A stretch of 56,828 bases of DNA, filler included, from Jimgerdemannia flammicorona (taxonomy: Eukaryota): the NCBI GenBank assembly GCA_003990765.1. It is 3 parts of 3 records of this genome, joined end to end, with 100 filler letters (N's around TTAATTAATTAA, not from the genome) between each part and the next. Parts side by side here need not be neighbours in the genome. Positions count along the whole stretch, not along the records: positions 18,984 to 37,857 come from RBNJ01002084.1; 2 more parts are not named here. One strand, written 5' to 3'. Below the pieces are notes generated by a model. That model was given only the letters and a program-made list of their open reading frames with translations, was not told the DNA's origin and made no database searches. Below are positions 1-56,828 of this stretch, one piece after another. Position numbers and translations under genes: made by a program. Each line of letters begins with the position of its first letter. Positions within the stretch are counted from its first letter, which is position 1.

Positions 1-184
1 CTTCTTGGTTGGAAACTGTAGCTTCTTCGGCTGCATACAGGTCATATCCAGCTGCTTTTTGACTTCCTTTGGTTGGGGCCTTAGCAGTTTGTCTTAACTT
101 GACAAAGTCTAGTGTTCTGGTGGTCAGATTGTTGAGGTGGTGCAGAGTGGTAACAGTTGCTCGTGTTGCTGTTCAGGGTTTTCG

Positions 185-1177
185 GTTGGGGCAGGCACTG
201 GCCATGTATCCTGTCTTTCGGCAATAGAAGTATGCTCCGCTTCTTTGAAGTTCATTCCTTTCGCCTTCAGTGAGTTTCTTGAAGGTACTGGGCTGGGTGG
301 GTTCAGGATTTCTGGGTGTCCAAGAGGTAGATGTGGAGGGAGCTCGGGATGCTTCATGCTTGGGTTCTTCTTTCTTGGTCCAAGTCCTTTCCTTGTTGTT
401 GAATTGCCTTCGGGGCAGAATTGGTCCAGCTGTTAGGATTCATTTGACCATGGTCTTGATTCTTGCCAGGCACCATTATTGGTGATCGCAACCAACTAGG
501 CGGCCTTGTTCTCGGATTTTTCTAGTAAGCCATTCAGGTAGTGCATCGAATAAATGGTCTGCTCTTGTACCATTTCGTGCTTCATCGTTGGTGATATATC
601 CTAGGCCAATAGTGTTCAGGAGTGACTCGAGTTTTGTACAGAAGGTTTCGAATTCTTCTTTGCCATGTACATCAAATTTGAGATTGCAGAGTTTTACTCG
701 AGATTCAGCAATTATTGTTTCACTGCGATATTGAGCAATCATGAGTTGTTTGAGTCCAGGGACTGCAGGATGGGCTCCATATCCTGGGGCATTGTTTGCT
801 GCATTCTGGGCAACTACTGCAGGTCGGGTATCCCATGTGAGGGATTTTTCAGGAAGGGTTCGCCACCATTCTTCGGCAGGTCCTTGGAAGAATGTAACAA
901 CTCGGTGGACATAGGCTGTAGTGGTAGCGAAGAGTTGTTCCAGGGTGTGGTCTTGATTGTTTGTCAGAACGCGGTCAGCAACTCACTCATTGGTCCATTG
1001 ATTGGCTTCAAAGTTGGTATCAACTATACTAATGAAGCTTTGAACTTCTTGTGCAGTACCATTGAAGGTAGGTAGACTCAGCTTTTTTGTAGGTCGGGTC
1101 TGTTCAGCTAAGGCAGTAATGGTTGCTGCCATTATAGCTACTTGGGCTGTGAGGTCTAGAATCTGTTGGTTCGCCAT
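185..1177 (-). pseudogene. Retrotransposon gag remnant with degenerate zinc knuckle
   Basis: Reads MANQQILDLTAQ...LPTFNGTAQEVQSFISIVDTNF, FFQGPAEEWW, LKQLMIAQY, FETFCTKLESL with in-frame stops. At ~189-236 it reads YFYCRKTGYMASAC, i.e. CX2CX4HX4C with C>Y and H>Y transitions. Confidence 0.8.
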
Positions 1178-2170
1178 ATTGATTGCTGGAGGCGGTTGGA
1201 CTGCCAGTAGTGGTGTTACTGGTACTACTTGAGGTACTGGTGCAGAGTGTAATGGGGTTCTTTGGGTCTGTGTAAGTTGCTGGAGTAGTAGTTGTGGATC
1301 TGGAGTGAGGGCTTGATAGATAGCTGTTTGTTGCTGTGTAGGTGTATTCTGTCCTGATGGGCGTGTGTCTCCTTCGGTGGTGTATCCAGGATCGAATTTG
1401 GTGAGATACTCCTCCTCTTCTTCGGCTTGGTCCCTGTGTAATTGGGTTTGCTTAGTGTCAAAGTAGACAGAATCAGTTGTATATCTGATTTCAGATAGAC
1501 TTAATTCAAAGTCAAGTTCAGGTTCGGTATTGGTTTCAGATTCAGGTAGGATTGTAGCAGGGCCTGCTTCAGGTTCAGGATCAGGTAGTTGATGAAGAGT
1601 TTCTCTTGCTTCTTCTTTAAGAATATGGCGGGCCTTGCTGTTCTGGAATCAGTAGTATAAGGCGGTCTTGGTTCTGGTACGGTGAAAGTCGGTAGAGTTG
1701 AGCTACTTGGCTACAGAGGCTTGGGCTTCATGAGGAACTAAGGCTAGAAAGACTGCTGCTGGTTGTCCTAGGTCACTCGGATTTGTGGAGCTGACAAAAC
1801 TCTTATTGAGAAGAGTAAAGAAGGCTTCAATAAGACCTTCTTTGTCTTGACTTGCTGGGTGTAGTACAAGGAGTTCGGTGAATAGGGTTTCGCCTATTTA
1901 CTGGTTTAACTTGAGTACTTCTTTCTTTGAATGAAGTTTATCCCACTTGTTGCAGGTGTGGAGGTCAAATTGTCCTTGTACGTCAGGTTCAATTCTCTCC
2001 AGATTGTCAGATGGTTCAGATAAATTCCAGTTCAGAGGTTGGGCTTTATACCAACTTATAGGAATTCACAGAGGGGTTTGTAGCGGGGTGAGGAAGCGTC
2101 TTGAAGCAGAATTGGATTGTAAACCGCTGCTACCAAGTTGTAAGAGGGTTACTTTTTAGGGTAACCATTA

Positions 2171-2430
2171 TGTAGTTCTAGAAAGATTTTCTGGAAGTTC
2201 TGGATATTCTGGAAGACCGTTTTCTTATGGCCAAGATCAATTTTGTATGGAGTATGTCCTCTACACTTATTGATTTCAAGATCGGGTTGACGTCTCAACC
2301 AAAGTCCTTTTTCGGACTAGTTCTGGATATTCAGGATTTTCCGTATTTCAGGAAGTTTAAGAAACTAAGACCAGCTTAGTTGAATTGGCGTATCGCTGCA
2401 GACAATACCCAATTAGGAAATTTCGTGACA
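2171..2430 (-). repeat. Putative 5' LTR (~260 bp)
   Basis: TG...CA termini with an adjacent PBS-like TGG at 2167-2155. The partner LTR is not in the window. Confidence 0.55.
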
Positions 2431-3017
2431 GGGTTAGGAGTAGGACCTAACAGGGAGCGGATTTACTTAAGAGTGGTTTGTGGGTTATGGAATAGGTTTA
2501 TTTGCTATTCATGATATTGCTATACTAGGAGTAGTTGTGTGAAGGGGTATTGTGGGGAAGTGCTCAGGAGTTGTGTTCAGATTGTTCAAGTCTGTTTCAA
2601 GTCTGAGATTCTGAGGTCTGGGGGAGGGGGTATTTATACTAGTGAGGGGCTATCTGGACTATGCTGAATATGGATATAGCACTAAGTGTCTTGCTGAGTC
2701 AGAATGCAGTCATATAGTACAAGTGTGATCTGATATGTCAAGAGATCGTCTGACTGCTGAAATCTATCTATACTATGACTGCTAGACTATTTATAGGTTT
2801 AGGCACTGTCTGGGTAGTCCTTGATGACATCACTATTGATGACATCATTACTGGCAAAGTCTGAGCAGTTTTCTGACTTCTGACATCATCAGTTTTCAAG
2901 ATGTCGTCACTTCTATCTCTTATAAGATTAAGACTATCCTTGGTGGCAGTGGTTGTACAAGGATAACAGGTCTTGGTTCTCTTTTTTTTTGGTCTACTGG
3001 CATATTTGCGAGGACTG

Positions 3018-3088
3018 GCCATTCTCGTCTAGGGTGAGGGCTCCCAATGTCGCGGCTGGGGGTTCGAACCTCTCGGAAATGATATTTT
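3018..3088 (+). other. tRNA-like / Pol III promoter-like sequence inside repeat DNA
   Basis: A-box-like TCGTCTAGGGTGAGG, B-box GGTTCGAACC in a GGGGG-TTCGAAC-CTCTC T-arm-like hairpin, and a T4 run at 3085-3088. The cloverleaf is imperfect. Confidence 0.35.
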
Positions 3089-3121
3089 CTGTAATCTGAG
3101 GCAATTTCTAGTAGTAATATC

Positions 3122-3612
3122 TGTCACATGGATGGCTTGAGATTGGTTTCGACATTGTCGGCTTTCTTGAGTTCAGATGAAGTGTCCGTCACTCTCCAAC
3201 GGAGGTAACACAGATAAAGCGAACAGAGTTGTTCAAATGCATTTTGCTTTTGCTAAGTAATGAGGTCTTGTATAGTCACGGTATATCTTGGTCTTGAGTT
3301 GATAAGTGCAGTTTGTGAACCTTTTGATGGGTGAGATAGGGTTCTTCTTGTCTTGATTTGAGTTTGGTACTTTCAGTTTCTTTTGTGATAGTACAGTACA
3401 CCAAACTAGCTATAGCAGTTCAGAGTCAGTCTTATGGTTCTAGTACTTCTTCTAGTATTCTTGTATCTTGGCGGTGGGTTCTCGTGCTTGCTGGGGTATT
3501 TGTGTAACCAGATGATCTCTTCGGTAACTTGTTTTGTAGTCTCGCATGTGGTTTCCAAATTAGTTCTGAGGATACCATGCGATTTTAGTGGCTTGGAGGT
3601 TGTGCGCTTACA
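3122..3612. mobile_element. LTR-like fragment
   Basis: Begins TGTCACA and ends TTACA, abutting the next LTR. No partner copy or TSD seen. Confidence 0.3.
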
Positions 3613-5198
3613 TGTCATGTAGTGGGTGCTGAGTTCTCCAAGTACATCAGATTCTCTTCAAGATGTATCTCTTAGACCAACTACAAGTTTCTTATAAGCA
3701 AGTTCTATTAGAGTACCTTCCTAAGGTCTTATAGTCCTCAAAATTCTTATCTTTAAACTGTTCTGTTGTCTCTTGGATTTACTTATGTAGAATTGAGTAG
3801 AGGACTGGAACTTTTATACTCTTGAGTAGTTGAGTACTTGAATGCTTGAGTGTTTTTTAATTCTGACTTTATTTCAAAGAAAATGAGAGGGGTATTTATA
3901 TAAAATGTAATTCAATAGTTACTAAGATATAATGTTTAATATAAAATCCAATAACTAAATAAGATATTGGAATATAGAAAACTTCAGATTGTAAGTATAA
4001 ATTTGAGTGCCTATATAATTAGTTGTATAAGATCAGAATGCTGGAATAATTTCTGACAGTTGTACAAAGTCAGAGTACCAGAATATTTAAGTATTCAAAC
4101 AAATAGTTACACAAAGAAATTAGAGTAAAATGTTCAAAATTCTTGGGGCTTCATCTTCATTGCTATTATTAAGGCAAGAGGTCAGAGATGGGATATCTTC
4201 AAAGGAAATAAGGTTAGTGAGCATTTATGTAAGCATTTTATTCATTTTGTATGTATCAATTAGTGAGATAACATCATCAACAATGATGTCATCACATTCA
4301 GCAGCAGTGGTAAGGAGATCAGGGGCTCTCTAATCTATGATATTTTTCTCCATAAAGTAGGAGACAAAGGTGAGATCTTGAGGGAGTCTGACCTGGATGC
4401 TGGGACCTTAGAATACTGAGATTAATCCTTACAGAAATTTATCTAGATTGTCCTGGAGGATGAAATTCCAGAACTCTTCTATCTCATTACTTTGAGAGTA
4501 ATGGTGGATTGGACTTCTGTGGCCACCATGGCTTCTAGTATATCTGTATAGCAGGCTGACAATTCCTTGAAGTCTGAGACTCTGGTATACTCTAAGTTGG
4601 AGATTGATCAAAATGTATGCCTGAAGATCTGATGGATCTTTTTGGCTACCTTCAATTTATATGCATCTATAGTGGTGTCATCTTGTATCTCTGGGGACTG
4701 GCCTGAGAGAATTCCTATATTTCTACTATATTTAGAAGTATTTGGTAGCAGTAGTGATCCTTGTCTCCATTTTATAACAGTAGAGAGTAAAGTGATAAAA
4801 GTCACTAGTACTCAGGTTGAGACAAGGAAGCCTTCTGGTGCAGATCCTCATGGCTCTCCTGATGTCTTGGAATATCCTTTTTTGAACTAAGAGACTTTAA
4901 TAGTTCCTGGACCTTGAGATTTGGTGAGTGGCAAGCATTTTGTTTATAGTGAGTCTTTTGAACTATTTCAGAGTTTTGTGAGTCTTGTTTGAGTTACTGC
5001 AACTGTGGTTTCTTGGTCTTTCTTTTATATTCCTTGAAATGTCTATCTTGTGGTCATTATGACTTATAGTTTATCATTATTGCTCATCTTGTAGCCTGGG
5101 TGAGTTATGCTATATGATCTTCTTGAGCTCTGATCTAATAACTTATAAAGAAAGGCTGTCTTCTGTGATGATGTCACTATTCTATAATTACCATTGTA
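3613..5198 (-). mobile_element. Long (~1.6 kb) LTR with U3 ORF; degraded copy of the 38071-39607 LTR
   Basis: Colinear with 38071-39607 (e.g. cagattctcttcaag, aaggtcttatagtcctcaaa, acctggatgct, aaggctgtc). Minus-strand TATAAATACC at ~3890-3900. Confidence 0.85.
4429..4938 (-). pseudogene. LTR-U3-encoded ORF remnant (copy 1)
   Basis: MLATHQISRSRNY*SLLVQKRIFQDIRR...AKKIHQIFRH...IEEFWNFILQDNLDKFL matches the ORF at 38832-39365. Confidence 0.8.
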
Positions 5199-5591
5199 AT
5201 ATATATATTAGAAAATTCAGCTATTCACTCTTACTATTATATATATATATATCTTAATATAATCTAATTTCTTATTCTATAATAGTACTAGTATATTAAC
5301 AAAATTATCTATATAACTTATTCTGCTTCCAAATCTATACTAAAAAATATAGTTTATATATTCAATAACTCAATTACCCTTACTTTTTATATTATATTTC
5401 TCACTATTACTTAGTTTTAGAATTAATTTTTATTATTTCTAGCTATCTCTCTCTAACTGAAATCTCTTAAATATCTCAATCAAAAGTATAATAAGCTCTA
5501 CTTTCATCCTTATATATAACAAGCTTCATATATATTATCACTATTGCTAAGATAGTTTAACCTAAGTATCTATCATGAATCATTATATATA

Positions 5592-6073
5592 CCTATAAGT
5601 CACTGGAAATTCTGATGGAAATTCTGACAGAAATTCCTATAGAAATTTCTATAGAATTTCTGACTAGCTATAATAAAACTATATACTGATAGAATTAATA
5701 TATTATAGATAATCAAACTAACTATCAGCTCTAAGTTTTGAGTTCTTGTAAGAAAGTGCTAAGTTCCAATTATCTGTTATAATAGAGTCTAGATATTGCT
5801 TTTGGGTTCTTATATTAATAGAAGTACCATACTTGTATCTTAAATTGATCAGGCTTAGAATCATTAACAAGTCAGATCTGAGAGTTCTATAATAAGAATA
5901 TTGCTTTATTTATATATTTGGAGAAAGTAGAGCAGAGGTTACAATATATTTAATATAGAGAGTATTTATATATTTGTGGCTATAATTAAATATAGTATGC
6001 TGGATATATATATATATATTATAATATTTTAGATAACTATGACTGTTAGTTGGAATTTCCAGTGGCTTATAGA
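5592..6073. mobile_element. MITE (Tc1/mariner-type, TA target)
   Basis: 21-bp TIRs cctataagtcactggaaattc / gaatttccagtggcttataga (2 mismatches), flanked by TA at 5590-5591 and 6074-6075. No ORF. Confidence 0.75.
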
Positions 6074-6734
6074 TATGTAATAATTAATTATATCCTTTCT
6101 TTCTTTGTCTGAGTCTACTCATTAAACTTAATACTAAACTCTAAATACTCATCAAACTGAAGGACAGTATACTAGACTATTTGAAAAACAATATCACTCT
6201 ATTATTCATCACTCAAATTGACAATATTCTCAGGAGATACTCTACAGAGATAGTTAAGAACTTGAGGTTAGATATAGTAAAGAATATAGAGTCTTTTGGT
6301 AACTATATAGATAGTTGTCAATAAAAAGATAAGCTTATTGTTTGACAGTACTGAGGATAGCTTATTGATAGATAAGACATTCTATCTTATAGTACTTCTT
6401 TAGTTCTTACTACTAGTGGAAAGTCTGGAAATATTGGGTCCTTTCAAGATATTGTTGGACTTTATTTGAGTCCAGATCTCCAGATATTCATATGTTGACA
6501 GAGGGTGATTTAGTAGAATTTTATTAGTATTCAATGGTAATAAAGATAGTAGCAGTAATCTTGTTCTTGATTTGTTCTCAGTATCATTGCTGAGAACTCA
6601 TATTGGGGGTAGATTATCTGTATAGAATTGTTTCAGAATATTTATACTTCTCTTCATCAGAGTATTCAGGAGTATAACTGTCTTTTGGAAATTCTATTGA
6701 AATTTCTATTATATATCAGATTACTGCTTTTTCT

Positions 6735-7855
6735 ATATTTGGCAAAAGATTGTCTTCTTTTTTCCAGATAGTATCATACTCAGGATATTTTTTCTATTTC
6801 ACAAGATAGTATCAGGTGGGCTTGGCAGCTCACCCAAATCAGTAATCCTTATGATTCAGAATGTGGTCTACTTTATATTCTGATTGCTAATTAATAATTA
6901 CTGGATCTAAAGAGAGTACAGTTCTTTCTTCAAAGGTATTGAGAGTATATAGCTGAAATTGAGATATATATATAGAACACTGGGTGAATTCTTCTTGGTA
7001 TTACTGGAAGATCTAACTGATATATGACAGATCTATATTTTTCAAGGATCTTAAATGGTCAAATATAGCAGAGTCTAAGCTTCTTTTTAGGACCTATGTT
7101 GCTCAGAGTCAGGTACCAGATATTGAGTAATATGTACTTGTTCTCCTTTTTTATAGATAATTTCTTTTCTATTTTTGTCAGTATATACTACCTGTATTCT
7201 TTGTACCTCTATGAGAGTATCTTGTATTTGCTGAATGTTGTCTTGTATAATATTGATGATTCTTTGTATAGCTGATACTGTGGGTTTGGGTGGCAACTAT
7301 AGAGATTTGTTGATGTTGTCCATGGTTCAGGTAAAATAGTATCATCTTGATACTGGTACTTGAGTTGTTATTATATGTGAATTTGGCTAGAGTCAGCTTT
7401 TTATTCCAATCATTTTGCTTGTGGCCACAATAGATGCTAAGCAGCTGTTTTAGTATTCAATTAGTTCTTTCTATCTGGCTATCTGTTTGTAAGTAGTATA
7501 CTATAGACATTTTCAGTTGTATTCCTAGGCTCTTGAAGAGTACTTGCTAAAAGTTGCTTGTGAATTTCATATCTCAGTCTGAGATGATTACTGATAGTAG
7601 TCTATGAAGACAGAACTTATTGTCAATAAATAGCTATACTATCTCTAGTGCTGTTGTAGTAGTAGTTATTGCAATGAAGTAGATCAGCTTGCTGAGATGA
7701 TCAATGAAGACAATGATCACATCTCTTCTCTTCTTGGTTTATAGCAACTGAATGATAAAGTCCATTTCAATGTGGTCTTAATTTTGGGTGAGAATTGGTA
7801 GTGGCTATAGTATACCAGCTGGTGCCTAGTTGCTAGGCTTATATCTTTGAGGGTA
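6735..7855 (-). pseudogene. Chromoviral Ty3/Gypsy integrase plus chromodomain remnant
   Basis: PAGIL*PLPI...IEMDFII...IIVFIDHLSK, IISD*DMKFTSNF, QTDSQIERTN, GPY/F-like PFKIL...YQLDLP...IHPVF, then chromodomain EYKVDHIL...YLVK*KKYPEYDTIW at ~6880-6735. Many stops. Confidence 0.88.
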
Positions 7856-7979
7856 TATTTATTTATTGTGAGTGGAAGGAGGGGGTAGTTGACTTTTTGC
7901 AATTCTTGCAGCCAAAAAAAAAAATCACCGAATTTCTTTTTCAACGTCCTTCTTATTTCTTTTTCAATTGCAGCTCTTA

Positions 7980-8593
7980 CCTGTTTCGCAAAGGTCTTTT
8001 GGCTGTAACAAAAATTCCAATCCTTCAAATGCGGCGCGAACAAGTTTTGTGGACCCAAAACATTCAACACGCCATCGGTATGCGAGACTCTGTGTGTATG
8101 TGTGCAAGATTGGGATTGTGTGGGTTGGGCCGAGGTGAACGGGGGGTTGGACATAGATGGTGGTGTAAGGCGCAATACGTAATTGTGCAGGATTGGCTCG
8201 TGTGGAGTGGCACAGAGCAACCGTCAGGATCCGTACGAACTCCGGCATCGCAAAGTGGACATGTACTTAATAATCCCTCAACCAACTCCTGCTCGCCTCC
8301 AAGAATGACGTGACATCAAATAGAAACTCACAGTCCGAGTCTTCAGATCCTCCCCTTTTCGAGCAGCTCACATCTGATTGTTCTTTTCAAGTCGGTCTGG
8401 GACATAGTTGTCACACATAAATCACTGTCCCCTTCCCGTCCGCGAGGCCCGACCACACTTCGACCTCCTCCTGCCGCAACCCTGGTCGCCACCGCTGGGC
8501 ACACAAACCATTCGACGTCATAGTTCTCGCCACTGGAAGCGCACTACGGGCGGTTCTGAAATAGGTCCGTTGTAGCTCTATGATATCCTCCAT
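7980..8593 (-). pseudogene. Possible spliced hypothetical gene, 3' end apparently lost at the retroelement junction
   Basis: CpG-rich unique DNA with splice-like motifs (GTGAGT ~8331, CAG acceptor ~8090, CAG|GTAAGA ~7980). No consistent exon chain or recognisable domain. Confidence 0.3.
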
Positions 8594-10882
8594 GGCCGAC
8601 GGTGCAAAACGAGGGAGAATGTGTCGAGATAGACGCGGGCGGAGGTGTGAAGCGAAGTTTTGCGCGACAACGGGGAGACTGTGGTCGCGTTAAAGAGTGG
8701 GTTGTATTGCGTTAGAAATTTAGAGCTGTGTCGAGAAAGTGGATGTCGAGGTGGTGGAGATGGTAGAATAGGATGGGTGTGCCAGAGATGCGATTTTGAA
8801 GGAGATGAGGGAGATTGTGAAAGTGGCAGAATAGAACGGGCGTGCCAAGCGAGCATTTTGAAGGAGATGATGGGAGCGGTTAGCGCCGTTGGGGAGGGAT
8901 GGAAGCGGCTGTTTGATTAATTTCTCCTTCTTATTCTCTTGTCGACAATTTCTATGTCACCTTCACTAATAACGACTTCCGCGATTAACGTCTGAACGTT
9001 CATCGGTTCAATGATAATGTCCAGACTAACGTAAAGTGGCCTCCCTTCAGGGTCATTCCTAGCGAGGTAAGCCCGTGCAGGATGTCGAGGTTAACGGTCA
9101 GAACAACTTATTTCTACTTTGTTATGCTCTGTCATATGATCAAGAAGACGGCTAAGTCCTGACGCATTTACATAATTACAGATTAGTAAGTGTCAGGCGC
9201 GCCAGCGCGGCTCCCGATGGAACGCACTGGACATGCGACCGCTTCAACTGGTTGGCTAATTGGTATAATACCCTTTTGCTTTGTAGAATCTCAAATAATA
9301 CGAAACGCCGTAGCCCGTCAGGTGAAACCCTAAAATTGCTGCTCTGACTGTTGATATAGGCATTTATTCCATTTTTCGGAATGGTGATGTCACCGGCGGA
9401 AATCCTTTACAAAGTCCGCCTGATCGCTTGACCGTTCTGACCTGCATATTCCAAAAGCCTGCGATGTGGAGTGTCGCCGTTAGACCCGTTTGAGTAATAC
9501 CAGCGGTATCTTTCAGAGACGTACATGTCAGCGTATATACAGGAATGACCGTTAAATCGAATATTTGCAGTCGAAATGTTTTACTTTTGAAATTTCCTAA
9601 TACCCACGATGTCCTTCTGCACTTTCAAATCCACGGGGTTTGATTGCGCAACACCGCCCTTGCGTCATGTCTAACATTTTCGTACCAAAGTAACGTTTAG
9701 GGAAAGTGTGTAGGCCAGAAACCAAGGACTATTTGTGAGGCTCGTTATATGTTTCCTGAATGGGGACATTCGAAACAAGTGATTCGGCAACCCGCACCTC
9801 AAAAGAGAATTGGAAAACACAGTACCTCTATCAATCAATAGTGTGTTGAAGTAATGAAAATGATGTAAGTAACCTCTATGGCATACGCTTTTCCTGGCAA
9901 AGAATAACATTTATATGCAAAAGAGCAGCAATTATTTCTGACTGGTTCATTTGATAGTCCAACCCAAATCTCGACGAGCATTTGATAGATTGGCATCGCC
10001 AGGTGGAGGGTGTGAACCAGGCAGAAGACAGGGGTTCAAGGTATTTGTGCGAATAAATTTGGCGCATGATGTCCGCGAATGGATGTCTCTCGCTGTTAGG
10101 TAACAGCAGTGTAATAGTGTAAAAAAATGGGCTGTGATTTTTTTATATTACTTAAAGAGGCACTAATGGGACCCTCACTATTGGAGATATTGAGCATTCG
10201 GGTTTCCCATTCATGCTTCCCAGTCCCTGGTGACCAAACTTGGATACAGGACTGCGGCGCTAGATGCCCGAAATTGGCTTCCGTAGTCCATGGGTCCACC
10301 TCTCAAGGACTTATCTTTCTCAACTGGGCAAGCTATACCGGCTACCCTTTCCAGCTATTATTTATTAGTCTTTCCCCTAACGCCGCTGGCGTTGTTACCT
10401 CACCTGAAAAGGAGGTGCCATTTCGAAAAATAGAAAAAGATAATCTATGTGTGTTCAAATGTCTACATGAATCGTAAAGACCGTTTTCTTTTTGAGACGT
10501 CCGTAATTCTCACCCTATTGGCATTCTTGCGTGAAGTCATGTTTCCATCAATATATATATATATAAGCCGTTTAAAACGATTGTTTGTGTTTGAATAAAC
10601 AGAAATTATCGATCGACACGCTCGGTTTGAACTCTCATAATAAACGTCTGGTATCCGGTATATTAACGCGCGGCTTTACTGACCCTTGTAGTTACCAAAT
10701 ATTTGGTTTTTCGAAGTTCTTAAGATGGGTCCGTGCGTGTTTGTTGACGGAATGCTCAATTTAGCAAAGGCACCATCGACGACAGGTTGGCTAACGGAAA
10801 TCCTTTATTTGCCGCAGCAGTAATAAAACCGGCCAACGCGCCATCCGGTTTTCCAATTTCCACCGAAACGTCCAGCTTGACC

Positions 10883-11946
10883 ATGCGGCCGGCTGATATC
10901 GCAAGCATCTACTTACTCTTAATCCTGGCCTTACTGGCCCCGACAGCCCACTCCCAAACAGCCAACGCTACAACGTGCCAGCCCCCGACATGGACCAGCA
11001 ACCCCGACACCATGATGAAGCTGACTGCAGCGCTTGTCCTGAGCAATGATTCAGAGACTTCAGTGTTCGACCTCCCGCACCCCAACTACCAAGCGAAGTA
11101 CGACGAACTATGGTCGCAGGGGTGGCGTGTGAAGGTCCTCCGAGCGCGCGTTTCTAGTGGCAACCAGACCCTTTACACAGCAGTGTGGCGGCAAACCGGG
11201 GAATACGAGGCCCAGTACTACGGGTTGGAGTTTGCGGCATTCAAGGCCAAGTATGACGAGCTGTCGGGGAAGAATTTGGGGATGGAGTTTCTTACCCAAT
11301 ATGTCGTGGGTGACGCGGTGTATTACTCGGCTATCTGGAGGCCGGTCCCAGCCAATACTTCTGAGATGCAAGGTATAAATTTTTGCCAATCGCTGCAATG
11401 CCTATGAAATGATACATATGCTCGTTGGTGGTCCGTGCACGGGCTCACACTTCTCCAACCACAACAACCAGGATTCGGAATGGATTACACAGATTTTAAA
11501 GCCAAGTACGACCAGCTCTATCTCCAGGGCTGGCGCCTCCACATCCTCGAGACCTACGTTCATAAAGCCCAGATTCTTTACTCGGCTACTTGGCGCACGT
11601 CGACCGTCGACGAAAATCAGGTGTTTTCGGTGAACCACACGGTACCTATCCCCCCTCCACGCGCGGCCCTCCCTTTTGCTTTTCGGAGACGACGCTAATA
11701 TCACAATGTTTTCACCGTATCCAGACCTACGCAGACTTGCAGAAAAAGCTAATGCCGCAAGGGTGGCGGCTGTCTATCATAAACCAAAACCTCCTCAACG
11801 CGCAGCCATTTTACACGGCCGTGTGGCACATGACAGGAGAAAGCGAAGGCGATATTGATCGGACTAACTGGACGAATTTTGTCAATTTCTACCGCACTGA
11901 GTGGTGCTCGGGGTGGAGGATAAGGCTGTTGGCCGTCGAGAAATGA
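10883..11946 (+). CDS. Secreted ~293-aa protein of polyglycine-hydrolase-like structural repeats (BTRD1 type); 3 exons
   Basis: Exons 10883-11372, 11472-11641 and 11725-11946 give 882 nt in frame, with GT-AG introns and GCTCAC/GCTAAT branch sites. Signal peptide MRPADIASIYLLLILALLAPTAHS. Repeats of the type YQAKYDELWSQGWR...LYTAVWR align exactly across both splice junctions. Confidence 0.88.
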
Positions 11947-14324
11947 AGGCACCTTCCGTATTTATTAGCGTATATACTGGTGGCAAAAATTATTTATGCT
12001 GTAGTCATCCGTAAGGTATTTAACCTGTGTTGAAAATATTTATATTCTACTTTATTCGCTGTATATATTAGTGTATTATTGTTTATTGGAACACAATAAA
12101 TAAGCTTTTCGTGATTTGCCAACGAACAGATCGAGACAATGAGATACGTTTGATAATAGGATCCCTGTATATTCAAACCAACACTAACTAAATACAATAC
12201 CACGTTAATAGTGTATGCATGGGTAAGGTAGTCAGGAACATCCACTTATAATGCTCCCAATAATACAAAATCAAGTCGAGCCTCCTCTCATTTGTTTGTC
12301 ATCACAAACGCCCATTCTCAACAACGTGGGCAACTCGCAAACGTCGTCCTCGTTAATACCGTCCTCGCCGTCATCGTCCTCGTCATTCCGGCCCTCGTCG
12401 ACATCATCCTCAGCTTCCTAACGCGGTCCTCGCCAACACGGTCGCCCTCACCAAATTGAGCCGACGCCATCCACGCCGAACCCAAAGATGTCGTGCATGC
12501 ACCTGTACGGCGTAGACGGTTTCATCAGAAGCTCGGGGGATGATGCACGCGGGCCAGCCGTAGACCAGGAATTATCGATGTGTTCGGTCCAGAGCAATAG
12601 CGGTAGCGGAAGACGGAGCCGTTCGAGTGGCATATATATCAAAGACTTATAGTTGATAACCCGCAAACGTGGTTGTCGTTTTTAGCGTATTGTGTCGCAT
12701 CGGTAACGATTGCGATGGGGTACCGATTTGCAACGTTCAGGGCAGCACAGAGGGGCACGCCACAACGTGTAGAGAAACCCGGTGCAAAATACACTATATT
12801 TCTTGAATTGATACGATGGGTACAAAAAGCGCAACTGGTTATTTTTAAAGAACGTGATGTATGTGCAAACAACCCGAATTTAGTTGGACTAGCTCTAAAT
12901 TCCGCCTACTTTTGGTGCGGTGTCTTAACAATTTCAAATGATTTTGGCGCCATCGATTTACGAGTATGTGGTATGGTGCACCAAGTCTATATATACATGC
13001 TCAAAAAATTTTGACGCCTATCTTTGAGGCAATATTACTCCCACTTACACAAACATTTTTTTTAAAAACAGCTTCATTCCATTGTAGGAAAAATAGTTAG
13101 CTATAATTTATAAAGTCCATTTTTAATATATATATTTTTGAAGAATAAGCCTTTGAAAAAAAAACTCATTTTTGACTGGTAATGGTCCTGGGTTATCACT
13201 ATAATATAGCTTATAAGTTGTTATGATCATGTAATCATAAGTGGAAGTTTGGCCATTGTCTGCTTGTTGTTTATTATTTATTTATTCATTGTCTACTTGC
13301 TTGCTTCTATTGCTATTTTACTATATAGTATATCTGATCTTGAGATTTTTAATTATTTGTTTGAGTAAGTATTGAGTATATTATAGAGATTGAGAGATAT
13401 TTAGATATATTTATATTTCATTTATTTTTTATTTTATCTTACTCGCTTGTTTATCTTATTATTATTTATTTATTTATTCTTTATTACTACTTTATTTATT
13501 TATTATTTATTATCTATTAATAACTCACTCTGTTAGTCTCTATCTTATTTTTTTTCATTTGTTTATATCTTTTAACTTTTACTATTACTCTACTATTATT
13601 ACTTATCTCTTCTACTATTACTTATTCATCTCTTTTACTATTTCTAATTTATTTCTTCCACCATCACTCATTCATCTCTTCCACTGTTGCTCATTTATCT
13701 CTTCTGCTATTGTCAATTGAAGAGACCATTGGTAGGTAGTAGATAAAAAATACAAGACAATTACTTTTGAACATCCATTTTTGCTCCAGCTCCTAGATCA
13801 ATGAATGTCCTCATACCCTTCGATGCTTTTCTTTTTCCGTGTCTTGCTCTTTCCTCGAGACGGTTGAGTCCGTCAATTACAATTCCTTACGACTGCTATT
13901 TTTCGGGACTCGCCGGCTTGTGTAATGTAGGTCTTGGCACACTATACCGACCACAAAATCTCGGACCGCCATGTCGTCATTGCACTGCTCAGGGGTTGTC
14001 CTGCAACGGTGCAAATCGGGAAAGGTACTGCACATGGGTCATGACAACAATGCCTGGTTTGGGCTGTCATTGTACGTCATGTTCTGCTGGCGTGGAACCT
14101 TGATCCAGTAGCGAAGATGGACGGTTCCGTCGTCGATTTCGACCATGTTTGTGCATGTGCGGATGTTATCCGACATAATTGTATTGTGCGAAAAAATTTC
14201 CAAGGAAACTACGCGAGCCCTATCTTACAATGTTTAAATACATATACTACAGGTTATACATTCTAGTTTGCTGCACAGCGTGAGAGGAGGAGGGGGGGGC
14301 ATATTATTGTAACAATTTGAAAGT

Positions 14325-15804
14325 TTAAACGATGTCGGAATCGCTCTTCACCGAGTGCTCTTGTACCAGCCCGTTGGCTGATGAAGGCTTAATGTCGAGC
14401 ATCTCAATGCTCTGCGTGCTGGACGTCCGTTCCAACGTCATGCCAGACTTGCTCTTGCTTGTGTTGCAATTCGTGAGCCTGTTCGTGTCTTTCGAGAGCA
14501 TGTGGACACCACAAGCCTCGCAGTACGAACCCGATTGACTCTTGTTATCATCGCGATCGCCACACAGTGCCTCGACGATGAGGGTGGACTCGGCTAAATT
14601 GAAGTATGTGGTCAGATCGTTTGAGGCGGTCCCTAGGAAGCTGGTGACCTTGATGAAGTTCATGAAAAAGTTGCAGCAGAGGCCAATGATGAGGTAGATG
14701 AGGGATTTTCGGGCCATCCGCTCGACAAAATTGCTTTTGCGGTTGCTACCCTCGATAACCCATCGGTATTCCGAAGCGTGTTTTCGCAATCTGTCATTGC
14801 GGGGAAGGATATTTTTTGCTCAGGTAAGAAAATTAAGCAAAAGACAATTTACCCACACGTAGCCCTTTTGACTCACCTGTAAACGAACAGGCCACCAAAG
14901 AACAAGTTGGCAAGAGTATCGCCGATAAAGCCCAGGATCAAAACGCCTGGCTCCCATACTATGTAGCATACGACAAGGTCATTCGAGCCTGCTGGTTGGT
15001 GAGCATTGTCGATGATATCTCGTTGCGATATAAAGTATGTTCCGACCTCATATGGCCAGTCTGAAACACAAAAGAGTGAACCATATCAGCGTCTGGAGAG
15101 CGGGAGGGAGGGGGGACCCTATCATTGTGACATCGGTTATAATTTAATACCTGCAAACCGGAGCAGGAGCAAAACGCTGCCGACAATCTTGATCATACGG
15201 ATTTGCTGAGGTTTCTCAAATACGATAAGGCACCGCAGCAGCAAAACGGCTTCCATAAACAGGTACATCAAGTGCCAAAGACTACCAAAGATAAAAAAAA
15301 TGATTGAATTAAGTTTTGGAAGGTGAGCGCGACACAACTCTGGTAAATACGCAACAGGTGACGGAAATACGTACGTAACGCCTATGGGGAAAATCCAACA
15401 GGACTGTATTTTAAACAGGCCTTGGGTGCCACTGATGATGCGCACCGAAAACAAGACGACCACCTGAAGCAGATTGAGGAGGTGGCTACAATTGAAGAAG
15501 GCTTTTTGTTGAGTATAAAGTTGCGGCAATTGCAGACATGGTATCGGCATGAATTGTTGACGGGAAGGATGAAGACTTACATCAATTTTCTTGTGCGCCT
15601 CAACTGGCGCCCGCACATAAATGCGTTTCGAATGGAGATCACCTTTCATTTCGAAACCCAGCGAGTTAGACGATGATGGTCGTGTAATGGATGATGCGGG
15701 GATAAATGGACAGGAAAGGATGGAGAACGCACAATGGAGAGCCAACTGCCAATCATATCCAGATTATTGAACACAGATGTCCAATATTCGTTGAGGACGA
15801 TCAT
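14325..15804 (-). CDS. 7-transmembrane GPCR-like protein (~341 aa), 6 exons
   Basis: Exons 15804-15733, 15642-15581, 15485-15375, 15281-15151, 15060-14877 and 14790-14325 give 1026 nt with matching phases and GT-AG introns. About seven hydrophobic segments, Cys at the top of TM3 (QSCW) and in ECL2 (VVCY), and a Ser/Thr-rich C-tail. Confidence 0.85.
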
Positions 15805-18800
15805 GTCGTAGAGTTGAATGACCGATGGGTTACAAGGAAATTTTGACTGTGGGGCGGAGGGTTTAATTTATAGTGCCTAACCCCTCCTGATCGACGTTGG
15901 CGGGCGCAATTAAGTGTGGATCACAAGACTTTTGGGAATTACACAAACAATCTCCATAAGCATCTGTAGCGACCGTATTGAGGGTAGGCGAAGACTCAAA
16001 ACCTCCAACCTTGAGTTCCCATTTCATTTTGACGCGTGCCAGAATGTGTGTGACAAAATTCACTTTGGGACATTTCTTCGGGAGCGTCGATTATTCGATC
16101 GTGGTCTGTGGGAAGTTTACGTAATGGCCATGTGGGGCGGGGGGCGGTAAAGTGTTCATCCGCCAATTATGTTTTCGGTGCGAATCCGAGTCCCTGGGGA
16201 CTTTTTGATGACAACACGATAGCGCGGCAAGGTAGGTTTAGCAAAAATCCGAACTTAACTACGAAAACCATGATGCAATACCGTCCCAGAATCTCAATCT
16301 CGCTGTCTTTTCCGCGGCCGGTTGACAGTGAGCATGTGATTGCGAGAGTTAGCTCGTTGGCCGGACTGGTGATAGATAGTGTCACCGGGGAGACCATAAA
16401 CAAAGGCAAGTATCACCAATAGACGATCCCGATTTTCGAGAATCAACAATGAAACCGGGCAGAGGTTATGAATTCCCACCAATACTCGCATCTCTCCTGA
16501 TCTCGTCGATAACTCCGAAAACGAGCCGAACCGAACCGATCTGCTAGCCTGCTTGGTCTACATAAAAAAAAAGTTGCCACCAACGCCATCCATAAACCAA
16601 AACGCCACCTGTTCACGCTCTTGCAAGAAAATTGGCCCTTTCCTAATTAATAGCTCAGCCGAACGCGGCACCAAAGATCTTCATGCGTACAGTACTTTAG
16701 GTACACCAGCCAGAGGTATTGGTATATAAATGCCTTGTGCTTTGTGACACGTCTGACCAATGAACCCGTGTAACATACCCCACCAAATTACCCTGTCATC
16801 CTTGAGAACCAAAGTGCACGAACTTTTCATTAAATCCGTGGGAGAGACCAGCCACGTAGCCAGCACAGATCTTTCCCTCGGCTCAAGCCAGTTCCACATG
16901 GGGCGAGCCCAAAGCGGAGAGCAGCCCCACAACAGGGCCACCTGTTTCTGCACGGCGCATTCCTTGTTATAGGAAACACGTTTGGGGTTTTTTTTACCCA
17001 TGTTACGCAATTTTGGGTAGACGGCAAAACCTAAATTGCGGTAATGCTGTAGATTAAAATGTATATTCAGTTTTGTGAATACAAATGTCGAGAAAAGGGA
17101 TTAAAAATTGAAGCGACTTTTTCAAAGTTACATACGATACCATTGAATAAAGTCGATAAGACCAATTACTTTTCAAAAATATAATATATTATTATTATAA
17201 TGTAATTATTTCTCATGCTTTAATCATATACGCATCGATTGCAATTAGCAACCCACACGCTTCCAAAATGACAACACTGGTCACAAAAAACCTGTCTGTG
17301 AGGCAAAAATTAATTCTCAGACCTCCAGTCACCCCACGAAATCATTGCCATAAACAATCTGCATAACCCATGAAGGGTGAACCCAAAAATAATTGCCCTT
17401 TGAACATTTATATTCAACTAGTGCGATTTCTCGATTTCGGAAACTCCTTGATCACTTTCCCTGCGTCTGTCAAACACTGATCGCAGGTCGAGAGTCAGTG
17501 AACCCACGTGGTGGAAGCGTCAGTCGCGGGAACCGAACCGCGTGCCCACCTGCCGATTTTGTCGTTTATGACGGGGGGGTTGGGGCCCACGCCCGACGAA
17601 GGACTGCACCTGAGGTTCCCGCGCCAAAAAGATGTCCCCGTTAGGAATTCGTCCGTTCACATAGTCACAAGCCACTAACGAATTGGTTGGGAGTCTGCTT
17701 CAACTTGGGGGGGTATGGTTCAGTGGAGGTGTCGTATTGTATATACGAAATTTCGGCTCTGGTCCCGCGTTATTAGTGCAAGTCTGACCAAATGAATAAT
17801 CAAACGTAGCTATATACGTATCTTACACATCTGCGATTCAGAGTTTCGGATCGAAAAATGTGGAAAACACCTCATGGAGTGTACCCAGAGCGACATGGAG
17901 CCCACGAGGCGGAGCTAGGGCGATGTTCTTTTGGCGTTTTCGGGTTGAGAGAGGATTAGGATGGGGTCGGCGGTGGCGTAGGTTAGAATTTGCAGATCTA
18001 GCTTGTGAAACACGCTTGAGGACGTGGTAGAATTTGCAGATCATGCCGTTTTTAGCTGGTGAAACACGTAGGTCGACATTATTGTACGACATTTCCTATT
18101 CCTACAATTTACAACGAAGATCGAAAAATTTTTCTCTCCTTTTTTTGGAGAAGGAGAATTGGGGGAATGGTGGAGATTAATGTGCCAGAAATCTCCTTAT
18201 GTGCAAGCGTGCATGCATTGAAAGTCATTGACATCCCGATGGACTCTTGGAGAGGCAGTTACCTCAGGCATTCGTGAATTTTTAGGGTTAATGCTGTCAT
18301 TTTGTATAATGAATGAACAGGACACAACCACAAAATGACCATTGACTGCGATAATAGCAGGTCATAACAGGTTGAATCTGAGAACAATCACCTGATAGGC
18401 TGCTGACTTTTGCCAAGCATTCGCAAAAGCTATAAATGTTTGCGCATGGACGCGATGACATTTTCGGGTCGCGTCCGGGGTTTCCGCTTCAAGTGAGTCC
18501 CGAAGTTCCGCATTAGAACCAATGTGCGCGCGACGCGTGCTGGAGGATGTGTATAATCAATAAAACTCGGGAAGACGGAAGCCAATCGTATTCCCGCGGA
18601 ATGTGTAGCTAAGCAATTCACGTGAGTAGATGGAAATTGTGGTAAGCAATTATAACAAGACAGTTGCATCACGCCATTTAGTTTTCACTCAGGGGTGCGT
18701 ATTCTGTAAGTCGAACTGCATGCGGTGAGTATAGGAGCGTCGCGATAAACGGGTTGGCGAGTGTGCGGGGCGTAAAAAATTGTTGGGAACACACATATGT

Positions 18801-18883
18801 AGCAAAATGCATGTTCGTGTGAAATGGGCTATATAAGGCAATGAAGCGTTGATGTAACTTGTGTGTAGTATGTGTGTTACCAA

Positions 18884-18983
18884 NNNNNNNNNNNNNNNNN
18901 NNNNNNNNNNNNNNNNNNNNNNNNNNNTTAATTAATTAANNNNNNNNNNNNNNNNNNNNNNNNNNNNNNNNNNNNNNNNNNNN
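18884..18983. other. Assembly gap with TTAATTAATTAA linker
   Basis: 100-bp N run with a central six-frame-stop linker, identical in form to 37858-37957. Confidence 0.97.
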
Positions 18984-19086
18984 CCCTAACCCTAACCCTA
19001 ACCCTAACCCTAACCCTAACCCTAACCCTAACCCTAACCCTAACCCTAACCCTAATCCTACCCTAACCCTAACCCTAACCCTAACC
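18984..19086 (+). repeat. Telomeric repeat tract (CCCTAA)~17
   Basis: Direct reading, with a couple of variant units. The left end runs into the gap. Confidence 0.97.
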
Positions 19087-22000
19087 TCTCCCCTCCTTCG
19101 CCTCCCCATCAGCCAGCCCTGCTTCAAAGGCAGGTGGTACTGTAGCCATGATGAGTGACATAGTGATGGATTTAGAAGCTGAAGCTTCCACCTCAGGTGC
19201 TTCCCACACTGTTGGTGCTAATGTGCCTGGCCCACAATGAGAGTCGGGTTCCTCAATGCACATGGACTACCCCAGGACAAGTTTGATGTGCTCAGTCAGT
19301 TGATTGGTCCTGCTCTCGACATTCTTTTCATATGTGAAACGTGGTATATCTCGCTGTGTCCCTCTCCGCTCATTCACATGTCCTCCCCCCCGGTGTCGTA
19401 CAGAATTGTGGGTCACCAGAATGGTGGTCTCGTGGTCCTTGTGTCAAACTGTTTCACCCCCCTCATTTCTGGGTCCTCTGCCAACCCCTTCCATATCCGG
19501 CTCATGTTCTAGAGTCTGGCTTTGGTTGGGGTTTATGCCCCCCCCTCTCTTCCCATTGGTGGCTTCCATGATCTGGTGTCTAGACCCTTCCCGGATAAGG
19601 CCCTTTTGATCGGTGACATCAATACCTGCTTCGGTGCCTGCCTTGGTGACATCAACTCTGATCCCCATGATCAGATGGATGTCATCGACACCTCCCTGAT
19701 GACATGGTCATTGAACCACCTGACCCCGGTGGCTGGATCTATATGCGTTGATCACGCATTCGCCACCACATCCCTCCATACGTCCCTCACCTGCTCCACC
19801 CCTCCTGTCCCTACCGACCACCCCTCCCTCCTCACCATCTCCTTCCCCTTCTCCCTCTCACCAGTTGCTGCCTTGGCTGGCATCCGTCGCTACTCTGCGA
19901 GATACCTGACCGACTCGGTCATTCAAGCTCACCTTCAGGAATCAGCGGATATCGTTTGCGATACCGTTATCAGATCTATTTACTCTGTTAGGGACCACAT
20001 CGCCGGCTTTCGCTCTGTGGAAGATTGCCAGCAGTTTGTGGATTCTCTTGATGCTCTTTTGACCTCTAGTCTACAGTCTGTCTGTGAGGACATTCTTGGC
20101 TCGTATGATGCAAGAGAAATCAGAGCAGCGCCACTCCCTAGGTGTGACCTCCTTTGCAGTGCATCTTCGGTCTCTGATGCCATTCATGGTTTTAAGCGGG
20201 CGTACTGCTCCACCCCCCCCACTCCCCTCCAGTCCCACTCCCCCAATATCCTGGTGTTCGATGATGTGGTGGCTCACTTTACCACTATCTTCGGTCAGCC
20301 GGACACCTCCCTCTACCTCGATGACTCTGAAGACGTCTTCCCCCTCGGCATGGGTGCTCTTGGGCTGCAGTTTTGGTTTGACCAACCTACAGTTTGGAGG
20401 GCTATCCGCAGCTACCCCCTCTCAAAGGCATGTGGTGCTGACTCCTTGCATGTCTGGATCCTTCGGGTAATGGCAGGTGAGAAGGACGCCCCCTGTAGCC
20501 TTTCGAAGGCCCTTTCGTTCTTCTTCCAGATGTGTGTGGTCTGGGGGCTCACTTTCCGCCGCTGGAACTCAACCATCATCACCGCGGTCCCCAAGAAGGA
20601 GGAATTGCGAATGATTGATGGATTTCACCCTATTGCTCTGACTGAAATGTTTCATAGACTCTTTGAGCGGTATTTGGAAGGGTACGTCAAGAGCCGAAGT
20701 AGCCTGACAGAAATATCATGCTGCCAAGGTGGCTTCCGAACCCGCTTCTCATCCCTCTCTCATGTCTTGTTATCGCACGAAACGTGGGCTAAGGGATGGG
20801 ACCGCCATGTCTTTTTGGACCTCTGGCAGACGTATGATCGAGTCCTCCTCAAGTGCATTCTTTTCTACCTTAAGGCGCGAGGTGCTGATACAGTCCTCCT
20901 TAGTATTATCCAAAGCCTGTTCAATCACTGTTCTTATCAGATGGTTGTTAACGGCCTCATCACCCCTTCAGTCTCCACTGAGCGTGGCCTCTTTCAGGGC
21001 TCCCTCCTCTCCCCCTGGCTGTTTGATGTCTTCATTGACCCCCTCGCCGCCTCCTTTGATGAACAGTTCAAGGAGTACGACTTCCCCCTCAGGCTCTTCT
21101 TTGCTGATGATATTGCCCTCACCCCCCGCACTGCCGTAGAAGGGCAAAGGATGGTTGATTTTTGTGAGGATTGGCTTCAGGTGAACAGTATGGAGCTCAA
21201 TCTCAAGAAGTGTGGTTATGTTGGCCCAGCTGACTGTACTGTGCTGATTGGGGGCGAACCCTGCCTGCGACCCACCTCCTACGTATACCTGGGCATGCCA
21301 TACACCAATAAAGGATTTGACTTTGTCAGTCTTGCGTTGCAGAACACAGCGAAGGCAGAACAAACTCTCGGGTTCTGCCATGCCCGTGGTCCTCTTTGGT
21401 CACCAATGCTCAAGTTGGCCATCATACGAATATTCATTAGGCCTTAGCTAGAATATGGCCTCCCCCTCCTACATGCTTCCTATCCAGCTACTACCATGGG
21501 GCTTCAGGTATTGAAGCATCCCGAGCAGATCTTTGATGATGCTGTCTCTTGGCCGATTGGATTTTCCATCCATCCCTTGCTTGGCAGTTCGATTCTTGGT
21601 CTCCCTTTCTTTCTCGTCGCATGTCTGACCTCTGCTGCATGTTCCAAGCTCATCTGGATTGGTGTAGCAAGTTGGGCAACAACCCTATCAGCCCTCTTAG
21701 CGAGCACTTTGTCACACATCCCCCGGGTTCTATCATTGACAAGTTTCGGTGTTGGACCTCTTGGCTTGACTTCCTCGACTGGTACTGGGATCTCCATCTC
21801 TAGGTCCACAAGACTCGCTCGCTCCGCTCCTTTCTCCAGTCCTTCCTTCGGGATTAGTTGCTGCAGGAATGGGCCTCCTCCTCCCAGGCTCTCATTCGGT
21901 ATATTACCCCCAAAGTCCATTTACGGTCGTGGGGCGCCAATCGCATCCTTTCCTTCCCCCCCCGGCTTGTGCGTTCTGCTCTCGCCTGGTGCTATGGCTA

Positions 22001-22690
22001 TTTTGGCCAACCCTGCCCCTGCCCCTGTGGAGATAAGTTTCATCGTGGCCATCTCCTTAGGTGCGGTCTTCTCAATGGTTCATATTCTGCTTTCCGAGAT
22101 TCTTCAGATCGAGATGAACAACTTGACTGGTTTATCAATGACGAATGGCAGGGAGAACTTCATGCCTACCCTCTTCACGCTCTTCACGAGACAGCCTACC
22201 ATGCTAATGACGCTATGTGTAATTCTGGTGGCCACCTCGCGGTCGGGTTCTGTCTGACCGAGATTACAAAGATGCTTGGGTGATCGAGTGATCATACATT
22301 TACTTTACTTTTTTCTCTCCCCTCATTTGCCTCGGTTGGTTTCCCCATTGTTGAGAATGCATTGAGTTATTTATCTTATGTCAGACATTTGGTATTTGGT
22401 TGTTGATATAGTTCATATAGTAGGCGCCGGGCAAATGTGTATTATATCTTAGCCTTTCCTTTCTTTGCTTTTTGTATTTATTATCTCTATGGCCATGACA
22501 AAATGGTTTTATCCAGCCCATCCATAGGGTGGTCACCTCTCTGACCTTTGTTTTGTACTTCTTAGCTAGTTGTTTGCTTCACTGGTCTTGTTTTGCTTTT
22601 CTCATCTTAGGAGTCTTGTCTTTTGTTGCTCTGATATACCTTTCTTCTTTACAATAAATAAATTCTTGCTTGAAGCCTAACCCTAACCCT
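19087..22690 (+). mobile_element. Telomere-associated non-LTR retrotransposon family A, copy 1 (5'-truncated in ORF1)
   Basis: Begins at the position equivalent to ~24241 of copy 2. Contains APE-RT ORF2 and a 3' UTR with AATAAA, and ends in CCTAACCCTAACCCT (22676-22690). Confidence 0.95.
19237..22283 (+). pseudogene. LINE ORF2 (APE endonuclease, RT, C-terminal Cys/His motif), disrupted
   Basis: APE motifs FLNAHGL, FICETW, GVYAPP, IGDIN, VDHAF, TDH. RT motifs QGSLLSPWLF and FFADD. C-terminal CPCGDKFHRGHLLRC. Stops at 19510 and 21445, plus a frameshift. Confidence 0.93.
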
Positions 22691-22904
22691 AGCCACTCAT
22701 GTGATTTCCCCATTTGGCTATACTCGGCTTTACGGCCCGAAGCTATTCCAAATTAAGAAAGCAGTCACTTTGATTAGCTAAACCTCTCATCGGGTATAAA
22801 TACCCCCCTTCTCTATTATTTTTTCGTTACACAAACAAAGGTCATGTGACCCACATTTCACAATTTCACAAATACAAACAAATACACCTTCGCCTATTCT
22901 AACA

Positions 22905-24393
22905 ATGTTGGCCACCTCCTCTGTCATCAGTGATGATGGCAACGCCACCCATCTCTTTGCGCGTTTCGGTACCTCTCTCCGCTACACTGAATGTCACAGC
23001 ATTGGTCTTCTCTCCCTCGGCTTCGGCGAGGGTAGCCTTATGGCGATGTGCAGGTCATGCGGGGATGCACGACCGATATCATTGTATTTATCTTCCCTGC
23101 ACGTTGCAGAAGATGACGAAGAGATCGCGATCTATTCCAATTCGGACTATAACACCCAGCGCCACCCCTATTCCCCTACGCCCCCGCCCCTCAATCAGAA
23201 CAAGCGTGATTGCCCAAACACTAGTTTGGGAATGACCCTGACTACCGGTCATGCAGGCCCCTCAGCCGACCCCGATCTAGTCACAGAGATGGCCGCGATA
23301 AGGAAGCAGATCTCGGATCTGCTGACTCAAGTGGCTAAACTGGCCAAGATCAATGCCCAGCTGATGGCGCAGCTTGCTGCGTATCATGCGCCCACCGCCC
23401 CCCCATCATCTGGTACTCCTTCGGGAAGTACCCCCACCGCCCCTTCCACATCTGCCCCCCCCAAGTCCTTGGCCCTCCCTCCTACTAGTCCTGCCGTGAA
23501 TACGTAGTCGAAGGCCCAGAAGCGAGCAGACAAGCGGGCCGCCAAAGCTGCTACATTGCAGTCTAGTGCGCTGCCGAAGGAGGTAACTCCCACGGCTGTG
23601 CCTCCAGCTACCTAAGCTGTACCCCCTAAAAAGGGCAAGGCCAAGGCTCCCGGACCAGTGCCCCAGGTTACGCCTGAGGGACCCAGTGCCACCGGTCCGT
23701 CTTCGTCCTCTGCTTCGGCCCCCGCCCCCCCCAAATCATATGCCACTGCCGCCAAGAAGGTTTCTATCAAGGATAGGACTCAGGCCTACTCCGAGATGGA
23801 AAGGGCAGCTGCCGCTACTGCCCTTTCATACATGACCCACAAGCCGACCTCTCATTTGTCGCTGACTGAGAAGGGCACTAGGCTGCAGTATGTTTACGTC
23901 GACAGATTTGCCCATCTGAAGATCGGGCAGATCCTGAAGAACTTGTATGATGTTGTCCAAAGTTCTCAACATGTCGTACGTCTCAGCGTCGACCATCAAA
24001 TTCCTTCTCCACCCTGATTATGTCACAGCATTCCAAAAGAAGATGAAGGCGCTCGGGTTCTCAGTGCTGTCACCCTGAGACCCCATGCTCCCATGCAACA
24101 AGAATGCCACGGAGGCCATGAAGACGCGGGTCCTCCAATCATTCCATGCTCGGGTCCGGCAGTTGCCTGGCGAAGCCACTGCAAAGAGGCCAAAGGTGCA
24201 GACCTTCTACCGAGCTTGGGCTGCGGAACTCGGCCTTACTCTCTCCTCTCCCACCTCCCCGTCAGCCAGCCCTGCTTCAAAGGCAGGTGGTACTGTGGCC
24301 ATGACAGGTGATATGGCAATGGATTTGGAAGCTGAAGCTTCTGCCTCAGGTGCTTCCCATGCTGTTGATGCTAACGCGCCCAGCCCACAATGA
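22905..24393 (+). pseudogene. LINE ORF1 (gag-like), disrupted
   Basis: Coiled coil LVTEMAAIRKQISDLLTQVAKLAKINAQL, a Pro/Ser/Thr linker and a KSYATAAKK motif. Its stop overlaps the ORF2 start (ATGA). The start could instead be the ATG at 23232. Confidence 0.75.
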
Positions 24394-27300
24394 GAGTCGG
24401 GTTTCTCAATGCATACGGACTACCCCAGGACAAGTTCGATGTGCTCAGTCGGTTGATTGGTCCTGCCCTTGACATTCTTTTCATATGTGAAACATGGCAC
24501 ATCCCACTGCGTCCCTCTCCCCTTATTTACATGTCTTCTCCTCCGGCATTATACAGAATTGTGGGTCACCAGAATGGTGGTCTCGTGGTCCTTATGTCAA
24601 ACTGTTTCACCCCCCTTATCTCCGGGTCCTCTGCCGACCCCTTCTATATCCGGCTCATGTTCCAGGGCCTAGCTTTGGTTGGGGTTTACGCCCCCCCCTC
24701 TCTTCCCATTGGTGGCTTCCGTGATCTGATGTCTGGACCCTTCCCGGGTAAGGCCCTTTTGATCGGTGACATCAATACCCACTTTGGTGCCCACCTTGGT
24801 GATGTCAACTCTGGTCCTCACAATCGGATGGATGTCGTCGACACCTCCCTTATGATGTGGTCATTGAACCACCTGATCCCGGTGGCTGGATCTATACGCG
24901 TTGATCACGCATTCGCCACTGCATCCCTCCATGTGTACCTCACCTGCTCCACCCCTCCTGTTACTACTGACCACCCCTCCCTCCTCACCATCTTCTTCCC
25001 CTTCTCCCCCTTGCCGATTGCTGCCTTGGCTGGTATTCGTCATTACTCTGCGAGATACCTGACTGACCCGGTCATTCAAGCTCACCTTCGGGAATCAGCG
25101 GATATCGTTTGCGATACCATTATCAGGTCTATTTACTCTGTTAGGGACCACATCACTGGCTTTTGCTCTGTGGATGACCGCTAGCAGTTTGTGGATTCCC
25201 TTGATGCTCTTTTGACCTCTGGTCTACAGTCTGTCTGTGAGGACATTCTTGGCTTGTATGACACAAGAGAAATCAGAGCAGCACTGCTCCCCAGGTGAGA
25301 CCTCCTTCGCAGTGTATCCTCGGTCTCTGATGCCATTCATGGATTTAAGTGAGCATACCACTCCACCCCCTCTGCACCCCTTCAGTCCCGCTCCCTCAAT
25401 ATCTCTGTGTTTGACGATGTGGTTACTTACTTCACCACTATCTTTGGCCAGCCGGACGCCTCCCTCCACCTCGATGACTCTGAAGACATCTTCCCCCTTG
25501 GCATGGGTGCTATTGGGCTGCAGTCTTGGTTTGACCAACCTGCAGTTTGGAGGGCTGTCCACAGCTACCCCCTCTCAAAGGCGTGTGGTGCCGACTCCTT
25601 ATATGTCCGGATCCTTCAGGTGATGGCAGGTAAGAAGGACACCCCCTGTAGCCTTTCGAAGGCCCTCTCGTTCTTCTTCCAGATGTGCATGGTCTGGGGG
25701 CTCACTCCCCACCGCTGGAACTCAGCAATCATCACCCCGGTCCCCAAGAAGGAGGAATCGCAAATGATTGATAGATTTCGCCCTATTGCTCTGACTGAAA
25801 TGTTTCGCAGACTCTTTGAGCAGTGTTTGGAAGGTTACGTCAAGAGCCGAAGTGGCCTGACAGAAATGTCGCACTGCCAAGGCGGCTTCTGAACCCACTT
25901 CTCATCCCTTTCTCATGTCTTGCTTTCGCATGAGATGTGGGCTAAGTGATGGGGCCGCCATGTCTTTTTGGACCTCCGGCAGACGTATGATTGAGTCCCC
26001 CTCAAGTGCATTCTTTCTCGCCTTGAGGCGCGAGGTGCCGATGCAGCCCTCCTTAGCATTATCCGTAGTCTGTTCAATCACTGTTCTTATCAGGTGGTTG
26101 TGAATGGCCTCATCACCCCTTCGGTCCCCACTGAGCGCAGCCTCTTCCAGGGCTCTCTCCTCTCCCCCTGGCTATTTGATGTCTTTATTGACCCCCTCGC
26201 CGCCTCCTTTGATGAACAGTTCAAGGAGTACGACTTCCCCCTTGGGCTTTTCTTTGCTGATGATATTGCCCTTACCCCCCGCACTGCCGCGGAAGGGCAA
26301 AGGATGGTTGATTTTTGCGAAGAATGGCTCTGGGTGAATGGTATAGAGCTCAATCCCAAAAAGTGTGGTTACGTTGGCCTGACTGACTGTACTGTACTGA
26401 TTGGGGGCGAACCCTGCCTGCGACCCACCTCCTATGTGTACCTGGGCATACCGTACACCAACAAAGGGTTTGACTTTGTCAGCCTTGTGTTGCAGAATGC
26501 GGCAAAGGCAGAATGAACTCTTGGGTTCTGCTATATCCGTGGTCCCCTCTGGTCGCCAATAGTCAAGTTGGCCATCCTATGTACATTCATCAGGCCTCAG
26601 CTGGAGTATGGCCTCCCCCTCCTATGTGCTTCCTGTCTGGCTACTACCACGGGGCTTCAGGTGTTGAAGCATCCCAAGCAGGTCTTCGATGATGCTGTCG
26701 CTTGGGCGGTTGGATTTTCCGGCCAGCCCCTGCTTGGCAGTTCGATTCTTGGCCTCCCTTCCTTCCTTCATCGCACGTCTGACCTCTGCTGTATGTTCCA
26801 AGCCCATCTGAATTGGTGTAGCAAGTCAGGCAACAACCCTATTGGCCCCCTTAGTGAGCGCTTTGTCACGCGTCCCCCGGGTTCTATCATTGACAAGTTC
26901 CGGCATTGGACCTCTTGGCTTGACTTCCTCGACTGGTACTGGGACCTCTGTCCCCAGGTCCGTAAGACTCGCTCGCTTCGCTCCTTCCTCCAGTCCTTCC
27001 TCCAGGATCAGCTGCTGCAGGAATGGGCCTCCTCTTCCTAGGCTCTCATTCGGTATATCACCCCCAAAGGTTGCTTGCGATCATGGAGCGCCGACCACGT
27101 CCTTTCCTTCCCCCCCCGGCTTGTGCGTTCTGCCCTCGCCTGGTGCTATAGCTATTTTGGCCAACCCCGCCCCTGCCCCTGTGGAGATAAGTTTCATCAT
27201 GACCATCTCCTCAGGTGTGGTCTTCTCGACAGTTCGTATTCTACTTTCCAAGGTTCTTCCGATCAAGATGAATAACTCGATTGATTTTCCAATAATGAAT

Positions 27301-27437
27301 GGCAGGAGGAACTCTGTGCCTACCCTCTTCACACTCTTCATGAGACAGCCTACTATGCCATAGACGCCATGTGTAACTCTAGTGGCCATCTTGTGGTTGG
27401 GTTCTGCCTGACCGAGATTACGAAGATGCTTGGGTGA
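24390..27437 (+). pseudogene. LINE ORF2 (APE-RT), ~1015 codons, several nonsense mutations
   Basis: Same motifs as copy 1. The 3048-nt span is a multiple of 3, and the stops are consistent with C>T changes (CAG>TAG, CGA>TGA). Confidence 0.93.
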
Positions 27438-27844
27438 TCAAGCGATTGCACATTTTCTTTACTCCCTTCTTTCCCCTTGTTTGCCCTGGTTGGTTCCCCA
27501 TTGTTGAGAATGCATTGAGTTATTCATCTCATTTCAGTCATTTGGCATTTAGTTGTCGATACAGTTCATGTAGTTGGCACCAGGCGAATGTGTATTATAA
27601 CTTAGCCTAACTTTTCTCTGCTTTTTGCATTTATTATCCTTACGGCCGTGACAAAATGGTTTTATCCAGCCTGTCCATAGGGTGGTTACCTCTCTGGCCT
27701 TTGTTTTGTACTTCTTAGCTAGTTGTTTACTTTACTGGCCTTGTTTTGCTTTTCTTATCTTAGGAGTCTTTATCTTTTGTTGCTCTGATGTACCTTTCTT
27801 CTCTACAATGAATAAATTCTTACTTGAAGCCTAACCCTAACCCT

Positions 27845-29672
27845 CTTAGACTCAGGTTATTCCCTATGTCTTCTACACTAGTGTGTTTTTCTTTATTAAT
27901 GATATGACCCTCATTCCTCCTGACAGAGTCTTGGTAACACTCAGTGTATAGTTGATATTTGTATTAAGTAGGTAGATATCAATAGTATCTCCTTCAATGC
28001 TAGTAAGTCTAGTGTCCTTTTCTCTGGCAATATCATTATCCTTACCCAATCCTGGGTTTCTTTCTTCTCCTCTCTCTCCTCTTCTCTCTTCTTATACCTA
28101 CTTTGATTATTCAATATAATATCTTCTTGACTGACTTTTCTTTGATTGGCCTGGTGAGCTGGTGACCCACTATAAGAAAGCTGCCTCTTTCCTCTATATC
28201 CTTTTAGCTACAGATAACAGTTGAGATCTGGCTGCATGACTTTCAGTTTACTGAATATTTATATGATTACAGATTGACTATATTCTGCTCTTTCTTTATA
28301 CATATGAGCATTTGTGGCATCTTTCTACTATATCTCATTAATCTCAAAAACTGAGATATCAATATTTTGCATTGATGTCTGGACCTTTCTCATACCTCTC
28401 CTACTACTATCTATGCTATTATATATGTAGCTCTAGTCTTTTCTTGGGCTGAGGCTTTGGCTGTATCTGTAATATTATAGATTTTTCATCTCCTACACTA
28501 TTCACACTATCCTTACCAATATTCCTACCATCACCTCTATCTTTCTCCACTCTCTCCTTGAGAAGCTCTATGCTAATTTAATCTGGCTCTCCTTCTACTA
28601 GAACCTCTCCAACCTTGTGTTGCCTCATGCCCTCAGTTTTTATATTGTATACTCTCACATTAAGTCACTCTCCTCTATATCAATATCAGTCTACTACTCT
28701 TTATAACAGCTTGTAACTATCAGAGTTTTGGTTTAGACTGATATATTTATATCCAGGACCCTTATCTTCACTACAGCGCTCTGCTCTGGTATGTGAATCT
28801 ATTTGGATTTATGGTAGAGAAATAGCAGTGAGCTCTTTTACTACTCTTATGCTCAATATCTCCTAATAGATAATATTGATACCTTAGTTGCAATCTGACC
28901 TAGTGCTCCCAAATGAGTCAAATCAATTCAAATCAAATTGAATTGAGGGTTAAATGAGTCAAATCAAATTAGGGATTTTTGAATTCAAATCAATTCAAAT
29001 CGAATCAAAAGTTGAATCAAATTGAGGGTCTGATTTGAACCCTAAATTTCAAAATACAATAACTCAGCATAAACTCATCCAAATCTAACATACTTTAGCT
29101 TGTTAGAATCATATTAATATGATGAATCTAAGCTAAAATATATTAAATTTAGATGAATTTTCATCAAGTTATTACATTTTGAAAATTATGATTCAAATTA
29201 AACTTCAAATCAAATTGAACCTTTGATTTAATTTGAATTGAATTGAATTGGACCCTTGATTTAATTTATTGGGAGTACTAATCTGATCTATATATCAATA
29301 CTTAGGATCTTATCTCAATAGTATTCCTCTATACATTTGGTCCTTGATCTCCCTGAGTATGGTCTAGTTGATGCAGTTCTTAATGGGTATGATTGGCCCC
29401 TTACTTCCTCTCTTTTCTGTACACTCAAAGCTACTATAGTTTCTGATCTCTCTCTTCTCCCCTCCTCTTCTTCTATTCAGTCTCAGTTGTATGGTTCCAT
29501 TAGACCCATTCTCTTACTGTAATATTGTTTTTCTTCAACTTAGTCTTTTTCCAAACCTTGATATATCTTATATTATTAGTCTTTATACTTTATTTAGCAT
29601 TTTCATAAGTCAGTATAGTATAGATATAATGATACACTTTGAATAAATATCTTACTTCCTATCTCTAACCCT
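27845..29672 (+). mobile_element. Telomere-associated LINE family B, 5'-truncated degraded copy
   Basis: Colinear with ~32735-34215. Ends gaataaatatcttactt-CCTATCTCTAACCCT (degenerate tail 29658-29672). Interrupted by a hAT MITE. Confidence 0.85.
28901..29280. mobile_element. hAT-type MITE
   Basis: TIRs tagtgctcccaa / ttgggagtacta and 8-bp TSD atctgacc / atctgatc. The paralogous LINE at ~33800 shows the empty site. Subterminal AATCAAATT repeats. Confidence 0.9.
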
Positions 29673-32600
29673 CTTATATTGCCTTTAACCTCAATGGTAT
29701 ATATGTTAATGTTACCTATCTCTATATATAACTCCTCCAAGATATCATCCTCCTCCTACAGCAGGAGCTCTATACTAGTCATGCTAAGGCTACTGCTAAT
29801 ATTGCCCAACTTACTGCTACCCTCTAACAAATCTCAGATCTCAACAATTACATTATTTAGCTAATTGACTGACTAATATATTTTGAATCCCCCACTCAAA
29901 CCACCTTATATTCTCAGTCTCATAGTTGTGGTCATACCACCTCCCCTCCCTCTGCTGCCACCAGGACTCCCATCTGGCTATATCAGTCATGATATCTAAT
30001 ATTAAGATTTTTGAGATTTTCTCTAGTGAATCTCTCCCACCTGTCAATAATGATAAGACCAAGGAGTCTACCTTTATTCTAGTATATCAAAGTCCCAGAA
30101 GAAGAGAGTTGTTCATGCTGCCCAACTTGTCTTTACCCCCCCTCCACTCTCCTCAACATCTTCTGCTCTTGGTTCAGTAGTCCATACTGCTGCTGCTAAC
30201 TCTTACTATCTTTATCTCCTCTATCTACTGCCTTAAAAGATCTTCCCAACAAGGGGTAGTTCTTGTTCTCTCCCTCTACCTCTAGTTCCAAGGCAGCCCC
30301 CAAGTCCTTTACTACTACCTCCTCCTCCAATATTCCCAAGGTTACCCTCTTCCAACAAGCTATTAATAAAGCTACTCACTGTATAAAGTCTAATATTGCT
30401 GATGATCTTTTTCAGACTCTTCTCCCCAATACTCAAGCCCACCATATCTGCCAATATCCCACCTATGTCTGGTCCACTAGACTATATAGTGTATATATTA
30501 ATTGTATTACTTGATAAGCCATTTCTGCTCTCAGTAAGGACCTCTGCTTTTGGGGATTTACTGTCTCCAAAATTCACAATGTCATATTTCTCAGTGACAA
30601 TATTACTGAATTCCTCATCTCTGATTATTATTGCATGAGTTTAAGTTCAAGATTACTCATTTTGAATATCAGATTCTTGAAGAGTATGATCCCTCTTATA
30701 TCTGGAACTCCAAGGCCTCTAGTAATGTCCAGACTAGGGTCTGTGAAGCATTTCAATATCATGTCCAGTGGTCTGCTGAGCCTTGTAGCAATGAGCAAAA
30801 CAGGGTATGATTTATTAACTGGGCCTGCTCTCCCAATATATCAATCTCTCCATCTCCTCACTCATAGTAAGAAGGAGCTAATGTCTGAATATATATATAT
30901 TGAATTTCTAAATATACAAGGACTCTTCTCTGGGAAATTCCACTCACTCTCTCTCTCTACCTTCTCCTGCTTTTATTATCTTTTTGTTGCTGGAATCTAA
31001 TACTTATCTAATAATGTTATCTGTCTTTTTCCTCTTTTCATTACATCCTCACCTCATTAACCCCTCTTGAGTTAACTCTGAGAGAGGTTGTAACCTCTCA
31101 ATCAACTTTGATATCTCTCTGGTTAATATCTCCAATAACTGTTTTCTTATATATTATTTCAATAGTCTCTCTCTTATTGGTATATATCTTCTCTCTTCTC
31201 TCTATATTACTTCTGATGTCAGTTCCTCTACCTGCTACCTATCTCCCTCAATTTCCCTTTCTGCTATTATTGTTAGTGACTTTAATATCAACTATACCTC
31301 AGTCTCTCCCCCTGATCACATTTATGCTATTGGACAATAGGCTAGCATCCTGTCCCTTCATTGATTCCCCCCTCTCCCCTCTCCTCTACTCTGTTGGATT
31401 GACCATATCTTTGCTTTCTCCTTCTTGAATATGTCTGTTACTCTTCACCACTCTCTAGTCTTTACTGATCATTTTTCTATGCTTTCCATTTCCCTCCCAG
31501 TCTCTGCCATCTGCTCCCTTGCCCTCTCTGCCATCTGCTGATTTGTGGTTTCTCTACTATACTCTCCTTCTCTCCACCTTTGCCAGTCTTTTACCTAGGG
31601 ACTTCTCTTTGATCTTTCAGGGTCTTGAGATACTGTAGAATAGCCTTACCCCCTCAATCTTCTCTTATATCTTTAGTATTAACATCTATAATTAGATGCT
31701 GACTGATATAATTTGTATTACTGCTAATGTCTCTATTGGTACCATCAACCCTATCTTCAACTACCATTGTCCTGATTATATTGGTGGCCACCTTGGCTGA
31801 TACTCCAATTCTATGGCTGCCATCTCTCTTTGGAAATGCTCTCTCTGAACTAGTGATCATTCTTTCTTCCTTACTATTCCTGAAGAAATTGATGACTACC
31901 AGAGGGCTATCTACTCCACTCTCATCCTTACCCATTACTCTTTGTTCCTTCTCCTGGACTACTCTTCTGAGTTCCCTGATTATATTGGTGATTTTGATCT
32001 TATATCACTCTTTTCTAAACACACTGTATAATAGACATACCACTGGTATTCTCTCTCTAAGTTCCCAGACATTAATGGCATTTATCATCACCTTTTCCAT
32101 CTCCTGGCTAGTGACCACTCTTTCAAGAATTACCCACTCTCTATTTTCCTCTCTCTACTCACATCTCTCTTTCAAATATATACTATTGCTGGTATTACTC
32201 TCTACTGTTGGAACTCTGTTCTTATCTCTCAAATCTCCAAGAAGGGTGTCTCTTTTGGTGTTGATGGCTTCTATTGTATTGTTCTTACCATTATGTTCTA
32301 CTGCCTCTTTGAGTCTGTACTCCTCTGGACTCTGGAAAAGAGTCCACATTTCTCCTGACTTGTGTCCTTCAGTAGGTACCAAGCTGGTTTCTGTTCCTCC
32401 TTTTCTACTGTAATATATACTCTCCTTTTGAATTATGTTATTGACAAGAACTCCTCCCACTATATTGTCTTTCTGGACATTGCGAAGTACTATAACTATG
32501 TTCCCTTCCCACTCATCCTCTCTTACTTTGCTGATCATAGCTACCTCTAAGGAATTCTTTCTCTTGTCTGGTCCATGTTCTATAGTCTTACTATCTCTAC

Positions 32601-34215
32601 CTTAGTGAATGGCATTGCCTTATCTAGTATTATTGCCAACATTGGTCTTCTTTAAGGAGTTGTTCTCTCTCTGTGGCTTCTCAATATCTTCCTTGACCCC
32701 TTGCAGATCTTCTCAATTGACAGTTTCTCTCTCTCTCTTAGACACAGGCAATTTCTTATACCTTATATTCCAGTATACTTTTCTTCATCAATAATATAAC
32801 CTTTGTTCCTCCTGACAGAATTCTTGATATCACACAATACATAGTAGATATATATATTGAGTGGGTGGATACCAATAATATCTCTTTTAATGTAAGCAAA
32901 TCTTGTGTCCTCTCTCTGATAATATCATCATCTCTATACATTCTTGGATTCCCCTCTCTTCCCCCCTCCCTTCTCTCCCCTCCTATACCTACCTCAGTTA
33001 TCCCATATGATATCTCCTTAGCTAGCTTTTCTTTGATTGGCCTGGGGAGCTGGTAGTTCACAACAAGAAGGCTGCTTCTTCTCTTTATGATATTTAGACT
33101 ATAGGTGATGATTAGGATCTGACTGTATGACTTTTGATATACTGAATATTTATGTATTTACAATTCAACTATATTCTGCTCTTTCTATATATGAGCATTG
33201 GTAGTGTTCTTCCACCTTATCTCCTCAATCTTAAAAACTGGGATGTTAATGTCTTGCAATAGTGTCTCAGTCTTCCCCACACTACTCCTGCTATTATCCA
33301 TACTATTATAGGTATTGCTCCAGTCCTATCTTGGGCTGAGACTTCTGCCATATCTATAAAGTTATAGGACTTTCACTCCCACTACTCCTCCAATTCTGTT
33401 CATGTCATCCTTGCCGAAATCTCCACCATAACTACTGTCTTCCTTTGATCTCTCCTTGGAAAACTTTATGCCAATCCAGTCTGACTCTCCTTCCACTGAG
33501 ATCTCTTCAATCTTGCCTCACCTCATGCCCTCAGCTCTTATGTTGCATACTCTCATATTGAATCACTTTTCTCTAGATCAATACTGATCTACTATATCTT
33601 TATGATAGCTTGTAACTATCAGGGTTTTGGTGCAGATCAGTGAATTTATATCCAGAACCCTAATCTTTTCTACAGGGCTTTACTCTGGTATGTAAATTTA
33701 TTTGAGTTTATGGTAGAGAGATATCAATACATTTGCAGTGAGCTCTTTCACCTTTTCTATACTCAGTGTCTCCTGGTGGATGGTGTTGATGACCTAGTTG
33801 TAATTTGCTCTATATATCAATATTTAGGGTCTCATCTTGCTAGTATTCTTCAATATAATAGTGAATATTTGGTCATCAATATTCCTGAGTATAGCTCAGT
33901 TGATGTAGTTCTTAATGAGCATAATTGGCCCCTTGCTTCCTTTCTTTTCTTTGAACTTAAAGTTACTATGATTTCTTATCTTTCTCTTCTCCCCCCACCC
34001 TTTCTCTATTTGATCTCAGTTGGATGGTTCAATTGGGCCCTTCTCTTCATTATTGTTTTGTTTTTCTTCAACTTAGTCTTTTTCATTACTTATTCTAACC
34101 TCAATCTGTTGTGAATTGTCAGTCTTTATATCCTACTTAGTATTTTGACAAGCTGGTATAGTATAGATGTACTGATGCACTTTGAATAAATATCTTGATT
34201 CCTAACCCTAACTCT
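29673..34215 (+). mobile_element. Telomere-associated LINE family B, near full-length degraded copy
   Basis: ORF1-like coiled coil and PKSFTT motif, APE start IEFLNIQGL (~30900), RT remnants YQAGF, VFLDIAKYY and LSLWLLNIFLDPL. Tail CCTAACCCTAACTCT at 34201-34215. Confidence 0.85.
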
Positions 34216-34452
34216 GATCTCTCTCTTCTCCCCCTCTCTTCTTCTATTTGTCCTTAGTTGAATGGTTCAATCAAGCCCTTTTCCTTGCTGTAGTTTTGTT
34301 TTTCTCAATTATATCTTTTTCATTATTTGTTCAAAACTCAATATCTTATAATTTATCAGTCTTTATCCTCTATTTAGTATTTTTACAAGCTAATGTAGTA
34401 TGGTTATACTGATACACTTTAAATAAATATCTTAATTTCTAACTCTAACTCT
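34216..34452 (+). mobile_element. Family B LINE 3'-end fragment
   Basis: Matches the family B 3' UTR (e.g. 33970-34200). Ends in TCTAACTCTAACTCT (34438-34452). Confidence 0.85.
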
Positions 34453-37400
34453 TTGTAATTCTTTATAGAATCATATCTTTTTACCTATGCCTGTATCTTC
34501 TAGTAGTTCTCTAGACAACATTTCTCTAATAGATTTCTTATATAGTATACCTATATATTATAGTTCTTACTATTGAAGATAGGACAGGAATTATTCTTTT
34601 TATTGGTATAGCCACTCTCACTACTGGTATAACTATTGGGAGAACTGTACCTATACCTGTACCTATATTACCCATACTTGGCATCATACTTGAGCTTTCT
34701 GGGTTTGATATTGACATCTTCATATATTATATAATATATATTAAAGAGCTGTTTTTATATTCTGCTTCTGCTACTGAGGCTCATAACCTTTATTGTAAAC
34801 TTATAGAAATATAGAGGAAAAGAAAGTACAAATTTATATCAAGTTGTAATAGAAATAGAATTTCAACAGAAAGATAGTTGAAAGCCAAAATTGTCAACAG
34901 ACTATTCCATTTTACTGATTTCACTAATATCTATTAGATTCTTATTCTGAAAATCAGTTTCAGAATTATTAATATATAATATAAATATAAAAGTTCAGGT
35001 ATAACCATAATTATAAAGAACAAGAATCTCAAATCTCTTTAGGGTAGGCTTATCTCTAATAGATGATATAAGTAATTTTACTATAGAAACAAATCATCAT
35101 CTCATTAACTGAGATATTAAAACTTGGTTGGCAGATTTCTTTAGAGATATTTTATATATATGAGAGTAGAGACTCAACCTCAGTATAATAATTATTTTTC
35201 TGAGATCTATAGTTCAAGATATATAAAAATCTCTTTATTTGCTTAAATCAAATTAGTAGTATAAGTTCAGTAATATAATGAAATAGTCTATTATTATTGT
35301 TAATATTCCAAAGATATAAAAGATTAACAGCTGACTTCAAAAAGGGACCAGAATAGATGCAAATGCTAAGATATATCAAGATTTCAAGAATCATAAGATT
35401 TCTCTAGTACCAATCCTTTTTACTAACTTTTTTCAATTTAGTATATTTATTTATATTAATGAAATGATCTTAGAATCTAATCCAGAAAGAATAAGTAAAA
35501 TAGATCTATGACTGATAAGTCTCTGATTAGTATAAATTATTATACAACTTAAGCTGAGTGGATTTTATATTAAAGCAGTATAAAGGCTAATATGATAGAA
35601 AGCTTATATAGGACCAAGGAGGCTATAGCTTATATATATATACTTATATAGTATAAAAGCAGACAAAGTTGTAGAAATTTCAGAAATAATAAAGAGATAT
35701 TATAATTCTCTTAGAATCTTTAAGTAGAGAAAATCTTAAGAGTAAGAGCTTAGTAATAGAAGGTCTGGCAGTAGATAATTGAGAAGAGATAGAACAATAT
35801 TATTAGATTCCCACATCACTAACTCTTTAACTCTTCTGAATAATTTCCATAATATATCAAATTACTAATTTACTTTTTTATTCTTTTTTTAGACTACACT
35901 TCTTCAATATCTGTATATGGCTCATCATCATCATCTTCTATATAGCTTAAAATTTTCATTGAAGTTAATATTCTCAAAATTGAATTAAGTCTTATCTAGT
36001 AGTTTGCAAATAGGAATAAGAAACTTAAATACAAACTTGTTGTCTAATATTGACATAAGTATAGTATAGGTATAGTAAATTATAAATATATAAAATCATA
36101 TATATTAGATCTGAAATATATAGTATATATCAGTATATAATGATATAGTAAAGAGATATTTGATATAGAAATGGTAGCACTCTTGTCTTCTGATATATAT
36201 TAGCATAGATATGGTATAGATATAGTATGATATAGATATGTAAAAATATAGTCATTAGATCTAAATTTTATAGTAGAATATATGTGAGTATAAGTAAAGA
36301 GATTTTAGTATAGAACAGCAGCACCAATAAATGTTTATATATTATATATAGCTAGAATATATACTAATTGGCTAGATAAATTTATGATTTATAAATTCAT
36401 CTAATAGAATTAATTTGTGGAATTAGTCAATTTAATTACTAATTTTATCTATATTATAGATTAAGAGATATATTAAATATTTATATTCTAATTAAGTATA
36501 ATTATTAATTTAAACTAAAGTAAGTTGATGAAATGGAGACTATAGAATGGTATAACAATATAGTATATTTTATAAATAAGTTGATAAATCGAATTAATAC
36601 TTATAAAAAAAAAAATAAAAAAAAGTATAAATACTAATTTATATATAAAAGCTCTTCCAAAGCTAAAGTTTAAGTAATATTAAAGAAACTCTTACTCTGT
36701 TATCTTACTGATCACAAGGTTTGGTAGGCAACCTTCTGAGTTCCCTTTTCCCTATTATTACTCTCTCTACCTTGGGTTAGTTTGCTGTACCTATATGTGC
36801 ATAGTGAGAGGAGGGCAATAGTAATGAGTTGCCCCTTTATTGGTATCTGATCAGTATCTTCTTCACTTTTTTGCAGTTTCTGGTATCTTCAGCTATGTCT
36901 AGAGTATATCCATTTTGGTGCAGCACCTTCTTTCTTTTGCCATTTCCAACAAGGTACTATCTCAGTGTGTCTTGGGCTATATAGGGAGTTGGCTGACCTT
37001 GGGCACAAGTGCTCACTGTAGATTACCTGCAGGTCCTTGGTATCTGTGGTGGGGCCCTCTGGCTTTGGCGAGCTTCCTGGCAAGTATGGTTCTGGCATAG
37101 GTGACTGCTTTTTGGGTATTGTCAGAATGGAAGAAGAGATGGTCATCACAGATAGGAGGAAGAGCAATAACAGTGGACCAGTAGGGTGCCAGACTAGGGG
37201 TAGCTGTCAGGACTGGGGAAGGTGCTGCTTTGGTGGGGCCTTTTGATTGGTGTAGTGTAGTTAGATGATAGGTGTCACTCTCAGCTTCTTTTGGCAGTTA
37301 GATGGGTTAGGTCCCAGTCATCAGGGGGGGTCAGGGGGCCTGAGGCTATCTATTTCAGGTATCTTGGCTACACTTAACTAGAACAGAGAGCTTATATGGT

Positions 37401-37857
37401 AATGTGATCAAGATCTGCAGACTTGAGTAGTAGGGTATTGGGGGTTTCCTCCCACCTTATGTGTAAGTCCTTTACTCACCTCAACTGGGAGAACCAGATC
37501 CTACCCACCATGTTGTGCTTTGATGAGGGGTTTTTTTCTGCCTGTCATTCTCTTTGGGGTGACAGGGGCTATTCTATTTGGCTTAGATATGGCCTTGTAT
37601 ATACATTGAGTTCTTGGACATATGCTTTCGGTCATTGGCATATAGCTGGGTTTCCCCTAGTGATAGGGAGAGTATAGTGTGCAGAACAAGGTGTAGGTCT
37701 CATTGACTCTGCTGTACCTGGTATAGTCGAGCTACTGAATAATAGCTAGCCTAGGTTAATGGGAGAGCAGTGCTTGGTGGGTGGTGGGGGAGGGTTTTGG
37801 CCTATACAGTCTAGGTTCCCTTCTAGTAAAAATCCATGGAACATTGAATCTGTTAAA

Positions 37858-37957
37858 NNNNNNNNNNNNNNNNNNNNNNNNNNNNNNNNNNNNNNNNNNN
37901 NTTAATTAATTAANNNNNNNNNNNNNNNNNNNNNNNNNNNNNNNNNNNNNNNNNNNN
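37858..37957. other. Assembly gap with TTAATTAATTAA linker
   Basis: 100-bp N run with central linker. Confidence 0.97.
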
Positions 37958-38050
37958 TGAATTCTTGCAGGGGTGACTCTTGTAGTCAGGGTAGTTGTTG
38001 TGGGGGTTGTTCATTTTTTAGCTTGAAAGTGAGGGATTCATCTTGAATCA

Positions 38051-38067
38051 CCAGCCAATGGGCACCA
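38051..38067 (-). promoter_or_regulatory. Primer binding site
   Basis: TGGTGCCCATTGGCTGG lies 3 nt after the LTR end. A decayed homolog follows the LTR at 39888. Confidence 0.75.
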
Positions 38068-38070
38068 AGT

Positions 38071-39607
38071 TGTCACATAGTGGTCGCTTATGCCAGATTC
38101 TCTTCAAGGTATATCTCTTAGACTAACTCAAGTTGTTATAAGCAAGTTCTTATTGGAGTGCCTTCCCAAGGTCTTATAGTCCTCAAACTTCTTATCTTTA
38201 ACTGTCTTGTTATCTCTTAGATTGCTTGCAAGGAAGTGTGTGTATTGCACTGAGAAGACTGACTTTATTTCAGAGTAAATAAGAGAGGTATTTATACAAA
38301 ATATAATTCAATGGTTGCTAAGATATAAAGCTAAATATAAATTCCAATAACTAAAACTACTAAGTTCCAGGGCTGGCATTATTTAGTATTACATCAAAAT
38401 ACCAGTACTGGAATAATTTCGCATCACCTCAGAATGCCAGTACTGGCATTATCCAGTGTTACATGAGAATACTGGTACTGGTATTATCCAGTATAACAAA
38501 GAACTTAGAGCAGAAAGTTCAGGACCATGGGAGCTTCATTCTCATCATCATCATCACTGAAGGAGATGAGATCTGCGAATTCGTCATGCAGGCCGCATGT
38601 CTCATGTACTTCATTGTTGTGCATTTCATATACTTCGTGTGCTTTGGGTATATTGCACAGGATGACATCATCGCCAATGATGTCATCATGTTTGGCTGTG
38701 GCAGGGAAATCAGGAACAAGGTCTGGAGCCCTCCAGTCTATGAGGTTCTCTTCCACAAAATAAGGAACAAATGTGGGGTCTTGGAGAGATCTAACCTGGA
38801 TGCTTGGGCCTTGGAATACTGAGATCAATTCTTACAGGAATTGATCTGGGTTGTCCTGGAGGATAGGGTGCCAGAAGTCTTCTACTTCTTCGCTGTTGAG
38901 GGTGATAGTGGACTGGGCTTCTGTAGCCACCCTGGCTTCTAGTGCATTGATATGGTAGGATGATAGGTCTCTGAAATCTGAGACTCTAACATACTCCAAG
39001 TTGGGGATCGACCATGGTGCATGCTTGAAGATCTGATGGATCTTCCTAGCTGTCCTTGTTTCATGTATATCCATAGGAGTGGTAACTTGTAGCTCTTGGA
39101 TACTGGCCTGTGGGAACTCCCAGCAGAGGAGGTTTCCTATTTCATACTCCTGCCACATTTGGAGGTATTTAGTAGCAATGGTGATCCTTGTTTCCATTTC
39201 ACAGTGGTAGAGGATAAAGTAATAAGAGTCTGCAATACCCAGATTGATGCTAGGAGTCCTTCTTGAGTGGGTCCTCATGACTCTTCTGATGTCTTGGAAT
39301 ATCCTTTCCTCAACCAAGATACCTTGGTGATTCCTTGACCTTGAGGTTTGGCAGGCAGCAGGCATTTTGTTTGTGGTAAGTCTTTGAGCTACTTTGGGAT
39401 TGGTGGTTCTTGTTGGTTGCTGCTACTGTAGTTCCTTGATCCTTCTTTTATATTCTTCAGGATGCTCATACTGTGATCACAATGACTCACAGTTGGTCAT
39501 CATTGCTCATCTCATATACTGTATGATCTTCTTGTGCTCTGATCTGGTGGCTTGTAAGGAAAGGCTGTCTCTTGTGCTGATGTCATCATTCTGGGGTCAT
39601 CGTTACA
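38071..39607 (-). mobile_element. 5' LTR (~1.54 kb) of a Gypsy element whose internal region runs left into the gap
   Basis: Minus-strand TGTAAC...GTGACA termini, PBS directly downstream, TATAAATACC at ~38290, second copy at 3613-5198. Confidence 0.88.
38832..39365 (-). CDS. Open 177-aa ORF encoded in LTR U3 (unknown function)
   Basis: ATG-initiated and uninterrupted. Homologous to 4429-4938, 46771-47757 and ~54380-54670 (motif YEIGxxL...ARKIHQIFKHxPW..L..V). Confidence 0.7.
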   Translation of the reverse strand: MPAACQTSRSRNHQGILVEERIFQDIRRVMRTHSRRTPSINLGIADSYYFILYHCEMETRITIATKYLQMWQEYEIGNLLCWEFPQASIQELQVTTPMDIHETRTARKIHQIFKHAPWSIPNLEYVRVSDFRDLSSYHINALEARVATEAQSTITLNSEEVEDFWHPILQDNPDQFL

Positions 39608-41260
39608 ATATATATAAAAAGTGACTTATAGGAAATATAGTCATAACTTAGCCACCTTATAGCTAATAAACTTGTATAAATATCCTCAGTATCTAGAGTA
39701 AATAAACCTCAGATTGAAATAGTTCAAAGTAAGGAGAAAGTAAGAGAACTAATAAGCCTATAGGCAGATATACTTCAAACTCACCCACTCCTATATCCTG
39801 AGAACTCTATAGAGTTAAAGAAGATTAATTTTTAAGATAAAGAAATCTGATATACTTACACAGTTATGCATCTACTATATTACAACTTAGTGATCATTAA
39901 CTAGTAATTTAAGATAAATCTCTTACTTTTAAGCTAAATAACAAATAACTGCTACCACCTAAATAACTATACAAATTGAATCAAGATATCTAGACAAGAT
40001 AGATATAAGACCACCAGTATTCTATGGATATACTTCAGATGAATCAATCATTACATTCATTGATGACTTTAAGCAATATACTACTATAAGGACTCTGATA
40101 GCAGGATAGCAAGTAGCTCTCATATCCTTCAGTCTCTGAGGACCATCAAGAGCAGTATTTATGGCTGCAACCTATATAAGAAATAATGATGATACCATGC
40201 TAGCAGCACAGAAGACCTAGCTCTAAACCACCTACTATACAGATAAGATCAAGCAAGCTCTGAAGAATTAGCTCAATATAATATATCAAGGAATGAGTAA
40301 GGATCTAAATACATTTTATACTAAAATCCAATATCAGATAATTCTTATCAATTATACTAATACTATCCAAGATCAGGTAGCTGAAGCAATCTTTATGAAA
40401 AGAGTTCATCCAGAGATAGCTATGGTCATCTGCTACATTCAGATAGCAAATAAGATATAGACTTACTGAGACAACCAAGAAGCAAGATTGAAAGATAACT
40501 GAGGCCAACAATATTTAAAAAGACTTTAGAGAAGAAAGTAAAGATAATTGTAAGATCTCTACCTATATAATCTATTAAATCAAAGATAGAATCTTTAAGG
40601 CTATCATTGACACTAAAGCAGGAGGATGACTCCTTAGCAAGAAAGCAGTAGACTGCCTAGGTTGGGAGGTTGAAGAAGCAATCAAATTGATATTTATTAC
40701 AGCAGATAGTATAAGAGCCACATCTCTAAAAAAGATCTAAGATATTTTCATCAAGTTCAGAGGGACAATAATCTTAGTAAATATGATCATAACTAACTAC
40801 CAACTATGTCATTCTCATTGGTAACCAGTGACTTTATAAAGCTAGAGCAATAATCAATCTAAATACTCAAAAGTTACAAATTATCTACTAAGATCAGAAG
40901 ATATAAATTCTCATCAATGTCAATAAAGAAGTACTATCTGAGATAGAGAAAGAAAAAAGTAAGCAAGAAAAAGCCTACATAGTGACTTCTCAGAAAAAGA
41001 AAAAAAAGTTAGATAGATCAGTAAAGAGGACTGGTACAAGAAGATTGTAGAAAGATACATATGTATTATAAGGAGTCTGCCTCTATAGAATCAAGATGTA
41101 CTGTATGGAGCATATTAATAATTACTACCAGTATACCAGTAGTATCAAGAAGATATATTATAAAAAAAGACAGAAGGCTCTCAAAAAGCAGGCAAGAGAA
41201 GATAAGGAGGAGGAAGAGGATAATGAATCACCAGTTCTCCTAGAAGACAGTGATGATGAA

Positions 41261-41673
41261 GAAATCAAGGTCAAGATTTAGAGGATCTACTCTGATACAG
41301 TTCTACCAGAATATAAGTTAGAGAATACAGCTGGAATGGATATCACTACTGCAGAAAAAACCATACTTGACCCCAGATAACTACCCTACTTACAACTAGT
41401 CTAGAGATGACTATTTCAAAGACTATATTGGAATCCTCAAGACAAGAAGTAGCCTGGCTAAGAGTGAGATTATAATTGAAGAAGAAGTCATTGATTCAGA
41501 TTACATTAGAGAGATACTACTCATTGCTAGAAACTATAACTCAATAATTCCATTTCTAATTAAGAAGAAGAACTGATTGGTACAGATATTAATTTTCCCA
41601 GTTCTGTAGCCAAAGATCATAGAAGTCAAGTTGGAGAAAACAGAAAGAGGAAAGAAAGGATTCAGATCTATAG
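41261..41673 (+). pseudogene. dUTPase domain within Gypsy pol
   Basis: Decayed versions of the five dUTPase motifs in order: TAGMDI, TRSSLA, VIDSDYIRE, *LVQIL, ERGKKGFRS. Confidence 0.85.
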
Positions 41674-41899
41674 AAAGAAGAGTATTTACTAGTACCAAAA
41701 TTACCAAACTGGATCACAAGAAGGAGGAAACTATAAATAAGTATAGCTATACTATTGGAGATATGTAAATTCCTACTCAAGAAGAAACTCAAGAAGATAT
41801 TTTACAAATTTGAGGATATCCTAGTTACAGACTTTAAAAATATTAAAAAAAAGACTCTATATTACTATTATGATATAGATATATAGAGGGGACACTGAA

Positions 41900-43571
41900 T
41901 CAATCTACCAAAAAGCAAAGCCAATACTGCTAGCCTACCATAAATAACTTAGAAAAAAAATCAAGTAGATGGAAGAAGCTGATATTATCAAAGAAGCCAG
42001 TAGTCCTTGGGCTTCACCAGTTGTACTAGCTCTGAAAAAAAGAAGTAAGCTAGGAGAATTCACCCCAAGACTTTATATAGATTACAGAAAGCTCAACCTA
42101 GCTATAAAGAAGAATTACCAGCCACTGCCCCTCATCAGTAATATCCTTGTAATCTTAGAAGACAAAGTATAGTACTATAGTATCTTGGACCTATATTTAG
42201 AATTCTATAAAATTAGCCTCATGGAAGCAGTAAGTGAGAAGTCAGCCTTCATCACTCTAGACAGAACTTATAAATACTATTCAGAATATATAATGTACTA
42301 ATAAGCTTCTAGTAAATGTTGAACAAAATCTTCTACTATAATATAAGAAGATAGATGATAGTTTATGTAGATGATATTATCATCTACAGCAAGATACTAA
42401 ATGAATATCTACAATACATCTAATAGATGATAAAGAAGCTAAAACAGTATAGCTTATATATCAAGTCAAAGAAGTATAAGTTTGTGATCATATTATCAAC
42501 TAAGATAGAATATATATAGACTTTTTCAAGATTCAAGCAGTAGTAGCATATCTAAGATCCATTATAGTTACTGAAGCCCAAGCCTTCATGGGGCTCACCC
42601 CTTACTACTACAGATTTATCAAAGAATTCTCTAACATTGTAGACCTAATCTATGAACTTAATAAGGATGTTAAGTTCTAATAGACTGATACAACAGAAAG
42701 TATTTGATGAACTCAAGATTAGGCTAACCCAAGCATCTATCCTCAGAAGACCTAATTGGACTCAAGAATTCATCCTGCAGACAGATGTAAGTGTATAAAG
42801 ACTAAGAGCAGTTCTGGTCTAGAAAAAAGACAAAGTAGAATATATAATTACATATCTCAGCCAAGGAACCCAAGGAGCTGAAAAAGAGTATGAATCCTAT
42901 AAGTTGGAATATCTTGTAATTATCTGGGCTATAGAGAAGTTTTACTACTATCTTATAGGAAGATACTTTACTATCCAGACAGACTATTCAGCTCTCATCT
43001 AACTACTGACCATCAGGCAACTCAAAGAAATCTATGTCAGATGGATTATAAAGTTACAAGCTTATGATATAACTATTGTATACTATTCCAGAAGAACTAA
43101 TACTAATTTAGACACCCTCTCACAGATACTCTAAAGGACTCTTAACTAGCAAATCAACTATAAATAAGAAACTCTACTACAGAATTATTACCTATGTATC
43201 TGGAACAGTAAAAGATGCCCCAATATCTGAAAGAATAGATACAATGATCATTAATAGAATATAGAAACAATTTGAGACTAATAGAGAAATACTAAAGAAA
43301 GAAGAGCTATTAGTCATATCCAAATATAAGAAAGAGCAAGCAATGAAATCAGTATATGAACTTGGCTATCTAAGAGGAAAAAATATATACAATAAAGCAA
43401 GAAGAACAATGTGGTGGTCAGGAATAGAGAAAGATATCAGGTGATTTGTCAAGGCCTATAATAAATACTAAAAACAGAAATAAGACCAATAAAATCAAAA
43501 CCCCAGATTAGCATATATACATAGAACCAGTACCCTTTGCACATATTTCAATGAATGTAATTGACTCTCTA
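41900..43571 (+). pseudogene. Gypsy RT, RNase H and integrase N-terminal remnant
   Basis: Motifs as above, then MWWSGIEKDI and PFAHISMNVIDSL, cut at 43571. Confidence 0.88.
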
Positions 43572-45084
43572 TATTATGAAAAAAAAAAAAATTTAATTCT
43601 TAGTATATTTATCAGAGATCAATGAATTCTAATATATATTTATAATAGTATTTTATAAACTCAAATATATTTTATAGACAGAAATATATATATATATATA
43701 AATTTGAACATTTACTATAGATACAAACTTTTTTATTAATAATAGATATATATGAACTCTTTAATATAAGTATGAACTTATATTCTATAGAGACAAACAG
43801 CTTGTAAACAATAGATAAATATAAGATAGAATTTCCAAAAAAGACTATTTTATTTCTTTTTTTATTTACAAACACTCTTACAAACATTTTTCTCTATAGA
43901 TACTTTTCTTTGACAAATACTTCCTTCTTCTACAAACAGTTCTTTCTACTATGTATCCTTCTCTATATTTTACTTATCTCTCTCTTGGATCAGATCATTC
44001 TTATTTAATGAAAGAGAAATATCAAAGATGTTGATCATCTCATCATCTTCATCTAAATCAATATCTTTGTCTAGATTATAAACTGTTTTTTCAATCTTAA
44101 GTAGATTAATGTGGTCATAAATCTTGTTGATCATTCTGAGCTATTTTATATATATTTTCTTATACTCTCTTTTATTGAAAGTTCTTGATAAGATATCAGG
44201 CCAAGTAATATAATTTAGGTATAATTATATAAAGAGATAAGTATATACTAAATAAATATATACTGGTAAATATAAATCTATAAACTTGAAAATATACTTA
44301 TAATATATGTATAAATAACAATAACTATATGATAGTTAATATGTTCATCTTTTTGAAACATATATATAAACCAAGGTTTCTATTTAAAGAATATGAAATA
44401 GAGTAGTTGCTTTATTTAATTACTATAGAATAGCTTATTGAGCTCACCTTTGTTATCCTTCAGATAATTAAAATTATTCTGAACTTATAAATATTATACT
44501 GCTTATTGGTGAGTATGAGCGAGATCTTTTAGAGTTATAGATCTTGGCTGTTCCATATCAGAGAAGATTTGATTGAACTTTTTGTCAAAGACTTTATAAA
44601 TGTGAGAATGGCAGACTGTAATCTGATGGTGTAGCTATTTTTTAATAAAAATAAAAATAATTAAGTTTGTGAACTACCAAATTAATATATGTATAAAAAA
44701 AATATAAATAAAATACTCACTATAGTATAAATTGAATCATCACTATCTTTGGCCTTTAAGTTTATATCTTTCAAAATTTTAATAATAATGTCTATTTTTA
44801 GATTACTATTATACTTTGAAAAAAGATCTTTAAGAAAAAGATAATGAAGAAGTATATCCTCTGTGAGCTTTCAGATCACTTCATTAATCTTATATTTTCA
44901 GTAGAGGTTGCTGATATCTATGGATTTGCTAAATTATGATAAGAAAATTCAATTTGTATTTACAAATAAACTATAATATACAAACTATAATTCACAAACT
45001 CATTTCTAAAAATAACTTATCCATTTCTTTTTCTGCCTTACTTAACTATCTGTCCTACATATCTAACTAAATAAGTCTCCACAT

Positions 45085-45190
45085 CATCATTCTGAAACAC
45101 CATATTGTCCAGAAGCACCTCATTATCCAGAAGTATGTATCTCATTGTCTGGAAGCACCTCTTTATCTAAAAGTATCTCATCATCCTGAA
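45085..45190. repeat. Degenerate 18-bp tandem repeat (cattgtccagaagcacct)
   Basis: About five imperfect units read directly. Confidence 0.6.
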
Positions 45191-46167
45191 TTATAAGCTC
45201 AAGTCATTCATTATCTCCACCTTATTCACTACTCCTACCTTATTTACCAACTCTGCCTTTATCTTAATCTTATATAGTCTTTCACCATTTGACTGCTCTC
45301 TTATAAAGTTAGAAGCTACAAACTTACTGATATTAATCTTGTCTGAACATAATGTAGTCTGCTTGATTTCATATATCTTTATAGTCTGGTATAGTCTATC
45401 TATAGTCTGCTCCTTAGTTTTGTATATCTTTATGGTCTGTAGCCTATCTGTAGTCTGCTGCTCCTTGGTTTTATGGAACTGATATAATTTATTTGTGGCT
45501 TGGTACATATTATTCACAGCTTGGTACTTATTGTTCATACTGGGATATATTTTCTTCATCTTAGGATATGATCTATTATCTTTAGACATAAAGAGATTAT
45601 GATAAGAAAGAGTAAGAAAATATATAATTCTTCTAGGTAAAGATCTCTTTTTATACCTATAATATTCATAATAGATATATATATTGTGGCATTGGTTATG
45701 TATAATGAACTTCGACTGCACGGCTCAATGTGTCTGCTCGGTGTAGCACGCGATGTATAATCTGAATACGTTAGTGACATTCGCGGGTCGATGGTCATGT
45801 GACGGGTTGTTTGATTCATGTAGTAATAATAGCGGGAGGTCATTCGACGATGGCTCAATTGTTTAGTGGATAAGGGGGGCGATTATGCTGGCTAAGTTTC
45901 CTGGCAGCAATTATGCTTATCCGTGGCGGATGATTAACCGAGGGACAATTTGGCAGGTCGATTCGAAGCAGCGACAGTCTTGGCTTTAAATGGTTCGTGG
46001 CGCAGTAGGTCGGGAATCAGAGAAGTGGAGGTTGACGGCTCGCTCGTCCATCTAACTTGTTAGCTTGAGGGTGGATTTACTGGGGTCCTTGGCAGTTGTT
46101 CTTGCTAGCTGGCGGGTCTTGTACTGGTATCCTTGAGTTCCTTGGCTTTTCGGGGTCTTGAATCTCG

Positions 46168-46224
46168 AATGGCAGTCTTGAATGGCAGTGGTTCTTGAAT
46201 GGCAGCGGTTCTTGAATGGCGGCA
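46168..46224. repeat. 17-bp tandem repeat gaatggcagcggttctt in the LTR
   Basis: About four imperfect units. Confidence 0.75.
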
Positions 46225-46770
46225 GTTCTTGAATGGCAGCAGTCGGGTAACGTTTTCTTTCTGTGGCAAGAGAAAATTCTTTAACTCAAACTTCTAAGCA
46301 ATCTGTTGCTCTAGGTCATTATCTTGTTCTCAGAATTTATCCAGTCTCTTGGAGGCAATGGTTTCTTTGTAATCCTTTTACTTTTAAACACAAACTGACT
46401 GAGGTTTATTCACTCTAAGAATATGGGTTATTTATACAAGTTTGCTAGCTATGGGCATGGCTAAGGTATACTACATTGTGGCAAACTTCGCTATGCTATT
46501 GGCTTGCACGATGCAAGGTGCAGGCTATTGTTTACTATAGATTGGGTTGTAGGAGATAGTAATGCTGAAAACGGGTGTGACAATTGTTTGCGCCGAATAG
46601 GGATAAGATGAGTGCTAGTGCTGGATATGGATGTTGTGGGTGGTAACGCTGGATTCGGACTTGCTGACAAAATGCTGAAAACGGTGGCACTGAATAGCAA
46701 CGCTGGATTCAGACTTGCTAACTTGCTGACATGAAGGCTGCACAATTCTCATGGCTGACAGGTGGTGCTT

Positions 46771-47757
46771 CTAGAGGAAATAGTACCCTTCATCCGTGGC
46801 GGGCAAATCTTGCTGGGTTAAGATTTCTTCTTTATCATACCTCTCCTCAAAAGGGGGAAGCACCGGCCAAGAGGTGAGGGGGTAGAAAAGTGGCCAGTCA
46901 TCTTCAACAACATTCTCCAACCCTTGAACAGCTTGAATGTGGACAGAGGACTGGTAGACTCTCTGTTGCTCCTCTTCTTCTTCTAAAGACTTGTCAGTTT
47001 CAGTATCAGAGGGGGTTTCTTCAGGGGCAGAGTCTTGGAGTTCTTGGGCTTCCTCTTTAAAGACAGGGACCTCTTGGGCTTCTTCTTGATTCGGTTCCCA
47101 AATGATGAGATGTGAATTGTGGCTAACAGGGTGGTGGGTGGTAGGGGTAGCTCCAACAGGTGCTTCTATAGTAATAGGCGGTCCTTCAAACATCTCTATA
47201 AGGCTCATTAGGTGACCTTGATGGTTGTCTCGGAGTGGGGTGGTGTGGAAACCTGGTTGAGTAGGTTCGGTTTGTTGGCTTCCTACAGCAACGCAGTTGC
47301 TGCCAGTAGAGTTGGCTACTTCAGATTCTATCCAGTCAGCATCTTCAGTTGAAAGGCAGGAAAGGCTGCCAGTCGTTACTCCTTGTAAGTGTGCTATGGC
47401 CCAGGGAATATGGCAGAAGATTTGGTGGACATAGAGGGCTCTCTTGATTAGCCAGCTAGTGGTTATCAATTCGGTAATGAGGCCTTCCCGGTCGTCTTCT
47501 TGAGTCTCATTGCGAAGGCAGTGTCCGATTTCATAGTCATACCAGAGGGTCATTCGTTCGGTAGTATCTTTGAGCTGTTGGGTCATTATATACCAGTAGT
47601 TGATGAAGTGTCCAAGGTCCTCAGTGTAGAAGTTCAAGTGTTTGGAAGTATCTGGGTGCCAGATGGCCTTCTTGATAGCTTCAAAGATCAGGGTCTTTGG
47701 GCCAGGCAAAGGGGTAGAGCGGTGGGAGGTCTGGTTGGTTCATTGAATGGAAGGCAT
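46771..47757 (-). pseudogene. LTR-U3 ORF (~328 codons) with one early nonsense codon
   Basis: In-frame ATG at 47757 (MPSIQ*TNQ, TGA at codon 6, likely from CGA), then >310 open codons. Contains DYEIGHCL...ALYVHQIFCHIPWAIAHLQGV and an acidic C-terminal extension. Confidence 0.75.
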
Positions 47758-48699
47758 TGTGTGGTGGGTACTTGGTTCTTTGGTGCTAATCCTTGAGGCG
47801 GAGTATGGTTCCTTAAATAATGTGGTCTTCATTTTGGCTTAGATCATCTTGTCTTCTTTTGGGATGATCACCTAATGGGTTAGGCTGTCTATTTGATTGT
47901 CACGCCATTATGTCATCTGATCTTAGTAGTCACCAGTACTCTATTGTCAATTGTGTATGTCACAATATATAGATATCAGAAAGTTTAATAAGTAAATGTA
48001 AAACTTACTTATATTTAATTAATATGATGATATAATGAGTTTGGTTAATATGATAAAGTGTAAGTATGTTAAACAAGTATATATTAAGCAAGCATACCAA
48101 GTAAGTACATTAAGAGCAAAAGTACAAAGCTAATCAGATAAAGAATTTAAAGAATTTTATTTTAGATCAGTGTATTTTATATTTATAAACTTACTATTAA
48201 AATTTATATTATTCTTTAAATCCTTTCCTACTTCAAACCTAATACTAATATGAAGCTTTCTTATTTATATTGTAACCTAAGTATATATCTGCCTTGAGAT
48301 TGACTCAATATATCTATAAGATACATAATATACTTATACAATATCAGAATAATAAGTTTATCTTTGAATTTCCGATTTATTAAGATTTTAGCAACTTTAA
48401 TATTATACTACTATTATCTATAAATTCATTCACAGTTTATGAGTTAACCTTGAATTCTACACATATTTCAAGTTTAAGCAATCTATGTAAATAAACTTGG
48501 AAGATTTCAGATAATCATACTAAGTATATATATAATTTAAGATAATATCAGCAATAATGACCTATCTTCAATTTAAGAATAGAAAAGCCCATTGTTTAGT
48601 AAAAATAATAATTCAATTCAAGAGAAAAGACAATTATTGAGAGAGAATAATAATTTAATTCAAAATTAGAGAAGCTCATTTACTATATTAGAGTTTAGT

Positions 48700-51600
48700 A
48701 AGAATTATATTATCCACAAACCAACTGATGGTCAGATTATCAATAGTAAGAAAGTACTTATACAGTATAATAAATTTATTTCTAAACTCAGATAGATATT
48801 TACAATTGATGCAAATAATTCTTTATATCCTTAGAAGAATGATAGAGAAATTTAGCTCATAAATCTATTGTTTTGAAGTGGAAATATATCTCAAAATATT
48901 GCAGATAAACTTCTTAATATATTTGTAGATAAAAGAATTTTAATGGCAAACAGGTCCCTTCAGTTTACAAACTCAAGAGAGATGATAAAACTTTTAAATA
49001 TAGTAGCCAAAAATGGAGTAGTACATAATTAAACAGTTAATGTTCCTGTTAAATTAATGAATATTCAGTAATTCTTTTTTTCAAATTAGCTCTTCAATTA
49101 TAAAGTTTTTAATATCACTCATATGTCTGAAACTTAGACTGGTAAATATGTACTATTTTATTGAGATTTACTTGCTGTTCTGTACAAGCTGATGTCAAAT
49201 ACTTTATTTAAAGACAATATAAAATTTAAAGTAGAGAAACACTATATGGCAGATAATTTATAAAAGTACTCTGAGATATATTAGAGTAATTTTTGGTAGC
49301 AAATATAGGTAAAATAATAATTAATTTTAAGTTTACAGATGATCAGTCAGTATACTTACTATTTGTAGACTATAATTCTTTTTTTAAACTATAGAAAAAA
49401 CTCTCACTTAGTGTAACAGTAATCTCAACATTACTTAAAATTAATAAAATACATTATGATCTACTTAGACATATCAAAATATATCTACTATATATTTCTA
49501 TTAGTATCTCTCTAAATATATTTGACAAACATACTTATGAAATGTATTCCCAATAATTGTATATTTTCTAATTATTGAAGAGACTCCCAAGAAGACCAAA
49601 AAAGACTTCTTTCATAAAGTGAAAGCAGTTCTATATCATAAATATATGTCATAGATACTTTACAGACTATCTATAGTAGGAAAAAAATAATATTTATAAT
49701 TATAAAATTGTTTAGATAAAAATTTTATTATTTGATAGCTGATTATGAATATATTTTATAGTAGTATTATTATATATAGACTAGATAGCAAACTTTGTGA
49801 TTACTATCCAGTAGTTATATCCTTTATGGTAAATTATCCAGAGATATATTTGATCTGCCTAATCTATACAAATTAAGCCTGCCCCAAATATATAGCCTCT
49901 TACTTATAATTTTCATATCTTAATAAGATATATTCTTTATGAATAGTTTCTGAGATATAGAGAGCAGTTGTAAATACACAGATTTATAATTCAAAAGGCA
50001 AATATAAAATAGTTGAGAAGAGTCTTCAAAAGTATAGATTGTGAAGACTAACTATATATATTAATTTTGCTTGTTTTCAAATAAATATTTTTTACTAACA
50101 ATTATATCATCTATCAACCAAACTCCAGAATATACTATGGGAACTACCTCTTATAAATATTTATTTAATAATTATGCCTTATATACTTCATCAAGTAAAA
50201 AAAGATATCTGGGAACATCTGGTCAATCTAACTCTTAATCTTATCAAGAGTTTGTTTAATATATATATAATAAATCTGCTTATACTAGAGCTAGATCTCT
50301 ATATTCAGCTTGTTCTTTAATATTCTGAGCTCAAAAAATTCTCTACTGGAATTTCAAATCTTAGTCAAATAACTATAACTGAATATCAATAACTGATGTA
50401 CATAAGTATTATATATATTACAGTGAGTTTATAAACTGTTTGTGAACTCTTTAACTAAAAAAAAAAATTCTTTTAAAAGATATTTCTCCTATATATAAGA
50501 GGGATTTTTAAATTACTTAGTATTGTCAAATACCTCATAATATTCATTGAGTGGTACTTCTATGCCTCATTATTAGTCTAGACTGAAAAAATACTTGCAG
50601 ATTAAAATATGCTATTATCTCAATTTAATGAACTAAAAGAACAGTTTACAGATATGTATCTCACTAAGTTTACTGAACTTTGAAAACCTCTACTCTCTAT
50701 AGCATATTTCTGAGTCAACTTGAACATTTAGTATATCAGATAATGCTGATACAGAGATAACTGAACATCAATATTATATAGAAGTTAAGATACCATATTG
50801 ACAAATAAATAAAAATGATCCTCTTCTCTAAGTTATCAAGTTTATAGAGTACTGAATAGTATTTGAGAACAAGCTTAATTATATTATAACCAGCAAGTTT
50901 ATAGATACTTTAAGCTCATCAATAATTAAGAAATACTAGTATCTGAGTACTAGTATCTCTGAAGATATACTCTATATTGATAAAGTTTCAAAAATATTTG
51001 GGCTATATGACCTTAAACTTATCACTCAGATATTTTTCCATAATCTCCAGTTTATATCTAGAAATGGATATTATCATCATATAAATAGGAAGAATCTTCC
51101 CAAACTTTTAAATTCAATAGTAAGTTATTTATACTAAGTTAGCCTATAAACTTTTTTTGTGATATTTCTAATATCTCTCCTTAATCTCTATAGATTAATA
51201 TCTTTACCACTTTATTAATTGGAGTTTATGACCTATTTACAGATACAAAATTAAGTTTGGCTATATTTTGCCAACTTGTTCACTGTAAGCAACAGTTCCA
51301 TGGAAGTCTACAATATGACTAGATAGTATTATATAATCTCACAGATAAGTAGTTTGAGATAAGATAAGATATAGACAAATATCTTTTTACTCAAGTTCAT
51401 TTTCTCTTCAAAATTGAGCAAGATCACTAAGTCCATTAACTTATATACTTAAAGTAGTACAATATAGTGGATATTGAGAATCTTAGGGCTAAAAATGTAG
51501 TCTCTTATAATTGTGAGACAGGAATGACTATCACTATATGAATTAAGCAGTTCAATATTGTATCTATAAATGTAATTATTCATATAGTACACATATGTAT

Positions 51601-51700
51601 AACTCTTGTTTGAGAAATGTAATTAAGTAAGAAAGAACTTAGTAAATAAATTGAATACATATTCTTTTTATTTGTATTTAGTAAATAAGTATATAGATTA
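48700..51700 (+). pseudogene. Plavaka-type transposase remnant, intron-containing
   Basis: ILHQVKKDIWEHLV (~50185), KKFSTGISNLSQIT, DNADTEITEHQY...VKIPY*QINK (~50740-50813). Boundaries approximate. Confidence 0.7.
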
Positions 51701-52186
51701 TATATCATATGAGAAACTTTTTTAAATATATATTTTATTTGTAAATATATAGTTAGACTAAATAGCCAAGTATACAGACTGAAAATACAATTATATAAAC
51801 TTAGTATTACTTATAATTGTGACTGATTTTTATTTGAAAAGTATGTAGTGATATTAGGAGTATGTATTTAATAGCAAATTATATATAATACAAGAGTTTA
51901 TAGATTATTAAAACCAAATCTTTATTGATATAAATTGAGATTTTTGTATATAATATTTGTGGTATTCATTATTCATAGTATTCATAATATAGTTCACAGA
52001 TTTATTATAGATATATTTCATATAGTAAATATATCTCATCTTTTTATATTTAAGTTAAATCTTATTTACTTACTACTTATAGATAGCAGATCTGGTTTGG
52101 TATTAGATGAGAAGTTATATTATAAATCTGATATACTTCTTTAACTATATTATTTCACTTTTGGTCTTCTTCTCTTCTAGTAAGAT

Positions 52187-52569
52187 CAGTACTCCCAAAT
52201 AAATCAAATCAATTCAAATTAAATCAAATTGAAGATCATTTAAATTAAATCAAATTGGGGATTTTTTTAATTTAAATCAAGTTTGAATTGAATTGAATTT
52301 GAATTAAATTAAGGGTCTGATTCAAATACTATTTTTTTAAATATAATACCTTGACAAATATATATCTAAATTCAATAATCTTTAGCTTATCATATTCTCC
52401 TATATAAGAGGAATCTAACAAGCTAAAGATTATTAAATTTGGATATATATTTATCAAGTTATTATATTTTGAAAAATAGAGTTCAAATCAGACCTCAAAT
52501 TAAATTAGTCTTCAATTTAATTTGAATTAAATCAAATTAGGCCTTTGATTCAATTCATTAAAAGTACTA
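52187..52569. mobile_element. hAT-type MITE (same family as 28901-29280)
   Basis: TIR cagtactcccaaa / ttaaaagtacta, perfect 8-bp TSD agtaagat, colinear with 28901-29280. Confidence 0.9.
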
Positions 52570-53499
52570 AGTAAGATAAGATAGTGCTTTTTTGATCAGT
52601 CAGATGATCACCATTTCTTGTCCTTTCTTAGTCTTGTTATACTGAATTTGTTTATTATATTATAATTTTTTACTAAATAGATGATTTTTCCACAATAATA
52701 TCCTTGGAGATAGCATTGGTGGCACATTTATATAATTTAGAGTATATTCTGATTGAGTTTATTAATTCTGAGTTTTGTCCAGAAACTGTATCTTGAGCTT
52801 ATTTAAGGGTAGCATCAATTTATTGAAGTGTTTTATTAACTTTATTAGTCTGTTTGACTTTCTTTAGAAGTTACCATCACTTTTGGTACTTGGTATTTTG
52901 TTTGGTACTAATAGCAGTTTTTCATTTTATCAAGATTCATTCTTTATTATTAGAGGACTCTTCATTACTAGCTAGAGGTGGTGATGGTATTGTTCCTGTT
53001 TTGTTTATACAAAATAATCCTTCATTGGCTGTAATTCATATTTCTTTTCATCTTGCCTATATAGTAATAAACACTTAGATTTTATTGATAGAATTAAGAA
53101 CATTATTTGAAAAATTAGAAGAGTCACAGATCCATCCTGATAATAAATACTATTTGTTTATCATTTTTCTTATCTGAGTAGTCATGCTTATCAGTCCCAA
53201 GCTAAGTCTCAAATTTCTGTATATTTCATAAACTAAATTGCTAAGAATATACAGAAAGTATAATATACAAATTATAATTTCATAATACAAATTTGAATAA
53301 CTATAGATATGAACTAGTAGATGCTAACAGATTTATTTTCTTGAAGATATAGCTATATGAACTAAATAACAAGTATATATATAAAATATATAGTAATATG
53401 AACTAAATAGCTATGAACTTGAACTATATTAAATAATACAAATCTGAACAGCTGCAAATACAAACTAATAAATACAAACTGAAGTTTTTTTTCCTAATG

Positions 53500-54290
53500 T
53501 ACCCTTGACTTTGACTGGTAACTAATATATTATTATCATTATAGACCTTTTTATAAAATGGATAGAGATAGGACCTCTCAAAGAAGTCAATATATAGTTA
53601 ATTACTGATTTCTTCTATAAAGAAATCATCTGCCAATTTAAGACCTTATTGCAAGTAACTGTAGATAAAGAAATAGAATTTGTAAACTAGTTCTTTGAGG
53701 TTCTCTATAAGAAGTATAAGATTTAATACATTCAGACTATAGCCTATCATTTTCAGAAAAATAGATAAGTAGAAAGAATAAATAAAACTCTCAAGAATAT
53801 TATTGCCAAGATCTGCAATAACTATAAAAACTGAGATTACCATCTGCTAATAGCATTATCTGCTCTTTGGGATATCTAATTATAAAGCACTTATTTCACC
53901 TCTTGAGAGATGCTATTTAGAGAAGAAAGTTCTCAAGAAATCTTATCATCTAATAGAGATACTATATATATAGAAATATGTGGATACAGAGATATGGAGA
54001 CTATACCAAATTAGGAAGAAGGTCAAGAATTATATAACTAAGATATAGGCACTATAACAGAACAATATGGAAAAGATTTACAAGCCTCTGGAGATTATTA
54101 AGATAGAAGATAAAGTTCTAGTATATTGAAATATAGTAGAAGCTTCATAGTTACAAAAGCTAGAGTTTAAGTAGAAAGAATCTTATTTGGTACAAGATGT
54201 AAAAGAAATCACCTTTTGACTATAAAAACTCTTAGACATAATCATCTCTACTATTATTTACTAAAACCAACTCAAGAAGTATTATGGCTA
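53500..54290 (+). pseudogene. Gypsy integrase core and GPY/F remnant
   Basis: YIIIIIDLFIKWIE, VTVDKEIEFVN, TIAYHFQKNR*VERINKTLK, KIEDKVLV. Confidence 0.85.
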
Positions 54291-54300
54291 ATTAATGAAG

Positions 54301-55245
54301 TATTACAACAGCTCTCAAGATTATCAGTACTATACAATAAGCCATAGAAAGACAATAGTATAGTACAGAACTATCAATTATAGAAGAATTCTTTGATAGT
54401 ATCCAGAATATAGTCCAGATATACTTGTTATGAATCTTATATTTCAAGGCCTACTAGAACTAGACTGAGTTTCAAGAATACTTCAAGTTGGAACAACTAC
54501 TAAACTCATGACCAGAGATAGAAAAAGAAGACTGGATCAGAGAATGCCAGCTCTCTCATACTCAGATCACAATTGCTAAATAAGTTAATAAGTTGTTTAA
54601 AGATAATGAGTCAGCTCTAGTCTATCTCTAAGAAGTAGTCTCAGAAGACTTTGGATATATTAAGATACATATATCATTGAAAGAACATAATAATATAGAT
54701 AGTACAGTATAAAGAGATACAAATTATGGAAGCTTGAGAGTTCAAATAAATAGAATGTTTCAGAGATAAATTATCTATTCAGAAGAAAGTTATAATGATT
54801 GATCTAAATTAGTAATATGAATTAAGAAAATAGATATTTAATTGTAGTACTTGAATCTGATTCCCAAATATAGTATAGTCTTACAAATAGCAGTTATATT
54901 TAACAAATATAGAAACTTTAACAGATATTAAAGTATTTGTAAATATTAAAGATTTAGCAGATATCAAATACTTGTGAAAAGTAACTTACAGAAAACATAA
55001 TCATAACTTAGCCACCTTATAGCTAGCAAACTTATATAAACATCTTCAGTATTTAGAGTAAATAAACCTCAGATTGAAATAGTTTAAAGTAAAGAAAAAT
55101 TAAGAGAACTAGTAAGCCTGTAGGCAGATATACTTCAAACTCACCCACTCCTACATTCTGAGGATTCTGCAAAGTCAAAGAAGATTAAATTTTCAAGATA
55201 AAGAAATTCAACATACCTACACAGTTACATATCTACTATATTATA
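54301..55245 (+). repeat. 3' LTR (~0.95 kb) including a decayed U3 ORF
   Basis: The last ~270 bp match the 5' LTR remnant. The 5' boundary is inferred from TATTACA (decayed TGTTACA) at 54301. Reads FQEYFKLEQLL...TIAK*VNKLFKDNESALVYL*EVVSEDF. Confidence 0.65.
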
Positions 55246-56430
55246 TTATTAAAAATTTATATAAGTTTATTTCTAATTATAATAATATATAAATAATTTA
55301 TTATAAAATATCAATATATTTTATATATTTTATAATTTTATACTCTTATCAAAAAGGAAAAAATTTATTATTATTACTTTATTATATTGAGAGTTAGAAA
55401 GTAGTTAATATATTTTAGATATTAATAATAAATATCTCATTAAAATATAATAAAATAAAATAAAAATAAAATAAAATAAAGAAATATAATCAATATATAT
55501 TTTTATTATGAAGTATTAAATACTATATACTACTCTCCATAAAAAAAATAAAAAAATACCCCCCAGCTCTCCAATGTAACTATACAAAATCAACATTTTT
55601 AATAATATGAGTACTCCTTACCTGGGTCTCTTCTTACACCTGAAATATTTATATAGATAATATCTGCCATCTCTCTTCACTACTGCTTCTTCCTCTTTTC
55701 TCACAACCACTGTTCACTTGCCCCTAGATCATTACAAAAAGATCTGCTATAGTGACCTAGATCAGACCTAGAGTAGAAATGCTAAGAAGGTTGACTTTTA
55801 TAAGGAGCATCAATTCAGAAAAGAGGGTGGGGAGAGCAGAGATGGGAACAGAGATGGGAATATAAGGAGATGAGCATTATGTGATCTCTTAAGGGTATAG
55901 CAGATTGGGGGGAGGATATACTATCATTGTTATTACTCAATAGTTTATTAGGGTAATGAGCTATATTGGCTAAAATGAGTATGCTACAATGAAGTATTGA
56001 ACCCTATTACTGATTCTGAAATGAAATCATGAACTATCATCTGTAATAGCTCCAGTCAGATATATAAACTGATTTTATAAAGTATAGTCATATAAAGTTC
56101 ATTCTTTGAAATGATTTATTTTCAGAAATAAATTGAATTAAATTGAAAATTATAATATTTTTAATGACTATCATTGACAAGAAATATCTTGACAAATATG
56201 AGTATGTTTTAATACTAATCTGAGAATACAAAACTCTTTCTCAAAAGTGATTGTAAGTGAGGTTTAAATTGACCTGCTCAATCTGGCTGTTGAGAAGGGC
56301 TCAGACAGGGTATATATATTCATACACTTCTTTATATGGCTTTGGTTTTGATTACCTATCTCCCAACTCATCAATTGATATCTTATCATTCTTCATACTT
56401 CAGACATCCTCCTGCTGCTGGAACTCCACC

Positions 56431-56828
56431 ATGAGCCTGAATAGTACTCTCAACATACTGTACTCACCAGAAGTAAACTTAGACCTGGACATGATTATGC
56501 TGGCAGAGAGGGCAAGGAGGGGCGAGTTTGCAAGCATGAGGTGGGAGAAAGTAATGCAAGCTCAAGGTATGTATATTTGTATTATACCCTTTACATGTCA
56601 CCTCTCCCTACTTCTCCTCACCAATCACATCTGCATATATATAGGCCAAGTACATTGCCTTGCCAATCCACACCCACTGCAATGAGATTCTGACCATACT
56701 ATAAGTGACCAGGTCATTATTGTGTCAGGAGAGACTGGATGATACATAATAAAGTGACTCAGTTCTAATTTTGTTTATATTGGCAAACTTTTCAGGGGGG
56801 CTCATATTCTCACACCACCCTCCTTTTT
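56431..56828 (+). pseudogene. Possible decayed spliced gene or TE gene fragment
   Basis: ATG at 56431, GTATGT donor at 56567, AG acceptor at 56644, then in-frame TGA stops. CpG-poor. Confidence 0.3.

Follow-up and report, generated by a model that had tools for sequence, protein, structure and literature searches.

Telomere-directed retrotransposons are known in few lineages, namely TRAS/SART, HeT-A/TART, Giardia GilM/T, MoTeR/FoTeR/Cnl1 and Athena/Coprina, and they are central to ideas about the relationship between telomerase and retroelements and about subtelomere instability. TRAS and SART have poly(A) tails, and their ORF1 bears zinc knuckles. Telomerase repeats are absent from Drosophila, where the HeT-A, TART and TAHRE elements end in poly(A). 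Tx1-1_ACar and Zepp are both APE-type. The TRAS1 endonuclease (EN) cuts T/A on the G strand and C/T on the C strand, and accurate initiation of SART1 is reported to require a long poly(A). MoTeR, FoTeR and Cnl1 have a single ORF, in which the reverse transcriptase (RT) is followed by a restriction-like endonuclease, and group with CRE/SLACS; the motif of this nuclease, taken from the literature, is CCHC ... RHD ... E ... PD ... D/E, C-terminal to the RT. All fungal telomeric non-LTR elements in the literature that we searched (MoTeR, FoTeR, Cnl1 and the Cnl1-like element of Malassezia) have this combination. Tx1-1_ACar of the green anole, a (TTAGGG)n-specific element of the Tx1 clade, and Zepp of Chlorella are listed as telomere-associated LINEs in PMC10088271.

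In this study, we analysed a window of 56,828 nucleotides from Jimgerdemannia flammicorona, which consists of three contigs with N44-TTAATTAATTAA-N44 linkers between them. Because these linkers separate the joined contigs, position 18984 is a true contig end. The tract at this end contains CCCTAACCCTAA 14 times, against 0 expected, and is followed by five LINE units, all on the + strand with their 5' ends facing the tract. Counted from the tract, the order is A1 (truncated), A2 (full), B1 (truncated), B2 (full) and B3 (3' end); families A and B are about 32% alike. The earlier note had described a telomere-capped head-to-tail array of two LINE families, arranged A, A, B, B, B in one orientation with telomeric repeats at every junction. 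Self-BLAST, exact string positions and the terminal (CCCTAA)17 confirmed this architecture, and telomeric tracts were present at 5/5 junctions, those at J3 and J5 being mutated (Table 1). The remainder of the middle contig is AT-rich, CpG-poor, repeat-like DNA.

Table 1. Features of the telomere-capped LINE array (positions in the window)
Feature	Position	Strand	Remarks
Middle contig	18984-37857		opens with (CCCTAA)17
Terminal telomere tract, C-strand (CCCTAA)n	18984..19086	+	17.3 copies, 95% matches
A1, 5'-truncated family A LINE	19087..22675	+	starts within ORF1 3' end
J1	22676..22690	+	CCTAACCCTAACCCT, 15 nt; AG next
A2, full-length family A LINE, ~5.1 kb	22691..27829	+	
AP-type endonuclease domain, A2 ORF2	24390..25181	+	open 264-aa stretch; LNAYG, CETW, GDIN, VDH, TDH
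J2	27830..27844	+	CCTAACCCTAACCCT, 15 nt
B1, 5'-truncated family B LINE	27845..29657	+	begins within RT
J3	29658..29672	+	CCTATCTCTAACCCT, mutated, 2 mismatches
B2, near full-length family B LINE, heavily decayed	29673..34200	+	
J4	34201..34215	+	CCTAACCCTAACTCT, 1 mismatch; last 2 nt shared with B3 start
B3, last ~224 nt of family B 3' end	34214..34437	+	
J5	34438..34452	+	TCTAACTCTAACTCT, innermost, 3 C-to-T changes; AT-rich non-LINE DNA adjoins

A2 carries a TATAAATA box in its 5' UTR, a broken ORF1 (ATG at 22905) and an ORF2 (24390-27437) that keeps a single frame of 1015 codons with 10 internal stops, no frameshift and intact endonuclease catalytic motifs. A1 matches A2 24241-27844 at 87.8% by self-BLAST; its ORF2 (ATG at 19237) is broken by two stop codons (92 and 737) and a deletion of 1 nt, and its 3' UTR terminates in AATAAATAAATTCTTGCTTGAAG. 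In family B, only endonuclease and RT pieces are recognisable. B2 is AT-rich, with a CpG observed/expected ratio of 0.01, and retains an EN remnant at 31158-31589 and an RT remnant at 31912-32703 and beyond. B1, which contains a foldback insertion of 380 bp at 28902-29281, matches B2 32735-34215 at 72-75% (self-BLAST), and the similarity of B3 to the B1 and B2 3' ends is 76-79%. Family B is probably older than family A, because its CpG observed/expected ratio is lower (0.01-0.03 vs 0.52-0.57) and its copies are less alike (72-79% vs 88%). Transition mutations have killed all five copies in the window; their activity is therefore historical.

The elements are APE-type LINEs with an ORF1 and an ORF2 composed of AP endonuclease, RT and CCHC motif. 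They have a non-LTR RT, an N-terminal AP endonuclease of the EEP fold with its catalytic residues, an ORF1 upstream of ORF2 and no LTRs; A1, B1 and B3 are 5'-truncated at differing points; and the 3' tail is a simple repeat, the telomeric C-strand tract, in place of poly(A). The RT matched Pfam RVT_1 with E values of 6e-16 for A1 and 1e-24 to 9e-31 for relatives. The family profile aligned to human L1 ORF2p over EN and RT (E 5e-41) and to R2 (E 1e-29); by profile the RT is thus nearest to L1 and R2, L1 ORF2p being the best solved match. Pfam Exo_endo_phos matches to the endonuclease domain were below threshold. An AlphaFold model of the A2 endonuclease (24390-25181; pLDDT 80) matched L1 EN, APE1, R1 EN and TRAS1 EN in Foldseek (E 5e-10 to 4e-8, probability 1.00), the TRAS1 EN structure being 1wdu. 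Among 9-19 relatives, the catalytic columns N, E, D-x-N and D-H show little or no variation. A C-terminal CxxC..H..C motif is conserved in the family, and ORF2 ends about 50-80 residues past CCHC with no further conserved block; a zf-RVT domain was not detected in the family. Conserved in 10 relatives as well as in A2, ORF1 contains a Cys motif, a coiled coil and an RRM-like domain; no C-terminal zinc knuckles were seen in it. Searches for hammerhead and HDV-like ribozymes gave no Rfam match at the gathering score, nor any at E ≤ 5 in the contig. The domain reading proposed earlier, ORF1 plus an APE-RT-Cys/His ORF2, thus agrees with the RVT_1 match, the Foldseek fold, the L1 ORF2p profile, the CxxC..H..C motif and the ORF1.

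Every unit in the window has the 15-nt tract CCTAACCCTAACCCT at its 3' end with 0-3 changes (5/5). The 3' UTRs pass directly into CCTAACCC with no poly(A) between, and no poly(A) was found at any 3' end read, in the window units or in the relatives. We searched the whole window on both strands for CCTAACCCTAACCCT with up to 3 mismatches and obtained 22 matches, compared with 1.46 expected by chance; none of 100 shuffles reached 22. Outside the terminal tract, all five 3' junctions matched on the + strand (22676, 27830, 29658, 34201 and 34438). There were two further matches: one at 22682, which is the first junction read with an overlapping shift, and one at 2430, which lies in contig 1 on the minus strand. 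The tract lies 10-13 nt downstream of an AATAAA signal in the A and B units. Each of the five tracts follows its 3' UTR without a gap, opens with CCTAA (TCTAA in J5) and closes with CCCT (CTCT by mutation in J4 and J5), whereas the telomerase-type tract at the tip ends in another phase, ...TAAC, where it joins truncated A1 (...CCCTAAC/CTCTCC). This difference between the fixed phase of the tracts and the phase at the tip fits a tract that is part of the unit and not a telomere remnant.

We compared 20 metagenome contigs from other samples, which carry ORF2 relatives at 25-40% identity, with 60 unrelated LINE loci of the same scan. Telomeric runs of at least 9 nt were found on the + strand of 11/20 family loci and on the minus strand of 1/20, versus 4/60 and 6/60, respectively, of the unrelated loci. 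Where the element 3' end was on the contig (16 relatives), a same-strand C-strand telomeric run followed the 3' UTR in 10, mostly 1-15 nt downstream of AATAAA. Five of these 16 (L010, L013, L015, L016 and L020) had no telomeric tract at the 3' end, and L001 had only CCTA at its own 3' end. Tract lengths in relatives range from 4 to 28 nt and differ within one family (9 vs 4 nt in L001, 17 vs 10 nt in L012), which weakens the idea of a strictly templated tail. L001 and L012 have head-to-tail neighbours. Not all copies are terminal now: L018 sits at a depth of more than 30 kb in a contig of 48.5 kb, and L006, with rDNA on its 5' side, is internal to its contig. In the RT tree the family forms one side of a branch with an SH-aLRT of 96. 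At E ≤ 1e-30, the N-terminal family profile collected 348 protein clusters (50% identity), and the ORFs of many relatives are intact, so the family is not a one-genome curiosity. The proposal of a telomere-targeting LINE lineage gained support from the relatives' same-strand tracts, the head-to-tail copies and the RT branch; the occurrence of telomere-tailed relatives in many environmental samples suggests that this lineage is old.

Thus, A and B are probably decayed families of one old telomere-directed APE-type LINE lineage, which bears the tract in its tail and built arrays by repeated addition to chromosome ends. A short telomeric tail of C-strand sequence (CCTAACCCTAACCCT in this array), with no poly(A), would terminate the retrotransposed unit, and the element RNA would carry this tail. 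The RNA tail may pair with, or be copied onto, the 3'-OH of the G-rich strand at the chromosome end, supplied either by the natural overhang or by an endonuclease nick, made within the telomere duplex or at its base. Reverse transcription would then proceed toward the chromosome tip and therefore leave every copy with the 5' end facing out and the 3' end facing in. Repeated events would stack copies head to tail and push older ones inward, B having arrived first and then A, and telomerase would have capped the outermost 5'-truncated copy. Simple pairing of the tail with a telomere of normal length should leave long internal tracts, but no tract seen exceeds 28 nt. A further assumption is therefore needed: that insertion takes place at the base of the telomere, that the units attach to uncapped ends or that the tracts shrink later.

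The same tracts can be explained by endonuclease-independent healing, in which uncapped or broken ends directly prime the copying of the tailed RNA and each unit brings its 15-nt tail. This process, which we regard as possible but doubtful, resembles those of Drosophila HeT-A/TART and, as proposed, Penelope-like Athena/Coprina, and it would leave no telomerase repeats between units. The constant tract length and phase at 5/5 junctions are in line with it, as is the fact that the tracts abut non-telomeric DNA, namely truncated 5' ends and the unique flank; the out-of-phase tip junction is what telomerase healing predicts. Moreover, EN-deficient Penelope-like elements are described as attaching to G overhangs via reverse-complement telomeric stretches. 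However, the endonuclease catalytic residues are kept across relatives only 25-35% identical, which argues that the nuclease is in use, and Rfam revealed no hammerhead or HDV-like ribozyme that would trim the RNA.

An improbable alternative is that the 15-nt tract is a target-site duplication. Nicks at TTAGG/G on the G strand and, 15 nt away, at CCCT/AA on the C strand by the endonuclease would create it, and reinsertion into one short tract would regenerate that tract on either side and so build the array. Its length is typical of LINE duplications, both edges of 5/5 tracts are in fixed phase, and SART1 is reported to need at least 3 repeats and to insert only in the third. But an original tract of exactly ~15 nt beside unique DNA would be required at J5, the tip junction with A1 does not close with CCCT, and the tracts of relatives vary in length from 4 to 28 nt. 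It is very improbable that ordinary dispersed LINEs piled up in an insertion-tolerant subtelomere with incidental tracts, or that the array was copied by recombination or break-induced replication: the same tract, with 0-3 changes, recurs at 5/5 junctions in one orientation, relatives at 25-40% identity have same-strand tracts after their 3' UTRs while unrelated LINE loci of the same scan do not, and poly(A) is missing from every 3' end read. On the other side, subtelomeres generally gather repeats, the rest of this contig is of that kind, and the sample is one chromosome end of this organism.

A wider form of the tail-borne addition that we favour is unlikely, but has larger consequences. The elements may belong to a deep, widespread, probably fungal APE-type LINE lineage in which a templated telomeric tail replaces poly(A) and which extends chromosome ends that have lost their telomerase repeats or keep very short stretches of them. 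The elements might then benefit the host as a back-up to telomerase, and the 15-nt tracts would mark past rescues. If true, this would be a retrotransposon back-up like the Drosophila elements, but beside a working telomerase. If the telomere link is true genome-wide, the elements would add a third and independent type to the telomeric retrotransposons of these hosts, offer a natural (TTAGGG)n-directed endonuclease to characterise and serve as a marker of old chromosome-end positions. The A/B family combines an AP-type endonuclease, as in TRAS/SART, with a telomere-complement tail so far tied to endonuclease-less Penelope-like elements, and with no poly(A).

Among the known systems, HeT-A, TART and TAHRE of the Drosophila Jockey clade also stand head to tail in terminal arrays, point their 5' ends outward and are often 5'-truncated; the A/B array differs in its telomerase-type (CCCTAA)17 cap and telomeric tails. 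Tx1-1_ACar and Zepp, compared by description only, are likewise telomere-associated LINEs; the zf-RVT domain, however, was not detected in the A/B family. MoTeR1/2 of Pyricularia, the FoTeRs of Fusarium, Cnl1 of Cryptococcus and the Cnl1-like elements of Malassezia are similar in being telomere-associated non-LTR elements with the 5' end toward the terminus, in subtelomeric arrays with interstitial telomere repeats. In contrast to these, A and B have an N-terminal AP-type endonuclease, an ORF1 and no conserved block in the residues after CCHC, and a CRE-like telomeric element was ruled out on these grounds. No description of a telomere-directed LINE lineage like A/B was found in the literature searched. 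Athena/Coprina, of rotifers as well as fungi, protists and plants, also carry a short reverse-complement stretch of telomeric sequence at their 3' ends, but have no endonuclease, a telomerase-related PLE RT and hammerhead motifs, whereas the A/B family has an AP endonuclease and a LINE-type RT. An EN-deficient Penelope-like element was likewise ruled out, since an endonuclease is present, the RT is nearest to L1/R2 and Rfam gave no ribozyme match. TRAS/SART of Bombyx and other insects, in the R1 clade, resemble A/B in having two ORFs, of which ORF2 combines an N-terminal AP-type endonuclease, RT and a Cys/His motif, and in coexisting with telomerase repeats; insertion in one fixed orientation flanked by telomeric repeats is found here as well, and the sense strand carries the C-strand repeat in A/B as in TRAS. 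They differ in that A/B have no poly(A) between 3' UTR and telomeric repeat, the junctions of A/B imply G/G and T/A cuts as opposed to T/A and C/T for TRAS1, the family profile reaches L1 EN by sequence and not TRAS1 or R1Bm EN at E ≤ 1, and the ORF1 of the A/B family is without C-terminal zinc knuckles. The mode of action of A and B is thus best read as like that of TRAS/SART or of Penelope-like Athena/Coprina, and the lineage as distinct from fungal MoTeR, FoTeR and Cnl1 with their restriction-like endonuclease.

The middle contig (18984-37857) opens with (CCCTAA)17.3, in which CCCTAACCCTAA occurs 14 times against 0 expected. This C-strand tract at the contig start looks like an assembled chromosome end with its tip to the left. 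An earlier note had described five same-strand LINE units behind a (CCCTAA)17 tract, with telomeric repeats at all junctions. Self-BLAST of the middle contig and exact string positions, from which the unit borders were taken, confirmed this layout of two family A and three family B units, and a 15-nt telomeric tract was found at the 3' end of all five units (J1-J5, named in the order of the units). The linkers N44-TTAATTAATTAA-N44 at 18884-18983 and 37858-37957 join three separate contigs (1-18883, 18984-37857 and 37958-56828), and neighbourhood across the linkers is meaningless; GC of contigs 1, 2 and 3 is 0.42, 0.43 and 0.31, respectively. The inner flank contains no recognisable gene.

Features of the array, of the other contigs and of metagenome loci carrying related elements (positions with an L prefix refer to those loci)
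Feature	Position	Strand	Remark
Unit A1	19087-22675	+	87.8% identity to last 3.6 kb of A2
Unit A2	22691-27829	+	family A
GGGTATAAATACC in A2 5' UTR	22780-22810		~100 nt before ORF1 ATG
A2 ORF2	24390-27437		single frame, 1015 codons, 10 internal stops, frameshift-free
Unit B1	27845-29657	+	72-75% identity to last 1.5 kb of B2
Foldback in B1	28902-29281		~380 bp, MITE-like repeat inserted
Foldback arms in B1	28982-29115 / 29116-29249		73% complementary, loop absent
Second foldback copy	52188-52570		third contig, 74% identical
Unit B2	29673-34200	+	family B
B endonuclease remnant	31158-31589		tblastn E 5e-4
B RT remnant	31912-32703		tblastn E 6e-28 vs A2, 1e-25 vs relative protein P0001; identity ~32%
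Unit B3	34214-34437	+	76-79% identity to last 240 nt of B1 and B2
J1 and J2 tracts			CCTAACCCTAACCCT
J3 tract			CCTATCTCTAACCCT
J4 tract			CCTAACCCTAACTCT
J5 tract			TCTAACTCTAACTCT
Inner flank	34453-37857		AT-rich, GC 0.31, CpG observed/expected 0.05
GC-richer block in inner flank	from ~36700		
ORF with BTRD1 repeats	10748-11404	+	two polyglycine-hydrolase-like repeats, Pfam E 2.7e-10
Two long neighbouring ORFs, contig 1	476-1648	-	gag-like by eye; no Pfam match
ORF, third contig	38832-39422	-	shares motifs by eye with the next (…HQIF.H.PW.I..L…)
ORF, third contig	46771-47739	-	shares motifs by eye with the previous
Truncated rDNA unit	L006:1676-3189	as element	5.8S, ITS2, LSU model positions 24-664; junction near L006:3135
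Minisatellite	L006:8633-8830; L002:4465-4640		~29 nt, (AATAGACATGCACCGTA + CCCTAACCCT + 2-3 nt)n, right after the element's telomeric tract
Paired units	L009:1-172		two of ~118 nt, both finishing in CCTAACCCTAA

Every unit in the window runs from its 3' UTR through AATAAA and a further 10-13 nt into the 15-nt tract, and none of the five has a poly(A) tail. At up to 3 mismatches, the 15-mer has 22 matches in the whole window against 1.46 expected, a number that 0 of 100 shuffles reached. Those outside the terminal tract are the five junctions, a shifted match at 22682 that overlaps J1, and one minus-strand site in contig 1. J1-J5 have a single length and a single phase at each edge, before full-length 5' ends (J1, J3), truncated 5' ends (J2, J4) and unique DNA (J5) alike. 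The inner edges are in CCCT phase in 5 of 5 cases (mutated to CTCT in J4 and J5), whereas the tip tract joins the truncated A1 in another phase (...CCCTAAC|CTCTCC).

Because the phase is uniform at J1-J5 and differs at the A1 tip, we infer that the 15-nt tract is part of the retrotransposed unit, a templated tail in place of poly(A). The tracts might instead have been a critical-length leftover of telomerase repeats, but if telomerase had healed arbitrary 5' ends, the inner-edge phase should vary, as at the A1 tip, and since the observed phase is constant this explanation was set aside. Against a strictly templated tail, however, tract lengths vary among copies within L001 and within L012, two of the metagenome loci that carry relatives.

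The family alignment was used to scan metagenome contigs and gave 80 loci, of which 20 (L001-L020) are relatives of the window LINEs at 25-40% identity, most of them spanning most of ORF2. RT-profile scores of the family rows are 245-555 bits, and all remaining rows score at most 174. A quick maximum-likelihood tree was built from 64 RT rows, among them window A1 and A2, one identical-row pair and 31 non-family LINE RTs as contrast; 11 rows shorter than 300 aa were left out. In this tree a branch with SH-aLRT support of 96 separates the 33 family rows from the rest. In a library at 50% identity, an N-terminal profile of 417 positions (endonuclease plus linker) matched 2406 representatives at E<=1e-3, of which 739 reach E<=1e-10 and 348 reach E<=1e-30. 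Of the best 150 matches, nearly all span the profile wholly or for the most part, and roughly three in four are ~1000 aa long; metagenome or run assemblies (JGI/IMG, ENA, Logan, MetaClust) are the sole sources of the 10 best. Both ORFs are intact in many of the relatives.

Plus-strand runs that keep perfect CCCTAA register for 9 nt or more are present in 11 of 20 family loci, with 1 of 20 on the minus strand; the same criterion gave 4 and 6 of 60 unrelated loci on the plus and minus strands, respectively. Runs of at least (CCCTAA)2 lie on the plus strand of 6/20 family loci vs 0/60 others, and the G-strand form is present in 0 of the 80 loci. The element's 3' end lies within the contig at 16 of the 20 family loci, and at 10 of these 16 (L002, L003, L004, L005, L006, L007, L009, L011, L012, L018) the run follows the 3' UTR. 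These same-strand tracts support the proposal, made from the window alone, of a telomere-targeting LINE lineage. The runs mostly come directly after AATAAA plus 1-15 nt (the spacer in L004 is 23 nt; no AATAAA was seen ahead of the tract in L011 and L018), and they mostly begin CCTAA or CCCTAA and finish CCCT. L001 opens with a preceding copy's 3' end, after which come CCTAACCCT and the 5' end of L001 itself, and just CCTA follows its own 3' end; L012 has two consecutive 3' ends with a tract on each. The tract is absent at five of the 16 visible 3' ends: L015 and L020, which are deep branches, L010 and L013, which come from extremely AT-rich DNA, and L016. Judged from the tracts in relatives and the size of the family, the telomeric 3' tract thus characterises a large, old lineage and is no peculiarity of the middle contig.

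L018 is located >30 kb into a contig of 48.5 kb and adjoins an OrsD-domain gene. L006 is joined on its 5' side, via TAACCCTA, to 5.8S rDNA and ~660 nt from the start of 28S; this junction resembles either a fusion of a short telomere with a broken rDNA repeat or the addition of an element beside an rDNA end. Thus, some family copies are internal today. The minisatellite in L006 and L002 has the appearance of a stack of extremely short 3' ends from a different tailed element.

The ORF2 of A1 is interrupted by a stop at codon 92, another at codon 737 and a 1-nt deletion. Pfam recognises RVT_1 in family A ORF2, and a protein search with it found 16 relatives, 13 of them at 25-38% identity and mostly ~1000 aa and intact. 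In their alignment, the N-terminal part shows the endonuclease motifs N, E-T-W, G-D-x-N, D-H and T/S-D-H, the RT carries F-A-D-D, and a C-x1-2-C-x7-8-H-x3-C motif lies toward the C terminus. The family profile aligned with human LINE-1 ORF2p from endonuclease through RT (E 5e-41) and with the isolated L1 endonuclease at E 2e-3. A single-sequence PDB search with the A2 endonuclease gave nothing at E<=10, while an AlphaFold model of its open stretch (pLDDT 80) matched the L1, R1 and TRAS1 endonucleases and APE1 in Foldseek at E 5e-10 to 4e-8; ESM Atlas neighbours are of the Exo_endo_phos plus RVT_1 type. The ORF1 common to relatives has a Cys motif, a coiled coil and an 'RVYVxG' domain, and no Pfam match above threshold was found for nine relatives' ORF1s and three pieces of A2 ORF1. 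The GGGTATAAATACC element in the A2 5' UTR may be the TATA box of an internal promoter.

Family B is much more decayed than A. Since its endonuclease and RT remnants are collinear with those of A and ~32% identical, A and B are, as judged from sequence, two distinct families of one lineage. The earlier note's two LINE families thus hold, as does its ORF1 plus APE-RT-Cys/His ORF2 organisation, through RVT_1, the endonuclease fold, the Cys/His motif and ORF1 conservation. Between A1 and A2 there are 397 transitions and 38 transversions, and the C-bearing allele is mostly in CpA (163) or CpG (122) context. Because CpG observed/expected is 0.01-0.05 for B and the inner flank vs 0.52-0.57 for A, B is older than A, and the older units are farther from the tip.

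Outside the LINEs, the BTRD1 repeats of the contig-1 ORF were the sole ordinary protein domain detected. This ORF, the OrsD-domain gene beside L018 and the transition-biased decay at CpA and CpG hint at a fungal host, and for a contig-1 ORF the ESM Atlas likewise gave a weak fungal hint. The two third-contig ORFs with common motifs may represent another repeat family.

If a G-rich-strand 3'-OH primed first-strand cDNA, the sense strand would extend the C strand with its 5' end tipward, and the orientation expected is the one observed. The catalytic residues of the endonuclease are kept among relatives just 25-35% identical, which argues that nicking would belong to the life cycle, like in TRAS/SART. 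The longest internal telomere tract is 28 nt, and no long internal tracts were seen. Candidate explanations for such short tracts are nicking at the telomere base, nuclease-free attachment to uncapped ends and a 15-bp target-site duplication. Rfam found no RNA-trimming ribozyme. The evidence supports telomere-directed, APE-type LINEs with a telomeric tail and without poly(A).

No APE-type telomere-specific LINE in fungi was found in searches of open-access full text, and an earlier description elsewhere is possible. The telomere-associated elements named in a 2023 survey are SART/TRAS, GilM/GilT, Zepp1, MoTeR1, Tx1-1_ACar and Athena (PMC10088271). Athena and Coprina are described as lacking an endonuclease and as having reverse-complement telomeric stretches beside hammerhead motifs (bioRxiv 10.1101/2021.04.23.441226), whereas the window LINEs have an endonuclease and no ribozyme by Rfam. 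SART1 requires at least 3 repeats and a long poly(A) (PMC7265360), in contrast to the window units, which have no poly(A). TRAS1 endonuclease cuts at T|A and C|T (PMC2868851), but the window junctions would imply cuts elsewhere, with TTAGG|G and CCCT|AA as the predicted sites. In the cited papers, the fungal telomeric non-LTR elements are MoTeR, FoTeR, Cnl1 and the Cnl1-like elements of Malassezia, which all combine RT with a restriction-like endonuclease and group with CRE/SLACS (PMC12857005; PMC10055393; bioRxiv 10.1101/2021.08.11.455996), whereas the endonuclease of the window LINEs is AP-type.

Follow-up and report, generated by a model that had tools for sequence, protein, structure and literature searches.

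Endonuclease-less Penelope-like elements are the nearest relatives of telomerase, and telomere-repeat tails let them prime on chromosome ends; this link figures in the case for an origin of telomerase from such elements. The silkworm elements TRAS and SART are APE-type, telomere-repeat-specific LINEs of the R1 clade, found in fixed orientation in telomeric repeats. They have poly(A) ends, depend on endonuclease specificity and are flanked at either side by telomere repeats. HeT-A, TART and TAHRE in Drosophila and Zepp in Chlorella build up arrays at chromosome ends in which the copies lie head to tail, their 3′ ends facing the centromere. Their copies are 5′-truncated, carry poly(A) tails and are added onto ends or into earlier tails, and the three Drosophila elements replace telomerase repeats altogether.

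Passages of PMC8557442 describe endonuclease-less Penelope-like elements that attach to G-rich overhangs via reverse-complement telomeric repeats, and passages of PMC4522978 describe Penelope-like elements of Zymoseptoria tritici with 1–3 TTAGGG units at a 3′ end pointing away from the telomere, arranged as tandem truncated copies. The Penelope-like elements Athena and Coprina encode a Penelope/telomerase-like reverse transcriptase (RT), lack an endonuclease and have a hammerhead ribozyme by the tail. TRAS and SART are mentioned in passing in excerpts of PMC4522978 and PMC4640811. MoTeR, FoTeR and Cnl1 are fungal telomere non-LTR retrotransposons, often truncated and in arrays, which the relevant passages of PMC12857005 place in the CRE/SLACS group, with a C-terminal restriction-like endonuclease.

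Organization of the array

The window analyzed here is a stretch of 56,828 nucleotides from Jimgerdemannia flammicorona. By direct reading, everything from 18984 on is a separate contig. It begins with a telomere, right behind which five LINE copies form a single head-to-tail array, their 5′ ends facing the chromosome end and their 3′ ends directed to the centromere throughout. The features are as follows.

18884..18983, no strand: assembly linker between two unrelated contigs (N run, TTAATTAATTAA, N run); direct reading
18984..19088, + strand: terminal telomere tract, ~17 CCCTAA repeats, the contig's first bases; motif search and direct reading
19086-22690 with tail (body 19086..22675), + strand: A1, family A copy, 5′-truncated by ~1.55 kb and capped directly by the telomere
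22691-27844 (body 22691..27829), + strand: A2, longest copy of the array, family A, 5154 nt including tail; ORF pieces, tblastn, Pfam
27845-29672 (body 27845..29657), + strand: B1, family B copy, 5′-truncated; self-comparison
29673-34215 (body 29673..34200), + strand: B2, heavily decayed 4.5-kb copy of family B; tblastn, self-comparison
34216-34452 (body 34216..34437), + strand: B3, family B copy, last 237 nt including tail (3′ UTR only); self-comparison

The telomere tract is the C-strand running inwards, and the contig therefore starts at a left chromosome end. Two units close to its inner edge are slightly irregular, and the tract directly adjoins the truncated copy A1. This telomere is located 3.6 kb upstream of the coordinates in the preliminary description, from which the context was missing.

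A1 begins just ahead of the endonuclease domain; residues 4–820 of the protein P0001 are matched at 19237–21651 (tblastn), and a CCHC knuckle, CPCGDKFHRGHLLRC, lies within the frame 21858–22283. Self-comparison finds A1 repeated in A2 at 86–89% identity and a spacing of 5153–5154. In A2, the order is an ORF1 remnant from 22905, the endonuclease from ~24390, RT and the C-terminal region, in reading frames interrupted by stops and frameshifts; P0001 residues 4–961 are matched at 24390–27230 with 34.8% identity (tblastn). The start of B1 is the equivalent of B2 position 32735–32737, and the two copies share blocks of 71–82% identity in self-comparison. Recognizable coding sequence in B2 is an RT fragment only, in which P0001 residues 428–612 are matched at 32140–32703 with 36.6% identity (tblastn). 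Beyond the tail of B3 lies AT-rich DNA in which no LINE similarity is detectable.

The array thus comprises five copies with five distinct 5′ ends and, as the preliminary description had proposed, two families, which self-comparison and tblastn separate into A1 and A2 and into B1, B2 and B3. The distal A copies are 87.8% alike and have a CpG observed/expected ratio of 0.52–0.57; the proximal B copies are 75.2% alike, with a ratio of 0.00–0.04 (B1 0.04). The younger copies are distal and the oldest innermost.

Element class and domain structure

Judged by their predicted proteins, the elements are APE-type non-LTR retrotransposons, that is, LINEs with an endonuclease and an RT, and probably not Penelope-like elements. 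RVT_1 (PF00078) is matched in A1 (E 6.2e-16), in A2 (E 3.1e-12) and in 13 of 13 relatives from environmental DNA (Pfam). Among the solved structures compared, human LINE-1 ORF2p is the closest to the relatives' RT profile (E 1.2e-44), and R2 proteins come next.

A predicted APE-type endonuclease domain is present at the N terminus, with a match that is weak but runs end to end. P0002 residues 10–213 align with positions 3–225 of 225 of Exo_endo_phos at E 0.0037, under the Pfam cut-off, and each endonuclease family is matched in only 2 of the 13 relatives (Pfam). Positions 6–210 of the relatives' profile match solved LINE-1 endonucleases at E 0.0013–0.0088. Both A1 and A2 show the motifs N..G, E-T-W, Y-x-P-P, G-D-x-N, D-H and T-D-H, which in A2 read LNAYGL, CETW, VYAPPSL, GDIN, VDH and TDH. 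The domain order is endonuclease, RT, CCHC, and C962, C965, H973 and C977 of the C-terminal knuckle are invariant among relatives. As expected of LINEs, the elements are without long terminal repeats, are 5′-truncated to a variable extent and carry this knuckle at the C terminus. Pfam found no RNase H domain in the window copies or the relatives; the Tad1 clade is given as RNase H-bearing in a passage of PMC4640811. In the Protein Atlas, P0001 matches only unnamed LINE-like clusters without taxa.

Telomere-repeat tails of the five copies

Each copy ends in a short tract of telomere repeat.

22676..22690, + strand: A1 tail, CCTAACCCTAACCCT, 0 mismatches; motif search
27830..27844, + strand: A2 tail, CCTAACCCTAACCCT, 0 mismatches; final CT common to the start of B1
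29658..29672, + strand: B1 tail, CCTATCTCTAACCCT, 2 mismatches; motif search, alignment
34201..34215, + strand: B2 tail, CCTAACCCTAACTCT, 1 mismatch; final TCT common to the start of B3
34438..34452, + strand: B3 tail, TCTAACTCTAACTCT, 3 mismatches, all C>T; motif search

The preliminary description had reported five tails with 0, 0, 2, 1 and 3 mismatches, mostly C>T, the first tail having one more matching A and each tail lying shortly after an AATAAA. Our motif search reproduced the positions, all on the + strand, and the mismatches, all but one of which are C>T; the next base after the A1 tail (22691) is an A in register, and the distance from the end of the AATAAA to the tail is 13 nt in A1 and A2 and 10 nt in B1, B2 and B3. 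There are 22 matches to CCTAACCCTAACCCT in the window against 1.46 expected, a number reached in 0 of 100 shuffles. The 17 matches outside the five tails comprise 15 in the telomere tract (18985–19088), one overlapping match at 22682 and one on the minus strand at 2430–2444. Relaxing the pattern to YYTAAYYYTAAYYYT leaves 0 mismatches in four of the five tails and 1 in the fifth.

The five 3′ ends can be aligned position for position, and in all of them the tail starts at the same aligned column. The claim that the 3′ UTRs of the two families are otherwise dissimilar does not wholly stand, as A and B have in common GAATAAAT, CTT and an ATGGTT block. The AATAAA near the tail suggests polyadenylation, though the A tract was not copied: none of the five copies has one after its 3′ end. 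Four of the five tails are directly followed by another copy. At two of the five joints the last bases of the tail (CT at A2/B1, TCT at B2/B3) double as the start of the 5′-truncated copy that follows. Because these bases are common to both copies, the tail there is 12/13–15 nt long and not strictly 15. No hammerhead ribozyme or other Rfam family reaches the gathering score anywhere in the window, a weak negative given that the copies are decayed.

Tails in metagenomic relatives

The relatives are 80 metagenomic loci, in 68 of which the end of ORF2 is present. Within 2 kb downstream of this end, CCTAACCCTA occurs on the sense strand in 39 of the 68 and on the opposite strand in none. The upstream and body sequences (326,381 nt) contain only 8 sense and 0 antisense matches, and 4 of these 8 are themselves tails of upstream copies (L049, L053 and two in L059). 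Among the 29 of 68 relatives in which no tail was found, the downstream DNA is shorter than 1,500 nt in 22 and 1,757–2,000 nt long in 7. A short-tandem-repeat scan of 30 tail-less or doubtful loci yielded only a degenerate tail of CCTA type (L008) and CCTAAACCCTAA (L023), too few cases to establish a tail that follows the telomere unit of its host.

In the relatives, the tail has a fixed start and a variable end. A cttaa motif precedes 28 of 51 tails (taact 16, taatt 9, ttaac 3). Tail length ranges from 10 to 30 nt and is exactly 15 nt in 6 of 48. The fixed 15-nt length of the preliminary description therefore holds within the window, allowing for the two joints with shared bases, and fails in the relatives; the broad length distribution that it had named as a refutation was measured in other genomes rather than in this one.

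For 45 tails, at least 80 nt of flanking DNA is available. No element similarity follows the tail in 33 of the 45, and 11 (12 with one doubtful case) are directly followed by a 5′-truncated relative in the same orientation. Such head-to-tail joints also occur on contigs with no long telomere tract in view. At a non-telomeric site, the tail of L020 abuts an NB-ARC/TPR reading frame. In L061, bases before the edge of similarity to L058, a candidate 5′ end, were compared with the bases after the tail, and no target-site duplication was seen. L058 and L054 have more than 9.8 kb of upstream sequence in common, with their 5′ ends out of view. In an RT tree built with FastTree, tail-bearing rows fall on both basal ingroup branches (17 of 30 and 25 of 47), the two basal forks being supported by only 89 and 80. 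For 15 relatives, the consensus fold of the final 120 nt has 3 pairs, 0 of them covarying, and no conserved hairpin beside the tail.

Comparison with described elements

The locus resembles Athena and Coprina in having short reverse-complement telomeric repeats at the 3′ end, a 3′ end that points away from the telomere and tandem truncated copies at a chromosome end, an arrangement for which pairing with the G-rich overhang is proposed in passages of PMC8557442, PMC4522978 and PMC13159263. It differs from them in the N-terminal APE-type endonuclease predicted here, the RT profile closest to LINE-1 ORF2p, the C-terminal CCHC knuckle and the lack of an Rfam match in these decayed copies. Many of the relatives' copies, moreover, lie away from any telomere tract. 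In contrast to TRAS and SART, the elements here lack poly(A) and have the telomere repeat as their own tail, only a 15-nt tract separates the copies, and the relatives' copies are also found outside telomeres. MoTeR, FoTeR and Cnl1 differ in the position and type of the endonuclease: judging by domain order, the elements here have the predicted APE-type domain at the N terminus and no restriction-like domain at the C terminus. Unlike the Drosophila arrays of HeT-A, TART and TAHRE, the array here is capped by a normal CCCTAA telomere, and its copies lack the poly(A) tails that these elements and Zepp carry.

Origin of the tail

The tail belongs to the element, because it is found in the sense orientation only in 39 of 68 relatives, on both basal RT branches and at some non-telomeric sites, and because it starts at a fixed point after a conserved CTTAA-type motif. 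If the 15 nt were target DNA, left over when a telomere-repeat-specific endonuclease like that of TRAS and SART directed insertion into a telomere, one would expect what the array shows, namely copies right behind a real telomere, as well as the predicted endonuclease domain and the frequent head-to-tail joints at the relatives' tails (11–12 of 45). However, relatives' tails lie beside ordinary DNA, such as the NB-ARC/TPR frame and the 33 of 45 flanks without element similarity, and always start right behind the conserved motif of the element. The 5′ edge of the L058 similarity in L061 has no telomere-like bases, and random insertion within a tract predicts residues of variable length, not 15 nt five times. 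We regard this origin as quite unlikely. The related proposal of the preliminary description, that the endonuclease cuts at a fixed distance from the telomere/subtelomere junction, finds no support, as the same joints occur in relatives without a long telomere tract. Alternatively, the tract might be a short cap that telomerase added where the inner copy had broken or eroded at its 5′ end, and onto which the next copy was joined. The truncated end of A1 is indeed joined straight to telomere repeats, and the model for Penelope-like elements in passages of PMC13159263 has telomerase capping between additions. Yet caps would differ in length and register, whereas the distance to the AATAAA of the outer copy is fixed in all five cases; the tail is also found in relatives without an inner neighbor, and that of B3 is followed by DNA without detectable LINE similarity. 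The evidence argues against a telomerase cap as the sole source of the tract, and we consider the explanation highly improbable.

That the tail is an ordinary simple-repeat LINE tail, as in many LINEs without poly(A), with a coincidental match to the telomere and no role in finding it, and that the array is an accidental subtelomeric accumulation, is unlikely. A fixed start with a variable end (10–30 nt) is how microsatellite-type LINE tails behave, most of the relatives' copies adjoin DNA that resembles neither a telomere nor the element, and no conserved 3′ structure was found in 15 relatives. But the repeat unit is that of the host's own telomere, 3.6 kb away, the orientation is 39 to 0, and exact head-to-tail joints at tails are far too common for random insertion; the array, furthermore, begins at a telomere with the orientation and age order predicted by G-strand priming. 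Tandem or segmental duplication of one junction would account for the regular 5153–5154 nt spacing of A1 and A2. It is contradicted by the differing joints: there are five different 5′ ends, two families and a different sequence after each tail, and A1 is capped by the telomere where A2 runs on upstream for 1.55 kb. The preliminary description had thought duplication unlikely, and we reject it as next to impossible.

Proposed mechanism of priming

The data establish the anatomy of the array, the element class, the tail as a part of the element, its strict orientation, how deep it reaches in the family, and the head-to-tail joints. We consider it probable that a telomere-C-strand tail on the RNA pairs with TTAGGG 3′ ends and primes reverse transcription, a device known from endonuclease-less Penelope-like elements that would here operate in an endonuclease-bearing LINE clade. 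The preliminary description had likewise suggested that the RNA ends in a telomerase-template-like sequence that primes; that the tail is part of the element stands, and we infer both its presence in the RNA and priming by base pairing. In this mechanism, the element RNA would end in ~2.5 telomere C-strand repeats (CCUAACCCUAACCCU) instead of a copied poly(A) tract, and reverse transcription would begin at or within the tail on a DNA 3′ end that pairs with it. The candidate primers are the end or overhang of a telomeric G strand, or a telomere-like tract that is nicked, which may be the tail of a copy already in place. Since priming would occur within the tail, the first DNA written onto the end would be TTAGGG repeats, as by telomerase. 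Repeated events, each leaving a copy that is 5′-truncated or eroded and then capped, would give a head-to-tail stack with a normal telomere on top; at this locus, the copies may have been added at the terminus or inserted into the telomere at cuts made by the endonuclease. The uniform 15 nt would most simply represent the full templated tail of families A and B, with copying that begins at the RNA terminus itself and end microhomology of 0–3 nt.

The orientation and age order of the A and B copies fit priming from a G-strand end. A preference for telomere-like targets is favored by the joints after 11–12 of 45 tails in relatives and four of five in the window, and by an array that starts at a telomere. 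Several points speak against priming by the tail. Having kept the endonuclease domain, the elements need not pair with free ends, and the DNA next to most of the relatives' copies resembles neither telomere repeats nor the elements. Priming on a long overhang should trap old telomere tract between copies, yet no more than 15 nt is present at any of the five joints. Each event would therefore require a telomere that was very short or lost, or else a nick right where the tract ends on its inner side. The 7 relatives with 1,757–2,000 nt of downstream DNA have no tail, and the polyadenylation suggested by the AATAAA left no copied A tract.

More tentatively, and with rather less confidence than we place in priming itself, these elements may represent a deep, widespread clade of endonuclease-bearing LINEs whose RNA has a telomerase-template-like 3′ end, so that TTAGGG is written first at every insertion. 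The endonuclease would serve internal sites, and free or short telomeric ends would serve addition at the tip, healing or extending ends beside telomerase; this would be a second, independent lineage with telomerase-like priming. Our search of the full-text literature returned no description of a LINE clade with such tails, and repeat databases such as Repbase may already list such consensus ends. If tail priming does extend across a diverse clade of endonuclease-bearing LINEs, it either arose repeatedly or is far more ancient and common than has been assumed. The elements would then offer a system for testing one protein on nicked internal targets and on free telomeric ends, and many short interstitial telomere-like tracts in host genomes would be explained as LINE tails instead of remnants of chromosome fusions.

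Other sequences in the window

Pfam searches of the ORF1 pieces and of the other frames in the window gave only a BTRD1 repeat, on the other contig, and a weak gag match. Similarity between the 5′ region of A2 and the other contig is confined to the 14-nt motif GTATAAATACCCCC.

A LINE array directly behind a chromosome end

Positions 18884–18983 consist of a run of N, TTAATTAATTAA and a second run of N, forming the joint between two contigs. Because of this linker, 1–18883 and 18984–56828 need not be neighbors in the genome. The contig that begins at 18984 opens with approximately 17 CCCTAA repeats (18984–19088), a chromosome end given as the C-strand and read inwards. Directly behind the telomere lies an array of five plus-strand LINE copies of two families, A and B, with only tails between them. 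Each tail, about 2.5 telomere C-strand repeats, ends its copy in place of poly(A).

LINE copies of the array
19086–22690, +, A1: 5′-truncated, fused directly to the telomere
22691–27844, +, A2: 5154 nt, the longest of the five
27845–29672, +, B1
29673–34215, +, B2
34216–34452, +, B3: 237 nt left

Match search, reading and alignment all confirmed the five telomeric-tailed 3′ ends that the preliminary description had reported: the 15-mer CCTAACCCTAACCCT is found on the plus strand at 22676, 27830, 29658, 34201 and 34438, with 0, 0, 2, 1 and 3 mismatches, respectively. Allowing up to three mismatches, the window contains 22 matches compared with 1.46 expected from shuffles, and 22 was reached in none of 100 shuffles. 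Fifteen of these matches belong to the single tract at 18985–19088, one more is an overlap at 22682, and the remaining one lies at 2430–2444 on the minus strand. The aligned position is identical for all five tails, each closing a LINE 3′ untranslated region, and the tail follows AATAAA at a distance of 13 nt in family A and 10 nt in family B. The mismatches are C>T with one exception; the C>T changes in the family B tails are ordinary decay. At two joints the last tail bases also begin the following copy: CT between A2 and B1, TCT between B2 and B3.

The identity between A1 and A2 is 87.8%, with 400 transitions and 38 transversions, many at CpG, and that between B1 and B2 is 75.2%. The CpG observed/expected ratio is 0.00–0.04 in the B copies versus 0.52–0.57 in the A copies. 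The lower identity and near-loss of CpG in family B indicate that the inner copies are older than the outer ones. Across 19086–34452 the decay is strongly transition-biased and centered on CpG, a pattern that suggests methylation-linked or RIP-like repeat mutation in the host. Because the 5′ end differs in each of the five copies, duplication of one junction did not produce the array, in agreement with the earlier judgment that segmental duplication was unlikely.

The tail among relatives

Metagenome contigs were scanned with the alignment of relatives; 595 stretches matched, and a relative is encoded in 392, of which the best 80 were used. The end of ORF2 is present in 68 of these best 80 (of 392). 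Within 2 kb downstream, CCTAACCCTA is found on the sense strand in 39 of the 68 and its reverse complement in none. Upstream and in the element body, 326,381 nt in total, there are eight sense-strand matches and no antisense match; four of the eight are the tails of upstream copies (in loci L049 and L053, and two in L059). No tail was found in 29 of the 68 loci: in 22 the sequence extends less than 1,500 nt downstream, and the other seven are tail-less despite 1,757–2,000 nt.

A conserved motif directly precedes the tail (taact in 16 of 51, taatt in 9 and ttaac in 3), and AATAAA lies 2–14 nt upstream in 17 of 51. The family B ends in the window resemble these: cttaatt, cttgatt and cttactt. In a FastTree RT tree with 77 ingroup rows (two basal forks supported at 89 and 80), tail-bearing copies make up 17/30 and 25/47 of the two basal branches and occur in nearly every larger subclade. 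Since family A is only ~30–36% identical to any relative, the trait spans deep divergence. Judged from these sequences, the tail is a property of the family, old and widespread.

Its length varies. The perfect-repeat length of the complete tails in relatives (n = 48) ranges from 10 to 30 nt, with 11 nt in 12, 13 nt in 6 and 15 nt in 6; in one closely related group the lengths are 10–15 nt and the start is fixed. The fixed 15-nt tail of the preliminary description thus holds for the two families in the window and not for the clade. At L023:3410–3421, following AATAAA and ttcaa, the tail is CCTAAACCCTAA, a seven-base unit resembling the plant-type telomere repeat; one case does not suffice to conclude that the tail tracks the telomere unit of the host.

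Element sequence or target DNA

We asked if the tail is part of the element or telomeric DNA at the target. In 33 of 45 tails with at least 80 nt of flank, the downstream DNA is unlike any element in the set. In locus L020 the tail adjoins the end of an NB-ARC/TPR reading frame (10105–11634, minus strand), as if the LINE insertion had cut this gene. In locus L061, part of which resembles L058, no telomere-like bases are found where that similarity starts on the 5′ side. The comparisons indicate that the tail is not target DNA; the element brings it along to each insertion site. Among other flanks, L066:6220–8724 holds a NACHT-ankyrin reading frame, and those of L058 and L069 hold Tet/JBP-like frames.

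A proposed mode of insertion

A 5′-truncated relative in the same orientation immediately follows the tail in 11 of the 45 cases with at least 80 nt of flank (12 with the doubtful L062), the shortest comprising 30 nt plus a second tail. In the window, four of five tails run straight into the next copy, and the telomere is where the array begins. Exact head-to-tail joints of this kind would hardly ever come from random insertion; new copies therefore preferentially enter CCCTAA tracts, either the telomere or earlier tails. The primer would be the G-strand, at a natural chromosome end or at a nick in a telomere-like tract, and the RNA tail would pair with TTAGGG to prime reverse transcription. 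The microhomology of 2–3 bases at two of the joints would be expected if a DNA 3′ end annealed to the final few bases of an RNA ending in ...CCCU and the whole tail were then copied.

G-strand priming agrees with the orientation of the copies, whose 3′ ends face the centromere, with their age order and with their joints, and priming by pairing is the best-supported reading. The earlier proposal of an RNA ending in telomere-like sequence is upheld in that the tail belongs to the element; the RNA end, the pairing and the priming are inferred. The alternative offered with it, an endonuclease cut at a fixed distance from the telomere/subtelomere junction, is unneeded and leaves the same joints in relatives unexplained. 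The main difficulty for priming by pairing is the absence of any old telomere tract caught between the copies. Each event would therefore have required a telomere that was very short or lost, or have occurred at the tract's inner margin; the events here may be terminal additions or endonuclease-made insertions.

Element class and comparison with known systems

Both A copies contain a PF00078 reverse transcriptase domain (E 6.2e-16 and 3.1e-12) and align along nearly the full length of intact ~1000-residue proteins from public assemblies; residues 4–961 of one, P0001, match 24390–27230 at 34.8% identity. In B2 an RT fragment is the sole coding remnant. The N-terminal 230 residues form a diverged apurinic-endonuclease-like domain. 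The Pfam family Exo_endo_phos is below threshold (best E 0.0037), yet spans the profile end to end, and each of two Pfam endonuclease families is matched by only 2 of 13 relatives. Positions 6–210 of a profile built from the 13 relatives match solved LINE-1 endonucleases (E 0.0013–0.0088), and the profile matches whole LINE-1 ORF2p at E 1.2e-44, better than R2 proteins. The endonuclease catalytic motifs are readable in A1 and A2, and a C-terminal CCHC knuckle, invariant among relatives, is also present in A1. By these features the window elements are endonuclease-plus-RT LINEs, not Penelope-like elements.

TRAS/SART and the Drosophila telomeric elements have poly(A) 3′ ends. The fungal telomeric LINEs MoTeR, FoTeR and Cnl1 are of a different kind from the window LINEs, being members of the CRE group with a C-terminal restriction-like endonuclease (PMC12857005). 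Closest in behavior is the Penelope-like group. For its endonuclease-less members Athena and Coprina, G-strand priming by tail pairing is proposed (PMC8557442); those of Zymoseptoria tritici carry 1–3 TTAGGG units at the 3′ end and are always directed away from the telomere, with truncated copies in tandem among them (PMC4522978). The defining features of that group differ from those of the window LINEs, which have an endonuclease, and the window gave no ribozyme hit. Full-text literature searches turned up no LINE clade described as combining an endonuclease with telomere-repeat tails.

Other tail-like tracts

On the other contig, 2430–2444 (minus strand) is a sixth tail-like tract, CCTACTCCTAACCCT, with AATAAA 48 nt upstream and CTTAAG also before it. 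The motif GTATAAATACCCCC lies ~190 nt upstream and recurs in the 5′ region of A2 (~22788–22801). No LINE coding similarity was found near this tract, which may be a short non-autonomous element with the LINEs' tail. Loci L058 (1–9814) and L054 (3–9811) have more than 9.8 kb in common up to the tail and diverge completely beyond it; this is either a LINE unit of unusual length or a single array of copies moved as a block. Inside a 5′-truncated relative, a 20-nt TAACCCTAACCCTAACCCTA tract at L059:4507–4526 replaces ~86 nt lying between the regions of ORF1 and ORF2, an internal telomere-like filler explained by neither simple insertion nor truncation. The contig with the sixth tract also carries, at 10748–11407 on the plus strand, a frame with two BTRD1 repeats, a polyglycine-hydrolase-like structural repeat (E 2.7e-10).

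Follow-up and report, generated by a model that had tools for sequence, protein, structure and literature searches.

Long terminal repeats (LTRs) of retrotransposons are usually taken as purely regulatory DNA, and the accessory genes described in these elements sit between the LTRs. In betaretroviruses, sag of MMTV is a superantigen gene located in the U3 region of the LTR, and nef of lentiviruses and bel/bet of foamy viruses overlap U3. An additional gene in antisense orientation, brtn, is reportedly carried by Boty-like elements of Botrytis. In BARE elements, two promoters of the LTR both yield element RNA, and to our knowledge no ORF is present between the two TATA boxes. According to the available excerpts of the literature, ORF0/aORF1 lies upstream of gag in the plant elements Retrosat2, RIRE3 and RIRE8, and the other aORFs of LTR retrotransposons sit between pol and the 3′ LTR (PMC7264820, PMC3485330). 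One of these sources also states that LTRs encode no replication enzymes and that the LTR of barley BARE-1 contains two TATA boxes, TATA1 and TATA2 (PMC3485330). In excerpts of the open full-text literature (subscription-only papers and Repbase lie outside it), no gene located within an LTR was found for fungal or other non-retroviral LTR retrotransposons, and the matches for 'LTR ORF' concerned MMTV or polyprotein ORFs only.

We analysed a stretch of 56,828 nucleotides, filler included, from Jimgerdemannia flammicorona (hereafter, the window), in which four LTRs each hold a homologous ORF. This ORF is probably an accessory gene contained entirely within the LTR of Gypsy-type retrotransposons that form a small related group and also carry a dUTPase. 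A complete small protein gene inside an LTR is very unusual outside retroviruses. With MMTV sag, nef and bel, the ORF shares the character of a non-structural accessory gene in or overlapping the LTR, and so present in every LTR copy. In contrast to these genes of vertebrate retroviruses, it belongs to a retrotransposon in which no env was seen, it has no sequence or fold similarity to them (Pfam at E<=1, PDB sequence search, BFVD), and it lies entirely within the LTR with a TATA box of its own. With ORF0 and the aORFs, as far as the excerpts describe them, it has in common a lineage-restricted distribution, fast evolution, the absence of known domains, an unassigned function and Gypsy-type carriers (PMC7264820, PMC3485330). 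However, those ORFs sit in the internal region according to the same excerpts, whereas the gene described here is inside the LTR, is duplicated together with the LTR and persists where a solo LTR is left. A gene in this position is present twice per element, is copied when reverse transcription regenerates the LTRs and outlives the element in solo LTRs.

LTR units and their Gypsy-type neighbourhood

The following units were delineated in the window.

38071..39607, minus strand: LTR2, 1537 bp, 5′ LTR of a Gypsy-type element, TG...CA ends
3613..5198, minus strand: LTR1, 5′ LTR, member of the LTR2 subfamily (70-74% identity)
45685..47964, minus strand: LTR3, 2280 bp with TG...CA ends, probably solo
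54221..55245, plus strand: placeable part of LTR4, decayed; 3′ end at 55245, 5′ end uncertain, possibly at ~53980
39608..39884, plus strand: 3′ part of an LTR from the subfamily of LTR4 (87% identity with 54977-55243), its left side cut off by LTR2

The initial annotation had described Gypsy LTRs from three divergent subfamilies, each with a sense-strand ORF, and three TG...CA-bounded LTRs plus a decayed fourth were indeed recovered. The start of ~54301 that it gave for LTR4 is too far right, as an ATG-like start at 54285 and a TATAAAA at 54221-54227 lie to the left of it. Its proposal that solo LTRs also spread the ORF agrees with LTR3, which looks solo and still has the ORF.

LTR2 starts with TGTCAC and ends with GTTACA (TGTAAC...GTGACA in minus-strand reading). 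The termini of LTR3 are TGTGGC...GTCACA (TGTGAC...GCCACA in minus-strand reading), and LTR3 is bordered on both sides by ATAT(AT), the complexity of which is too low for a target-site duplication. LTR1 and LTR2 align end to end, and their homology breaks off at both termini. The 5′ end of LTR1 is mutated (TACAAT in minus-strand reading), and C>T and G>A changes are in excess in this copy. Between subfamilies, DNA similarity detected by BLASTN was restricted to a block of ~75 nt around the downstream TATA.

The internal regions next to these units contain the following features; Pfam domains were sought on stop-free ORF pieces.

38006..38070, minus strand: leader with PBS-like sequence, adjoining LTR2; shares 75% identity with the leader of the adjacent plus-strand Gypsy element (39885-39949)
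39885..43441, plus strand: decayed internal region of a Gypsy element, with the three domain matches that follow
41400-41573, plus strand: dUTPase of this element
42649-42999, plus strand: RNase H of this element (RT_RNaseH, E 7.5e-14)
43265-43441, plus strand: integrase zinc domain of this element (Integrase_H2C2, E 2.3e-4)
1..3612, minus strand: internal region behind LTR1 with weak gag and weak dUTPase matches
479-982, minus strand: weak gag match behind LTR1 (E 0.0024)
2-172, minus strand: weak dUTPase match behind LTR1 (E 2.2e-4)

The domain order of the plus-strand element is dUTPase, RT_RNaseH, Integrase_H2C2, and RT was not recovered in its stop-free ORF pieces with Pfam. Behind LTR1, the gag-like ORF at 479-982 had no relatives among longer proteins at E<=0.001, and TBLASTN with the ORFs of this region matched no other place in the window. 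A TGG-initiated PBS-like motif begins 2 nt past LTR2; the window contains no tRNA gene, and no tRNA was matched to the motif.

Overall, the TG...CA termini, the loss of homology at both ends, the Gypsy-like leader and the gag and dUTPase matches behind LTR1 support, at the level of sequence, the assignment of LTR1-4 as LTRs of Gypsy-type elements that would also carry a dUTPase. No element with two LTRs is complete within the window. Because no single element there is flanked by paired copies, and because AT-rich (AT)n sequence borders each of the three minus-strand copies (LTR1, LTR2, LTR3) on its 5′ side, the units of 1.5-2.3 kb might instead be a separate non-autonomous repeat prone to landing beside Gypsy elements. 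This is highly improbable in view of the Gypsy-homologous PBS-like leader starting 2 nt after LTR2, of the truncated 5′ LTR, which ends in the same core block (see below) with a Gypsy internal region directly behind it, and of the TG...CA termini.

A homologous ORF inside each LTR

Each of LTR1-4 contains a homologous sense-strand ORF of ~286-328 codons. In LTR1-3 it is encoded by the minus strand, in LTR4 by the plus strand.

38505..39365, minus strand: LTR2 ORF, 286 codons plus stop (39365 to 38508), with an in-frame TAA at 38832-38834, codon 178
46771..47757, minus strand: LTR3 ORF, 328 codons plus stop (47757 to 46774), with an in-frame TGA at codon 6
4123..4938, minus strand: LTR1 ORF relic, three HMM pieces in two frames, several stops
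~54285-54721, plus strand: LTR4 ORF relic, many stops

The ORF is located before the PBS-like site and within the TG...CA unit (LTR1, LTR2, LTR3), not between LTRs. All four window copies are pseudogenes: LTR2 and LTR3 have a single stop apiece, and LTR1 and LTR4 have many lesions; a stop is found in LTR1 or LTR2 at 10 of 266 aligned codons. Decay of the transition type would have inactivated all four.

The N-terminal part of the LTR2 product (P0001) is 28% identical to that of LTR3 (P0002) over 146 aa (BLASTP, E 8e-13), whereas BLASTN showed no similarity between the DNA of the two ORFs. This is the persistence of protein similarity in the absence of evident DNA similarity that the initial annotation had reported. 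TBLASTN with the ORFs in the window returned the copies of LTR1, LTR2 and LTR3 and no other significant match. For LTR4, the iE of the profile match was only 0.056 when the whole window was searched in six frames; when the search was confined to 53980-55032 in the three sense frames, the match scored 9.1 bits (E 1.1e-4). None of 500 dinucleotide shuffles attained this score (maximum 4.7), so that the match is weak though above chance.

Intact relatives of 247-342 aa were found in metagenome collections only, amounting to 4 of 52 candidates, 2 of 346 candidates and 10 matches among 1,835,955,588 representatives; these relatives are open ORFs by the manner of their collection. The sole contig from the metagenome scan (L001, 1535 bp) carries an open ORF of 291 codons. 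Its protein is 41% identical to that of LTR2, yet a stretch of 19 nt in the 5′ UTR is identical in both. Scans of viral_contigs gave no related loci. Soil-metagenome contigs (three sets from two studies, small shares of each) contained many short stretches that resemble LTR2 and LTR3 at 80-99%; none extended usefully across an LTR-internal junction, and the joints were few, with short sides and low depth.

Between LTR1 and LTR2, the differences at the three codon positions are 0.31/0.21/0.37 (chi-square p 1.6e-4). The dN/dS ratio, which leaves out stop-bearing codons and is affected by transition bias and saturation, is 0.28 (NG86) or 0.46 (ML) for this pair and at most 0.22 between subfamilies, where dS is saturated. 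At the DNA level, the ORF of LTR1 and LTR2 is not better conserved than its surroundings (70.6% identity as compared to 74.4% and 70.0% in the flanking LTR). The initial annotation had claimed past selection and asked for a dN/dS check; the values below 1 agree with that claim and support the view, drawn from these alignments, that the ORF evolved under purifying selection.

Chance open frames of non-coding LTR DNA would also be without a known domain, as is observed here. Such an origin is nevertheless practically inconceivable: the E value between subfamilies is 8e-13, relatives only 23-47% identical keep open frames of 271-342 codons, a codon-position bias is present and the model of the core is confident (see below). 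A second alternative is that a host or foreign gene was captured once by an ancestral LTR and is now decaying as a passenger, with no role for the element. The four broken window copies out of four, the absence of a similar retroelement protein and the tiny size of the family (10 representatives) are in line with this idea. It is however very unlikely, since the ORF, its TATA box and its 5′ UTR were kept together in three subfamilies whose LTR DNA is otherwise past BLASTN detection, since dN/dS is below 1 and since a search of 1.84 billion representatives brought up no free-standing cellular homologue. We thus favour an accessory gene of the element.

Putative promoter and poly(A) signals of the LTRs

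The signals surrounding the ORF are the following.

39446..39452, minus strand: TATA1 of LTR2, TATAAAA, 87 nt before the ATG, the sole sense-strand TATAAAA of LTR2
47811..47819, minus strand: TATA1-like box of LTR3, TATTTAAGG, 62 nt before the ATG
54221-54227, plus strand: TATA1 of LTR4, TATAAAA, upstream of the ATG-like start at 54285
38252..38298, minus strand: core block of LTR2, TGTATAAATA, 17 nt, AATAAA, GTCAG
46393..46438, minus strand: core block of LTR3, TGTATAAATA...AATAAA...TCAG
3856..3902, minus strand: conserved core block of LTR1
55033-55078, plus strand: conserved core block of LTR4
39673-39718, plus strand: conserved core block of the truncated LTR of the LTR4 subfamily
38373..38498, no strand assigned: 35-nt tandem repeat, 3.6 copies, between the LTR2 ORF stop and the core block

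A TATA box (TATA1) precedes the ATG by 62-91 nt, with no ATG in between, in five copies out of five (LTR1-4 and L001). It is a canonical TATAAAA in LTR1, LTR2, LTR4 and L001. Downstream of the ORF, a core block consisting of TATAAATA, ~18 nt, AATAAA and TCAG is conserved in all five LTR copies, consistent with the earlier description of a sense-strand ORF upstream of the TATA box. The distance from the end of the ORF to this block is 209 nt in LTR2 and 335 nt in LTR3. The LTR3 block shares ~80% identity over ~75 nt with those at 39634-39712 and 55003-55072. Only one AATAAA occurs on the sense strand of LTR2, and likewise of LTR3, in both cases 26-27 nt beyond the downstream TATA box (TATA2). 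Counted from the first T of TATA2, an Inr-like TCAG(T) follows at ~36 nt in each of the five LTR copies. The presence of two TATA boxes per LTR resembles BARE-1, as far as the excerpts describe it; here, 0.9-1.0 kb of coding sequence lies between the boxes.

Judging from these motifs, the core block is probably the element's own promoter, with an Inr-like start that closely follows a poly(A) signal. This would place the ORF in U3. We infer that the 35-nt tandem repeat of LTR2 is enhancer-like. TATA1 may in turn drive a separate mRNA of ~1.2-1.4 kb ending at the LTR's own AATAAA, for which we see about an even chance. If so, every LTR, whether 5′, 3′ or solo, would be a self-contained expression unit.

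Alternatively, TATA1 could be the sole promoter, and TATAAATA...AATAAA could be a poly(A) signal only (efficiency plus positioning element), the ORF being contained in an R region of ~1.15 kb. The genomic RNA would then have the ORF as its first cistron, as would a short RNA resulting from premature termination. The canonical TATAAAA of TATA1 in LTR1, LTR2, LTR4 and L001 and the uniqueness of AATAAA on the sense strand of LTR2 and LTR3 would fit this arrangement, and TGTATA or TATATA followed by AATAAA resembles yeast-type 3′-end signals. We nevertheless consider a single promoter at TATA1 unlikely. Indeed, the Inr-like TCAG(T) recurs ~36 nt after TATA2 in all five copies and the 35-nt tandem repeats lie directly upstream of TATA2, in the fashion of LTR enhancers. 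Moreover, an R of more than 1 kb would be unusual, as would a genomic RNA in which an ORF of 286 codons precedes gag.

The predicted product and its possible role

The product of 270-340 aa is predicted to have a helical core; the tail behind it would be disordered and strongly acidic. The helical core was modelled by AF2 with a pLDDT of 83.7 and a pTM of 0.77, and the pLDDT of the tail was below 50 in the full-length model. The net charge is -10 to -27 for the tail and -7 to +5 for the N-terminal part (helical core). The latter is thus not basic, which speaks against direct DNA binding.

At E<=1, the ORFs and 15 family members had no match in Pfam bar scattered chance-level rows, and none of the 15 family members matched the gag, protease, RT, RNase H, integrase or chromodomain profiles. 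A PDB sequence search with the family profile gave no match at E<=10. Therefore, neither Pfam nor PDB points to a known gag/pol fragment, a possibility that the initial annotation had raised. With Foldseek, no fold match was obtained at E<=0.001 against PDB (full and core models) or against BFVD. The modelling and fold search suggested at the outset thus yielded a confident helical core, but not a fold match. The ESM Atlas gave no lead (best feature score 0.83, structure TM <=0.33), and a wide VIA-align search peaked at Z 5.2 with the full model and at Z 4.2 with the core, both of which are within noise. In VIA-align, core residues 53-139 aligned with DNA-bound SopB at a Z of 4.2 (rmsd 4.3, 77 residues aligned). 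Among the matches listed, other Z values were 4.0 for VirB, 3.4 for P1 ParB, 3.1 and 2.9 for KorB and 2.8 for ParB; by the guidance given with the tool, all of these are far below the values that make a match between helical structures meaningful. The likeness to ParB/SopB/KorB-type HTH domains is therefore this low-Z alignment of residues 53-139, a lead only; in contrast to those domains, the one described here is not basic, and it gave no Foldseek or sequence match to them.

The product might act in trans as an adaptor recruiting host factors to the benefit of the family, for instance by activating the LTR promoter or by countering silencing. The acidic tail gives compositional support to such a transactivator or anti-silencing proposal. 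We regard an adaptor role as possible but doubtful. A dose-dependent self-limiting role is quite unlikely, and a particle or trafficking role is equally so.

Combining these elements, the LTR could contain a self-contained gene with its TATA box, conserved 5′ UTR and LTR poly(A) signal; every LTR would express a trans-acting factor of unseen fold, and solo LTRs would form a shared helper pool or a gauge of family copy number. We rate this full scheme as conceivable, somewhat short of an even chance. If true, solo LTRs would no longer count as inert scars but as potential protein sources, and a helper or dosage-sensing mechanism shared by the whole family would become possible. An orphan protein family would also be added, with a helical model that is confident yet unmatched. 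Gene callers miss this orphan family because TE annotation pipelines mask it. Finally, short hydrophobic motifs, DLIxF and VLNFL, are found in the tail.

LTR boundaries and orientation of the parent elements

The initial annotation had described Gypsy LTRs, each holding a protein-coding gene on its sense strand. The presence of ORFs inside LTRs was confirmed by the boundaries, the strand and the recovery of four homologous copies, and the proposed coordinates proved accurate for three of the four units (LTR1, LTR2 and LTR3). The features are as follows.

3613-5198, minus strand: LTR1; alignable with LTR2 from end to end, homology breaking off abruptly at both termini
38071-39607, minus strand: LTR2; starts with TGTCAC and ends with GTTACA
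45685-47964, minus strand: LTR3; TGTGGC...GTCACA ends, with ATAT(AT) at either flank, in AT-rich DNA
3′ end at 55245, plus strand: LTR4; final 267 bases 87% identical to 39617-39882
39365->38508, minus strand: LTR2 ORF; 286 codons, single in-frame TAA at codon 178
47757->46774, minus strand: LTR3 ORF; 328 codons, single in-frame TGA at codon 6
18884-18983 and 37858-37957: linkers joining the three pieces; 100 bases each, identical (N44, TTAATTAATTAA, N44)

LTR1 and LTR2, members of one subfamily, are 70.6% identical across the ORF; the segments before and after it reach 74.4% and 70.0%, respectively. LTR3 looks like a solo LTR, its ATAT(AT) flanking duplication being too simple for proof. Runs of (AT)n were observed at the U3 edge of all three minus-strand LTRs (5199-5215, 39608-39616 and 47965-47975) and on both sides of LTR3 (45670-45684). 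They may stem from a preference of the elements for inserting into (TA)n or decayed, AT-rich DNA, or may be coincidental in a setting this rich in A+T.

Orientation was deduced from adjoining sequences. The minus strand behind LTR1 contains a dUTPase fragment and an ORF resembling gag (Retrotrans_gag, E = 0.0024). Following LTR2, a 65-base stretch (38070->38006, minus strand) is 75% identical to plus-strand 39885-39949, which follows a truncated plus-strand LTR (39608-39884) and is itself followed by a decayed plus-strand Gypsy interior with the domain order dUTPase, RT_RNaseH (E = 7.5e-14), Integrase_H2C2. In both interiors the dUTPase matches are weak, just under the Pfam cut-off (2-172, minus strand, E = 2.2e-4; 41400-41573, plus strand, E = 4.9e-4); the elements are apparently members of a Gypsy lineage that carries a dUTPase. 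The interior domains behind LTR1 and the leader match after LTR2 therefore designate these two as 5′ LTRs of minus-strand elements. Similarly, the plus-strand leader and interior following the 39608-39884 LTR assign the LTR4 subfamily to plus-strand elements. In every case, the ORF lies on the sense strand of the element.

The four reading frames are homologous pseudogenes

As proposed in the initial annotation, protein similarity persists where DNA similarity is not evident. Over 146 residues, the products of LTR2 and LTR3 are 28% identical (E = 8e-13), whereas BLASTN between the two LTRs found no DNA similarity beyond a block of about 75 nt. The LTR1 copy consists of three profile pieces over two frames with several stops, and the LTR4 copy has many stops throughout. 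The LTR4 profile match was marginal in a search of the whole window (iE = 0.056) and rose to 9.1 bits (E = 1.1e-4) when the search was confined to the three sense frames of 53980-55032, a score that 500 shuffles with preserved dinucleotide composition never attained (maximum 4.7). Together, the similarity scores and the shuffle control show that all four copies are real. All four are dead copies, that is, pseudogenes. Intact relatives carry Q and R where the LTR2 TAA and the LTR3 TGA stand, so that both lesions are of the C-to-T type.

Past selection on the coding sequence

Over 256 codons, after removal of 10 stop-holding codons, LTR1 and LTR2 gave a dN/dS of 0.28 (NG86) or 0.46 (ML), a value to be read with caution as changes are dominated by transitions (C>T 107, G>A 89). 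The per-site differences were 0.31, 0.21 and 0.37 for the first, second and third codon positions (chi-square p = 1.6e-4). At the DNA level, the ORF is conserved no better than its flanks between these two LTRs. Between subfamilies, dN/dS estimates were at most 0.22, with dS saturated and with database relatives that are open ORFs by the way they were selected. A stronger argument than dN/dS comes from frames of 271-342 codons that remain open in lineages only 23-47% identical, with the common motifs W-x-[ED]-Y-E-I-G-H-x-L, A-K-K-I-H-Q-[IV]-F-R-H-x-P-[WY], NP-[IL]-L-x-D-N-P-D-Q and F-x-G-P-x-I. The open frames, the codon-position bias and dN/dS below 1 uphold the earlier proposal of past selection.

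Relatives were sought outside the window. Word-seeded searches retained 4 of 52 candidates for the LTR2 protein and 2 of 346 for the LTR3 protein. A profile search over all 1,835,955,588 representatives returned 10 proteins at E<=0.001, six of them at E<=1e-10. All are 40-342 aa long; thus, no gag- or pol-fused form is present in this library. Each belongs to a cluster of 1-6 members, all drawn from metagenome data (JGI/IMG and ENA) and mostly on contigs of 0.6-2.4 kb (longest 19,434 bp). An intact ORF of 291 codons is present on L001, a metagenome contig of 1535 bp. Three soil-metagenome runs from two studies contain many short contig pieces 80-99% alike on LTR2 and LTR3, for instance 792 bases with 52 differences on LTR3.

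Signals surrounding the reading frame

A TATA box stands 62-91 nt before the ATG in all five copies (LTR1 to LTR4 and L001), with no ATG between. Its sequence is TATAAAA, or TATTTAAGG in LTR3. Just before the ATG, 19 nt of the 5′ UTR (AAGACTTACCACAAACAAA) are identical in LTR2 (39366-39390, minus strand) and L001 (350-375), despite only 41% identity between the proteins. This stretch may be a start-site or regulatory element.

Downstream of the ORF, five LTR copies (LTR1 to LTR4 and the truncated LTR 39608-39884) share a core block consisting of T[GA]TATAAA[TC]A, 17-19 nt, AATAAA and then TCAG. It is the only DNA still alignable between subfamilies, and neither LTR2 nor LTR3 has a second AATAAA on its sense strand. 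The block lies 209 nt after the ORF stop in LTR2 and 335 nt after it in LTR3, the LTR2 interval including 3.6 copies of a 35-nt repeat. From the block to the LTR 3′ end there are 193 nt in LTR2 and 720 nt in LTR3; in the latter stretch a 17-nt tandem repeat (46176-46240, 3.8 copies) was seen.

Poly(A) signals between the TATA box and the transcription start are a known retroelement layout. From its sequence, we infer that the core block is the element's core promoter, with the poly(A) signal between TATA and an Inr-like start. The signal, being ahead of the start, would then be present only at the 3′ end of the element RNA, and the ORF would lie in U3. In the main alternative, which we consider unlikely, the upstream TATA is the element promoter and the core block a 3′-end signal only, so that R would be very long and include the ORF. 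Overall, the earlier interpretation stands as regards Gypsy LTRs, sense strand and past selection; placement in U3 depends on reading the core block as the promoter. With this reading, transcription starting from the upstream TATA would cross the ORF and use the poly(A) signal of that same LTR, and each LTR, solo or not, would be a complete gene.

Protein model and possible role

The full-length AlphaFold2 model (15-sequence alignment) had an overall pLDDT of 66, with about 88-97 in the best blocks of a helical core (about residues 17-150) and below 50 in the C-terminal tail (217-271). Modelling the core only (LTR2 codons 16-165, 17 sequences) gave a pLDDT of 83.7 and a pTM of 0.77, with seven helices, one of 37 residues. 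From the F-x-G-P motif onward, net charge is -10 to -27 (18-26% D+E), as compared to -7 to +5 for the N-terminal part. The tail contains the conserved short hydrophobic motifs DLIxF and VLNFL.

No match to the protein was found in Pfam, PDB sequences or the ESM Atlas, or by Foldseek against PDB and BFVD. Among the matches listed by VIA-align, the best Z was 5.2 for the full model, and the core gave Z of 4.2-2.8 to several DNA-bound ParB/SopB/VirB/KorB domains, scores well within the noise range stated by the tool itself. Because the domain is not basic, this suggestive theme is held as a lead only.

Within the Gypsy LTRs lies a coding sequence that is conserved, was once under selection and is accompanied by signals resembling a promoter and a terminator. 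The ORF would be expressed autonomously from each LTR and its product would act in trans. A predicted folded helical module, followed by a disordered acidic tail with short motifs, is in keeping with an adaptor recruiting host machinery. A tentative candidate for its role, put forward in the initial annotation, is to activate the LTR promoter or to counter silencing. A copy-number-dependent self-limiter, whose dose would rise with solo LTRs, seems improbable, and a function in particles or trafficking equally so.

MMTV sag, nef and bel/bet are retroviral genes in or overlapping U3. They are nearest in logic to the LTR ORF but have no homology to its product. In kind, its nearest counterparts are the additional ORFs known from LTR retrotransposons, though those described sit between the LTRs: passages of PMC7264820 so place plant aORFs, and passages of PMC3485330 locate Retrosat2 ORF0 upstream of gag-pol, state that LTRs encode no replication enzymes and report two TATA boxes in BARE LTRs. 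The present ORF is a putative accessory gene of a retroelement, unusual in being located inside the LTR. Full-text literature searches turned up no described gene within the LTR of any non-retroviral LTR retrotransposon, fungal ones included; subscription journals and Repbase were outside this scope, and earlier descriptions are possible.

Neighbouring repeats

As the 56,828-base window is made of three separate pieces, genomic context is not carried across the linkers; the third piece begins only 113 bases before LTR2. Blocks of 45-55% GC alternate with blocks of 23-30% GC, the AT-rich ones displaying transition-type decay, and retroelement remains are abundant throughout. Those decayed blocks, together with the Plavaka and polyglycine-hydrolase-type matches given below, suggest a fungal origin. 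At 19086-27844 (plus strand), an element in two tandem copies (period 5153, 88% identity) has a 644-aa frame with an RVT_1 reverse-transcriptase domain (E = 6e-16); LTR features were not seen there, and it may be of the non-LTR type. A repeated unit of about 4.9 kb occupies 27843-34452, with 72-78% identity among copies and 240-nt sub-repeats inside; its ORFs had no match in Pfam, and 52188-52570 resembles part of it. In heavily AT-rich DNA, 50099-50317 (plus strand) weakly matches the Plavaka transposase at its C-terminal end (E = 3.5e-4) and is probably a DNA transposon relic. Finally, the GC-richer, gene-like portion of the first piece contains a 219-aa open frame (10748-11404, plus strand) in which two structural repeats of the polyglycine-hydrolase type were recognised (BTRD1, E = 2.7e-10).
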